From positions 138,136,001-138,200,000 of the forward strand of contig CM097882.1 of assembly GCA_044892505.1 (NCBI GenBank): 64,000 nt of DNA, in the 5' to 3' direction. Shown here one piece after another: positions 1 to 64,000 of the stretch. Numbering within the stretch: position 1 is the first letter of the stretch; each line of letters starts with the position of its first letter. A program made the position numbers and the translations under genes. Source of the stretch: Schmidtea nova (taxonomy: Eukaryota). The notes beneath the pieces were generated by a model that worked only from the letters and a program-made list of their open reading frames with translations, did not search any database and was not told where the DNA came from.

Positions 1-618
1 ATTTAGTTTTCATTACACGAGGAATGTCCTTTGGACTAGATGCAAGCCATCTATTATTCTGCGTGTTGTATTTTTGATCCTGGCAAACGTTTTTCTCATC
101 GGAAAAGAACCAGATTGTTTGTGGTTCAGCAGGATGTTTCACTTTGCTCAGAAGTTTCTTCGCGTTTATCAAACGATTTTCACGGACCTTTTGTGTGAGC
201 AGCTGTACTTTGCGGCGCTTGTATGAGTAGTAGTATTTTAATGATTTTAAAAATTTTTATTCATGTATTTATTTGACTTTGAAAATTGATTTTTAAAAAC
301 GACTATTATTGTGATCAATTTAACTTTGAAAATTTTTATTGATATTTAAATGATTATCTACTCGTGTTTTATATTATAATTTGTAGGTTGATGTTACTGT
401 GCTATTTTTATTATGAACATATATTGGCAAAGAAAATAAAAATATGTATATATTTTATATAATTTAGTTTAAATGGTATNNNNNNNNNNNNNNNNNNNNN
501 NNNNNNNNNNNNNNNNNNNNNNNNNNNNNNNNNNNNNNNNNNNNNNNNNNNNNNNNNNNNNNNNNNNNNNNNNNNNNNNNNNNNNNNNNNNNNNNNNNNN
601 NNNNNNNNNNNNNNNNNN

Positions 619-1389
619 GGCCAAATAATAATTTTTATTCGTTTCCATAACTAAATAAACAACATTCAAATAGTCTTTCGAGAGGATTTCGGGAGAATCG
701 TCAAATCGAACTATGACATCGTTACTGCCAGACAATGCTTGGATTTTATCATTAGATTTCGTTTTGTCCATTTCGCCACGAACTGACATTGATTGTTTAA
801 CTACTTCATTGAATTTGTCCAGGCAACGACTTTTACAGATTACCATTATAGCTTGCAATGTAGAACTCCTGAATTCATTTGTGATTAACTTATCAATTTG
901 TGGACTCTGCATCGGTGTAGAAATGACAATTGATTTCGAAAAATACATCTTTCCTTCCAATCCTACATACACATCTAATGCAAACTGGAAAAACATTCTC
1001 ACAATATGCGAACCGATATTGTTTTCTAAATGATCCGGATAATGTATCCACATATATTCACAGAATTTTTGACTCTGAAATCTCACAATCTCATTTTTAG
1101 AAATGTCTTTGGATTTACAGGCTAAAAGAACTTTTTCCAATAATCTAGATGTATTTTTACTGATGATTACGCCACCCAAATATGCATCGATAGATCTAAA
1201 TATAGAACCAACTACTTCACTTGTAGGATATGAAGAAACAAATCTTTCGATGATGGAGCATATTGTTTCATGAAAACATACTTTAATACCATTTTTATTC
1301 AATGAAGCGACTGTTTTAATTACAATTTCATATCTTTCTTCTTCTTCTTCGGGTGCACTTTTCATTAGTAAAGATTTAGGTATCTCCAT
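619..1389 (-). CDS. Unknown ORF, uninterrupted copy of the N-terminal part of ORF A of the tandem unit; runs into N gap
   Basis: MEIPKSLLMKSAPEEEE... reads through the point where the second copy (5951-4475) is frameshifted. No recognisable domain. Confidence 0.45.
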
Positions 1390-1458
1390 TTTTTAGCCCA
1401 GAATATTCGTAAATTCCAGAAAAACTCGATTAATAAAACAACAAAAAAAACGTTCAAA

Positions 1459-1678
1459 GCGCACACAGACGCGAGCTTGTCTTTATCGCAGCGCACACAG
1501 ACGCTGATAGCAATCTCTCAATGCGCACACGGACGCGAGAACAACACAAAAAAATGAAATGCGCACACAGACGCAAAAGCACAAACCCACAACCACGCAC
1601 ACAGACGCAGTACAAAATCTCTAAGCCTCGCGCACACAGACGCGACAACCAAAATTATCACAGAGACAATGCGCACAC
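1459..1678. repeat. Array of 7 GCGCACACAGACGC-type motifs with unique spacers (putative LTR U3/regulatory array)
   Basis: Copies start at 1459, 1491, 1523, 1561, 1595, 1630 and 1671 (partial). A second array at ~6020-6200 lacks one unit. Confidence 0.85.
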
Positions 1679-1846
1679 CCAAAATTCACCATTCCCCCCT
1701 TCTTGACACCCTTGTGTCAATCCCAAGTGTTTTTTATTCTTATTCCTTTTCGTTTTTAACATTAAGCCTTTTCACTTTTCACCTTTACTACGAGAATAGA
1801 ACTAAATTAATCTATAAAAGCTCACACGGATGCAACTTCATTCATG

Positions 1847-2755
1847 CTACGCACACAGGCTCAGATAAAAGCAAGCCTTGATCCCATTCATCTCTGGGGG
1901 GCAAACCTTCTGATTGTTAACTTTATTTTTCCATTTCGGCCAATACTTATTTTTGTCCCTGAATTTTTCTTCGACCATTAATCCTCTTGTATTAATTTGG
2001 ATACTCACCCTCATACATATGGACATTTTTATTTCCGAATTTACCATTGCCAATTTATCGTTAATGTCATTTACATTTCCCATGTCCACTGATAACTTTT
2101 CTACAGTTTCAGCCAAATTCTTTAACTTTACTTCTAACTCTTTAATTTCACTTTTATATTCTAACTCGGTCGTTTTTATTTTATTTTCAAGATCTTCTAT
2201 TTCTAATTTCAAGATCTTTATCCTATTTCCGAATTCATCTTTATCATTTATATTTTCATTTATCAAATTCACATTTTTTAATTCTCCCATGAGTTTTTCA
2301 CCTTTGTCTTTACTTGTTTCCAATACATTTTGGAGTGTCTGCTGAAACTCAACAGATTGTTGCTGACAAACAATTTCCATTCCCGAAGACATTTCATCTC
2401 TTTTGTCATCTTTATTAATATTCGAACTCTCAAATATTTCTTGCCCCATCTTTTCATCAACAATGGAATTCTCTCCACTATTTTCCTCAATTTTACAATT
2501 TTCTTCGATATCGTTAATATTTTCCATAATTTTCTCTTCGACAATGCAATTTTCATCAGTAATTTCTTCATTCATTGCCTGCTCATCTTCCACAACCATT
2601 GTAGATTCAATTTCCGTCCTTACTTCTTGCGATAATTCGTTTGAAGTAGTATTTATTTCATTCTCGCTTTCAATACCGACAGACTTAAAGTTGTCAACCA
2701 TTTCACCAGCAATATTATACTTTTTCGTGTTATCTTCATTTTGATTTGAATTCAA
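1847..2755 (-). CDS. Acidic, coiled-coil-rich protein of unknown function (ORF C of tandem unit)
   Basis: 302 codons, E/N-rich N-terminus, heptad-like stretch KILKLEIEDLENKIKTTELEYKSEIKELEVKLKNLAETVEKL. An upstream in-frame ATG (~2858) is cut off by a TAG. Confidence 0.45.
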   Translation of the reverse strand: MNSNQNEDNTKKYNIAGEMVDNFKSVGIESENEINTTSNELSQEVRTEIESTMVVEDEQAMNEEITDENCIVEEKIMENINDIEENCKIEENSGENSIVDEKMGQEIFESSNINKDDKRDEMSSGMEIVCQQQSVEFQQTLQNVLETSKDKGEKLMGELKNVNLINENINDKDEFGNRIKILKLEIEDLENKIKTTELEYKSEIKELEVKLKNLAETVEKLSVDMGNVNDINDKLAMVNSEIKMSICMRVSIQINTRGLMVEEKFRDKNKYWPKWKNKVNNQKVCPPEMNGIKACFYLSLCA

Positions 2756-2894
2756 ATCGCTATCACCAGTTTGATTTTCATTAAAAACTTCTTCCTGAGC
2801 TTTAGGTGCAAAACTCTCGATATATTCCTTTTCACACTATTCTTCTCGATATGTCACCATTGACATATTTTGCTTCTTGGCTGTCTTTTTACTG

Positions 2895-4469
2895 TCAATC
2901 ATTTTTACTCCTGGGCTGCAGTAAAAAATGATGTTTTATCTTACATTTTAGTGCCGTTATTCCGTTTCTTGACATGTTTGCCTTGTTATCATTCCTATCC
3001 ACTACTTGTCCAACAAGCGCTTGGTTCCCTTGTCTTAGATTTACAAGGTTTCTTGACGATCCGTCCTGCTTCTTCCAATTGTTTCTTCTATTGTCATCAA
3101 CAACTCCATAAAGAGTTTCTTTGATTGACCTTAACAGCTCGACTTCATCTTGTAACCAATTTCTTAAGTCTTGGATACACTCGGTTACCTTTTCCTCCTT
3201 AACATCTTTCTTCCATTTGTATAGCAGCGAGCTGGGTAGTTTCTGAAGGCATCTCTTCAATAAGTAACTATTCTTCATTTCGCCCTCTAGTCTATTATTA
3301 ATAATTCTAACTTCTAGCGTTTCCAATAATCCAACAAATGCCTCTATTTCCAGCATTTCATTTTCACGAACGGGTTGAAATCTGTCGATATCTTCCAGAG
3401 CAGCTAAGTAATTTCGTTCTTCCCCGCCATATCTTTTATCGAGCTTTTCCTTTGCCATTTTGTAACCAGTTGCAGAAAATCCTAAATTTTCGATCAACTT
3501 TAGCGGTTCACCTTTCAGATAGGATCGAAGGTGTAACATCTTTTCATCATCATCACCATGTGCACTATCAACACAAGTATGGAAGGCAGCTCTCCAACTT
3601 TCATATTCTTTCTGGTGTCCATCAAATATCTGGATTCGTATCTTCTGCATTTTACCTAATTCTTTCTTCGTTTCATTCCCACTTACCACTTTAATGGTGT
3701 TATTGTCATCCGACCTAACTGACTGATTGGCCTTTGACGAAATTAGCTCTTCCACCTTATCATCCATTTCTTTAATCTCTTTTAAATCCGCTTCTAGCAC
3801 AGCCGTCGTATCTGACCTTCCTAATCTTCTGCTGATGTCCAACAGTCTTTCAAAACTCTCTATGGAACTCTCCATTGCTTCCTGATATTCATCAAGCACA
3901 TGTGATGCATCTTCTGCCAGCATATCGTTCATCCATTTATTTCTTAATCTCGTCAACCTATACTTAACACTCCTCTTCTTTCTCAATCCTTCTTCTAGTT
4001 CCTCCTCCTCATCATTCCCTCCACACAATCTCAGTGATAGATGAATAGTAGATTCCTTTTGAATGTTGTAATCTGACAGGATTCTTCCGCCTACCAATTG
4101 TTTACCTGCAAATATCAATCTCTGTTGATCAGGCGGGATTCCCTCTTTCTCTTGGATCCTTGCTTTTACTTTCTCAATAGTGTCCCTCGGTTCAACTTCC
4201 AGTATTATGGTTTTACCTGTTAGAGTCTTAACAAAAATCTGTATTCCACTTCTCAATCGCGAAACAAAATGCAAAGTTGACTCCGTCTTATTTTCTTTCA
4301 CTCGCGAACTATAATCTTTAAAACTTGTCCTTTCATCACCACTTGACATTGAATAAAAATGAAATAATTTCCCTATTCTATTCATATTTACCCTGTCTTC
4401 ATTAATACCCAATTTATTATTTTTAGCAACCTGATCATAGAGCTTTTTATAATTACCTTTATCTCCCAT
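2895..4469 (-). CDS. Chimeric ORF: Hsp90 middle-domain fragment, ubiquitin tail plus full ubiquitin unit, BEL/Pao Gag (DUF1759-like)
   Basis: [19 protein letters not shown]...[19 protein letters not shown] resembles Hsp90. [14 protein letters not shown] is followed by [12 protein letters not shown]...[10 protein letters not shown] (76 aa, 4244-4017). [21 protein letters not shown]...[14 protein letters not shown]...[10 protein letters not shown] is a Pao gag core. Confidence 0.75.
4017..4244 (-). other. Diverged ubiquitin unit embedded in chimeric ORF
   Basis: Exactly 76 codons matching ubiquitin ([25 protein letters not shown]), ending LRLCGG. Confidence 0.9.
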
Positions 4470-4576
4470 TATTCCTACAAAGTCCCCACTAAATCTTTTC
4501 TGATTACTTTCAAAATTTTATCTTGTTGCAACATTTCCCGTTTGATATTCAATAGAAAATCTTCACTATCGTAACC
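4290..4576 (-). pseudogene. HSP90: Captured degenerate Hsp90 mRNA fragment spanning the ORF A/ORF B junction
   Basis: [28 protein letters not shown] compares with Hsp90 [28 protein letters not shown]. After a TAG and frameshift it continues as [18 protein letters not shown]. Confidence 0.8.
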
Positions 4577-5951
4577 AGTGCGCCTACTAACATCTACACA
4601 TTTAAATATCGAAATATCTTTTTCTATACATATTGCTTCATAAGCAGGTGACACAATTTTATCTCTTTGTCTATTTAATTCAATAAATGATCTTTGTTTA
4701 TTTTCAACTTTCACGCCTTCAATTGTATCGCTGCATGCAACTTCTAAAGTGATGGGTTTTCCCGTTAAAGCTTTTAAAATTATCTGCCTTTCCTGTCTCG
4801 CTCGCCCAACCCTATGCAGATACCTCTTACGAGCACCTTCCTTACCAATGTTATCCCGGAATTTGAAAGAATGCTGGGGCCCATAGCAGCCGTCTTTCAC
4901 AATATCCGGTGGCCAAGCCATTCCAACTTTCACTTCCCTTTCATTAATTAACTTCAACTTTCGCGTCTTATCCCCTAACCTCATTTCCCATTCAAAACGC
5001 ACTTGGGAGGGAATGGTGATCCATACCCCAATTACAAATTTAACCCATTTACAAAAATTTACAAAAAACATAATAGAATCTTTAATAAAAATGTATACTA
5101 ACAGATTTACAAAGTGTGCGTGGCCCCCCGGTGGGAACCACGCTCTGTTACCATGTAAAATCATCAATTGAACGGCCAAATAATAATTTTTATTCGTTTC
5201 CATAACTAAATAAACAACATTCAAATAGTCTTTCGAGAGGATTTCGGGAGAATCGTCAAATCGAACTATGACATCGTTACTGCCAGACAATGCTTGGATT
5301 TTATCATTAGATTTCGTTTTGTCCATTTCGCCACGAACTGACATTGATTGTTTAACTACTTCATTGAATTTGTCCAGGCAACGACTTTTACAGATTACCA
5401 TTATAGCTTGCAATGTAGAACTCCTGAATTCATTTGTGATTAACTTATCAATTTGTGGACTCTGCATCGGTGTAGAAATGACAATTGATTTCGAAAAATA
5501 CATCTTTCCTTCCAATCCTACATACACATCTAATGCAAACTGGAAAAACATTCTCACAATATGCGAACCGATATTGTTTTCTAAATGATCCGGATAATGT
5601 ATCCACATATATTCACAGAATTTTTGACTCTGAAATCTCACAATCTCATTTTTAGAAATGTCTTTGGATTTACAGGCTAAAAGAACTTTTTCCAATAATC
5701 TAGATTCTAGATGTATTTTTACTGATGATTACGCCACCCAAATATGCATTGATAGATCTAAATATAGAACCAACTACTTCACTTGTAGGATATGAAGAAA
5801 CAAATCTTTCGATGATGGAGCATATTATTTCATGAAAACATACTTTAATACCATTTTTATTCAATGAAGCGACTGTTTTAATTACAATTTCATATCTTTC
5901 TTCTTCTTCTTCGGGTGCACTTTTCATTAGTAAAGATTTAGGTATCTCCAT
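4475..5951 (-). pseudogene. ORF A of tandem unit, frameshifted by a 7-bp duplication; C-terminus has partial ubiquitin and Hsp90 fragments
   Basis: Split into 5700..5951 and 4475..5695 by TCTAGAT-TCTAGAT at 5699-5712. RQIILKALTGKPITLEVACSDTIEGVK is a ubiquitin N-terminal fragment. YLHRVGRA resembles DEAD-box motif VI. Confidence 0.6.
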
Positions 5952-6738
5952 TTTTTAGCCCAGAATATTCGTAAATTCCAGAAAAACTCGATTAATAAAA
6001 CAACAAAAAAAACGTTCAAAGCGCACACAGACGCGAGCTTGTCTTTATCGCAGCGCACACAGACGCTTATAGCAATCTCTCAATGCGCACACGGACGCGA
6101 GAACAACACAAAAAAATGAAATGCGCACACAGACGCAAAAGCACAAACCCACAACCACGCACACAGACGCGACAACCAAAATTATCACAGAGACAATGCG
6201 NNNNNNNNNNNNNNNNNNNNNNNNNNNNNNNNNNNNNNNNNNNNNNNNNNNNNNNNNNNNNNNNNNNNNNNNNNNNNNNNNNNNNNNNNNNNNNNNNNNN
6301 NNNNNNNNNNNNNNNNNNNNNNNNNNNNNNNNNNNNNNNNNNNNNNNNNNNNNNNNNNNNNNNNNNNNNNNNNNNNNNNNNNNNNNNNNNNNNNNNNNNN
6401 NNNNNNNNNNNNNNNNNNNNNNNNNNNNNNNNNNNNNNNNNNNNNNNNNNNNNNNNNNNNNNNNNNNNNNNNNNNNNNNNNNNNNNNNNNNNNNNNNNNN
6501 NNNNNNNNNNNNNNNNNNNNNNNNNNNNNNNNNNNNNNNNNNNNNNNNNNNNNNNNNNNNNNNNNNNNNNNNNNNNNNNNNNNNNNNNNNNNNNNNNNNN
6601 NNNNNNNNNNNNNNNNNNNNNNNNNNNNNNNNNNNNNNNNNNNNNNNNNNNNNNNNNNNNNNNNNNNNNNNNNNNNNNNNNNNNNNNNNNNNNNNNNTAA
6701 ATTTATAAACACCCCTAATGCTGTAATAATAATAAAAA

Positions 6739-7125
6739 TAATCACTACCACTTAAGTGTAATGAAAACTAAAATGAGATTATAAACGGATCAAATTTTCA
6801 GTTGCATCACCCTTAAAATTCTTGCGGTCAAGAAGAATTTCAAAGTTGGTAATTGACTTCTGAAATTTTAAAATCGAGCGTTCAGTACATCGAGCTCGAA
6901 TCGAAATTGACACAATTACATATATTATATTAAATATAATATATGTAATTGTGTCAATTTCGATTCGAGCTCGATGTACTGAACGCTCGATTTTAAAATT
7001 TCAGAAGTCAATTACCAACTTTGAAATTCTTCTTGACCGCAAGAATTTTAAGGGTGATGCAACTGAAAATTTGATCCGTTTATATTCTCATTTTAGCTTT
7101 CATTACACTTAAGTGGTAGTGATTA
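6739..7125. repeat. 387-bp near-perfect palindrome (192-bp arms, 3-nt loop)
   Basis: The arms mirror exactly about 6931-6933 with no indels; two mismatches were seen near the outer ends. Confidence 0.95.
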
Positions 7126-7379
7126 CAAATATATATGTATGTAATATAATATATTACAAACATATATATTTTTCTTTAATAAAATGATTTGTACTTTTTA
7201 TTTTTTTTAATCAGGTGATCATTTTGTATTTATAATATAAAATAAAATTTATTAATGAGACTTAACTTGGTACTTGTCTGTTAATTCACCCAAATTATTC
7301 TATTTTTATTTTTTAAAGCGTTTTCTATTTAATTGTTTGCACACTTATTGTCACAGGTTAGAGAGGTATCACAATATCA

Positions 7380-8230
7380 GCGAGAATCGCATCAAATAAA
7401 TCCAATTGTCGAACTTTTGTACATGTACGCCACATGTATTCACACATGTATGAATCCAACATGCTTCTGTGTGTTCCATTGTGACGTTTGGTCCTTTCTT
7501 TTGCTACCTTTAACGAACGTTCAATTCTTTCAGTGTTTGCTTCAGTGCTAGAATCAACAAAATTTAGATAGTGATCTAGAGTCTGATGATGGAATCCACC
7601 TCCAGCAATTGCAGTGATGCCATTATAGACTATCCATTGATCTGATATGACTAGTTCCTGGCAATATGTGCTTAGATATTATCGGAAGAAGAGTGGCGGC
7701 TGTTCTGTCTGGGATAGTAAACATGAAACATTCGTCAGTTTGTCAATATATACCTCCAAACACCCACTGTTGAGATAATACTCGGCCAACACAGTTTATG
7801 CGACGAGTAAGCAGGCTTTTGTCAATTTCAAAAGTAGTGTTTGGCCCACCAATAACAATGGGATTATTGATCAATGTATTAGCGCACACCTCTCGAAGAT
7901 AGTTTTTCCAGTCTATGACAGATGACTTGAAAATTTCAAGCTCAGTTTCACAGAAACGCATACTTTTTAACTCCTTTGACCAGCAATAAATAAACTAAAT
8001 TATTTGCCTGTATGCTAACTGAGATCCTTGTAACCATGTTCCTTGCCTATATTGACGACATAAACTCTGGCGACATCTACAACGATCCTGCCGACCTGTC
8101 AGCGACAAAATAATGATATGGTTGTTTGAACAGTGACACAGGCTATGCACAATTCCATATTGCGGAAGAAACTGTAGACTACTTCTTTTATTATTACATA
8201 AAGCGGATAATTGTAACAAATTCATATTAA
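7380..8230 (-). pseudogene. Merlin/IS1016-like (ISXO2-type DDE) transposase remnant
   Basis: IVIGGPNTTFEIDKSLLTRRINCVGRVLSQQWVFGGI matches the Merlin IGG..VEIDES...GR....WVFGG motif. Upstream Cys-rich CRCRQSL...QGTW remnant. Broken by stops and frameshifts. Confidence 0.7.
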
Positions 8231-9416
8231 TATTTTATTATTTATTTATGCCACTTATTGAATAATTTAACTGAATTAATTTAAATGACTAAATATATTT
8301 GGGGTGAAGTAACAGACAACTACCCTTAGCTTTGTTTTTATAAGATTATCAAGTTGAGATTCAGTGAACCTCAACACATAAAGGTTCATCTAACAATATC
8401 ATGTGAATTAAAAATATAAAAAATAAAGTCATATCTTTAGGATATATACGACGAATACTATAAAGTATAATGCTCAATAAAAACATTGTAACATGAAATT
8501 AAATTATAATATAGAATTTACATATACTCACTTGTGTGTTAGCGGTGTGAAAACGATATATAAATTTTTTTATAGCATACAATAAATATACATTAAGATA
8601 AACACAGAAAGCAGCAAATATGCATGCTTTTAATTCTGACAATGAAAAGGTAGAAATGCATTGACAGTAAGCATACATTTTCTAACATTTCTTTGCATTT
8701 GTATTATGATTTTTATGACGTTATGATGATTGTTGTGATTGCCATCAACCTGTATTATATTTTTATATTTGATTATTTTTATTAACTGCGCAATCATGTG
8801 TAGTTGCTGGTCGACAGTTTGAAATAATAATGAAATTTAATGTCAAATTTGAATTATAAAAACAAGAAATCTAGTAAATTAATTTTTATAGGAATTTTAA
8901 AAACATTAATAAACGATAAATAAAAAACTATTAAAATTTTGAATAATAAAAGTACTATTAGCAACAAGCTTGTTCACAGTTTTACACTACAAATCAGAAC
9001 GCCACGAATTTGATCTCTATTTCAATAACCGCACAACCAATTTGATTATAAACAGCATAGACTAAATTGTGATATTTTGAAATTATTTGTGTATATTGGA
9101 ACCAAGAAGGATTATTGTAAATTGTACTATTTTCGAGACCATACGCGAGTAGTAAGTTAATAAAATTTATTATTTTTGAATAAAGTTGTATCTTTATTTT
9201 GAATTTTTAGTTCACTGTTAATTATTCAAACAAATTATATACACAAACGCACATTTATACAAAGCAATCACCCTAGGCCGACACGACACAGTTTTAAAGG
9301 AGACTTGACTGAGCTCAACAGTTTTTCTAGTACACATAATCAAATTTTATACTTTAACAATGTGTATTACATAGATTTTATTCACCGTTAAAACACAACT
9401 AAGACATTGGTGAGTG

Positions 9417-12400
9417 CAGCACCGGTCCTAGCCTTAATGGCGCCCTAGGCAAAGCATACTGTGCTCTTGTATTTGTACAAAGAGTTCTGCAATCGAATTA
9501 TTAGCCGTATCAACGATGACTTTAAAATTTTCAATCCGATAGCAAGTTTCAGGATCTTGAATTGGATCATCTCTCGATTCATAGTCAAATAAACTCTTCT
9601 TGCGACGAATTCTAATCTGTACCGTTGCTGGAAAACGGTTTCAGCATCTACACTTTTTGCAAGCTCTGTTGCTGTTATTTTTGTTTCTTCAAATCCTTTT
9701 TCCCTGTAACGGTTTAAAAAAACTGAAGTTTCTTCCATAAGTCTTACAACAGCGTGTTGAGGATACCTAAATAACAATTTACTAATAAATAAATAAAATT
9801 ACCTGGGGAAAATCGTCATGACGAATGAGATGGCTAATGGGAACTCAGAAAAGAAAACGGAAATAAAAAGAAATGAGAAATGAGAAAGAGGAAACAGACA
9901 AAAGAAAGCAGACAAGGAAACAAAAACAAAGGTCAGCACTAATTAATTAGTACATAGGGAAAAAGAATTTCAAATCGGGAAAAACAAAAATAATAACAGT
10001 ATGCTTATCTCGACAGCTTGTCAGAGATAACGGGAACAAAAACAAAACAGGCCGGAGCGGCAAAAAGAAAATACAAAGTAGTCAAGTTGCTAAAGGCAGC
10101 ATGGGAGTTCAAAAGAAGTATGATAAATGCCAGAAGCAGAAATGGAAAAAAGCAGGTGGTCACGAGTGCCGAACTGTCCGGCGTAACATGGGAGTTGCGG
10201 GAGAAAATTGGAAAATGCCAACGATGGGAATGGCAAAAGCGACATGCCATGAGTGACGAACGATGACAAACTATAAAAGGCGAAAGCAATCGGAACTGAA
10301 TCAGAAGTAAAATTGGAGAAGAAAAATTGAAGTAAATTCGAAGAAGCAAATCGGAGAAATAAAATTGAAGAAGTGAATTTGACAAAGAAACTAGTGAATT
10401 CGAGTGTAATTGATTAAAGGCGAGTGCGTAGAATTGGAAAACGATAGAAGATTAAATTGTGTGTGGAGAGCCGAGAGCGAAATAATCTAATTGAACAGAA
10501 CAAAACATTTTGATTGAATAAAGAGTCGGAGCGGAAAACAAAGAATAAAGTCAAAGCGTGGAAACAATCGAAACCAAGTACCAGTATTAAATCAAATCAG
10601 TGGTTAGTAGTTATTGTTTTCTAGGCAATATACAAGTGAGCTATTCTTCACGAAGTGTCGTAATAAGCTCGTATAATTGTCGAAAGAGTTTATTGAATTG
10701 GTTGTGAAAATTGAATCGTGTAAATCTGTGTAATAATCAATAAAGTTTGTGTTGTTGAAAGTGTTATTGGGGTCAATTAAAAACACGTTTTGGAGTCAGA
10801 TATTTGATTGGTAACTTTTACCATTTCACCAACAACCCCAGAACCCAACAAGCGGATAGTTCTAATTTAGGATCCTGCATAAGCTTGCCGATGATGTTTA
10901 TTCAGTGAAGAATATAATGCCATACAACCAACGAAAAGATAAACTTGAAGTCCTTCAGAGCATTAGCTCGTGTAGCTACCTCGTTTTGAACTAAAGTGTC
11001 ATTTTCTTTTTCTGACAGTTCAAACAGAGAATAATAAACCTCGCCTAGTTGATATAGTATTAGTACTATAATGTCAATTCTTGACTCCCAACGAGTTTGA
11101 GACACTGGCTTTGCAATAAGCCGAGAAACGTGTTGCTTCCAAAGAGCTTTGGATGCAGAGAAAAAACATAAATCTTCTAAATTAAACTAAAAAAGAGGAT
11201 GCAGCACCTGTAGATTTTGCGGCATCGCCAACAACAAGATTTAAACTATGGCAACCACAAGGAACAAAAATTTCAAGTGGGTTCATATTAAGAATTCTTC
11301 GCTGGACGCCGGAACTTTTACTTTTCATGTTGGCTCCATTGTCATAGCCTTGCCCTCAGCAGTTAGTAATAGAAAGATTACATTTTTGCAATTCTTCCAG
11401 AAAAGCAGTGGTAAGACCCTGGCCTGTTGAATCTTCGACTACAATAAAACCAACGAAATGCTCGCGTATAGAAACATCTTCATTAATATCTACAAAGCGT
11501 ATTGTGATATACATCGGCTCTTTATGCTCTGATTCGGAGTGCAATCAAGAATAATAGAGAAATATTTTGCCTGTCAAGCATAATCTAATATTGTTTCTTT
11601 AACTTTGTCAGCCATTAGAGTTATTAATTCATTTTGGATTCTTTTTTCCAAGATAATGGTGACATGAATAAGTGTTCTTGCAAAACTGGATCAAACTTTC
11701 TTATAATTTCTACCAAGGCAAGAAAGTTACCATTGTCTATTTGATTAACCTTTTCTGATGAGCCCCGAAAAGCCAGGTTGTGTTGAGTTAAATATTGAAT
11801 GATTGAGAGCAATTTTTCAAAAACGTTTCGCCAGTGTACAGTCAGACCTTCGTTTAATCTTATTTTCAATTCAGCCCACCTGTTAACGCTTTCACAATGC
11901 ATTGGAGAGCACTCGTGGTTCGAAAAATGCCATGATATATTTTTCCAGTCACTATACTCATCTTATGTCAATGCAATCTTGTTTTTTGGAAACAATTTAC
12001 AAAATAAACAGTAGACGGCATCGCTATTTTTTGAATAAACTAATCATAATCTCACTACTTCTCCTCACTTCTCCATTCTTGAGTTTTCGTTTATAATATG
12101 CTTCCTTTAAACTACAATTGTTTTGAGTTTCATTTTTAGGAAAATCATACTCTGATTCTTACTGGGCCTTTCTTTACAAGTGCTACTCGAGTGGCATCAT
12201 CTATTACATTTTGCCAATTGAATGGATCGTCAAAATCAAATTGATTTTCTTCCACGGCTTCTTCATTATTTTCTGTACTTGAAGATGTATTTGAATCGGA
12301 ATAAGAGGCAAATGGACTTATTAGTTCATCTTCAGGTACAAAAAGCATACCTATGTTTCATTTTTAGTAACATCTTCACTATTAATATTGAGCATTGCGA

Positions 12401-12584
12401 TTTCTGAATTGCTAGGTAATGACTGTCCAGACTGGGCAATAACATTAACAGCTGGTGTAGTTTTGGTTTTCTCTAAATAACTGGAAATCCATCCTGTTTG
12501 CTTTTTCATACTAATTTCTGTTTGTCGCTTTTTCTGACGACATTGAACACTCGATAACATCTGACATTTCATATGGTTTGGCAT
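9417..12584 (-). pseudogene. Fragmented hAT-superfamily (ZMYM1/DUF4371-type) transposase with terminal-repeat-like end at ~9417
   Basis: Fragments DDPFNW...KKGP, LAFRGSSE...NGNFLALVE, ITIRFVD...EHFVGF...STGQGL and TRWESRID. CAGCACCGGTCCTAG...GGCGCCCTAGGCAAA at 9417-9453 resembles hAT termini. Interrupted by a solo LTR. Confidence 0.75.
9757..10850. mobile_element. Solo LTR (1094 bp) inserted in the hAT transposase
   Basis: TGTTG...CAACA termini with a 4-bp TSD AGCG at 9753-9756 and 10851-10854. Confidence 0.85.
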
Positions 12585-14986
12585 TATTTTTTAATATTTA
12601 GAAGTTAGATATAACTAAGGAAATTGATTAAAATTTAAAAGTACTACAGATTTCAAAGGATAGTTAACTTATTTCAATACCTTTTGTTTTGTTTTTTTCA
12701 ACTGATCACATATCAATACTGTCTGCGTTTTGTTGCAAAATCGATTTCCTCCAGTGTGAGTTTTTGTGTGTTTTTTCAAAATACTAATCTGAGTGTTGTA
12801 TTGATCACAACAAAAACTCAAATTTAAATCCAATCAAGATGCGGATATTTTTTAATTAAAACAAAGCGATCATTTTAGTATTTCAACCAAATTTTAAGTA
12901 AGATTGAATATATTTTTTGCACAATTAAAATTTTTTACTTTTGAAACCTAAATCTTGCAGAGAAAACTTGCATAGAAAACTTATTTTATTATTTATTTTA
13001 ATTATTAAATATTATAGTTTATGTTCATAATGTATACTAAATAATTTATTTATTTATTTTTAAGAAACTTAAATTTTTACTTAATAATTTTATGAATTTA
13101 TTAAAATTTTCAATAAACATCAAAACGAGAAATTTGCTAACATTAATTTTTATAGTTACAGTAGATTAATTTCTTTTGATGTTATTTTGGAAATGTTTTA
13201 TTTCTATTTTGAAAAATTAATTTTCAGATAAATATATTTCTAAAATTTTAATTTTAACTTTAAAATATTTATATTTGTTATAATTTGTGGTATCTATTCT
13301 TATTTAACTGAATTTTTTCAATAACAAGCCTATTAACTATTAATCGTCAATTATATTGTTTGATTTATTCATGTCCTTTAAGTAAGGAGAAGTAAGCTCT
13401 TTGACACAAGCTATTTATCTCTAAACTAAATATGTGCTGACCAATTACTGAATCCTATTATTTTGGAAGTGAACGCGAATATAACATGAAGAGTCTGCAT
13501 AAAAAGTATATTCAAATATCTGAGCAAACACTAAGTAAATTAAATTTATTAGAAACACAGGATAAAGTTAATAAACAAAAATAAAATTTAAATTGAACAA
13601 AAGCAAGAAGTAAACACAAAAAAACATAATCAAAACAAATTGACCAAAAACTCATAAAAAATTAGGTAAATATAAAATTTCAGAAATTTTTATAATTAAT
13701 TTTTTTAATTTTAATAGTATAAATGTGAAAATGTAGAAGTAAATTGGAAAAATTAATTTTATGTAAAATAAAATATTTTGATAAAAATAAAATTTATTAA
13801 AGAAATTAATAAAATTTTATACATAAAATTTATACTTATTATAGGAAAAAGTAAAATATTTAACTATTAATTTAATTAGAAAGAACATTCTAGAAGAATT
13901 TGTTTTACTGCATCAATTAAAGTCATTGCTCTAAAATGGTATAATAGAGATGCCATTTTCATAATTATAACAATATATTATAATTAAATTACGGATTTTT
14001 ATGAAATGTGTTTAAAAAACACATGAGTCAGAGAAGATTCTTTTCTGTTTTTGCGGTAGTTGTTGTAGTTGTTTATTTTAATCTAAAATAATTTACACTA
14101 TTTAATTGTGAATAGTTACCAGTCAGCCAATCAAATTCAAGTATTCATCAAAATAAATTACTATAAATACCACATCTTTGAAAATATAAATCAAATGTTG
14201 TGTAATATAAATTATAAAGGTAAGTATTTAGTACCCGGCATAATATTCTCGGACGGAAAATCCCAAAAAGTTGTAGATAGACGCTGGAAATATTCCATCA
14301 TCTTTTTCAGATTGAAGAACTGTCATATAATGGAATCCAAACAACCGTTGTTAGCAGGAGATTTATCAGGAGGAGATTTATCATTTACTGCAACTGTTGA
14401 CATTCTAATGAAGATTGCTTTAAACATATTGAAAACAAAACAATTTTATTTATGAACCAGAAATATTCCCAGTTTGAGAGTGCTGGAATTTAATCCATTA
14501 TGTGTTAATGTATTTACCAGTTGAAACATAGTTATTCTTGAAATAAAAAATTTAGAATATCATGCTATGGTTGATGAATTTGTAAACTTCATAAAAACAA
14601 TGATTATAGATCTTCTTTTGATGACCAATGCAGATTTTCTAAAGTTTTTAAATTGATATGGAGAAAATATTTTGAAAAATAAAAATTTTTCAACTATTTA
14701 TTTTATATTAGAAATTATATTAGTTTTCCCGTGGAATTTTTATTATCTTATTTTTAATTATTTCAACTTTGTAATTCATGTTTAATTATTTCTTTTATTG
14801 TAACTTTCAACTAAAATAATAATATTTCAATGTAAATATTTTCTATTAAATTGATTTCTTTTAAAAAATTTATATTTGTAATTCATATTTAATTATTGCA
14901 AAAGTAATTTTTTATTAAAATAATATTACTATGTAAATAATTTCTATTAATTTGACTTTTCATTTAATTGAAATTATAATTTTATT

Positions 14987-14996
<10 letters not shown>

Positions 14997-15032
<36 letters not shown>
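14997..15032. repeat. (TA)n microsatellite
   Basis: Direct inspection. Confidence 0.9.
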
Positions 15033-15037
<5 letters not shown>

Positions 15038-15151
15038 AAGTCATCGATTACATTATAAAATAAAAATAAAAATATTATATCATCAATTTCATAATCAAAA
15101 TATTGCGTGGTTGATAATGTAATTATACAATGTTGTTCAATATATTATATA

Positions 15152-15497
15152 TGTTGAGGTTCCGAGAATCTCAACTTGATGTTTCTTATATAAATAAAAA
15201 ATAAGACTGGTTCTTTGAAATTTTATTTAAATTACAACAATTACAACTTTGATAAAAATAACAATTATCTCAAAGATAATAATTTTAGTTTTTTTGTACG
15301 TACATGTATGTGTATGTAAGTGCTTGCAGTTTCCTGAGCTCGGATGTGCAAAATCTGTATGCTCTATTTTAATTTACAAATCGTTTACCAAATTTGTAAT
15401 TCTTTTTAAGAGTATAAGATTTTATTGGTGGTTTGACTGAGAAATCAGTCTACTTATATATCAGATTTTTGTTGACACTCCATTTCGAGTGTCAACA
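15152..15497. mobile_element. ~350-bp dispersed repeat (solo-LTR-like or HINE-like) with hairpins at both ends
   Basis: Starts TGTTGAGGTTCCGAGAATCTCAAC and ends with the 10-bp stem TGTTGACACT/AGTGTCAACA. Homologous pieces lie at ~8340-8386 (minus), 52820-52965 plus 59487-59660, and in the arms of the 6739-7125 palindrome. No TSD found. Confidence 0.55.
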
Positions 15498-16284
15498 CAC
15501 TTTTTTTTTGTATTTTAAAAATTGTTTGCACAAAATGTGCAGTGTTTATTTTGGAGCACTTAGTGCTTTTTCTTTTCTGGCACTAATTGTCTTTTGTTTG
15601 TTAAAAAGAAACAATGAGCTTTTAGTGCTCTTGTTTAAATAAATAAAATAATAATAATAATTTTAAAATAATCAAACATAAAATAAATTCTCAAATAATA
15701 CTAATAAATCAAACATCTGCCCTAAAAATAATGTGGGAAATATTACCTATTGGGTATATATAAATAATAATTATTATAATTTTATTACTATACATCGTTT
15801 TTGGATACTCAAACCCACTGCTGCACAAAAATACTTATCAAAGTAACAAAGTAAAATTCTATTTAAATTTCCAAATTTATTAATAATACCATAAAATAAC
15901 AGCAACATAACTTACATCTAAATCTTATTTTGTGGATACGATGAATAGGAAATATTGCTTTCTGCTTTAATTGGTTGTGGATAATTTGGGGGATAATGAT
16001 AGCCGAACCCGTTGTAAAAATCAGTAAATGTTCCCGTCGAAGGAAATTGAGATTCCGAAGATCTATATCTATACTTGGTTAATATTAAGGAAATGTCCTA
16101 GGTGAATCATTTCTCCGAATTAAACCTCTTCAAAATGGAATTGATAAAAATCACGAGTGATTGGACGAAGGTTTCTACGAACCAAACGAGACGATGGTGT
16201 AAATAAAGCGGAAAATATATTTTTGTAAATAATTGTATGAAATGTAGTGTCAAATTGTATTGATCTATCTGTAAAGAAAACAGT

Positions 16285-16857
16285 ATGAAAAAGCTCAGAA
16301 TACCGATATTCCTATACCTAATAACAATCACCCTACAAAGAGAAGATCTTCAACTCACAGAGAAGGAGCTACGAGCCCTACCCGAGAAAACCTATCAAGA
16401 ACTAGATAAACTAATCAGCGAAGCAACACAAGAAATCACCCAACTTCAACAGATAACATCAGACAACCCAAACGATGAAAAATTTCAACAGGTCCTATAT
16501 GAACATCGAATCAAATTGAAAACAATCAGAAAAACCCTAATAGAAGGTTGAGAACCCATAAAAAGCTTAGCCCAAGCAGAGATAGAATATCAAGAAAAAT
16601 GGATCATCGCAATTATAATAATCCTTGCACTCAGCGTGACCATTATCGCGATCACAATCCTCATAACATCATACCGAGTGAAGATCCTAAAACAAAAACA
16701 AGTCATCCTGAATCGAACAACAATACAAGACATCAGAACCCAAAAGCGAATGAGAAAACACCTAAACCGAATCCAAAGCCACTATGAACTACGAACAATC
16801 AGCGAAAGAACCCCAATCCAATCCAATACCAATCATGAAATCAAAGAGCTTGTGTAA
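16285..16857 (+). pseudogene. Left copy of the 190-aa membrane/coiled-coil ORF, truncated by CGA>TGA
   Basis: Identical to 41517..42089 except T at 16549 versus C at 41781. Confidence 0.85.
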
Positions 16858-17427
16858 AACTGATAAATTACATTCACTTTATGTATGATCCACGTACAAT
16901 TAACAATAATATGACTTTGTGCTTACGTATAAAATCTATCACCTTATGTGATTCTATGTGTACATGTAAATTGACATTTATCTGCTTAATTTTTATGTAT
17001 GATGATATAGGTGTAAATGTATAATTAATTGCTGGACGCAATTTTAGGGGTCCCCGAGTGATGTTGGGCCAGCCAAATAGAGGGAACAGTGAAATAAAAG
17101 TAGATTAATTAAAACAAAAAAGAGAAAAATAAGGTAAAAAGGGGAATATTTATTTATTAAAAGAAAGGAATAATATAGTAAAAATATAGATAAACTAAGT
17201 ACAAGCTATAAATAAAAATAAATGAATTGCTAGATATTAACGGGCCCAGGAGACATCTAAAAACAAATAAAATACAAATAATAATAATTAAAACCAAATA
17301 AAAGTACTTGTTATTGAATAATTGTTTTTGAAACCCGGACCTCCAAGGAAGAATACAATCTAAAAAATAAAAATTAATTAGAATCAAAAACAATAATTAA
17401 AAACCACCATGAAGCTGGCCGAACCTG

Positions 17428-17471
17428 ATTGGTCGGTCTAGACACGACTGATCAGTATAAATACTGATCAG
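17428..17471 (+). promoter_or_regulatory. Putative LTR core promoter: inverted CCAAT (ATTGG) plus TATAAA inside an 11-bp inverted repeat; second copy 42660-42703
   Basis: ATTGG at 17428; CTGATCAGTAT-AA-ATACTGATCAG at 17448-17471; AATAAA ~200 nt downstream. Confidence 0.55.
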
Positions 17472-18439
17472 ATTTTTCATAAAAAGAGAATAGAGACGTT
17501 GTTAGACTGTGTAAAAACTTAGACTTTGTTAGAATATAGATTTTAGACTTGTGACTTTGTTTGAGACAAAAATTTAGACTTGTGTTCAGACTAAAAATTT
17601 ACATTAGATTGCACATTGCCCCGACGACGATCACCGTTTAGACCGATTTTGATCAATAAATTTTCAGAATTCAATTGAGGTATTCTTGGTATATTTACGT
17701 TTATTGTTTGATATCGTTGTATTCATATGTCATTATCATATTATAATTTATTAGTTATCTCATTATGATTTATGTTATATTTAAACTATTTAAACTATCA
17801 TATTAATCTTGCGCCGTTGGGAGCTTTAGGTTCCCAAGGTGTCCGTCCGTGGCGTGGTGCTCGAGGGCTCCACACACGGTAAAGTAATAAATAACAAAAC
17901 ATAATTTTATTAGTGATGGTTGAGATTTGCACATGGGACACCCAACAAATCCGGGGAATTATTTTCTGATCGTTTTGGCTACGGAGGGGACGATAATTTT
18001 TTGATAAAGCTTAAAGATATGAAAGAATTTGTTAACCGGGAGGAGGCACAATTTTTCACCCTCACCACAGCGCAGCTGTTTAATAAACGTCTAATAAACC
18101 TTAGGAAAATTATGTCGACCGCATTTGATACAAAAGAGCGTTTTCGAATAAGCTAGGGATACATGACGTGAGAGAGCTTCCGTTTTGAGGTATCAATATT
18201 TTGAAAATCCAAGCAGACAAATCACCAATTCTTCGACTATAAAATTGATCGTAAACAGATAAATCTAAGTAGATACGAGAGTAATGTATACCGTAACAAG
18301 CAACAGTTTTTTCTTGATTTCAGCTAAGGTCTAAGGGGAAGGCAAATAATAAGGGTATCACGATGAGAGATAACATTTACTATGATTAATTATTGATGTA
18401 AATTGTAACTATTATCAAATTCAGCATCGTTTTGGAATC

Positions 18440-18907
18440 ATGACTAAGCATAGATACACTATCAAAAAACGACAAGAACGAGCCCGAGTTAGCCCATTAA
18501 AGCCGGCTCCTTTCGAGATTTTACAGCAAATCCATCAAAAAATGTGGGCATGGCGCCGAGAGCTTGAAACCGCCTGTCCATTTACATTATGGGACCATCC
18601 ACGGCACCACGTATGGTACCGGGGATGCGCTAGTTGGCCAATTATTCCAGACGAGGAATGCGAATCATGGCACGCCGCCTGGTTCGTCCTGATGTTGGAT
18701 AAGGGAGGATTCCCGAAATGTGTGATATATTGGGGGTTCATTCCAGCCTCTACCTTCAAGGAATTGGGGTTCAAGTTCAATACCGCAATACGACCCCTTC
18801 GAGAAGCTGAGAGGATCCGTTTTCAGCAGGCCTCGTCCAATATCAACACAAATTTGCAAATCAGATCGATATTTTCATATCGAGGAAAAATGACCGAAGA
18901 TGAATAG
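18440..18907 (+). CDS. LTR-encoded Trp-rich protein of unknown function (155 aa)
   Basis: ATG-initiated, preceded by a TTCAG acceptor-like site, identical in both repeats, more GC-balanced than its flanks. Confidence 0.6.
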   Translation: MTKHRYTIKKRQERARVSPLKPAPFEILQQIHQKMWAWRRELETACPFTLWDHPRHHVWYRGCASWPIIPDEECESWHAAWFVLMLDKGGFPKCVIYWGFIPASTFKELGFKFNTAIRPLREAERIRFQQASSNINTNLQIRSIFSYRGKMTEDE

Positions 18908-19228
18908 TTGAATCAATGGCCACATGTTTTTTTTAATTTAATAAATGTTTTAAAAAAGGTCTGAAGTGTCTCATTTTGTTAATAGTGTTGTCATGTAGAT
19001 TTAGTATTCTAGTTGTTATAGTCATTAGGAAATTCATTTAATAATCTCAAACTAGTTCAATAAATCCTTTGAGCCTTCAATAAATAGATAGTTAATTAAT
19101 TTTGCAACAAACTTAATAATTAAAAACATTAGTATGCATCTCGTTTAATGATAGTAAATAATAGACTAAATAAAATAACATTGTTGACAGGTCCTCCAGC
19201 GAATTTATCGTTATAATATTCAGACAAC

Positions 19229-19813
19229 ATGCCGACTTCAGAAAATTCCAAGAAAATCATGGGACAAATCCAAGAGAGGAAGTTGAGGGACCAGCAGCGT
19301 CAGATCAAGCGACTCACGGTCGCCAATGATGAATTGAGAGCGAAGTGGTTCTCACCCGAACAAATGAAGGACCAGTCGAAAAAACTTGAGCGAATGCAGG
19401 AAGCACTGGCCACAACCAAATTGGAACTAGATGCCGTCCAGCGAGAACTCCGAAATTGCCTAAACGCAGTAACAAGAAGTTACATCGACTCCGAATTACG
19501 AGCGCTAATCCGGCCGATCACGGCTCAGCGCTGGATACAATGCACTCACCAAGATGTCGCTTGCGGGACGGAAGAGGGAATCATCATGGCCCCCTCTCTT
19601 ACAACGGAAGATTTGCCTATTTTTCTCAGTGATCCCCCGAGAACAATAGCGCCAGCACCGGTCATAAACCAACAGCTTCGAAAACACCGAATGGGATCGC
19701 GACAGCGTCGTCGTCGCCGAGAATTTGCAAAGCGCCTGGACGAACAAATCCACCACTTGAACTCCTTAACCGAAGCGGAGTTGATTCAGGAGATTAGTCT
19801 GGAATTCGCTTAG
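19229..19813 (+). CDS. LTR-encoded coiled-coil protein with Arg-rich motif (194 aa)
   Basis: ATG-initiated, preceded by TTGTTGACAG, contains RKHRMGSRQRRRRRE, followed by AATAAA. Identical in both repeats. Confidence 0.65.
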   Translation: MPTSENSKKIMGQIQERKLRDQQRQIKRLTVANDELRAKWFSPEQMKDQSKKLERMQEALATTKLELDAVQRELRNCLNAVTRSYIDSELRALIRPITAQRWIQCTHQDVACGTEEGIIMAPSLTTEDLPIFLSDPPRTIAPAPVINQQLRKHRMGSRQRRRRREFAKRLDEQIHHLNSLTEAELIQEISLEFA

Positions 19814-20378
19814 GAAAACATCCATGTAAAATAACAACCTGTTTTTAGTATTTTAATAAAAGTATTTCTGTGTAAATTTTGTCTCTCATCGGGTGATGTT
19901 ACTAAATGAAATAAAATAACAAAAATGAAATCATCGAAATAAAAAAATATCGCCCCGAAATTTTCTCAAACCGACCGTTTATACGCAGGGACTGATTAAT
20001 TACATTGTAGATCAATTAAGGAAAGTCGTTGGGAAAGGCGTGTGATAGAGCATAAGGATATGTAGTACAAAATTTAGTAGAGCGAACATCCATAGAATGA
20101 AAATGCGTAAGACCTTCTATCGGCAGCAAGGACCCGAGGGAAGATAAATGGGGAGTAGTTTTGGCAACAAAGCTCACCTGCCCATCATTTTTCCCCCACC
20201 GTATGCAGTACCAACTTGACTAGTAGGGAATAGTCAAGGGCATACGCGTGTAGTAGTCATGTTATGTATGGTTATGGGCGTGGAATCCCTAGTATACATA
20301 TTCATCAATAGTCGTTCAATTAATGATTAACTATTTATTTGAATTACTTAAAACCCACCCATAACCCCAGCATAAATT

Positions 20379-20396
20379 TGGGGGCTCAGCCGGGAT
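20379..20396 (+). promoter_or_regulatory. Primer-binding site, tRNA-Pro type
   Basis: TGGGGGCTCAGCCGGGAT matches the canonical tRNA-Pro complement TGGGGGCTCGTCCGGGAT at 16/18 positions, 6 nt after the LTR-terminal CA. Confidence 0.85.
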
Positions 20397-20700
20397 CAAC
20401 TTTGTTTTATGCGGAAAAGGTGAACCCAATGACAACAGAGAAATTTAAAGTCAGAATTTTGTGAGTAGAAATAGTAACCGAAAGAGTAATCGAGATAAAA
20501 GTGAGTTGCGTGGAAATAGATAATTACAGACAGGGAATTAAAACAAATTAGTAGATAAATTGAACAAATGCATTCATAAATAACAGGTCGGGACGACAAT
20601 TTACCGAAACACGGGGGGAGGCTATAAAACTGTCAGAAACGAAAGACAGTACTACTTTTCGAATAATATTAACACAGTAATTAAATAAATTATCTAGGAA

Positions 20701-21162
20701 ATGGAGGAAAAACTGAAAGAAATCGAGGAATTTTTCAACACCGAGAACGATACATTTGAGACAGTCTGCGAAAAAATAACCCGAATAAGAGCATCCGAAT
20801 ATGAGGAACCTACGACACAAACGGAGGAAACAACTGAGTTAATAAAAATCATAGAGAAAGTAAATAAACTCGATATAAATACGCGATATAAATGGTACAA
20901 AGCACGATTAGAGGATGCCGAGTTGAATATCAGATGCCGACATATAGAACAGCAGTTAAGTCTAACATATAACCGATGGATGTCGCAAGGGGTCGAGGCA
21001 GCAAAACAATATAAACAATGTTACATATGCGAAGACAGTGAAATCCAAATAATGTTTTTGCCATGTGGACATTTTCGATTCTGTAAAAACTGTGCGAATA
21101 AGTGTGATGAGTGCCCCATGTGCAGTTTCTCTGTAGCTGATAGAATTGTAGTTTATTTATAA
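20701..21162 (+). CDS. Coiled-coil plus C-terminal IAP-type RING finger (putative E3 ligase) upstream of gag
   Basis: CYICEDSEIQIMFLPCGHFRFCKNCANKCDECPMC...IVVYL: IAP-like C3HC4 RING at the extreme C-terminus. Confidence 0.85.
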   Translation: MEEKLKEIEEFFNTENDTFETVCEKITRIRASEYEEPTTQTEETTELIKIIEKVNKLDINTRYKWYKARLEDAELNIRCRHIEQQLSLTYNRWMSQGVEAAKQYKQCYICEDSEIQIMFLPCGHFRFCKNCANKCDECPMCSFSVADRIVVYL

Positions 21163-21639
21163 TAAATATTTAGAGTGTGTTAATATATTGTATCGAATGA
21201 CAAAGTCAGGGGAGCAATCAACAATGTTAATTAATTTTTGAGCTACTGTCAAGTAGTCCGTTAAGCACCCATTGGGAGGTACCAGTTGATCAACCCACTC
21301 GGGGTATATAGAAAGGGGCCAATCGCAAATGTTGGAAAGCTTTTGTGATGTGATTGATCACCACATCCCGCATTAGTAGACCAACGCGATCTTTTTGTAT
21401 ATTTTGGTTGGGGAGAGAAATAGGGAAAACCCTGATGAGGTAAGATGCGCGCAGAGAAAATAATAAAAATTGAATTATGACTGATCAGCGAAAGAATTAG
21501 TAATAAAACAAAGAATCGAGGAATTATAGAGAAAAATAAGAGGTGCATAATCAGCTCGCATGAAATTGAGAGAACTCAGCTGAGAAATTGTAGTCGCTAG
21601 CGAAGTTAAGAATTACGATTAACCGGTTAAGGAAAATTT

Positions 21640-21852
21640 ATTAGAATTTGTCCCTTGAAACAAAGGGTTATCAGCGGTTTGTCCCTTGAAACAAAGGGTT
21701 ATTAGAATTTGTCCCTTGAAACAAAGGGTTATTAGAATTTGTCCCTTGAAACAAAGGGTTATCAGCGGTTTGTCCCTTGAAACAAAGGGTTATTAGAATT
21801 TGTCCCTTGAAACAAAGGGTTATCAGCGGTTTGTCCCTTGAAACAAAGGGTT
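21640..21852 (+). repeat. Leader tandem array 1: 7 x GTCCCTTGAAACAAAGGGTT with two alternating spacers (30/31-bp units)
   Basis: Spacers ATTAGAATTT (A) and ATCAGCGGTTT (B) in the order A,B,A,A,B,A,B. Confidence 0.95.
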
Positions 21853-22130
21853 GAGGCCAAAGAGCCATATTGAATGACCTAGCTAGGCGTTATTGAGAGA
21901 TACGATTTAAGGCCAATAGAGCCATTTGAGATAATTGAGATATGATTTAAGGCCAATAGAGCCATTTGAGATAATTGAGATATGATTTAAGGCCAATAGA
22001 GCCATTTGAGATAATTGAGATATGAATTTAAGGCCAAAAGAGCCATTTGAGATAGTTGAGATATGAATTTGAGGCCATAAGAGCCATTTGAGATAATTGA
22101 TATTAATTAGAGGCCAAAGGAGCCAATAGG
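21853..22130 (+). repeat. Leader tandem array 2: ~40-bp unit AAGGCCAATAGAGCCATTTGAGATAATTGAGATATGATTT
   Basis: GGCC cores at 21855, 21911, 21951, 21991, 22032, 22073 and 22112. Confidence 0.9.
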
Positions 22131-22148
22131 GATATCCGGATATATAGT

Positions 22149-22359
22149 AACGGAGGGAATATAGGCCCAGGGTTACAATTGTTGAGTAGCAACGGAGGGA
22201 ATATAGGCCCAGGGTTGCAATTATTTAAAATTAAAGGAAGATAGTAACGGAGGGAATATAAGCCCAGGGTTACAATCGTTTGAGTAGCAACGGAGGGAAT
22301 ATAGGCCCAGGGTTGCAAGTGATAAGAAATAACAACAGAGGGAATATAGGCCCAGAGTT
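22149..22359 (+). repeat. Leader tandem array 3: 5 x AACGGAGGGAATATAGGCCCAGGGTT with variable spacers
   Basis: Copies at 22149, 22191, 22246, 22289 and 22334; higher-order period ~97 bp. Confidence 0.9.
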
Positions 22360-22909
22360 GTGATCGTCGACGATAATGAGAATAGTGCGCACCAGGAATT
22401 GAGAAATGCGAGTAAAGCTGATTATGCGACCTAAAATAATGCATGCAAGTAGAATCGAGAAATAGGAGCTGACCGGAAAGACCGGCAGAATTAATAATTA
22501 GAGGCTAGCAGAGAGAAAGATAAAGAGATAATAAAATAATAATCGAGTCAAATGACTCAGGGAATTAGAGCGTTCGAACGACAAATAAATTGGGAGACCG
22601 CGGGAAAAATAATTGATGTATTTTAATAACCGATAGATAATTGTTATGACTAAATAGATAATTGTGACTAGTATATAGATAATTTAAATAGACTTAAATA
22701 AAGGGGAATCTGGGAATGGGGAAAAATAATAGAAACCCAGTAATGAGAAGTCCCGTAAAAAGGGAATAAAAGCGCAACGATAACAATAGAGTATCGTTGA
22801 AGTGACATTTGTATTTTAGATAAATCAATCAAACCAAACCAAGCAACCAAGGAAGAAAAGAATCGGAACACGATAAGACAGGAAAATTGAGTATACAAAA
22901 GTAATCCCG

Positions 22910-25900
22910 TTGAGAAAAGGAGAAAAGAGTGTCATAATAAAACCAGCAGAAAAGAATAAAGCTACCAAGAATAATAATCAGAAAGGCCTAAAAGGAAGTA
23001 AAGCAAGGCAGATAATAATACAAAAGTCGATTATCGAAAACGATAAATTATCAGTAACAAGCAACAGTTCAAGCAACAAAGAAAATCAAGCAGAACCCGA
23101 GAGAAACCCAATAAGTGAAATAGAAGTCGACAAAACCAACAACGATTATATAGAAGAAATAGAAGACGAAGTAGAACAAGAAACAGAAAGTGACGATACC
23201 GATAACGATAGTAAAGCATCAGATAACGAATCAGCAAAAGAAACTGAGATCGACCGAAATTCGAGTGACGAACCTAACAGTGAACTAGAAACAAGAGGAA
23301 ACGAAAGTAAAATAACTACAGACAGCGGAATTGAAATGAGCGAACCCAGAGAAGAGATAAAAGACAAATTTTCCGGAGAACCGTTTAATGGAGATGCGAG
23401 TAAATTAGAAACTTTCTTAAAGGAATTTGGCATATTCGTGGAAGTATGCAAGTGGAAACCAGAAACAACTGTAAGCAGAATTCAGCTATATTTAAAAGAT
23501 AGCGCATTAGATCTATATTTGGAAGCAAAAAATGGAATTAATCCACCTACAAGTTGGTCAGCGATAAAGGACTTTTTCCAACAAACCTTCGGAATAAACA
23601 AAGTATTGAATGAGGCATTCACGGAATTCTCAATGAGGAAACAAAAGATAAATGAATCAAATGCGGTATATGCAAGCGAATTAAAAAAGTTGGCAAAGTT
23701 GATTTTCAATCAAGACAGTCCAATAAATGAAGAGTTAATGGCAGCTATCTTTGTGGGAGGATTAAGAAGACCCGACATAAGAGCGCAAGTTGGATGTCAA
23801 GGTTGTAAAACCATCGACCAAGCACTAGAAACAGCTAATAGATTTGAACTACACATGATAGGAAATGACGGTAGAATCTATTTAGCTATGGATACAGCAC
23901 AAAACGAACAAGAAGTGAACCTGAATAACCACATTCCAAATTCACAACAATTAAACCGACCACCACCGCAACGAAGGAATGAAGGGAATAAAGTATCAAA
24001 TTACGGAAATCAAAACAATTACAACCCCCAAGGACCAACGAAACAATGCAAAACATGTGGGAAATTGGGACATTGGCAACAAGAATGTTATCAGAACTTG
24101 AATTGTGGAAAATGTGGAGTAAAAGGGCATTCAGAGAGCAGAGGTTACACAATAACCTGTTTTAATTGTGGACGACCTGGACATCTATCAAGAAATTGCG
24201 GACAAAGAAGCAATCAACGAGGAAACTGGCAGAATACCGGAAACCGACAAAACTATGGAAACCAACCAACTGGTGGAAACCGACAGAATTATGGAAATCA
24301 GCCAAATAATGGAAACCAACCGGAATACGGAAACCAACCAAATAGTAATAATAATAACCAAAATAAAAATACCACTAAAGAGATACATTTAATGCAAGAG
24401 GTTCAAAGATTGACGGAGCTGATAAACAATACAAACAGAGGAAATCAGCAAACAGGTCAACAACAAATCAATATGATGAGAAAAATAGAAAGCGAAAACG
24501 AACAATTGAATCGGGAAAGTCAAGCACGACATGCTCAGGAATGGGCAAGAATACAAAGAGAAGAGGAACAAAAACAGCAAGAAAGAGAACGACAACCTCT
24601 AAGAATTAATATGATGAGAGCAACCAATCAAACAAATACCCACGAGAAAGAGACTGTACCAGAAATAAATCCAACAAACCCGAATCCAACCAACAACGAA
24701 GGCCGAAAAGAGATAATACAAGAAGATGAAGAAGCAGAAAAAGAAACAGAAAAGGAAGTAGAAAAAGAAGGGAACCAAGAAGAGAAAAGGAAACTCGGGA
24801 AAAGAGGAATGATGGTAATTTTGCCAAACAAGCACGTGTTTCGATTCCAATATAACATAAAGGAAGAAGTAGAAATATTGTTCAATAAAGTGAATGAAAT
24901 GGCTCCAGGAGTAACGAAACTGCCCAGAGAAGCATTCCTAAAAATAGAAGGTGCACCAGAAGTAAAATTGAAACTAACGGATACATGGGAAAACATGGGA
25001 GTAGTAGAGACAAAAAGAAATGTGATGGTAATCAAGGAAATAGAACCAGAAGGAATTCCATCGCCAGTGCGTCACGAAACACGAATCAGTCGAATATTTA
25101 AAGGGAAAATGATACGAAGACGGTTGGGAGAAATAGACGAGTTAGAACGAAAAATGAGAAAGGTCGAAGTAGTAGACAACAAGAGTGAATCAACACAAAA
25201 AGCTATTAAAAGTGAAACAAGACCAACGGAAAATACACCAAGCGAAACCAACCAAATAAAACACATTAACATGTTGAGAGGCCAGGCAAAGAATTTTTCA
25301 GACGACGAAGAGGATAGTGACGTCAGTAGTCTAGCAGGGGACATGCTAGACGAACCGGAAATTGAAGACAAAAAGATAGAAGTAGTAAAGACACCAGAAA
25401 CTATTCAAGTAAAAGAAGACGAGATCCAGAAATTATTAGATAATACGCTAGAAGTAATATATAATGAGGAATTCATTGACAAGAAACACTATAGAAAATT
25501 CATGAGAGCAATATTACAAATGAACTATAAAGAGTGGTTACCAGGCCGGGAAGTAGAAACACTAAGCCAATACGTAGGAAAATTATTAAAAGAACCACTC
25601 CATGAATATATAATCCTAATTGAGATAAAAACATGTTTGCCAAGGATTTGGATCAAAACTCCACTCACGGAAGATATTTATCAATGGGTAGAAGATAGAT
25701 TAGGGAGTTCATATAAAAACAAATTCCTCTATTCACAGAATGGACTAGTGAAGAAAAGGACGCATTTGATAGAAACAGGCATATGGCCAGGAGAGGTGAC
25801 AACATTATCGATATGCGATGATAAGAGAGAAGAGAACCTACAAGAAGTAGCAAAGGAAGCAAATATGTGTTTCGAGAAGAAGATAAAACCACGGTTAGAA

Positions 25901-28162
25901 TATGAGAAAGGACGAATCTTACGAGGAAATCTAAATTCCATGATAGAACAAATCATCCCACAAATCAAAAAACATAGAAAGGAGTTAATGAGAAGCGAAT
26001 ACGAAAAGTTGAAACGATGTATCGAGTGCATACGTGACACAAGTCACACGAGATGGTCACAGATCTCATACGGAAAAGTAATTGCCAAAATGGGAAAAGC
26101 AATGTTCAGACAAGGGAAAATAACAGATCTAAAAATTTCAGTGGAATTGCCTAATGAGGATACCAAAGAAATTGAAGTGGTAGCAGATTGTACCATAAAA
26201 GAATTAGTAAATGTCATCAACGAGACACTATTACAAAGAGAACCAGAAGAAGAATGGGAGGATGACATAATCATGAAATATAACGAACATGTATTATGGG
26301 ATCACGATGAAAGACGGCTATATAAAATTGGTATATGGGATAATCACCAAACCATCCACGTTATCAGAATGGACGATACACCAAGAGAAACTGCTAAAGA
26401 TGAGAAAAGAGAACGGGAACGACAAAAAGAAGTTGTGCATAAATTACAACAAATAGTAGACATCTATCGAAATTGGCGGATTTGGCCAGAATGGGAAAAT
26501 GTATTAGAGGAACTCAATCTCAACAGACGATTACGAACACCCGTAGAAAAGAAATGGAACGAACGAGGAAAATGTTGGGAACCAAAAGCAGGCGAATACG
26601 AAGAGGAATACGAAATAAGCATAGAAGACGATCACAAACCGGAAACCGGAAGAGTCTGTATGGTAACAAGAAAAGCCATGCCAGCGGATTTAGACGGACC
26701 AGAAACGGCAACCATGTGGTTGGAAAGAGAAAAACAAAAAACGGAAGAATTTGTCGAAATATTAAAAACCAATGCTCATGGCAAGAGAAAATTAGTAAAA
26801 GGTCTCGCAGATTTTTTCGTAGTTAATGGAGAAGACATAACCTGCCTGCGTAAAGTAGCAAAAGCAATCGCCGAATACAAAAGAGTTAACGAGTGGTGTC
26901 CAGAACAATTGGATCAAGTAATTAAAAAATGGAGAAACCAAGAATTCTCGCAGGAATCGCCACAGAAAGTACACCTAAGAATAGTATATCCGAACCAAGA
27001 AAAGGAAGAGTTTTGGGTAGGGATAGCGGAGAAAGTTCGAGACATTAAAAAGAAATTGAGATATGAACCACCATTCCATTTACAACACCAAGGACGATCA
27101 TTAGATAACAGCTTGGAAATTGGAATAACGCCAGCGCAATTAGATATCGCAAATACATTGACAGTGGCAGCAATAGCAGGTCAACCATTGAAATTGAAAG
27201 AGGAAAAGAAATCAAAAGGAAGTATGAGTACGCCGAGCCCAATGAAATCGGTAATGACTCCAGGAACAAGCTCAGAACAAGCTAGAACAACACCAAGAGA
27301 GACAAGAGAAAGAACACCACCAGAACCATACGACGTAGACGAAATTTTTACAGATAGCGATGATATGTTAGAGGAGTTAATAGAGCTAACAAAAGAGAAA
27401 GATGATAATATTTTCGAAAGAATCCAAGAATTACCAACAGCAATACCGGTAACCAACACCGAAGATGAAGTCGAACAAGAAATAATAATAGAAGAAGTAA
27501 ATGAAATAGCAGAAGAGGAAGCAAGGAGGGCAAATGTAGAAAATGTACAATTCACACAAGAAATGGAAAGATGGTTAGAAGAAAGAGCCAATGAACCAAG
27601 AGACGTCACAGAAGAAACTGGACGAGAATCAAGATTAGTAGAAACGGGCACGACAATGGATAAACGACCTAGAGGTAGACCCAAGATAGATCCAGCAAAT
27701 GTAGTTATAAAATCAAGAGAGGAAAAAAGACGGGATCAATGGGATTTGTGTTTAAAGAAACTAAATAAAATAGCCGAAACGAAAGAAAAAGAAACAACAC
27801 AAACATATCAAGGCGAAGAATGGATATCAAAGATGTTAATGGAAATACTGGCAATAATCGATCCGGAATTAAAAAAATGGTGGAGAATAAATGAAATAAG
27901 CGAAAGGGCGAAATCACTGCATAGCGCCATCGCACCAATCCTACCAGAACTAATAAAAGAGAAGACAAGGTCAAACCACCTAGATTGGCAAGGAACCACG
28001 ATGTTGATAAAGAAGTTAACGGAAGGAGCAGAGACGGATAACAAATATTTAATAGCTATGGCATACACCATTTACAATCTGCTGACACTGAGTAGAGGTC
28101 GACTGAAACCCACAGCACTCGAAAGACATATAAAGAATACAGCCAAAATTATAGAGAAATAA
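22910..28162 (+). CDS. gag: Gag with large C-terminal extension (first ATG at 23336): capsid-like core, CCHC knuckles, Q/N repeats, putative ubiquitin-like domains, AT-hook
   Basis: MSEPREEIKDKFSGEPFNGDASKLETFLKEF gag start; knuckles CKTCGKLGHWQQEC and CFNCGRPGHLSRNC plus one degenerate knuckle; KRPRGRPK. The track start at 22910 is TTG. Confidence 0.9.
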   Translation: MRKGEKSVIIKPAEKNKATKNNNQKGLKGSKARQIIIQKSIIENDKLSVTSNSSSNKENQAEPERNPISEIEVDKTNNDYIEEIEDEVEQETESDDTDNDSKASDNESAKETEIDRNSSDEPNSELETRGNESKITTDSGIEMSEPREEIKDKFSGEPFNGDASKLETFLKEFGIFVEVCKWKPETTVSRIQLYLKDSALDLYLEAKNGINPPTSWSAIKDFFQQTFGINKVLNEAFTEFSMRKQKINESNAVYASELKKLAKLIFNQDSPINEELMAAIFVGGLRRPDIRAQVGCQGCKTIDQALETANRFELHMIGNDGRIYLAMDTAQNEQEVNLNNHIPNSQQLNRPPPQRRNEGNKVSNYGNQNNYNPQGPTKQCKTCGKLGHWQQECYQNLNCGKCGVKGHSESRGYTITCFNCGRPGHLSRNCGQRSNQRGNWQNTGNRQNYGNQPTGGNRQNYGNQPNNGNQPEYGNQPNSNNNNQNKNTTKEIHLMQEVQRLTELINNTNRGNQQTGQQQINMMRKIESENEQLNRESQARHAQEWARIQREEEQKQQERERQPLRINMMRATNQTNTHEKETVPEINPTNPNPTNNEGRKEIIQEDEEAEKETEKEVEKEGNQEEKRKLGKRGMMVILPNKHVFRFQYNIKEEVEILFNKVNEMAPGVTKLPREAFLKIEGAPEVKLKLTDTWENMGVVETKRNVMVIKEIEPEGIPSPVRHETRISRIFKGKMIRRRLGEIDELERKMRKVEVVDNKSESTQKAIKSETRPTENTPSETNQIKHINMLRGQAKNFSDDEEDSDVSSLAGDMLDEPEIEDKKIEVVKTPETIQVKEDEIQKLLDNTLEVIYNEEFIDKKHYRKFMRAILQMNYKEWLPGREVETLSQYVGKLLKEPLHEYIILIEIKTCLPRIWIKTPLTEDIYQWVEDRLGSSYKNKFLYSQNGLVKKRTHLIETGIWPGEVTTLSICDDKREENLQEVAKEANMCFEKKIKPRLEYEKGRILRGNLNSMIEQIIPQIKKHRKELMRSEYEKLKRCIECIRDTSHTRWSQISYGKVIAKMGKAMFRQGKITDLKISVELPNEDTKEIEVVADCTIKELVNVINETLLQREPEEEWEDDIIMKYNEHVLWDHDERRLYKIGIWDNHQTIHVIRMDDTPRETAKDEKRERERQKEVVHKLQQIVDIYRNWRIWPEWENVLEELNLNRRLRTPVEKKWNERGKCWEPKAGEYEEEYEISIEDDHKPETGRVCMVTRKAMPADLDGPETATMWLEREKQKTEEFVEILKTNAHGKRKLVKGLADFFVVNGEDITCLRKVAKAIAEYKRVNEWCPEQLDQVIKKWRNQEFSQESPQKVHLRIVYPNQEKEEFWVGIAEKVRDIKKKLRYEPPFHLQHQGRSLDNSLEIGITPAQLDIANTLTVAAIAGQPLKLKEEKKSKGSMSTPSPMKSVMTPGTSSEQARTTPRETRERTPPEPYDVDEIFTDSDDMLEELIELTKEKDDNIFERIQELPTAIPVTNTEDEVEQEIIIEEVNEIAEEEARRANVENVQFTQEMERWLEERANEPRDVTEETGRESRLVETGTTMDKRPRGRPKIDPANVVIKSREEKRRDQWDLCLKKLNKIAETKEKETTQTYQGEEWISKMLMEILAIIDPELKKWWRINEISERAKSLHSAIAPILPELIKEKTRSNHLDWQGTTMLIKKLTEGAETDNKYLIAMAYTIYNLLTLSRGRLKPTALERHIKNTAKIIEK

Positions 28163-28240
28163 ATAGAACCGTACATCATCAGTAAAGGAGGATGGGAAAC
28201 ATTCACAAAAACGAACCAAAAGAAAACCCAAGCCAAAAAT

Positions 28241-31200
28241 ATGAAAAGGAAATTCGAAGAGATATTGGGAGAATTGGAAAAGGAAAAGTCGGGAACAGGA
28301 AACGGGAAATCATCACTAAACTTGAGTTCTATCATTATGATGATGTTAATATGGATGATTAGTACTGACGGAGCAACAGCATTTGAAGTATTCGATTGTG
28401 ATCAAATGGCATTAGGTGAGAAATATTCACTACGAGGGACAGAACAATGTAAGGACGCAACCCCAACGGAGCTAAAAACATTAAAAAAGAGACAATTATA
28501 CCACGTATATCAGGAAGCTGAACTGATAAGAACAATGGTCAGAGAATGCAAAGTTTATAAAACCAGATTTGCTTTTTATTGTGGGCACCGCCATTATTCA
28601 GCAATCGTGATGCCAGGAACGGAAAGAGAATCGGTAATGCTGCAAGGAGAAGACTGTGAAAAATTATTTAAACATGGGGAAGTAGAGACTAGAGATAGAG
28701 TAAAGATAAGAGGAAAAACGGGAGTGATATTGCAACAAACATATTATGTAGCAGGAGCTATTACGGGAGGAGAAGGGTACTGCCAAGGAGCAACATATCC
28801 AATATTCGGAGTAGCAGCAACAAACCTAGTGGTAATAGATACGTATACAGTGGAACTAAAAACGTACGAGGCATTCTTCGATCCAACGACGGGAGAAATG
28901 AAAACTCTACCTATGTGCAAAATCGAGTCAAACACTTGTCAGACTGGTATGTCAACCCTAACCTACCAGATACGAGGAAAGGAATGTCAACTACAACTGT
29001 TAAAGGAAGCAGAATTCGATGAGATACAAGGGAAAACCTTCCAGGAGGAAGAAGAAGACGAGGCAGCAAGAGGAAAAATACTTCAAGACACAGTACGAGG
29101 AGAGAAAAAGATTGAAACACGAACACAAGAAAAGCAAATCAAAATGAGAAATACACCAACGGTACTAATTACCTCAGATGCAGATATCGGAATGAGGTTT
29201 GTAAAAGGAAAAACAGCCTTGAAATGCGGAGTAGCCATGTTGGAAACCAACTACCCCGGCATTTTCGTATCGAAACAAGAAGTACCTAGTGCGAAACGCA
29301 AAGTGCACACGAACGATGTTAAATTACACCTGTACATGAACAATAAAATGGATTTTCTATTCCATAGAGGACAAGCGTCACTACAAAAAGTGTATTACGA
29401 TTTAATTAACAACGATTGCATATTAAATAGGGAAATATTAAAGACAAAATTAGCAGTTGCAATCACAAACCCGGATTGTGCAATGCCATTATTACCATTG
29501 AGAGAAGGTCATTTTGGAAGGGTAGTCGGAGAAGTCATGTATGTATACATATGTAAAAAGACAAATGCGAAGGTAGCGACAATGACAAAATTACAACCAG
29601 GGCAGTGTACTAACGAACTAGAAATCGAATACAAAGGGAAGGTAAGATATGTGCAACCAGTGACAAGAATCATAAATCCAGTAAGCTTCGAACCAAATCC
29701 TTTCAATTGCAGCAACGCATATGGACCACTATACCAAAAACCAGACGGAAATTGGGTTATGTTTCCGTCAAGAACAGAGGTACCAGCACCAAGGGAATTT
29801 GAATTGATGCAACTATCAAAAGGACGAAAATTTAAAGACGTAGATGTAAGTAATATGGGATTCTATAGCGCAAAAGACTTAGAGGCAGCGAGGCAAAACA
29901 TACTATTTCCAGCAAGAAGGGAAGCGGTGCTATCCAGTATTGTAACAATAACAGGAGGAACAAATTACCAAGGTGGACCAAATTACGAATTATTATTGTC
30001 ACCAGCCCACTTTAAGAAGGCAACGGAAAACATGATGAAAGCGATGTGGGGAAGATTTTTAATATTTGGACAAATGATGGCAGGAATACTTGGTGTTATA
30101 CTAATTATACAAATAATACGGGTAATAATAACGCAAATGTTAGCCTGTTTTGACATCTATAAAAGAGAAAAGAAAGTAAATTGGAAATTGGTGGTAGGAT
30201 TCTTACCATTTTTGGCTAAAACAATGGTATTACACGGTCATTCAAAAGATATTCACCGAATAAAGAGACTCCTAAAAATACTGGCAAAAATGAAAGGAAC
30301 CGATGAAGAGGTGGGACGAAAATTTAAAAAGATAATGAATAACGAGCAAGCAAGACAACAACTAAAGAAAGAGAGAAAAGGACTATGGGAAAGAATGAAA
30401 GGGTACAGAACCCAAGACGATTCCAGTGACGACGATGATGATGATAACGAAGGAGGTCAAGTATTTAAAAATCAAGTACCACAGTATGTCGAAAAGAATC
30501 CAGCGGAAATGTGGAAATGTTACGCACCCCCACCAACCATGTACCAAGAACCAACACCAGGGATGAGACAAAATACAATGCAAATGATGCCGATGACAAA
30601 CATATATCCTATGATACCAGAAGACTATAGAACGAGACGGTGCAGAAGCGTAGATCCGCAAGGAGACTCACATACAATTGCAGTAATGTCATCAAACACC
30701 GGTCCAGTATTAACTACAACAATCGAAATTAACGGAAGGGAAATTGAAGCGATGATTGATACAGGAGCAAATATCTCAGCAATAGATATAAAATGGATAC
30801 CACAAGAACAAAGACGGGATATTGAGAGAACCAACGTTCACGTAATAGCATGCAGTAAAGAAGTAGTAGAAGTTGCCGGAAGATGGTGGGTAAAGATAAA
30901 ACATCAAAACACAGAAATCGAAACGTACGTAGCAGTAATACCAGCACTGAGCGTACCATGCATTATAGGCACAGATTTAATGCCAGCATTATTTAAAGAA
31001 ATAGTTATTGACCTCGGAACAATGAGATTAAAGGATAGGACAGGACAGATATGCGCAATAGAAGCAAAAGTAACAAGTTCGAAACAAATAATTGTACCAG
31101 CACGGAGAGAGAAAATATGTTTCGTAAAAATAGATCCTACAATAGAAGGTGATATGATCTTTGAACCCAGTAAAAGATTTGAAAAGAGAAAGTCGTTGCC

Positions 31201-34200
31201 AATGGCAAGGGGATTAGTGAGTGCGAATGACAACGGAGAAATCCCAATAAATGTAGTAAATTTCGATGAAGAGGATAAAATAATTTATGAAAACGAAAGA
31301 CTAGGTAAACTAACTCCAATGATAGATATCGAAATACCAATAAAAGAAGGAGTAAAAGAGGAGGAACCCACTTGGAACATTGATAGCCAACTATTAAATG
31401 AGGACCAAAAAAAACAGCTAGAAAGATTACTGATAGAATATAAAGACATATTCGCAGCATCCGATTTAGATCTAGGGACATGCGACGTCACACTACATAC
31501 GATTCCACTTACAGACGAAACGCCGATTGCGTTAAGACCATACAAGTTAGCTGAAGCGCAAAAATCAGTAGCCGAAGCAGAAGTACAGAAAATGCTAGAC
31601 GCAGAAGTAATTGAACCAAGCTGCTCACCGTGGCAATTCCCAGTTGTAATGGTGAAAAAGAAAGACGGAACACAACGATTTTGTATTGATTATCGGAGAT
31701 TAAATGCGGTAACAAAACGGGATACATACCCATTACCAGACATCAACGAGATGTTATTGACATTACAAGGAGCGGCATACTTTACATCATTAGATTTGAA
31801 AAGCGGATACTGGCAAATTAAAATGAAGGAAGAAGACAAAGAGAAAACTGCTTTCACGATCGGAAGAGACTTGTACCAATTTAGGAAAATGCCATTCGGA
31901 CTAACCAATGCGCCAGCATCATTTCAAAGATGTATGAATTTCGTTACCCACGGCATAAAACAATGCATGGTTTACATTGACGACCTACTGATCTACTCAA
32001 GCACATTTGAACAACACATCCAAGATATCAGAGATGTATTTGTTAGATTGAGACAATGGAAACTCAAGCTCAAACCATCGAAATGCGATTGGGCAAAAGA
32101 GAAAGTGACATTCTTAGGACATATTGTGTCCGCAAAAGGAAAGGAACCAGATCCCAGAAACATTGATAAAGTAAAAGAATGTCCAGTACCAAAGACGATA
32201 ACGCAGATCCAAGAATTTCTCGGATTATGCGGTTACTATAGAAAATTCATAAAGGATTACGCAGGAATTGCAAAACCAATCCAGGAGCTAGTAAAGAAAG
32301 ACGTATCGTTCATATGGGGAAGCGAACAACAAACAGCCTTCGAAACATTACGAGATAAGTTAATAACTGCACCAATATTGGTTCACCCGGATTTCAAGAA
32401 GCCATTTTTACTCGCAACCGACGCAAGTGGATATGCAGCAGGAGCAGTGTTAGGACAATATGATGACGAGGGAAAAGAGCGGGTAATCGGATATTATAGC
32501 AGAACATTCAAGAAACACGAGAAGAATTATTCAGTAACGGAAAGAGAAGCATTGGCAATAATATTAGCAATAAAACACTTTAAATATCTATTATGGGGAC
32601 ACGTTATATGCATAACCACGGATCATCAACCACTGGTATGGCTAGGACAACATAAGGAAACATCCAGCAGGTTGATGAGATGGGCGATGCAATTACAAGA
32701 ATATTCACCAGATATAAAATTCAAATCAGGAAAAGCGAATGCCAACGCAGATTGCATGTCAAGATTAACGTTTCCAGAATTAACAGACCCAGAAGTGCAA
32801 AGAATATGCATAATGATAGCAGAGGATTTGGATTTCAGCGAGTTAAAGAAAGATCAGCAAGAGGATAAAGAACTAAGACCCATCATAGAATTCCTAAGCT
32901 CACGGAATATGGATGTATTCAAAGACAATGCGGAGTTAAAAGAACACATGAGGAAATACCAACATCGATACACAATAGAAAAAGGATGGTTATTAATACA
33001 GGATGGAGAAAAACGATTAATGTGTCTGCCAAGTAATAGACGAAAAGAGATAATAACTCAATACCATGACGGAAAGTTGGGAGGACACATGTCCGATAAG
33101 AAAACATTAGATCGCATGAGACAAAAATATTATTGGCCAACAATGGACGAGGACGTAAAGGAATGGATAAAGAACTGTTTAACTTGTGCCACAAGAAAGG
33201 ATAGTGGGAAGAAATGGAAAAATCCCTTAAAACCCATGCCAATACCAGCGGAACCAATGACTACCATTGCGATGGATGTAATAGGACCATTGCCAGAAAG
33301 TTTAAACTGGAATCAATATATATTGGTAATAACGGATTATTTGACGAAATTCCCTGAAGCATTTGCGATGCCGGATCAAAAAGCAAAGACCGTAGCAAGA
33401 ATTTTAGTAGAGGAAATATGTTGTCGATACGGAACCCCGAAACAAATACTAACAGATCAAGGAACAAATTTTATGAGCGAAATATTAGATGAAGTAACAA
33501 ATTACTTCAGAATAGCCAAATTACGAACGTCACCATATCATCCGCAAACTAATGGACAAACGGAAAGATTTAACGGCACATTGATTCGAATGTTATCCAA
33601 TTATGTAAGCAAACACCAAACAGATTGGGATGAGTACATAAAGCTATGTCTAATGGCATACCGAATGTCGATACACGCAGCAACAAAATTGAGTCCATTT
33701 CAATTAATGTATGGAAGGGAATGCAATATGCCAATAGATCTTGAATATCAACCACCTTTGTCTCAATATATGGAGGAAGATGATTACGTCACCAAATTCA
33801 AAGAACGAATGCAAGAGATATGGAAGACAGCAGAACTAAACATAAAGTTTTACCAAGAAAGTTACAAGGACCTACACGATCAAAAGAAAAATGTTAAAAC
33901 AAATGATCTTAAACCCGGAGATTGGGTAATGATAGAAACCCCAGAAATAATACCAGGAACCGTTAAAAAACTACAAAGACCAGGAAAAGGCCCTTACGAA
34001 GTTATATACAAAAAGGAAAACAATGTGAAGGTAAAACTTGTTAATCGACCATTGATACGACCAATATACGTTAATACATGCAGATGTAAAAAAGTACCAA
34101 AGACAATAACCACAGCGCCAGAAGAACGAATAATAACCAGATCCCAGACAGCCAGAATGAATATGCTCAGAGCAACCAATGAAAGTACCGAAGCAGAAAA

Positions 34201-37200
34201 CAATCAACAAGAAAAAAGAAACAAGGAAATTGTACTAAAAGCCAGGGAAATAATGGGAAAATGGCATGTCAGAGACGATATATTAAGAGATATACAATTG
34301 ATAATTAGTGATTACGCAAGGGGACTACCAACAAAACCAGTCATTTCAGAACTATTGGAGAAAATTCCAGAAATACTTTCACTACAAGACATAGGAGGAC
34401 AACCAGCATTACATAACGCCATAAAATGGGGAGAAGTAGAGAGAGTAAAAGAATTTCTAAAAATCGCTAAGGAAACAAACCAACACCTTGGTTTTGGGAA
34501 TAGCGAACAAGAAACACCATTAATGGTAGCAGCCATCTACAAATCGGATAAAGCAATAATAGACCTTTTGATAAATGCCGATTTCAACTGGACGGAACGC
34601 GATAGAGAAAACAAAACAGTCTTGAATCACGCAATATGGAGCTCAAATCAGATAATGCTCAAACAAATAATCGAGAAGGCCACTTGGGAAATAGACGAAC
34701 TGATCAAAGGTGATATAATCAAGGAGGCAATAAAAATCGGTAACTGCAAAACAATACGCAAGCTAATAAAGTGGAAAAGATCCGAAAATGATACATGGGT
34801 ATTAAATATAAACGAGGTATACAGTGAAGGACAAAACGCGTTATTACAATTCCTATTAAAATTCGTCTGTGATCAGAAAACACTGTTAACGCTATTAGAT
34901 AGAGGAAATATCATAATGTCCAAAAACAAAGAGGAGTGTAAATTCAAAAGTGAAAAAGAAGCATTATTCAGGAATATTAGGGAATGGTGTACAAAATCGC
35001 TAACCAAGACGATAACTTACAAAGATATATCCAATTTTCAAGACAAATACAAAACGGTGGAGGAGGAGTATGACAAACTAATAGACATATTAAACCACCC
35101 CGAAAGATGCAAACAATTCCTATGTCGAAAGGAAAGAGAAAGCAAAAGGAAATTTACACCACTTTTCAGCGCAGAGGTACCTTATCAAGAAAGGTTAGAT
35201 GCGATACAGGACAAAGCAAAAAAACTATTACCAGAATTCGAAAATTCTAAACATACACTGGAGATACTCGGAGCAATTGTGGAAAAGATACACGCATATG
35301 CGGAAGGAACCTACAATGAAAACGATATGATGCTCATAAAAAGAGAAATGCCAGTGACTTTCTTATTAACAAAGAATGGAGTATTGCCAATACATAGAGC
35401 CTTACGAGCAGGAAAAGATAGGAGGGTAGTCGAAATTGCACGGTTGATGCAAGATTGCGGAAGTGACATGAACATGAAAGATAAAAAGGGAGATACCCTC
35501 ATGATATTCGCAGCAAGAGCGAACACAAAAACCCGAGTGTTACAGGAACTGTACGAAGCAGGTGCAGGACTCATGGGAAGAACGAACAAAGACAGCTCAA
35601 TACTAGACGTAGCGTTGTTAACGCACAATTGGGAGGTAATAAACTTTATAAAAACAATCACAAATCAGGAGGAAATAGAATACCTTACAAGGATAGTTAA
35701 AAAAGCTAGCGTACATTCCATGATGCATAACGCTGAACTAACCGAAGCAATACTCAATTGGATGAACCCAAACACCAATGAACCAGCATTCAGGATCAAC
35801 GAGTTCATGGAACAAGGCCAAAATTTGTATATAAAGTGTGCATTAATAATAAACAAATGGCCAAAGATAATAGACATCTTCATGAGAAGAAAAGATTTGC
35901 GATTCACAAACAACCCAAAGGAAACAGAACGTACGGACAAATGGAAAGAACTAATGAAAACGTACCTTAATAATTGGATAAAAGCCAAGAAAGAGATTCT
36001 AGATTGTAAATTAACCGATAAGGAAATACCTAAGCAGGCAGTAACACAAGAATATGAAGCAAGTATACTCACAACCATAACGTATGAAAAAATGATAGAA
36101 GCAATTAATGTCGAGGACGACATTTTCAACGACCAAAGGGGAGGCGACAATACAGGAAACGACGACGATAGTACTCGAGAAAATCCAGAGGATCATGAGT
36201 TATCAGATGAAGAGGACAGTGAAGAGAAAGGAAGGGACACAGAGAAAAATGATAAGAAAAATGAATTTGGGAAACAAAGAAACAACAACTATAAAAATAA
36301 AAACGAAGCAAAAAGAACAAGCTACAAACAAACAATAAATCCATTCTTTAAACCAGAACTATTATTACTAACGGTAATCATGACCTTAATTAGTCCCACT
36401 CAAGGAATGATATGTGAAGAAAGAACGACAATACAAATTGGAAACGCAAAAGGAATCGAACGAGTATGTTGGTCAAAAAAGGACAAAATATCGGGACAAA
36501 ATAGTCCAATGGATTGCAGGATCTCAGAATACGAACAAGAAATCATAGAGATCGATGACCTAGAGCTAGATACTTGGTACAGAATGTGCACCGTTCGGAA
36601 ACCAAAGGATCCGAGATCACATAAGACAATTGCATGTGCAAACTACCTAACACCCAAAATAACCATAACAGTACAGCAGACATCCAAAGGAGACTACGCC
36701 GTAGGAAAGTGTGGAAAAACAGAGACCCAAGGAACAAAAAACAAAAAACCCCAGACAATAGATAGACGAACAACGCCAACTATACGAATTACCATAGACA
36801 GGCCCGAAGCAAGAGTAACCACAAATGAAACCAAAAGAGTGACCTACCAAACAGAATTACTATGTTTAGCACTCATATTAACAATGTTAAAACGGTTAGA
36901 AGAAGGGATAGACATTGACACAATGGCAGTAACAGAGATGAACGACACCCAAAACACCAACCCAAAGTGTTGGGCCAGAAGCAACGAAGAAATTGGCGTA
37001 AGCGAAATAAAGACGAGTCGGAAAAGGAAAACAAATAAAGTAACCAAGATATCAGAAGTAAAAGCAGACAGGACGTATGAACTATGTTTACTAGAAAAAG
37101 AAAGACACAAGAAAGGAACGACAATTTGTAAAACATTTCAACCTGGGGAAACAATAAAGTTCATAAGACGAGGAAGAAAAAATATACGCACCAAACGGAG

Positions 37201-38299
37201 AACAACTATAATGTTAGAGTTAACCGGGATAGAACCGGACGTCAAAGGCGTATGCTGGAAGAAGCAGGAAAAGAAAACAAACCAGAATACACCGCCGCAA
37301 TGTCGAACAAACAGAGGAACAACCACAATACAGATAGAAGGGTTAGAAAGTAATCAAACGTACGAAATATGCCTGATCAGGAAGAGCGACAAAATAACAG
37401 TAAATGAACTGGAATGCAAAATATATAAAACACCCAGCAGAACAAGAATTGGAAAGACAACGCGAAAAAGCAGAAGACAACGGAACAAAGGAAAAGCGAG
37501 GTATACCACTACTTTTGAACCTAATGGACAACAGAAAAACCAAGAAATACAAATAAGAACCGAAAAGAATACTACAGCAACTCTTATACTATGGAGAATA
37601 GACAATAAAACGTTAGAAATATGTTGGGCAGTAGTTCAGGAACAAAAAGAAAGACAGCCACGATCCTGCGAAAACGTAAAAGGAAAAGAAGAAATGAGTA
37701 TCAAAAATCTGAAATTTAATAGAGAATACGAGATATGTGCGGTAGAAAAGACGGACATATTGGGAAATCAGCAGGAAAGATGCGAAACGTACTACACACC
37801 GGTAAACTCAACGTCCAAAGGGAAAGTGAGAAAACTCGAATTTAAAGAATTAAGTCAGACAACGAAACAAATGGACGCAGAACAAGTAGTAATAGACCCT
37901 TACGCAAGATGGACGCCGGAAGAAGTAATTAAAGAAGTTAAAAGAAAACAACAAGAACGAGAACAACTACTAAATAAACTAAAGGGACAATACGGACCAA
38001 TGATTAACCAGAGTGAAATTACGAAGATGGACGTAAACAAACAAGTTAGAGAACTAATTGGTCTAGGAATACTAGCAGCAACTATTCCAGTAATAACAGT
38101 ATTATTAATAATATGGATATATGATGTATTCAACAAGAAACCAATAACACATTGGCCAGATATAAAAATTATGAACTACAGAATAGAATTACCGGAAGAA
38201 GTACAGAAAGAATTTCAAAGGAGGACGAAAGGCAAGGAATTTTGGAGACAAATAGAAGATGAGGAGCGATACGAAGGAAAGACAGTGATGGTGATATAG
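28241..38299 (+). CDS. pol: 3352-aa polyprotein: Env-like glycoprotein, protease, RT, RNase H, integrase, ankyrin repeats, FN3-like type I membrane protein
   Basis: MIDTGAN (30758), YIDD (31973), LLATDASG, HDGKLGGH...CLTC, MDVIGPLP/TDQGT/NGQTERFN, GKGPY, ankyrin motifs, and several hydrophobic segments. Confidence 0.95.
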   Translation: MKRKFEEILGELEKEKSGTGNGKSSLNLSSIIMMMLIWMISTDGATAFEVFDCDQMALGEKYSLRGTEQCKDATPTELKTLKKRQLYHVYQEAELIRTMVRECKVYKTRFAFYCGHRHYSAIVMPGTERESVMLQGEDCEKLFKHGEVETRDRVKIRGKTGVILQQTYYVAGAITGGEGYCQGATYPIFGVAATNLVVIDTYTVELKTYEAFFDPTTGEMKTLPMCKIESNTCQTGMSTLTYQIRGKECQLQLLKEAEFDEIQGKTFQEEEEDEAARGKILQDTVRGEKKIETRTQEKQIKMRNTPTVLITSDADIGMRFVKGKTALKCGVAMLETNYPGIFVSKQEVPSAKRKVHTNDVKLHLYMNNKMDFLFHRGQASLQKVYYDLINNDCILNREILKTKLAVAITNPDCAMPLLPLREGHFGRVVGEVMYVYICKKTNAKVATMTKLQPGQCTNELEIEYKGKVRYVQPVTRIINPVSFEPNPFNCSNAYGPLYQKPDGNWVMFPSRTEVPAPREFELMQLSKGRKFKDVDVSNMGFYSAKDLEAARQNILFPARREAVLSSIVTITGGTNYQGGPNYELLLSPAHFKKATENMMKAMWGRFLIFGQMMAGILGVILIIQIIRVIITQMLACFDIYKREKKVNWKLVVGFLPFLAKTMVLHGHSKDIHRIKRLLKILAKMKGTDEEVGRKFKKIMNNEQARQQLKKERKGLWERMKGYRTQDDSSDDDDDDNEGGQVFKNQVPQYVEKNPAEMWKCYAPPPTMYQEPTPGMRQNTMQMMPMTNIYPMIPEDYRTRRCRSVDPQGDSHTIAVMSSNTGPVLTTTIEINGREIEAMIDTGANISAIDIKWIPQEQRRDIERTNVHVIACSKEVVEVAGRWWVKIKHQNTEIETYVAVIPALSVPCIIGTDLMPALFKEIVIDLGTMRLKDRTGQICAIEAKVTSSKQIIVPARREKICFVKIDPTIEGDMIFEPSKRFEKRKSLPMARGLVSANDNGEIPINVVNFDEEDKIIYENERLGKLTPMIDIEIPIKEGVKEEEPTWNIDSQLLNEDQKKQLERLLIEYKDIFAASDLDLGTCDVTLHTIPLTDETPIALRPYKLAEAQKSVAEAEVQKMLDAEVIEPSCSPWQFPVVMVKKKDGTQRFCIDYRRLNAVTKRDTYPLPDINEMLLTLQGAAYFTSLDLKSGYWQIKMKEEDKEKTAFTIGRDLYQFRKMPFGLTNAPASFQRCMNFVTHGIKQCMVYIDDLLIYSSTFEQHIQDIRDVFVRLRQWKLKLKPSKCDWAKEKVTFLGHIVSAKGKEPDPRNIDKVKECPVPKTITQIQEFLGLCGYYRKFIKDYAGIAKPIQELVKKDVSFIWGSEQQTAFETLRDKLITAPILVHPDFKKPFLLATDASGYAAGAVLGQYDDEGKERVIGYYSRTFKKHEKNYSVTEREALAIILAIKHFKYLLWGHVICITTDHQPLVWLGQHKETSSRLMRWAMQLQEYSPDIKFKSGKANANADCMSRLTFPELTDPEVQRICIMIAEDLDFSELKKDQQEDKELRPIIEFLSSRNMDVFKDNAELKEHMRKYQHRYTIEKGWLLIQDGEKRLMCLPSNRRKEIITQYHDGKLGGHMSDKKTLDRMRQKYYWPTMDEDVKEWIKNCLTCATRKDSGKKWKNPLKPMPIPAEPMTTIAMDVIGPLPESLNWNQYILVITDYLTKFPEAFAMPDQKAKTVARILVEEICCRYGTPKQILTDQGTNFMSEILDEVTNYFRIAKLRTSPYHPQTNGQTERFNGTLIRMLSNYVSKHQTDWDEYIKLCLMAYRMSIHAATKLSPFQLMYGRECNMPIDLEYQPPLSQYMEEDDYVTKFKERMQEIWKTAELNIKFYQESYKDLHDQKKNVKTNDLKPGDWVMIETPEIIPGTVKKLQRPGKGPYEVIYKKENNVKVKLVNRPLIRPIYVNTCRCKKVPKTITTAPEERIITRSQTARMNMLRATNESTEAENNQQEKRNKEIVLKAREIMGKWHVRDDILRDIQLIISDYARGLPTKPVISELLEKIPEILSLQDIGGQPALHNAIKWGEVERVKEFLKIAKETNQHLGFGNSEQETPLMVAAIYKSDKAIIDLLINADFNWTERDRENKTVLNHAIWSSNQIMLKQIIEKATWEIDELIKGDIIKEAIKIGNCKTIRKLIKWKRSENDTWVLNINEVYSEGQNALLQFLLKFVCDQKTLLTLLDRGNIIMSKNKEECKFKSEKEALFRNIREWCTKSLTKTITYKDISNFQDKYKTVEEEYDKLIDILNHPERCKQFLCRKERESKRKFTPLFSAEVPYQERLDAIQDKAKKLLPEFENSKHTLEILGAIVEKIHAYAEGTYNENDMMLIKREMPVTFLLTKNGVLPIHRALRAGKDRRVVEIARLMQDCGSDMNMKDKKGDTLMIFAARANTKTRVLQELYEAGAGLMGRTNKDSSILDVALLTHNWEVINFIKTITNQEEIEYLTRIVKKASVHSMMHNAELTEAILNWMNPNTNEPAFRINEFMEQGQNLYIKCALIINKWPKIIDIFMRRKDLRFTNNPKETERTDKWKELMKTYLNNWIKAKKEILDCKLTDKEIPKQAVTQEYEASILTTITYEKMIEAINVEDDIFNDQRGGDNTGNDDDSTRENPEDHELSDEEDSEEKGRDTEKNDKKNEFGKQRNNNYKNKNEAKRTSYKQTINPFFKPELLLLTVIMTLISPTQGMICEERTTIQIGNAKGIERVCWSKKDKISGQNSPMDCRISEYEQEIIEIDDLELDTWYRMCTVRKPKDPRSHKTIACANYLTPKITITVQQTSKGDYAVGKCGKTETQGTKNKKPQTIDRRTTPTIRITIDRPEARVTTNETKRVTYQTELLCLALILTMLKRLEEGIDIDTMAVTEMNDTQNTNPKCWARSNEEIGVSEIKTSRKRKTNKVTKISEVKADRTYELCLLEKERHKKGTTICKTFQPGETIKFIRRGRKNIRTKRRTTIMLELTGIEPDVKGVCWKKQEKKTNQNTPPQCRTNRGTTTIQIEGLESNQTYEICLIRKSDKITVNELECKIYKTPSRTRIGKTTRKSRRQRNKGKARYTTTFEPNGQQKNQEIQIRTEKNTTATLILWRIDNKTLEICWAVVQEQKERQPRSCENVKGKEEMSIKNLKFNREYEICAVEKTDILGNQQERCETYYTPVNSTSKGKVRKLEFKELSQTTKQMDAEQVVIDPYARWTPEEVIKEVKRKQQEREQLLNKLKGQYGPMINQSEITKMDVNKQVRELIGLGILAATIPVITVLLIIWIYDVFNKKPITHWPDIKIMNYRIELPEEVQKEFQRRTKGKEFWRQIEDEERYEGKTVMVI
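28331..30231 (+). other. Env-like domain: chuvirus/Monjiviricetes-type fusion glycoprotein with signal-like and transmembrane segments
   Basis: IIMMMLIWMI...ATA|FEVFDC; YSL...C; ECKV...R...YCG..HYS; AG...G.G.C.G..Y; CG...ETNYP; LYMNNKMDF; C...REILKTKL; GEVMYVYIC; CTNEL; ILFPARREAVL; TM FLIFGQMMAGILGVILIIQII. Motif and Cys order recognised by eye. Confidence 0.75.
34390..35660 (+). other. Ankyrin-repeat region downstream of integrase
   Basis: GQPALHNAIKWGE, ETPLMVAAIY, KTVLNHAIW, VLPIHRALRAG, GDTLMIFAARAN, SSILDVALLTHN. Confidence 0.8.
36353..38130 (+). other. C-terminal membrane protein: signal-like segment, four Cys-containing FN3-like repeats, TM anchor
   Basis: PELLLLTVIMTLISPTQG; four repeats of the form xCW...(C)...I..L....Y.(I/L/M)C...C; TM LIGLGILAATIPVITVLLIIWIY. 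Confidence 0.65.
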
Positions 38300-38424
38300 G
38301 AGGCGGGATATGACTGTAAATAATAGTGTAAATAACAATGCATTACCGTAATAGTATGGGTATCGATATTATAAAAATATAAAAAGAGAAATCGAGAAAA
38401 CGATTAATGTATATAATTTAGAAA

Positions 38425-38781
38425 ATGAACGAACAGGAAGAAATAGCAGAAACTACTATGGCTATGCGATGGAAAGCCCAGTGTGACATGTTAATACGAA
38501 CAATCAACTCACTACAAAATCAGTTAATTGAGAAACAGAATTTGTTATCCGAAAGTTATAATAATAGTTTTGAACAACTCCACAGAATCGAGGAGCAACA
38601 GAGATTGATAACGCAACTTACCAGAGAGAATCAAGTGATGAGCGACATAAATCAGAGACAAGCAATAGAGATAGACCGTTTAACAATGGGGGAGATAGAA
38701 GAAGCAGAGGATGGATGGACAAATTGGGCAATAAACAGGTCGGAAAATGACCCAGAACCAGATTCAACAAACGAGCCGTAG
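38425..38781 (+). CDS. Small coiled-coil accessory protein (118 aa)
   Basis: ATG-initiated with heptad pattern; TTTAG acceptor-like site 3 nt before the ATG. Confidence 0.6.
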   Translation: MNEQEEIAETTMAMRWKAQCDMLIRTINSLQNQLIEKQNLLSESYNNSFEQLHRIEEQQRLITQLTRENQVMSDINQRQAIEIDRLTMGEIEEAEDGWTNWAINRSENDPEPDSTNEP

Positions 38782-38872
38782 ATAAATAAAGCGAAAAATT
38801 GTAAATATGTAAAAACAAAAACAAGAAAAATCAAAAAATAGATAACAAATCAAGTGTATATATCATTGTAGA

Positions 38873-40256
38873 ATGAATACAGAAGGAAAAGCCGAAGAGC
38901 GGATAATCGAAATTTTGAGAGCCGAGAACAGGAAATGGAGTCAGAGACTCACTTGTGTAAATTGTAAAAACATAATATTGAAACCAAGACAAACCCTATG
39001 CGGATGCAGAGTATGTACCAAATGCATACACGAGTTAAGTATGAAAAGACCACCAGAATGTCCAGAATGCAAAGAAGGACAAATAAAATTCGAAGAAACC
39101 GGACCAGATAGAGCAACTCAGAGAGAAATCATGAACACGAAAACCGAATGTATAAATCAACCATGTATATGGCAAGGACAAATACGCGATCTCGAGAACC
39201 ATCTGGAGAACTGCGAAGAGAAGAGAACTGAATGTAACAAATGCCAACAAAAAATAACTATAAAGAATAAAGAGCAGCACAAAGATGAATGTAAAGAAGA
39301 GGAAAGTCTATGCGAATATTGTGGAACTCGAGAAACGAGGAGAAAGATCGAAGAAGAACACCTGAATGTAAAAGAGGAGAAAGTATGTAGACAATATGTA
39401 GGAATATGTTCAAACGAATGCGAGATAACGGTAGAAGTAAAATTACAAGAACATTGGAAAGTGTGCACGGAGAAACCAAGGGAATGTCCTTATAACAAAC
39501 AGGGATGTATGGAGAAAAGAACGCAAAAAAACCATGAAACAACATCTGGAGGAAGCATTGCTAAAGCATGCGGAAATGACAAACGAAGCAACAAAAGAAA
39601 CCGAACAAACAATCAAAAAATTAGAAAGAGAAATAGAGTCACACAAGATAATGGTAAACCTACTGTTGGAAACCAGAGAGCAATTCGAACTAACACGAGA
39701 AAAGATGGAGGAAAAGATAAAAGCTATCGAAGAATTGGCTAAAGGAATGAAAATCCAGTACAACAAACTCACCCAGGATACCGAGGAAAAGTTGCCAATC
39801 GCACCCTATGTGTGGAAAGTGACAGATTTTAGAGACAAATTAACAGAGGCCAGAAATATGACGAAAACAGCAGTAATAAGCCCACCATTTTATTTATGGA
39901 GAAACGGAGCTAAAGTGAGATTGAAGCTATACCCAAATGGAGACGGAAGAGGACGAGGAACACATGTGTCAATATTTTTCTCGCTATGTAAAAGAGAATA
40001 CGACGACCTAGTAGAATGGCCCTTGAAAGTAGGAGTCATTATAAGAATCAGAAGTGTAGCAAAACCAGTGGAAAAATTCTTTGAGACAGAGAAACATGCG
40101 AGTACGAGCGAGAAACCAACCACAGAATGTGGATTAGCAGCGGGAGAACCGATGTTTATAACGAAAGAAAGCTTATGGGAACGATTATATGCAGACACCC
40201 TATACATAGAAATGGAAAGGAATGAGAAAGCGGATAGAAAAGGATGGTTGACGTAA
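38873..40256 (+). CDS. TRAF: Intronless TRAF-family protein (RING, TRAF Zn fingers, coiled coil, MATH) with one frameshift in an A7 run
   Basis: CVNC...CGCRVCTKC...CPEC RING; ECINQPCIWQG...LENHLENC Zn fingers; YVWKVTDF...SPPFY...KLYPNGDGRGRGTHVSIFF...YDDLVEWP MATH. Removing one A from 39525-39531 joins the two ORFs as EKRTQKTMKQHLEE. Confidence 0.9.
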
Positions 40257-40372
40257 CAAGAGAAGTGATCATGTAAATAATATGTACAGTTAAATACCCA
40301 AAAATTATTATATAAACAAAAATAACTGATATATAAACCGATTAAAAATTTTTTTTCTCTGTAATTATAGCA

Positions 40373-41434
40373 ATGGGAAATATCGAAGTATGCTTACAGG
40401 AAATTACGATGCATCAAGCAGAAGCGATTAGCGATCATCTAGAACAGATCGAAATATGGGTCAATGCATATTATAGAAAGCAAGAGGAGATAGAGAGACA
40501 AGCCGAATTATTAAAAGAAGCGGAAAGATCAAGTCAAAGAAGTCGAGAAAAAATAGAAGAAGTATACAAAATGCTAAAACAACAAAAGGAATATTACCAG
40601 GGAATGATGAAAGAGCGACGAGAGGAAAGAGACAGACAGCAGATGGAAGCTGAACACAAGATGTATTCGATTACAGAACAAGCAAGATACTGGAAGAAAG
40701 AAGCGAAAGAATCTTACGAAAAAGCTAGAGAAATAATAGAAAGGACAGCTTATAGTGATGACTGGAAATTATATAAAGAGATCGACGAATTAAAAGACGA
40801 ATTAGAGAAAAAAATCAACCAGGAAGTGTTAAATAAAAGATGGAATACAAAAAGACAGCAATTTATCCGCGAACAAGCAAAGAAAATTAAAGGACTAACC
40901 TATCAAGTTCAAAGAATGGGAGAAGAACTAGCTAATCAAGAACAACTGAAAACTATGCTCACCGGAATATGGAATCAGAAAGAAGAAGAGATGAAGAGAG
41001 ATATAAATGGTTATCAAGGAGTGATTACCCAGAAGAAAATAGAGCTAAAAAGAACCAGAGAAAGGTTAAAGGAAGAGAAACAAAGTTATGAGGAAAATTT
41101 AACGAATTTGATGAAAGAAAACGAAGAATTGAAACAGAAACGAGTAACAGTATCAGTAATACCCAAAGAAGCAAGTATAACGGCAGCCGTAACAAAAATG
41201 ATGAAGGAAGACGAACAAAAGACAAAAGTAATCGAATTAGAGAAGCAAATAGAAACATTAACAGAACAAGCAAATTACCTAGAATATTTGCTGGACGAGG
41301 AGATCCAGATATCTCACATGTATCGAGATGAAGTCGAAATGTGGAGGAGCAGGGTTGTTTGGATACCACTCCCCACGAACCAGGTAGAACCTCAGGACGA
41401 AGGTTTCTACGAACCAAACGAGACGATGGTGTAA
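40373..41434 (+). CDS. Long coiled-coil (SMC/myosin-tail-like composition) accessory protein (353 aa)
   Basis: E/K/Q/R-rich heptads; polypyrimidine tract plus TAG acceptor-like site 2 nt before the ATG. Confidence 0.7.
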   Translation: MGNIEVCLQEITMHQAEAISDHLEQIEIWVNAYYRKQEEIERQAELLKEAERSSQRSREKIEEVYKMLKQQKEYYQGMMKERREERDRQQMEAEHKMYSITEQARYWKKEAKESYEKAREIIERTAYSDDWKLYKEIDELKDELEKKINQEVLNKRWNTKRQQFIREQAKKIKGLTYQVQRMGEELANQEQLKTMLTGIWNQKEEEMKRDINGYQGVITQKKIELKRTRERLKEEKQSYEENLTNLMKENEELKQKRVTVSVIPKEASITAAVTKMMKEDEQKTKVIELEKQIETLTEQANYLEYLLDEEIQISHMYRDEVEMWRSRVVWIPLPTNQVEPQDEGFYEPNETMV

Positions 41435-41516
41435 ATAAAGCGGAAAATATATTTTTGTAAATAATTGTATGAAATGTAGTGTCAAATTGTATTGATCTAT
41501 CTGTAAAGAAAACAGT

Positions 41517-42089
41517 ATGAAAAAGCTCAGAATACCGATATTCCTATACCTAATAACAATCACCCTACAAAGAGAAGATCTTCAACTCACAGAGAAGGAG
41601 CTACGAGCCCTACCCGAGAAAACCTATCAAGAACTAGATAAACTAATCAGCGAAGCAACACAAGAAATCACCCAACTTCAACAGATAACATCAGACAACC
41701 CAAACGATGAAAAATTTCAACAGGTCCTATATGAACATCGAATCAAATTGAAAACAATCAGAAAAACCCTAATAGAAGGTCGAGAACCCATAAAAAGCTT
41801 AGCCCAAGCAGAGATAGAATATCAAGAAAAATGGATCATCGCAATTATAATAATCCTTGCACTCAGCGTGACCATTATCGCGATCACAATCCTCATAACA
41901 TCATACCGAGTGAAGATCCTAAAACAAAAACAAGTCATCCTGAATCGAACAACAATACAAGACATCAGAACCCAAAAGCGAATGAGAAAACACCTAAACC
42001 GAATCCAAAGCCACTATGAACTACGAACAATCAGCGAAAGAACCCCAATCCAATCCAATACCAATCATGAAATCAAAGAGCTTGTGTAA
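41517..42089 (+). CDS. Small membrane protein: N-terminal hydrophobic segment, coiled coil, TM, basic tail (190 aa)
   Basis: MKKLRIPIFLYLITITLQ; TM WIIAIIIILALSVTIIAITILI; CAG 1 nt before the ATG. Confidence 0.75.
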   Translation: MKKLRIPIFLYLITITLQREDLQLTEKELRALPEKTYQELDKLISEATQEITQLQQITSDNPNDEKFQQVLYEHRIKLKTIRKTLIEGREPIKSLAQAEIEYQEKWIIAIIIILALSVTIIAITILITSYRVKILKQKQVILNRTTIQDIRTQKRMRKHLNRIQSHYELRTISERTPIQSNTNHEIKELV

Positions 42090-43671
42090 AACTGATAAAT
42101 TACATTCACTTTATGTATGATCCACGTACAATTAACAATAATATGACTTTGTGCTTACGTATAAAATCTATCACCTTATGTGATTCTATGTGTACATGTA
42201 AATTGACATTTATCTGCTTAATTTTTATGTATGATGATATAGGTGTAAATGTATAATTAATTGCTGGACGCAATTTTAGGGGTCCCCGAGTGATGTTGGG
42301 CCAGCCAAATAGAGGGAACAGTGAAATAAAAGTAGATTAATTAAAACAAAAAAGAGAAAAATAAGGTAAAAAGGGGAATATTTATTTATTAAAAGAAAGG
42401 AATAATATAGTAAAAATATAGATAAACTAAGTACAAGCTATAAATAAAAATAAATGAATTGCTAGATATTAACGGGCCCAGGAGACATCTAAAAACAAAT
42501 AAAATACAAATAATAATAATTAAAACCAAATAAAAGTACTTGTTATTGAATAATTGTTTTTGAAACCCGGACCTCCAAGGAAGAATACAATCTAAAAAAT
42601 AAAAATTAATTAGAATCAAAAACAATAATTAAAAACCACCATGAAGCTGGCCGAACCTGATTGGTCGGTCTAGACACGACTGATCAGTATAAATACTGAT
42701 CAGATTTTTCATAAAAAGAGAATAGAGACGTTGTTAGACTGTGTAAAAACTTAGACTTTGTTAGAATATAGATTTTAGACTTGTGACTTTGTTTGAGACA
42801 AAAATTTAGACTTGTGTTCAGACTAAAAATTTACATTAGATTGCACATTGCCCCGACGACGATCACCGTTTAGACCGATTTTGATCAATAAATTTTCAGA
42901 ATTCAATTGAGGTATTCTTGGTATATTTACGTTTATTGTTTGATATCGTTGTATTCATATGTCATTATCATATTATAATTTATTAGTTATCTCATTATGA
43001 TTTATGTTATATTTAAACTATTTAAACTATCATATTAATCTTGCGCCGTTGGGAGCTTTAGGTTCCCAAGGTGTCCGTCCGTGGCGTGGTGCTCGAGGGC
43101 TCCACACACGGTAAAGTAATAAATAACAAAACATAATTTTATTAGTGATGGTTGAGATTTGCACATGGGACACCCAACAAATCCGGGGAATTATTTTCTG
43201 ATCGTTTTGGCTACGGAGGGGACGATAATTTTTTGATAAAGCTTAAAGATATGAAAGAATTTGTTAACCGGGAGGAGGCACAATTTTTCACCCTCACCAC
43301 AGCGCAGCTGTTTAATAAACGTCTAATAAACCTTAGGAAAATTATGTCGACCGCATTTGATACAAAAGAGCGTTTTCGAATAAGCTAGGGATACATGACG
43401 TGAGAGAGCTTCCGTTTTGAGGTATCAATATTTTGAAAATCCAAGCAGACAAATCACCAATTCTTCGACTATAAAATTGATCGTAAACAGATAAATCTAA
43501 GTAGATACGAGAGTAATGTATACCGTAACAAGCAACAGTTTTTTCTTGATTTCAGCTAAGGTCTAAGGGGAAGGCAAATAATAAGGGTATCACGATGAGA
43601 GATAACATTTACTATGATTAATTATTGATGTAAATTGTAACTATTATCAAATTCAGCATCGTTTTGGAATC

Positions 43672-44139
43672 ATGACTAAGCATAGATACACTATCAAAAA
43701 ACGACAAGAACGAGCCCGAGTTAGCCCATTAAAGCCGGCTCCTTTCGAGATTTTACAGCAAATCCATCAAAAAATGTGGGCATGGCGCCGAGAGCTTGAA
43801 ACCGCCTGTCCATTTACATTATGGGACCATCCACGGCACCACGTATGGTACCGGGGATGCGCTAGTTGGCCAATTATTCCAGACGAGGAATGCGAATCAT
43901 GGCACGCCGCCTGGTTCGTCCTGATGTTGGATAAGGGAGGATTCCCGAAATGTGTGATATATTGGGGGTTCATTCCAGCCTCTACCTTCAAGGAATTGGG
44001 GTTCAAGTTCAATACCGCAATACGACCCCTTCGAGAAGCTGAGAGGATCCGTTTTCAGCAGGCCTCGTCCAATATCAACACAAATTTGCAAATCAGATCG
44101 ATATTTTCATATCGAGGAAAAATGACCGAAGATGAATAG
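43672..44139 (+). CDS. Second copy of LTR-encoded 155-aa protein
   Basis: Identical to 18440..18907. Confidence 0.6.
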   Translation: MTKHRYTIKKRQERARVSPLKPAPFEILQQIHQKMWAWRRELETACPFTLWDHPRHHVWYRGCASWPIIPDEECESWHAAWFVLMLDKGGFPKCVIYWGFIPASTFKELGFKFNTAIRPLREAERIRFQQASSNINTNLQIRSIFSYRGKMTEDE

Positions 44140-44460
44140 TTGAATCAATGGCCACATGTTTTTTTTAATTTAATAAATGTTTTAAAAAAGGTCTGAAGTG
44201 TCTCATTTTGTTAATAGTGTTGTCATGTAGATTTAGTATTCTAGTTGTTATAGTCATTAGGAAATTCATTTAATAATCTCAAACTAGTTCAATAAATCCT
44301 TTGAGCCTTCAATAAATAGATAGTTAATTAATTTTGCAACAAACTTAATAATTAAAAACATTAGTATGCATCTCGTTTAATGATAGTAAATAATAGACTA
44401 AATAAAATAACATTGTTGACAGGTCCTCCAGCGAATTTATCGTTATAATATTCAGACAAC

Positions 44461-45045
44461 ATGCCGACTTCAGAAAATTCCAAGAAAATCATGGGACAAA
44501 TCCAAGAGAGGAAGTTGAGGGACCAGCAGCGTCAGATCAAGCGACTCACGGTCGCCAATGATGAATTGAGAGCGAAGTGGTTCTCACCCGAACAAATGAA
44601 GGACCAGTCGAAAAAACTTGAGCGAATGCAGGAAGCACTGGCCACAACCAAATTGGAACTAGATGCCGTCCAGCGAGAACTCCGAAATTGCCTAAACGCA
44701 GTAACAAGAAGTTACATCGACTCCGAATTACGAGCGCTAATCCGGCCGATCACGGCTCAGCGCTGGATACAATGCACTCACCAAGATGTCGCTTGCGGGA
44801 CGGAAGAGGGAATCATCATGGCCCCCTCTCTTACAACGGAAGATTTGCCTATTTTTCTCAGTGATCCCCCGAGAACAATAGCGCCAGCACCGGTCATAAA
44901 CCAACAGCTTCGAAAACACCGAATGGGATCGCGACAGCGTCGTCGTCGCCGAGAATTTGCAAAGCGCCTGGACGAACAAATCCACCACTTGAACTCCTTA
45001 ACCGAAGCGGAGTTGATTCAGGAGATTAGTCTGGAATTCGCTTAG
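44461..45045 (+). CDS. Second copy of LTR-encoded 194-aa Arg-rich coiled-coil protein
   Basis: Identical to 19229..19813. Confidence 0.65.
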   Translation: MPTSENSKKIMGQIQERKLRDQQRQIKRLTVANDELRAKWFSPEQMKDQSKKLERMQEALATTKLELDAVQRELRNCLNAVTRSYIDSELRALIRPITAQRWIQCTHQDVACGTEEGIIMAPSLTTEDLPIFLSDPPRTIAPAPVINQQLRKHRMGSRQRRRRREFAKRLDEQIHHLNSLTEAELIQEISLEFA

Positions 45046-45684
45046 GAAAACATCCATGTAAAATAACAACCTGTTTTTAGTATTTTAATAAAAGTATTTC
45101 TGTGTAAATTTTGTCTCTCATCGGGTGATGTTACTAAATGAAATAAAATAACAAAAATGAAATCATCGAAATAAAAAAATATCGCCCCGAAATTTTCTCA
45201 AACCGACCGTTTATACGCAGGGACTGATTAATTACATTGTAGATCAATTAAGGAAAGTCGTTAAGAAAGGCGTGTGATAGAGCATAAGGATATGTAGTAC
45301 AAAATTTAGTAGAGCGAACATCCATAGAATGAAAATGCGTAAGACCTTCTATCGGCAGCAAGGACCCGAGGGAAGATAAATGGGGAGTAGTTTTGGCAAC
45401 AAAGCTCACCTGCCCATCATTTTTCCCCCACCGTATGCAGTACCAACTTGACTAGTAGGGAATAGTCAAGGGCATACGCGTGTAGTAGTCATGTTATGTA
45501 TGGTTATGGGCGTGGAATCCCTAGTATACATATTCATCAATAGTCGTTCAATTAATGATTAACTATTTATTTGAATTACTTAAAACCCACCCATAACCCC
45601 AGCATTATTTATCTGTAATGGTTTATCAATTTGCGTTTGATATGCACACAAAGGATACACAGCAGTGTAAGGATAAAGTCCGAT

Positions 45685-46258
45685 CAGGGGCGCTCCAAGC
45701 GGGCGTGCAGCGCGTGCGTTGCACTCAGGCGGCAGTTTGAAAGGGCGGCAAATTTAAAATAAAAACCATTTGCAAAAAAAATTTCATTTTGTAAAATAAA
45801 ACAAAATTACGAATATTTTGTCATTGAACGCACTCCAGCTTTATTTTCATATATCTGTCATTATCTTGTCAAAGTCATTTAGTGTTTTAATTTTTGAACC
45901 AAATCAACATTTCAAGTTTTAAAATTTATAAAAATCAATAAGAGATTTTTATATAAAAAATTAGAGATATACATTACAATTTGTTAGATTAGAAAGCAGG
46001 ATTATATTATAGAATTTGGTAAGTATAACTACATGTTTTCTATATCTTTGTTAACCAATATTGTTATGATGTACGTTATATATTTATTATTTGTATGATT
46101 TGCATGTGATATGTGTGTTATTCCATAGTTAGTTAATTTTTACTTTAATTAAAATGTTATTTTTATTTTGGATAATAGAAAGTTTTTTTAAAGAAAGGAC
46201 GGGGAGCGGCAGGAAACTATTTTGCACGCAGGCGGCCCAACAGCTCGGCGCGCCTCTG
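45685..46258. mobile_element. hAT-type MITE (574 bp)
   Basis: Imperfect TIRs CAGGGGCGCTCCAAGC / CAGAGGCGCGCCGAGC; perfect 8-bp TSD AGTCCGAT at 45677-45684 and 46259-46266. Confidence 0.9.
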
Positions 46259-46901
46259 AGTCCGATCATCTTTGCTGCAGTTAGCACACTGCTCGAGACT
46301 GTTTATATGGATTAAAGGTGAAATTGACAAAAATATAATTAAAATAATAAAGCACAAATGGTACTCAACTAATATTATGATAAAATGTTACAAACCTTTG
46401 TAAAGATTTCTCTAAATTAAAACTGTTTCTAAACGACATTAATTACTTACTTAGTGGCAATGATGCATTTGCTTTACAGACTCCATTAACCATTGAAAAT
46501 TAAGCTTAATATTTGATAATTGAATTATAATTTCTCGTTATGCGTCCAATTTGCGGCGATATCTTGTTTTTTGTTTGGATTCAAAATTGTAAGTGGCTGC
46601 TACTGGGAAAGGTTAAAGCATTCCCATTTTAGTTAATTTTGGATACTCATCAAATACACTTCCCAAAAAGTTGCCAATCGAAATCTCATCAATCATGACT
46701 TTTAATTTTTAATTTGAAGAAATTTATATTAAATATAATGTCAGAGTGTAATGCAGACATTAAGTCGACCATGGAACTATTATCTATTATGGATCAGTGA
46801 CATCATGAGAGTTTCCAAATGGTTACCAGAATGAAGGCAATCTGGCACTTTAGCTGCTTTTAGGAGAAACCCAAATCAGGATGACTTTGGCATTAAAGCT
46901 T

Positions 46902-46904
<3 letters not shown>

Positions 46905-46987
<83 letters not shown>

Positions 46988-47201
46988 CATAATTATCTTT
47001 TTTCACCTTTGATCTTTTTTTATTATTATTATCAATAATTCTCATAATGACTATAGATCAACATTTTTTTTTATAAATAATAACACAATATTTCGGCACA
47101 GCCTTTATCAAGTGTGTATTTGATAAAGGCTGTGCCGAAATATTGTGTTATTGTTTATAAAAAAAAAATTTTGATCTATAGTCATTATGAGAATTATTGA
47201 T

Positions 47202-47276
<75 letters not shown>
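46905..47276. repeat. ~185-bp palindrome (47024-47208) embedded between two long (TA)n tracts
   Basis: Arms ~88 bp, 8-nt loop GTGTGTAT at 47112-47119; (TA)n at ~46905-46983 and ~47207-47276. Confidence 0.9.
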
Positions 47277-47277
<1 letters not shown>

Positions 47278-47699
47278 CTGATGCTACTTAAAGATTAGGC
47301 CATGTTTTCTTGGATAAATTAAAATAAAATTTATATTTGCTTCAAGCCACCTCTCGTGGACTGACTTTCATCATTCTTATATATTAGTTGAATATGTAAG
47401 ATCTTACAGATAATTTGTAAATTTGCAAATATGGCGTATGAACATCATATTCTACTTTACGCCCTAATAGTTTAACTCAGAAACTGTTTTCAAGTCACCC
47501 AACTTGAAAGAACGCAAAGATTTTGAACCAAAAAAAATATTTAATAAAGTCGTTTCAACTTTGACTAATACTTACCTGGCGTGAAGAGTAATCTTGATGA
47601 GAGTCAAAAGGGTATACAAAAAGCACAAAAACTATGTGCAAATCAATAAAAACATAAAAATTAATAATTAAAATGCAGGAATTAATTAAAATTTGAAAA

Positions 47700-49470
47700 A
47701 TAAAAAAGATTTAGCGGGATAAACTGGTATGGGAGGATGTTAAATGAGAAGACGAATTCAAATATGGAAATATAAAAATATAAAGGGGACTCTAAAAGAA
47801 ATATAAAAAACAAATTAATTAAAGAAGTTAATTATCTAATGGAAACCCCAAGCTAATTAGAATGCCGAGCTAATGGGAAACCCGAGTGGTATGGAAACCC
47901 AAGCCATCAACAAAATTATTAAATTACTAGGGGAAATTGAGTCATCTAGAGACAGCCCGGGTGAGCAGCACTTAAGACAATTAGCCATAACAAAATTAAT
48001 TAACGAAAACCAAGAGAAGATTAAAAGACCCGAGTGCTAAAGGGAGCCCAAAACAAAATAATTTGGGTTTAGGCCAAATTGAAGTAAGAAGCGCTGACGA
48101 GTAATACAATCAAACAGGAGATTTACTCAATTAAAGGAACAGTATAAAAAAGAGAAACGAATCTAATGTTCACGTCAGTTGGTTGAAGAAAGAAATAACA
48201 AATCTAAAACTATTTAAAAAATTACTAAAGAGAAAAAGGGCGAAGTTTTAAAGTTTACAGAAAATTATAATTTGTGTCAAATTAATTGTTTGCGCATCAG
48301 AAAAGGGGATTTCTCATTGTAAGACCTACTTTTAACGCTTGAAGAGTGCAGATAACTATGTAACTGCAATTGCATGGTGAAATTTGAAAATAAAGATTAT
48401 TGTGTTGGGTGTTGTTAATTTGTTTCTAAAGAAAGGGTACAAGGAGTCAGACAGTAACCGATTATTTAATTATAACTGTTTGGGTTTGGCAGAAGTGACT
48501 CAAAATTAAAGTGAAAATTTTAAAAATTAAGTAAAAATTAATTAAAATACAAAAACATTAATTAAAAAATTAAGAAAATTGAAAATTGAAAATCAACATA
48601 TGGTGGGGGAAATTGGTATGGGTGTATGCCGATTGATGAGACGAATTCAAATATATAAAAATAAAATCGATGGGGGTACCCAGAAAGAAATAATTAAAAA
48701 ATTAAAATATTAATTAAGAATTATTTAAAATACAAAAACATTAATTAAAAAATTAAGAAAATTGAAAATCAACATATGGGGGGAATTGGTATGGGTGTAT
48801 GCCAATTGATGAGACGAATTCAAATATATAAAAATAAAATAGATGGGGGTTCCCAGAAAGAAATAATTAAAATATTAAAATAATAATTAAGAATTAATTA
48901 GCTAACCGAAAGCCCGAGCTAACGTAAAACCCGAGCCAATGGAGAACCCGAGCAATGAGGAAAACCCGAGGTGACAAGTTAATTGCCTTGAAAATTAATA
49001 TTCCCGGTAGAAGGCAAATGGCAATTAGCATCTAAATTGTCTCAGAATGTAAATTGGAATTTCGAGATTAAAAATTGATGGTAATGGCCTTTAACGGGCA
49101 ATTTACATTTGAACGAAAGAAAACATATAAATCAACTCTCAAAATTTTATATAAAAAGAAAGGCAAGATCAGCAAAGGTTCTAGTTACGGTCGAAGCGTG
49201 AAAAGCAAAAAGAACGACTAGGTCAGTGATACTCTAATTTAAAATCATTTGTTAGCACGTGCACCAGAAAGGGACATCTGCCATTGGGAGATATATCCCT
49301 GTGCCTTTGCGAAAAGACTGAAAAGCAGTTAAATAATTTGTAAAGACAATTGTGCATTAGATTGATTATTAATAAAGGTTACTGTGTTGGGTCTTGTTCA
49401 TTGATTTTAATAAGAACACTGAGGAGTCAGATAAACACCGACTTAACCAATAAATACCCAACATAACCCA
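47700..49470. repeat. Diverged tandem ~0.9-1-kb units (LTR- or leader-like) with an internal ~180-bp duplication
   Basis: Shared blocks GGTATGGG...GACGAATTCAAATAT (47720s, 48610s, 48780s), AACCCGAG clusters, and TGTGTTGGGT...GGAGTCAGA (48400s, 49380s). Confidence 0.55.
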
Positions 49471-50620
49471 ACAGCTCGAACCTAGTCTGTTATTGGGGTT
49501 TTGCACTTTTATATGAAAGCTTTACTTTTTATTAATTGTTTTTTTAAAAAACAGTTTTCCCTCAAATATATTTTACAGGTAACTGCTTACCATTGTTGTT
49601 ACACTTCCTTCATTTCATATTTAAAGCATCATGTCTGTAGTGAGTTTAATCGCTTTAGAAAGTTAAGATAAACTTTGATTCAAAGTTTCAACATTAAAAG
49701 ACTTATCATAATCAATTTGAACGACAGACTGTAAAATCTTTAACAAACCATAATTAGTAGTCAAGAAATTTGGAAGATTGATGTAATCCGGGTCCTATAT
49801 TATCAGGTTTATATTATAGGATTAAATATTCTTAATAAAGTTATTATAATTGTAAATTTGCAAAATATAAGAGTTTTATTTAATCTTTCAATTAAATTTA
49901 ATTAAATTAAGTAGAAGTTCATAAAAAGTAATTTGTTATAAATTCCTAATTTCTAATTGAAATGCAATACTAAAAGTTGCTCATATTTATTAATGCGTCA
50001 TTATTTCGCTTCATTAGCGTTTATTAATTGTATCTTTACAACGGCTTTAAGGTAGATCCTAAGCAGCCCTGAATGCTGTTGTGATTCTCATAGATTTTTA
50101 CTTTTATAATTTGATATTTATTGTAAGCAAATTAATAAATGCAATCTCTAATTTTCTTTCGTGATTTATTAGAAAAATATCAATTGTTTTATAAATTTGT
50201 TTTTTTAATGTTATCAACTAATATCAAAAATCTTTGACTTCCGAATCTAGATTTAATCTTTGAGAATAAAAAATTAAAATTTATCAACGATTTATTTTGT
50301 CAAACTAATTAATGGTATAGCTGGTAGTATTTGGAAACATCCTTTAAAATACGCACTTTCTAGTGATTAATGTTGAGCATCTTCAGACCATAAAGTCGCT
50401 CTTGGCTCATTATTTATTGAAAATAATATTTTTTTTTAAAAACATGATTGATTTCTTTTTCAAACTGTTATATCGTTTGTATAAAATTTTGGTGCCCAAA
50501 CTTGGGCGCCCGCAAAAAAATCTCTATGGGGGGGCAAAATATTTTTAGTAATGTTTTAATGTAGTTTTAATTTACTGTAGCGTATTTGTATGGTGAATGA
50601 ACAGACAGAACACTGTAGTA

Positions 50621-51904
50621 CGTAGTGCGGTCAAAATGTTTCTGGCCTCCCCAGAAAAAAGTAAAAGCAAGAAACCACAACTATATTTTTATCAACACCA
50701 AAACCATTTCTTCTCGAACCAATTACCTCCGACATCGACACACTTCTGCCAACGACCAGGGAGGGCTTCGAATGCCCCATGGTAAAATGAGGGTGGAAGC
50801 TGGTCAAAAATCCGATTTACAGCCTCCTCTAAATCGCCTGCATCCATGAAATACTGTCCCCGCAGTTGCTTCTTCAATTCCGTAAATAGGCAGTAATCTG
50901 AGGGAGCCAAATCAGGGCTGTATGGAGGGTGGCTAATGATCTTGAAGCCACAGTCATTGAGTTTTTCTTGGGTAATGCGGCTGGTGTGAACTGGCGCATT
51001 GTCATGTTGAAACCAGTGAGACAGACCATATGGTTTTTGGCACTTTCTACGAACTTGCTCAACGAGATTACCGTAATATTCTCCGCTGATTGTCCATCCC
51101 TTCTCAAGAAAGTCGGTGAGGATCACTCCCTTATGACTCCAAAACACAGTCAACATGAGGTCCCTTCTGTGCAACATTCCGGAACGAGACTTCCAAACTT
51201 TTCCTTCTTCCGGCTTTTTCCATTCCATAGACTCCGGCTTTGATTCAGGCTGATGTAGGGGCAACGGTGTCTCATCAACAGTGAGGATGTTTTGGATAAA
51301 TCTTTCTCCATACTTGCGGTAAATGGCGAGGTTCATGAGACACGCATTCTTTTGGTTATTGCACATCTCAGTTGTCAAAAAGCGAGACACCAGCTTGTTG
51401 AAGTTAAGGTCTTTCAATAATTGCACTACGGTGCCATGTGATATTTGTAGGGATTCTTCCAGCTGCCTGGTAGTTATACAGCGATCTTCCAGTACCATTT
51501 TCTCCAATTTTTCCTTCACATCTTCATTTCTCGAAGTCGTTGGTCGACCCTCTCGTTCCTCATCTGACACTTTGCCGACCCCTTTTGAATTCAGCAATAT
51601 AAAACTTGATGGTAGACTGAGACAGACACTTTTCGCCATAGGCTCGATTCAGATTTGCTATGATTTCCTGGTTGGTTTGGCCGAGAAGAACACAAAAGCG
51701 AATAGCACAGCGATACTCAATTTTTTCCAGCGAATGCACTTGCAACGACATTTCTATCTGCAACAGATAAAGTAAATGGATTAGGTCAATAAGATTTTCA
51801 ACATGAAATTGTCAATAAATTTCCAATAAAATAAACTTATTTCCATTAAAAAATCAATTTGTTAAGTAGGGTAGGCCGGAAACTTTTTTTATTTTGACCG
51901 CACG
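50621..51904 (-). mobile_element. Mariner (DD34D) DNA transposon, 1284 bp, frameshifted transposase
   Basis: TA TSDs; TIRs CGT(A)GTGCGGTCAAAA..GTT(C/T)(C/T)GGCC; VDET / HDNAP-34aa-PSD and HPPYSPDLAPSDY; HTH N-terminus in another frame (51560-51763). Confidence 0.9.
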
Positions 51905-52021
51905 TAATGAAGGGCATAGTGTAGCAACAAATTTTTTATTAACACAATATATGTATATAACAAAAAATATTACAACATAAATTTAAAATAAAATTTATTC
52001 TTTAAACAAGAACTGGAGTCA

Positions 52022-52810
52022 TCAGTTATCGCTACCAAACATATCTACAATTTGTTCATAAAGTCTTTTTTGTTGTAGTTCACTTTGTCTCTGTACGCTT
52101 AACATGCACAATCCAGACAGACGTTCATCTGACATTGTAGATCTAAGCCATGTTTTTACACGACGTAATGTGCTGAAGGATCGCTCCATCGTACATGTTT
52201 TTGCTGGTAATGTTAGAAAAACTAGTAAGGTATACCTGACACTCGGATAAAATTTTGTCAAAGGTAACAAGTCGATGAAATCTTGGCTACTTTTGTATTC
52301 TCAAGGCTTCAATTTCAAAATTATCAATGTGGTATACATGATTAATAGTAGACATTATATACTTAAACTGTTGACGATTCAGTTTGCACATTTTCGAAGG
52401 ATGTAGCAACACTAAGTTAAATTGTGCACTGTTGGCTTCACAAAATCGACTCTACATTGAGTTAATTAAAGTATCTAAGTATGGAATGTAAACTGTTTGT
52501 CTGAAGTACTCTTCAACACTTATGGTTCCGGATTACTTCGATGCTTTTGTCTTCCACACTTTCTTGGGATAATAAGTTCAATATCCACTTTCTGTGCGAG
52601 TTGTACTGTTTTCTCAAAAATACCCCTGAAATCTTTATCGGAATCACCTCGGTGAAGCTTTACTACACTGAGCTTGTTTTTAACTTGCAGTTGGGCTTCT
52701 GGAAGATCAACTTGAACAGCTTGAAGAGCCTGAGTAACTGGTTCCAGCATGGCAGAGTACTGCAGAATAATATTAGGACAAAACAAAACATGCTTGACTT
52801 TGATGAACAA
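52022..52810 (-). pseudogene. hAT transposase C-terminal/dimerisation-domain remnant; probable element end at ~50500 with the mariner nested inside
   Basis: LTLPAKTCTMERSFSTLRRVKTWLRSTMSDERLSGLCMLSV; hAT-terminus-like GGGCGCCCGCAAAAAAA...GGGGGGCAA at ~50504-50537. Confidence 0.75.
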
Positions 52811-54124
52811 TATAACTGATGTTGAGGTTCCCAGAATCTCAACTTGGTATCTTATATAAATAAATAAGATAACACTGGTTAAAAGATTTTATTCAAATAC
52901 AACAAATACAAATTACCTAAAAAATTATTACAGATTCACAATGTTGTTCCTTTAATGTGTAAATATATATATATATATATATATATTAGTATCTTGTTAG
53001 GTAGAAATGTTATGTGAGGGAAATATGTAAGGGCCCAAAAGAGTCTCCCAAAGAAAAATTGAATTGTGGGGACAATTGGGGTGCGTGATATATATATATA
53101 TATTTTGCGTGATAGTTCTACAATTAAATATAACAAATTATAAAAAAAACAATAGAATGAACAGAACTATTAATCAAGTTATCAAATTTTATTAAAAGTT
53201 AAACAATAAAGAAAAAAACCACGAACTATTACTTTGATTTTTTTTTTGAGTGTGGGATAATACTGTTATTGGATAATAATTGTTTATGGCGGCGAAGTGC
53301 TGTCCGAATGAGGATTGTGGACTAGAGATCGTTTCTTTTATTTCTATTCTTTGTAAAGATCTTTTGGATTTGTTAGATTTTCAAGCGGGATAATACTGTT
53401 TATGTATATTAATGGTTTATGAATAATAATGGTTTCTGTAGGCGAAATGCAGTCCAAATGAGGATGGTGGACTAGAAAGTATTTCTTTTGTTACTATTCT
53501 TCGTAAAGATCTTTGGTATTTGTTCGATTTTCAAGCGGGATAATACTGTTTATGGATAACAATGGTTTATTTTCCTTGGTTTTGCAGATTAGGGAATTAT
53601 TAGGAATTAATCTTAGGACTTAATTTTAGTAGCTTCTTTTTCGATTGATTCTTTTTCTTCCTTGGTAATAATTTTTTTATTGATTTTTTTTAATTTCAAT
53701 TTTTAATTTTTAATTCTATTTTAATTATAAGGTTGATAATAATAATAATTATAATAATGAGATTAAAATCAATTGTCCAATACCCGACCAAATGGGGGGG
53801 GGCCTCCGCACTCCATACGCTACCCAAAATCGCAACAATTACTCTAACAATAAAAATACCCATAAAAAAAACATAATTACAATAAACCTTTGAGTACAAC
53901 ACACAACTTCCCCCTTTAAAACCGGAGGTTAACAAACATACCGAAAAATTTACAGATTAACAATGTTGACGACTTATTTTTGTTTTGTTTTGTTTTTTTT
54001 TTTTTTTTGTTTTATTTTGTTGTTTATAATGTTTTAACCGTAACATTTACATATTTACAAAAGACTAAAAACTGTACATTTAGCTATGTTGTGCCTGTGT
54101 TTGCTTGTGTATGTTTATGTATTT

Positions 54125-57100
54125 TTATTTGAGGCATTCGCTATATCGTTTTTTGTATAGGGGTGTGATTATTGTGTCCTTGTCGAATAGTTTTATTGAG
54201 TTTTTGGTGTTGAATGAGATGTGTTTTTGTTTTGTTGGGGTTTTGTTTGGAGGGTTTTGGTTGTGGTCAATGTTGGATGGTGTTAGTTTGTTTTCGTAAA
54301 ATGGTTTTAATCGGCGTATGTTTATTTTAATTGACTTGTTGTCTTTTACGATAGTACCGACGTTTTTGTACAAATTTAGTAATTTGTATGGACCTTCATA
54401 TTTTGTTTCGAAACCACTTGTGAAAGGTTTCTTTATTAAGACTTTGTCTATTATTAGTCTGGTTTGGTTTTGTGTTTGTTGACAGTTTTTGTTTTTCGGG
54501 GTGTTTTTTACTTTGGTCATTTGTGGTTCGTTGAATTTGTAGTTTGTCTCAACTTTGTTTTCTGTTTCGTCTTTTAAGTTTGGCAGGTTTGTGTTGTGTC
54601 CAAATACCAATTGGCTAGGACTTTTGTTGTTTGAGCTTGAAGGGTTGTTGCGCAATCCGATCAAAATTTCTGGTAATTTTCCCAACCAGTTATCGTTATT
54701 GTTAGTTTTTGTTCTGATTGCTTGTTTTATAGATTGGTGTAATCTTTCCACTTTTCCGTTTGATTGGGGGTTATACGCTGTTGTTCTGTTTTTCTTAATG
54801 TTATATTTATTACACAGTCCTTTAAAAATGTCGGATTCAAATTGTCTACCTTGATCGCTGATTATTGTTTTTGGGCAACCATACCGTGCGAACCAATTTA
54901 GTTCTAATTTGTTGCAAATCTTTGCTGCGGATATTTCCTTTATGGGTGTGGCTTCAAACCAGTTTGTTTTGCGATCTATTATTGTTAACAAATACTTGTG
55001 TTTGTTATTGGGTGGTAGAGGTCCGACTATGTCGATGTGTATTGTTTCGAAAGGTTCCGAACTGGGAAATTGTACCACCGTTGTTTTAAATTGTTTTTTC
55101 GTTATTTTGTTCTTTTGACACTGTGGGCAGTTTCTAACAAAGGTTTTTACGTCCCTTCTCATATAAGGCCAGATTACTTTGGTATGCAAAAGTTCATATG
55201 TGGCTTTGTTTCCTGGGTGGTAAAGGTTGTGATATTTCTGTAGGTACTGTTCGCGTAATTCAGGCGGTACAATGATTCTTTTATTATTGTCGTTTGAAGT
55301 GTCGTACCAGATTCCGTCTATTTCTTCCAATTTGAGCGAGTTCATCCTCGGAGACTCTGTTATGTTTTGTTTTTGTATAGGTTTTAGATTTTCTAACTCT
55401 ATGATTGGTGGTATGTTTAGTGCGTTGATATCAGTCTCGATTCTTGATAATGCGTCTGCACTTATATTAGCTGATCCTGCTATGTATTTAATTTTACAAT
55501 TGAATTGTGAAATATAATTCAATTGTCGTATTTGTCTCGGTGAAGGATTTCTCATATTCATTGCATTTATTAGGGGTTTATGATCGGTATAAACCTCGAA
55601 TTCTTTACCTTCCAGTAGGTATTGAAAGTGTCTGATCGTGTCGTGTAACGCTAATAACTCCCTGTCGAAAGTAGAGTATCTCATTTGATGCGTTTTCAAT
55701 TTCTTTGAAAAGAATGCTATGGGTCGTTTTTCATTGTTTTCCTCTTGGAATATAGTTCCTCCCATTGCTAGTCCTGAACAGTCTGTGTTGACTATGTATG
55801 GTAATTCCTGATTAGGGTAGCTTAGGATGCTTGCATTTTTCAGATTTTCTTTTGCTTGTTCAAATGCTGTTATTAGATTTTCGTTCCAATTTATTTTAAT
55901 ATTTCTCTTTATTTTGTTTAATTCGTTGAGAGGGGCTAACATTTCGCTACATTTTGGTATGTATTTGTGATAAAAGTTGATCATTCCCAGGAATCGTCTT
56001 AGTTCTTTTGTTGTTTTGGGTAATGGATAGTTTTTTATTGCTTTTATCTTGTCCTCTAGTGGTTTTGTTCCCGATTCGTTCAACAAGTGACCCAAGAATT
56101 GTATTTCAGTTTTTAAAAATTGGCATTTTTTTGTATTAATTTTTAGTTTGTGTTTGTTGAGTATTTCCAACACATTTCTTATGTTTTCGATGTGTTCCGA
56201 TTTGGTTGTGGACGCAATAAGTATGTCGTCTAGGTAAGCGACTGTATTTCGTTGGTTTCGCAGAATTTGGTCCATAAAACGTTGAAACGTTGCCGCAGCG
56301 TTTTTTAAACCAAAAGGCATTCTGTTGTATTCATAGAGGCCTAAGGGTGTGATGATCGCTGTTTTCTTTATGTCTTCCGCTCTGACGGGAATTTGATGGT
56401 AGGCTTTTTTCAAGTCGATTTTGCTGAAGAGTTTGGGTTTGTTGAATCGGTTAATTATATCATTTATGATGGGAATTGGATATTTGTCAGGTGTTGTGAT
56501 GCTGTTTAGTGCTCTGTAGTCTCCACAAGCACGCCATTCACCATTTGCTTTTTCTTTAAGCATGAGAGCTGAGGACCAATTTGAATTAGAATGTTTGACG
56601 ATTTGATTTTCTAATAATTCGTCAAATATTTTCTTTGTTATTTCGAGTTTATTTTTGTCCAACTGTCTGACTTTTGCATGCACAGGATTTCCATTGCTTA
56701 TTATTGCGTGTTCAGTTATGCATTTTGTTTCGCTAATTGTTTGTAGTTTGTTTGTTATGTTTGGCATTGTTTGTATCAGTTTCATGATTTCATTAGGAAT
56801 ATGCCCGTCCTTATTTTCTGATTTTAGTTTCTGCTCATTCGTTTTTATTTCACCATGTAGAGCTGTTATCACTCCAATGTCGCAGTTGGTTTGTTTTGTT
56901 GATTGGTTACTTTTGGGGGTTGAGTTATTTGAATCGTTTGATATAATTTTCCCATTTTTACAATCGACTAGTAAGTTGTATCTTGCGAGGAAATCTGCTC
57001 CTAATATGACTTGTTTCACTTCTGCGATGGTGAAATGCCACTTGTATTTTATATTATTGACGGAAATGTCGATGTTTTGTTTTCCGAATGTTTTGATAGG

Positions 57101-57259
57101 GCTGCCGTTTGCAGCACATAAACTTGCGGTTTCTGTTTTTGTGTTTTTGTAGAGGTAGTTCGGCAGTAAGGAAATTATTGAACCTGTATCAACGAGAAAG
57201 TTAATACCGTTGCTGTGCACCGTGAATGTTTGGCTGTCACCAATGGTCGGTGCGATCAT
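54125..57259 (-). CDS. pol: Gypsy Pol (PR-RT-RNase H-IN)
   Basis: LVDTGS, AYLDDILI, IVNTDCSG, HNLYHPG...CPQC, HIDIVGP/SDQG/NGKVERLH, GPY. Confidence 0.95.
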   Translation of the reverse strand: MIAPTIGDSQTFTVHSNGINFLVDTGSIISLLPNYLYKNTKTETASLCAANGSPIKTFGKQNIDISVNNIKYKWHFTIAEVKQVILGADFLARYNLLVDCKNGKIISNDSNNSTPKSNQSTKQTNCDIGVITALHGEIKTNEQKLKSENKDGHIPNEIMKLIQTMPNITNKLQTISETKCITEHAIISNGNPVHAKVRQLDKNKLEITKKIFDELLENQIVKHSNSNWSSALMLKEKANGEWRACGDYRALNSITTPDKYPIPIINDIINRFNKPKLFSKIDLKKAYHQIPVRAEDIKKTAIITPLGLYEYNRMPFGLKNAAATFQRFMDQILRNQRNTVAYLDDILIASTTKSEHIENIRNVLEILNKHKLKINTKKCQFLKTEIQFLGHLLNESGTKPLEDKIKAIKNYPLPKTTKELRRFLGMINFYHKYIPKCSEMLAPLNELNKIKRNIKINWNENLITAFEQAKENLKNASILSYPNQELPYIVNTDCSGLAMGGTIFQEENNEKRPIAFFSKKLKTHQMRYSTFDRELLALHDTIRHFQYLLEGKEFEVYTDHKPLINAMNMRNPSPRQIRQLNYISQFNCKIKYIAGSANISADALSRIETDINALNIPPIIELENLKPIQKQNITESPRMNSLKLEEIDGIWYDTSNDNNKRIIVPPELREQYLQKYHNLYHPGNKATYELLHTKVIWPYMRRDVKTFVRNCPQCQKNKITKKQFKTTVVQFPSSEPFETIHIDIVGPLPPNNKHKYLLTIIDRKTNWFEATPIKEISAAKICNKLELNWFARYGCPKTIISDQGRQFESDIFKGLCNKYNIKKNRTTAYNPQSNGKVERLHQSIKQAIRTKTNNNDNWLGKLPEILIGLRNNPSSSNNKSPSQLVFGHNTNLPNLKDETENKVETNYKFNEPQMTKVKNTPKNKNCQQTQNQTRLIIDKVLIKKPFTSGFETKYEGPYKLLNLYKNVGTIVKDNKSIKINIRRLKPFYENKLTPSNIDHNQNPPNKTPTKQKHISFNTKNSIKLFDKDTIITPLYKKRYSECLK

Positions 57260-57267
57260 TGGTGACT

Positions 57268-58326
57268 TTATATGTTTTCCGGCTTTTTATTGGTGAAAGT
57301 GCAAGGTGCGTTGCACTTGTACGCCTTGTCTCCAAATCTATTGTGAAAATAACACCAATTTTCATTTTGTATGTAGCTGTTGCTTGAGTTATTATATCGG
57401 TTAAAATTTGGTTTTTGCTCTGTTGGGTTGTTATGGTTATTTTGGTAACGGTTAAAGTTAGGGTTTTGTTCTGAACGGTTGTTTTGATTGATTTGGTTTC
57501 TTTTGGTTTCTCTCGCTTGTGCCTCTTGTAAGTCATTCCTGAGGTTCTTGTTTTCTGTTAGGACCTCGTCAACTTTTTTTATTAACGAGTTCAGCAGTAG
57601 ATTGGTATCATTGTTTGGGTTATCTCGATCTTGAAGGTTTTCCTGCTTGTTTTCCCACGGGTGTTGTTTTCGGTATGTTCTACATACAGTTGGGAATATT
57701 TCGTCATTAATTTTGTCCGCGATATCGGCTATTTTGTCGAGGTCTGTGCAGTCGTTTGCCACTAAGATGCGTCTAATTTCCTGCGGCATTGCCCTCATGA
57801 ATAGGTCTTTCACGAAATCGTTTTGACCCGCACTTGTGATTTTGGGTTGCAAAAATTCCAGTTTGCTTTTTAGATTTCGCAGAAATTCGCTTGGTTTGTC
57901 ATTTCCCAGCTGTATATCTTTTAGACAAGACTCCAAAACTTCCCTCCTGTTCCCCTTATTTCTATTTACTAAGGTTGTGTATAGTAGGTTAAATGGGTCG
58001 TCGCTATTCGCTATTTCGTCGATTCGATCTGCTATTTCATTTAGAATATTGCTAGGTAGAGCGGCTATTATGTGGGAGCATAAGCTTTTTGTCGATTTGA
58101 TTCCTGACAGTGTCAATGTTAGTTTTGAGAACTCTAGCCATTTTTGGGGTGTGCCGTTCTCATCTGTAAAGTAGTTTGGAATGTTTGCCTTGGGGTTTAT
58201 TATCGAATTTATGGTGTGGTGGTTTTCAGGGGTGTAAAAATAGCTGGTATTCTCTTGTTGATTGGGTATGGTTTCGTAGTTGTGTGTTTGGGGATTGTTT
58301 GTTAGATTTTGTTGGTTTGATGCCAT
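57268..58326 (-). CDS. gag: Gypsy Gag; pol lies in the -1 frame with slippery G-GAA-AAC at 57280-57274
   Basis: Gag core plus terminal CYFHNRFGDKAYKC motif. A -1 shift at GGAAAAC reads GGA AAA CAT ATA AAG TCA CCA ATG into the pol frame. Confidence 0.85.
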   Translation of the reverse strand: MASNQQNLTNNPQTHNYETIPNQQENTSYFYTPENHHTINSIINPKANIPNYFTDENGTPQKWLEFSKLTLTLSGIKSTKSLCSHIIAALPSNILNEIADRIDEIANSDDPFNLLYTTLVNRNKGNRREVLESCLKDIQLGNDKPSEFLRNLKSKLEFLQPKITSAGQNDFVKDLFMRAMPQEIRRILVANDCTDLDKIADIADKINDEIFPTVCRTYRKQHPWENKQENLQDRDNPNNDTNLLLNSLIKKVDEVLTENKNLRNDLQEAQARETKRNQINQNNRSEQNPNFNRYQNNHNNPTEQKPNFNRYNNSSNSYIQNENWCYFHNRFGDKAYKCNAPCTFTNKKPENI

Positions 58327-59454
58327 TTGTCTTTATGTGTAGTGTTGTTTTGTTTCTTTATTTTTTTAAATGTGCAGAAAAAAATGAGATTAACTGAAGG
58401 ATATAGCCTACTGTGTTCGGCTAACAGAGTCAACTATCCTTTATAGCTCTATCTATAGCTATTCTAAAAGGCGTAGTGATTGAAAAAAAAATGAGAATCG
58501 GCGAGTGTGTGTTATGTTTTTTTTTCCTTCTGACACCAGTTATTATAAGTATCTTGTTAGGTAGAAATGTCATGTGAGGGAAATATGTAAGGGCCCAAAA
58601 GAGTCTCCCAAAGAAAAATTGAATTGTGGGGACAATTGGGGTGCGTGATATATATATATATTTTGCGTGATAGTTCTACAATTAAATATAACAAATTATA
58701 AAAAAAACAATAGAATGAACAGAACTATTAATCAAGTTATCAAATTTTATTAAAAGTTGAACAATAAAGAAAAAAACAACGAACTATTACTTTGATTTTT
58801 TTTTTGAGTGTGGGATAATACTGTTATTGGATAATAATTGTTTATGGCGGCGAAGTGCTGTCCGAATGAGGATTGTGGACTAGAGATCGTTTCTTTTATT
58901 TCTATTCTTTGTAAAGATCTTTTGGATTTGTTAGATTTTCAAGCGGGATAATAATGTTTATGGATATTAATGGTTTATGAATAATAATGGTTTCTGTAGG
59001 CGAAATGCAGTCCGAATGAGGATGGTGGACTAGAAAGTATTTCTTTTGTTACTATTCTTCGTAAAGATCTTTGGTATTTGTTCGATTTTCAAGCGGGATA
59101 ATACTGTTTATGGATAACAATGGTTTATTTTCCTTGGTTTTGCAGATTAGGGAATTATTAGGAATTAATCTTAGGACTTAATTTTAGTAGCTTCTTTTTC
59201 GATTGATTCTTTTTCTTCCTTGGTAATAATTTTTTATTGATTTTTTTAAATTTAAATTTTTAATTTTTAATTCTATTTTAATTATAAGGTTGATAATAAT
59301 AATAATTGTAATAATGAGATTAAAATCAATTGTCCAATACCCGACCAAATGGGGGGGCCTCCGCACTCCATACGCTACCCAAAATCGCAACAATTACTCT
59401 AACAATAAAAATACCCATAAAAAAACATAATTACAATAAACCTTTGAGTACAAC

Positions 59455-59490
<36 letters not shown>

Positions 59491-61689
59491 TGCGTGTGTA
59501 TGTGTGAATGCCTTCTGAGCTCGATATCTTGTATGCTTGAAATTATTATTTCAATAGTCGATAACAACTTTGAAATTCTTCTTACGCAGATTTTATGGGT
59601 GATTTGACTGAAAAATCAGTCAGTTTATATACTAAATTTTAAGGCACTTAATCTGTCAATAATGATTGTTATTTTGCTTCTTGAGTTGATTGAAATTGTT
59701 TTGAAAATAGAGTTGTTTTCAAAATAGAATTGTTTTTAAAATTATTTTTTAACCTTGGAATTTTATTTCATTTTGCTGACCTTTGTAGGTCATAAATATA
59801 ATTTATTTAAACAAACAGTAATTTATTTATTTTTAATTTATTTAAACAATCTGTATTATTTATTTATTTTATTATTATTATTATAATTTATTGAATTAAA
59901 ATATTAAAATATAAATGAAAATATAATCCATTTTCCATATAGTTTAAAAAAATATTTTTACATAAAATATTTTCAAAACAAAATATTCTTTCAAAATTAT
60001 ATAAAATTTTATCCATCACCATAAAAAATGTCAATAAATGTTTGCAAGATCATAAATGATAAATTGTCATGCCGATAAATTGTCATTACAAAAATTAATT
60101 GTCAACAATATTTTATTAACAGTAGCAAAATAAAATTATCCCATAAAATAAAAATTGTCAGATAGTCACAGCTTAATCACATAATTGTCATGAATATACA
60201 ATAGATAATTATCATCATAAAACAAAAGTCAAATAATATCAACAGTAAAATATCATCATATATAATCACTAAAATCATAATGTCATCGAAGATGATATTT
60301 TCCATTGATTATTAAATTGTCATTGCCATCCGATCCACATGTATATTTATTCTGTACCTTCCATTTCCCACTGTATAATATTTTAATTTTAAAACCCCTA
60401 TTCTACGCCCATCTTCTAACACTGATGTGCAGTCTGTCGTGTATTTCCACTTGCATGCAATGAAAATTCTTCCAATTGTCAATAATTATCTTCAAATTTA
60501 CTAGAAAAAATCAGAATACTTTGATAACTTTAACCACTTAATCTTTTTCAAGATTTTTGTTAAGGAAAAAATTATCATATAATTTTATTATTGAAATGAG
60601 TTCAGGGATCAATTATCGATCTCCACTAATTTCAAAATTGCGAGTAATCTTCTGGACCAATCTCAATGTACCTAGTGTCTTTCGACTCAAAAAAATGCCC
60701 CATCTTGTGATCCAAAAATATTTCAAAAATTATTGATATTTAAATACTTTTTTCCCAACAACTGCATCAACCTAGAGTTAATTTTCATTACCCATGTTAA
60801 AATCAAGTGCCCTTTCTGCCCATGTGAAAACATTTTTAAAAACAACCGATTTTTTTATTTTACACCTTCTGCACTTCAACTTTTTCATAAGTGCTTGAAA
60901 TTATTTTCAAGATATTTATAGCTCATTTTATCTGAAAAATATTCTCTATAAGTTGATATATAAAAGTTTGTTATAATATTAATTTTAATTTTTTGCACAC
61001 TGTACACTTCAACTTTTTCATAGGTGCTCAATTATTATTTTAACATTATATTACATCAATCTTCTTGAAAACTTATTTTTCTATAATCTCTTAATTTTGG
61101 TTATAATATTGTACATTTCATGTTTTCTGAAACTGTTAGACATTATTTTCAACTATTATATAGTTCGTTCTATTCAAAATTTAATTCTCTACAAGATTCT
61201 TTTTAAACTTATTAGAATATTGATTTTTAAATTTTCTCCTCACTGCACTTTGATTTTTTCACAACTTCTCAAATTATTTTTCAACAAATTTTTATATGAT
61301 TCAACTTGTAATTTATTTATCTACAAAACCCTAATAATAACTTTTGAATCAATATTATGTTAATAATCTATTTTTCCAACAAAATTATATTAAGACAATA
61401 ATTTTTAACTAATAACTAGGGTAATCAAAACATGCAAAGTTCTTTAACTAAAATATTTACAGTTTCATTTTTTTGTAATCAACACATTCTTGACATTTGT
61501 ACAACAAATTAATTTCTAAAGTATGTTAGTTTGTTTTTCGAAACCATATATCAGAAATCTATGATTTATAATAAAAAATATTGATTCCAGTAAATTGATA
61601 GATTTTTAGATGTGCGATTTCTTGAGCACTATTCAAGATTTCGTCTTTAATTTCTAGATAAATCTCAATAATTTAAACTTCACCAAATT

Positions 61690-63800
61690 AGACATTATCA
61701 AAGTCTACCACCAGATACCGATTGCGAAAGAAGACAGACACAAAACTGCAGTGATAACCAAAATTTGGATTATTCCAATATAATATGATGCCTTTTGACT
61801 TACGGAATGCATCTCAGACATTCCAACAACACATAAATAACATTCTCAGAGATTTGCAATCATTCTGTGTCACTCATGTAGATGATGTCCTAATATTTTC
61901 AGACAGCCTGGAGAACCATAAATCTCACGTCAGAACAGTTCTGAAAAATCTTTATGCAGCCGGTCTCAAAGTGAACATTTTTAAATGCAAATTTAATAAT
62001 GAAAGAATCCAATTTCTTAGATTCGAATTGAACAAAGACGGAGTCAGAGCATCTCAAGAAAGAACTTCAAACATTCTTCAAATAGAAAAACTACAAAGTG
62101 TACGCATGCTAAGAAGCTTCATTAGCGCCATCGGATATTACCACTGGTTGACTCTATATCTATCTGATACTTTGGCTCCATTGCATGATATAATAACGAA
62201 AGCTGCAGCAGACAAGAAAAAGTTCATTTGGAACGAAATTCATGATAGCACATTTGAACAAGCTAAAGAAGCCCTATGAAAAACAGTACCTACTGGATAT
62301 CCAGACCAATCCAGGCCATTCATACTATGCACGGATGCAAGCCTAAATCAAACAGGTACAGAAAACCGTCTAATACCAAGTGCATTTTTCTCAGACGCTG
62401 TCCAAATCCAAAATGAAATATTCGACATTTGACAGGGAAGTTTTGACTGTTAGCAATACAACTTGCAACGAAACACTTCAAATACAATCTCCTAGCCTCT
62501 TCATTCACAATAAATACTGACCACAAACCACTCATTCACATAATGTCGATGAAAAAGCCATCTACAAGATAATTAAGAATCATTGAACATCTATCTCAGT
62601 TTACCTCCAAGATCGAATATATAAAAGGCAAAGAGAATGCAACTGCTGACCTGCTATCAAGACAACATTCTATGGAGATAGACATGATCCAGATGGATGC
62701 AATCAATACCTTTGAGAATGCAAATCTCCTAACAGAACAAAAGTCCGACAAGTCATTGGCAAACCTAAAAATGGTATCCTAGTAGATATCAGTCTGGGGA
62801 AGCTAAGAATCATCCTTCCAAAATCACTCAGATTCCAGGAATTTCAAAGGCTACATAGCATCTCACATCCTGGTTACAAATCAATGATGCGATTATTAGC
62901 ATCAAGATACGTTTGGCAAGAAATATGATCTGATGTTAGAACTTGGAATCGTCATTGTCAGAAATGTCAACAATCAAAGATAAGTCGTCATACCAAGATC
63001 CCTCTCGGAGATATTCCAAAAACTGAGCGATTCAAAACCATTCACATTGATCTCGTAGGACAACTAACCCCAGTAAACAATAAAAAAGTCTTCCTTACAA
63101 TGATCGATAGATCAACGTCGTGGGGGAAACCATTTCAATTAATGAAATCTAATGTGATAACAATAATGAATAGAGAATGGATAAGTAGATACAGTGTACC
63201 TGAAGTTATCATCAGTGATCAAGGGTCGCAAATTGTATTTACCTTATTTTACAATATTTGCAGAAATATGGACATTGAACGTAAAAAACTACAGCATATC
63301 ATCCACAATGCAATGGGAAGGTGGAAATATGGCGCCGAAGTCTCAAGAACTCGCTCAAGGCTCATGCGGAAGATGCAAATAAAACATGGGATCATGATCT
63401 CCCGACAATACTACTAGGTTTACGCAGCTGTTGCACCTAGATAATTCCTCATCGTCAATTAAACTCGTGTTTGGAACTAAACTCAGATTATCTGGCGATT
63501 TATCGATCACAACATCAGACGTTGACGAAGAAGAATCCAATACCCTAATAATCTACAATCCCATATCAAAAGAAAGGAAGAAAGATCCAAAACAAAACAA
63601 TTCCATACAGAAAGAGCTGGTCATATGCATCATGGTATGGTTACATAAACCAATCACCAAAAGACTCGATCTTGCATATGATGATCCGTTTAACGTAGTG
63701 GACTCAAGACATTTAAAATATCAATATACGACAAAAACAAAATCGTCTCTGCTGATCGACTGCGAGCAAGAATAGAGCCAGAACTCAATCTTTGAGGGGA
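61690..63800 (+). pseudogene. Decayed Gypsy pol (RT-RH-IN), followed by PPT GAGGGGGAG and LTR start TGTTGG at 63806
   Basis: YHQIPIA.EDRHKTAVIT, MPFDLRNASQTFQ, HVDDVLIFS, CTDAS, TDHKPL, HIDLVG and SDQGSQ in shifting frames. Confidence 0.85.
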
Positions 63801-64000
63801 GTTATGTTGGATTTAATTAACTCATTTTGTAAATTAATTCCAAACTTCTCTAAAACATCTATAAACAGTTAAAATTTGTTTACATATGTAGATAATTGTA
63901 ATAAAGAGATTTATAAATAATGTCCATAGTTTTTTGATAAACTTAACAGACATTTCCCTGTTTTGAAAAATATTATTGTTTAGTTATCATTTTTATCTAT

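Follow-up and report, generated by a model that had tools for sequence, protein, structure and literature searches.

A Burro-type retroelement of the planarian Schmidtea nova carries a full-length TRAF gene under purifying selection

Results

Structure of the element

The window analyzed here comprises 64,000 nucleotides of the Schmidtea nova genome (contig CM097882.1), and positions are given in its own numbering. An env-bearing Ty3/gypsy retroelement of Burro type occupies positions 17062 to 45604 (28.5 kb), and between its long terminal repeats (LTRs) lies a full-length, intronless TRAF accessory gene (38873 to 40256) that has a single frame break in this copy as assembled. The gene and all other parts of the element described below are on the plus strand. 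The 5' LTR (17062 to 20372; 3.3 kb, bounded by TG...CA) and the 3' LTR (42294 to 45604; 3.3 kb) each contain two ORFs of 155 and 194 amino acids (aa), found at 18440 to 18907 and 19229 to 19813 in the 5' LTR. The LTR of a second family, family B, likewise has two ORFs, one of which is detectably homologous to an LTR ORF of family A, the family of the element in the window. A primer-binding-site-like stretch, which we take to resemble tRNA-Pro, is present at 20379 to 20397, and the leader ahead of gag (21638 to 22377) holds three tandem-repeat arrays with periods of about 30, 40, and 45 nt. An Rfam search of positions 16000 to 46000 gave no matches.

The polyprotein (22877 to 38299) runs, by Pfam, from a zinc knuckle (gag) through a Monjiviricetes fusion protein (env), protease (PR), reverse transcriptase (RT), RNase H, and integrase (IN) to ankyrin repeats (Ank_2, E = 3e-13). 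A stop at the gag/env junction is private to this copy, a sense codon standing in its place in all 11 of the other copies covered (12 fetched). The repeats of the element show 3 differences across a 4.2-kb repeat, and 0.9 kb of the 3' interior (41395 to 42293) is duplicated ahead of the 5' LTR, at 16163 to 17061, which is not the case in either of the two other copies mapped. This copy of the element is young but defective. No target-site duplication is evident at it; a family-B copy has one of 4 bp.

Four ORFs follow the polyprotein as an accessory cassette, and the TRAF gene is the second of them. The first, immediately upstream, encodes 118 aa (38425 to 38781) with 52% identity to its family-B counterpart. 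The third (353 aa; 40373 to 41434) has no Pfam match and ends in a C-terminal tail, E-T-x-V, that is strongly conserved across families A and B and that we presume to resemble a class I PDZ-binding motif. The fourth (190 aa; 41517 to 42089) contains a hydrophobic, probably membrane-spanning segment; a PxQ-like motif in it, considered as a possible receptor mimic, was dropped because it is not kept in family B. On the other side of the polyprotein, a 153-aa ORF (20701 to 21162) ends in a C3HC4 RING. An earlier reading of this DNA, made from its letters alone (the sequence-only reading), had called this product an IAP-RING and had listed Ubl modules as well, which together with the ankyrin repeats and the TRAF were proposed to form a coherent kit for rewiring ubiquitin, innate-immune, or apoptosis signaling. 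What we found is a RING only: no BIR was matched in the element ORFs scanned with Pfam. The search for Ubl modules yielded one weak Pfam hint (E = 0.047) among the three segments tested, and BCL2-like, dUTPase-like, and Ubl motifs gave no Pfam matches at E <= 0.01, the published ones having come from HHpred. With a RING that lacks a BIR and a single weak Ubl match, the case for a kit whose parts would act together is weaker than proposed.

Elsewhere in the window, about 1-kb direct repeats (99% identical) at 619 to 6170 flank ORFs of the minus strand that encode HSP90 fragments, a DUF1759 domain, and a ubiquitin domain, an arrangement that looks like a small LTR element with host gene pieces. 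The minus strand also encodes the gag and pol of an ordinary gypsy element with LTRs of about 920 nt (98% identical; 52980 to 59457). There is, in addition, a Tc1/mariner-type transposase ORF (50692 to 51648) and a near-perfect palindrome with 193-nt arms (6739 to 7125).

The TRAF gene and its product

In the copy in the window, the ORF listing divides the TRAF coding sequence between two overlapping frames (38846 to 39742 and 39441 to 40256), which jointly encode the RING, zinc fingers, coiled coil, and MATH domain. The sole break lies in a run of A residues at 39525 to 39531, as the sequence-only reading had noted, and is private to this copy; the 29-mer that spans it occurs once in the genome. 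It may be a genuine mutation or an error of the assembly, the four sequencing runs compared being contigs in which copies of this multicopy family are collapsed. The reading had also placed the four kinds of domain in this order in a protein of about 460 aa, and both points are borne out by a natural open-frame copy at another locus of the genome (L004), whose product is 460 aa long and to which the residue numbers below refer.

The RING (38954 to 39070) is of the C4C4 type, with C-G-C where C3HC4 RINGs have C-G-H, a feature common to the TRAFs of triclad hosts. It is followed by five TRAF-type zinc fingers (39149 to 39569), with every ligand position common to family B, by a long helix or coiled coil (39558 to 39782; residues 229 to 303 in the structure model), and by a MATH (TRAF-C) domain (39807 to 40220) that is recognized by Pfam, by PDB sequence matches, and by overlay of the model. 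Against Pfam, the L004 protein scored above cutoff for MATH_2 (E = 1e-21) and TRAF-mep_MATH (E = 4e-19) and under cutoff for zf-TRAF (E = 8e-5), and its RING had no match at E <= 1. In a search of PDB sequences, residues 27 to 151 resembled the RING and zinc fingers of TRAF6 (5vo0; E = 6.5e-11), the N-terminal part matching those of TRAF6, TRAF5, and TRAF2 at E values from 6.5e-11 to 2e-8, and residues 311 to 446 matched the C-terminal domains of TRAF5, TRAF3, and TRAF2 at about 1e-22. The AlphaFold model has a mean pLDDT of 91.3 and a pTM of 0.49, and its MATH domain superposes on that of TRAF2 with an rmsd of 1.3 to 1.6 Å. The product thus shows the hallmarks of the TRAF family, with a coiled coil ahead of a C-terminal MATH/TRAF-C fold and, at the N terminus, a RING followed by TRAF zinc fingers in tandem. 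Judging by this fold, it may form trimers, bind receptor tails, and act as an E3 ligase. The stretch that aligns to the serine-rich receptor groove of TRAF2, TRAF3, and TRAF5 is, however, changed in the element TRAF, which makes binding of TNFR tails in the canonical manner doubtful.

Copies and families

One exact 30-mer detects at least 90 copies of family A. Among 70 family-A loci (the 30 best BLAST matches plus 40 further loci picked by word), the TRAF frame is open in 49, contains stops in 7, is frameshifted in 12, and is partial in 2; best BLAST matches favor intact copies, and the word-picked loci alone are open in 24 of 40 cases. Family B has the same cassette, with a TRAF that is 52% identical to that of family A, in at least 109 copies (exact word), and the frame is open in 27 of its 30 best matches. 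Family C has a MATH domain alone, inside a polyprotein frame of 4706 aa, in at least 221 copies (exact word); a full TRAF is absent from the one family-C copy read. Taken together, these exact-word counts (at least 90 + 109 + 221) amount to at least 420 element-borne MATH copies.

The TRAF gene also stays with its element. An integrase word of family A marks 63 loci, and 62 of these carry the TRAF region: a TRAF word or sequence match lies within 30 kb downstream in 56, a further 6 align across the gene, and the one remaining has a deletion that starts inside it. In one family-B copy (L067, 4722 to 6170), a deletion has produced an in-frame fusion between TRAF and the conserved tail of the ORF that follows. 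Editing of the ADAR type was considered for the copy in the window and rejected; this copy has 2 private substitutions, and A>G changes are not in excess among the singletons of family A.

Selection on the TRAF gene

Alleles were counted over 65 copies of family A, after 5 loci that were old or partial had been set aside. Singletons comprised 62 synonymous changes, 102 missense changes, and 11 stops, whereas alleles present in at least 3 copies comprised 48, 27, and 0, respectively (pN/pS, 0.13 to 0.14); given the mutation spectrum observed, neutrality predicts a ratio of nonsynonymous to synonymous changes of about 3.3. The shared alleles of family B (30 copies) gave 89 synonymous changes, 29 missense changes, and no stops (pN/pS, 0.07 to 0.08). 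Stops occur solely as singletons (11 of 175 singletons versus 0 of 134 shared alleles). A dN/dS check, one of those suggested by the sequence-only reading, gave values of 0.13, 0.16, 0.15, and 0.12 against four older-subfamily copies and 0.23 against a fifth. Codon-model omega was 0.235 for 25 of the 48 open A copies and 0.188 for 25 of the 27 open B copies, estimates that are lowered by the picking of open copies and raised by drift after insertion. All 28 zinc-ligand Cys/His positions are common to the A and B TRAFs, and variation affects 3 of 1540 ligand cells compared with 191 of 10615 cells at other residues.

The element TRAF is maintained by purifying selection while the element makes new copies. 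Constraint on shared alleles, with stops confined to singletons, indicates that the gene is selected on the lineages that transposed and decays after insertion. One could suppose instead that the TRAF is a neutral passenger, captured recently and with its decay still pending, and the break in the present copy and the 21 of 70 family-A loci that are disrupted or partial would fit such a history. Nevertheless, we regard it as extremely improbable, and indeed refuted, given a shared-allele pN/pS of 0.07 to 0.14, the presence of the gene in two families despite saturated synonymous sites between them, and the retention of 28 of 28 zinc ligands. The outcome that the sequence-only reading had set against its own proposal, namely, copies that are all disrupted and evolving neutrally, is likewise not what we observe, with 49 of 70 frames open and a shared-allele pN/pS of about 0.13.

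Relationship to host TRAFs

Among named relatives of the element TRAF, the best are TRAFs of two triclads, Dugesia japonica and Dendrocoelum lacteum. The A and B TRAFs form one clade (100/99 in a 39-row tree), and the element and triclad host TRAFs together form a clade at 100/100 in a 22-row tree; a TRAF phylogeny was among the checks called for by the sequence-only reading. The element sequences may be either nested in the host clade or sister to it (p-AU, 0.17; the element rows are compositionally biased). We infer that transfer was from host to element, because the clade takes in Dendrocoelum, which lies beyond the range of Burro quoted in PMC13465017. The C-G-C RING and an insert in the third zinc finger are also found in host paralogues and are therefore traits of the family. 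The sequence-only reading had described a complete, intronless, captured TRAF. Completeness and carriage by the element stand, but the absence of introns cannot be taken as evidence of capture here, since host TRAFs away from Burro elements were single open frames at all five loci checked (L068 and L071 to L074). The family-C MATH may stem either from a capture of its own or from that of families A and B: its best pairwise scores are with host proteins, yet the tree joins it to A plus B at 94/76.

A 452-aa TRAF from a JGI/IMG contig (P0035) branches as the sister of the element TRAFs, at 98/97 in the 39-row tree and at 83/70 in the 22-row tree, and it could be either the closest host paralogue or the Burro TRAF of another species. 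Metagenomes furnished relatives at 12 loci, the full-length ones being about 30% identical; none were found in viral contigs or in phages, and a word-based protein search returned only 12 distant TRAFs.

The sequence-only reading had further suggested that elements of this kind could inflate host TRAF counts. Our count of host loci was made by hand, from place and length, over the best 150 of 2419 candidate matches to PF21355, and these comprise about 73 non-element loci, 74 of family B, 2 of family C, and 1 unassigned. Within these best 150, roughly 63 of the non-element loci fall at C2:405-455 Mb, where a large tandem cluster of host TRAFs is seen (L041 to L060 and L163 to L167), some of its units being near identical and about 4 to 5 kb apart. 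Five cluster loci were read over 10 kb; four of them have RING-side matches apart from a MATH exon, and none has a Burro-like pol, one having a decayed gypsy at 26 to 36%; four cluster MATH domains form a separate clade (100/100). The TRAF expansion reported in PMC6109357 therefore has a real host basis here, in a tandem cluster with a clade of its own, while the 420 or more element MATH copies may inflate or swamp host counts made without masking.

Possible route of expression

A 91-nt spacer (38782 to 38872) separates the TRAF gene from the ORF before it; it contains TGTAHATA motifs and, one base 5' of the ATG, a TTGTAG that resembles a splice acceptor. Families A and B have the same 10-mer up to and including this ATG, in 64 of the 65 A copies covered and in 29 of 30 B copies. 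Cassette spacers of both families measure 73 to 125 nt; a YAG lies within 10 nt of the ATG in 8 of 8 of them versus 15% of shuffles, and TGTAHATA, which we take to be a Pumilio element, occurs 13 times versus a shuffled mean of 0.6 and a maximum of 5 in 500 shuffles, all of these being post hoc statistics on A and B spacers that are homologous to one another.

The element TRAF is likely spliced into an mRNA of its own through this predicted acceptor. Intergenic distances in flatworm operons peak near 100 bp (PMC8629364) and flatworm spliced leaders end in AUG (PMC12582326), so that either cis-splicing from the LTR leader or trans-splicing of a spliced leader may be responsible. A search of family A for spliced retrocopies with their junction at the TRAF acceptor gave no hits. 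The sole family-B candidate (L108) has lost the spacer but was rejected, as it shows no clean GT-AG junction, and five other junctions are also non-GT-AG. Burro1 is expressed upon loss of piwi (PMC8532177).

Discussion

In the current study, we describe a Burro-type element that has kept a TRAF, related to the TRAFs of triclad hosts, through purifying selection during its own copying. Since the gene is intact and constrained in most of the sister copies examined, it likely helps the element. A diffusible product that about 100 copies share would be expected to place each of them under weak selection only; the strength of the constraint suggests a small number of active copies in a given cell, whether because activation is rare or because the element spreads by means of env.

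The reading that we favor, with confidence only a little better than even, is that the gene supplies a TRAF-like adaptor in cells where the element is active and shifts host survival or innate signaling in the favor of the element. The protein would likely be a trimeric adaptor or a scaffold for ubiquitin ligation, and by way of putative partners it would tune survival or immune signaling. Such a role would have context on both sides: the B-IAP protein of Burro1 is reported to guard stem cells against apoptosis (Lee et al. 2026, as cited in PMC13465017), and Smed-TRAFs of the host are required for cell survival and homeostasis (PMC7586133 and PMC8807557).

A rather improbable alternative is that the protein acts on the particle of the element itself. 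Its MATH domain would bind, and its RING would ubiquitinate, Gag or other element proteins so as to serve assembly, trafficking, or release, and host signaling would be little affected. The location of the family-C MATH in the Gag-side polyprotein, the unlikeness of the groove residues to those of TRAF2, TRAF3, and TRAF5, and a cis action that would account both for purifying selection per lineage and for co-retention at 62 of 63 loci all speak for this. Comparison of families A and B speaks otherwise. Their identity is 96% in RT, 92% in RNase H, 90% in IN, 80% in env, and 77% in PR, with synonymous sites saturated, but it is 48 to 60% in the TRAF domains and 43% in the ankyrin repeats. The TRAF (52% overall) thus diverges like the ankyrin cargo and far more rapidly than the RT, RNase H, IN, and env regions, which suits a protein that faces the host, and it retains the complete architecture of a host TRAF. 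Even so, the spread of family C with MATH alone means that the RING and zinc fingers are dispensable for some Burros.

To about the same low degree, we can envisage that the gene is kept for the good of the animal, in stem-cell survival or regeneration, rather than for the spread of the element. The precedent of Burro1 B-IAP (Lee et al. 2026, via PMC13465017) and the many copies with an open frame are in keeping with such mutualism. It is the alleles shared between copies, and hence the lineages that transposed, that show constraint, however, while inserted copies gain stops, and dozens of redundant copies would leave host selection on any single one weak. An adaptor acting for the element on host signaling remains our preferred account. 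A bolder version of it, which we put forward as doubtful, is that Burro behaves as a planarian endogenous retrovirus with a spliced or operon-like cassette, whose complete and selected TRAF actively rewires innate or death signaling in the host. With hundreds of intact copies, it would then supply more TRAF genes than any other source in the genome and would aid neoblast survival alongside B-IAP.

TRAF-domain cargo in Burro, and the idea that it meddles with ubiquitin and apoptosis, are already published: section 7 of PMC6431247 lists MATH_TRAF_C, BIR, ankyrin, Ubi2/SUMO-like, and env domains for Burro and proposes interference with apoptosis and ubiquitination. PMC11410931, in the passages covered, mentions Burro without a TRAF. 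In the literature so covered we found no account of a full-length downstream TRAF under selection, although Grohme 2018 or Lee 2026 may contain one. What the present analysis adds is that a domain listed in passing becomes a testable gene, full length and separately initiated, with purifying selection measured in two families. The element TRAF is an obvious next target for RNAi after B-IAP. Element copies can also confound planarian MATH/TRAF counts, TRAF RNAi, and read mapping, while the host expansion exists independently of them.

We assign the element to the Burro type by its match to the published description. Burro/GYPSM1 of Schmidtea mediterranea and Dugesia tigrina is likewise about 30 kb in length, with long LTRs, env between gag and pol in one polyprotein, ankyrin repeats, and TRAF-C/MATH cargo (PMC6431247), and the element described here has 28.5 kb with 3.3-kb LTRs, env in frame before PR, ankyrin repeats, and the TRAF-C/MATH cargo. 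In the published elements, MATH_TRAF_C is part of the polyprotein in S. mediterranea, whereas in D. tigrina it belongs to an accessory ORF upstream (PMC6431247); in this genome, family C follows the published layout. Families A and B differ in having a full RING-zinc finger-coil-MATH gene downstream of pol, in a four-gene cassette, and no BIR was found in family A. The polyprotein in the window has no Pfam match to MATH, which marks it as a Burro-type family and not Burro1 itself, and no counterpart of the BIR-containing IAP of Burro1/GYPSM1 proper was matched in the ORFs scanned, the ORF at 20701 to 21162 having a RING only. B-IAP of Burro1 (Lee, Poulet, Allikka Parambil, and van Wolfswinkel, Dev Cell 2026, via PMC13465017) is also a host-derived regulator of cell death carried by a Burro; it combines a RING with a BIR and has functional support (PMC13465017), whereas the element TRAF is known here from its sequence. 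Host TRAFs of triclads (Dugesia japonica TRAF-2-like A and Dendrocoelum lacteum TRAF-2/4/5) share its domain order, C-G-C RING, third-finger insert, and clade but are only 26 to 33% identical to family A and differ in the groove residues. Further afield, the viral TRAF ORF111L of ISKNV (PMC3352826) is similar by description, being a TRAF-like protein of a selfish genome that acts on host death signaling; ISKNV, however, is a DNA iridovirus of fish, and ORF111L is reported to be proapoptotic, acting through TRADD and caspase 8.
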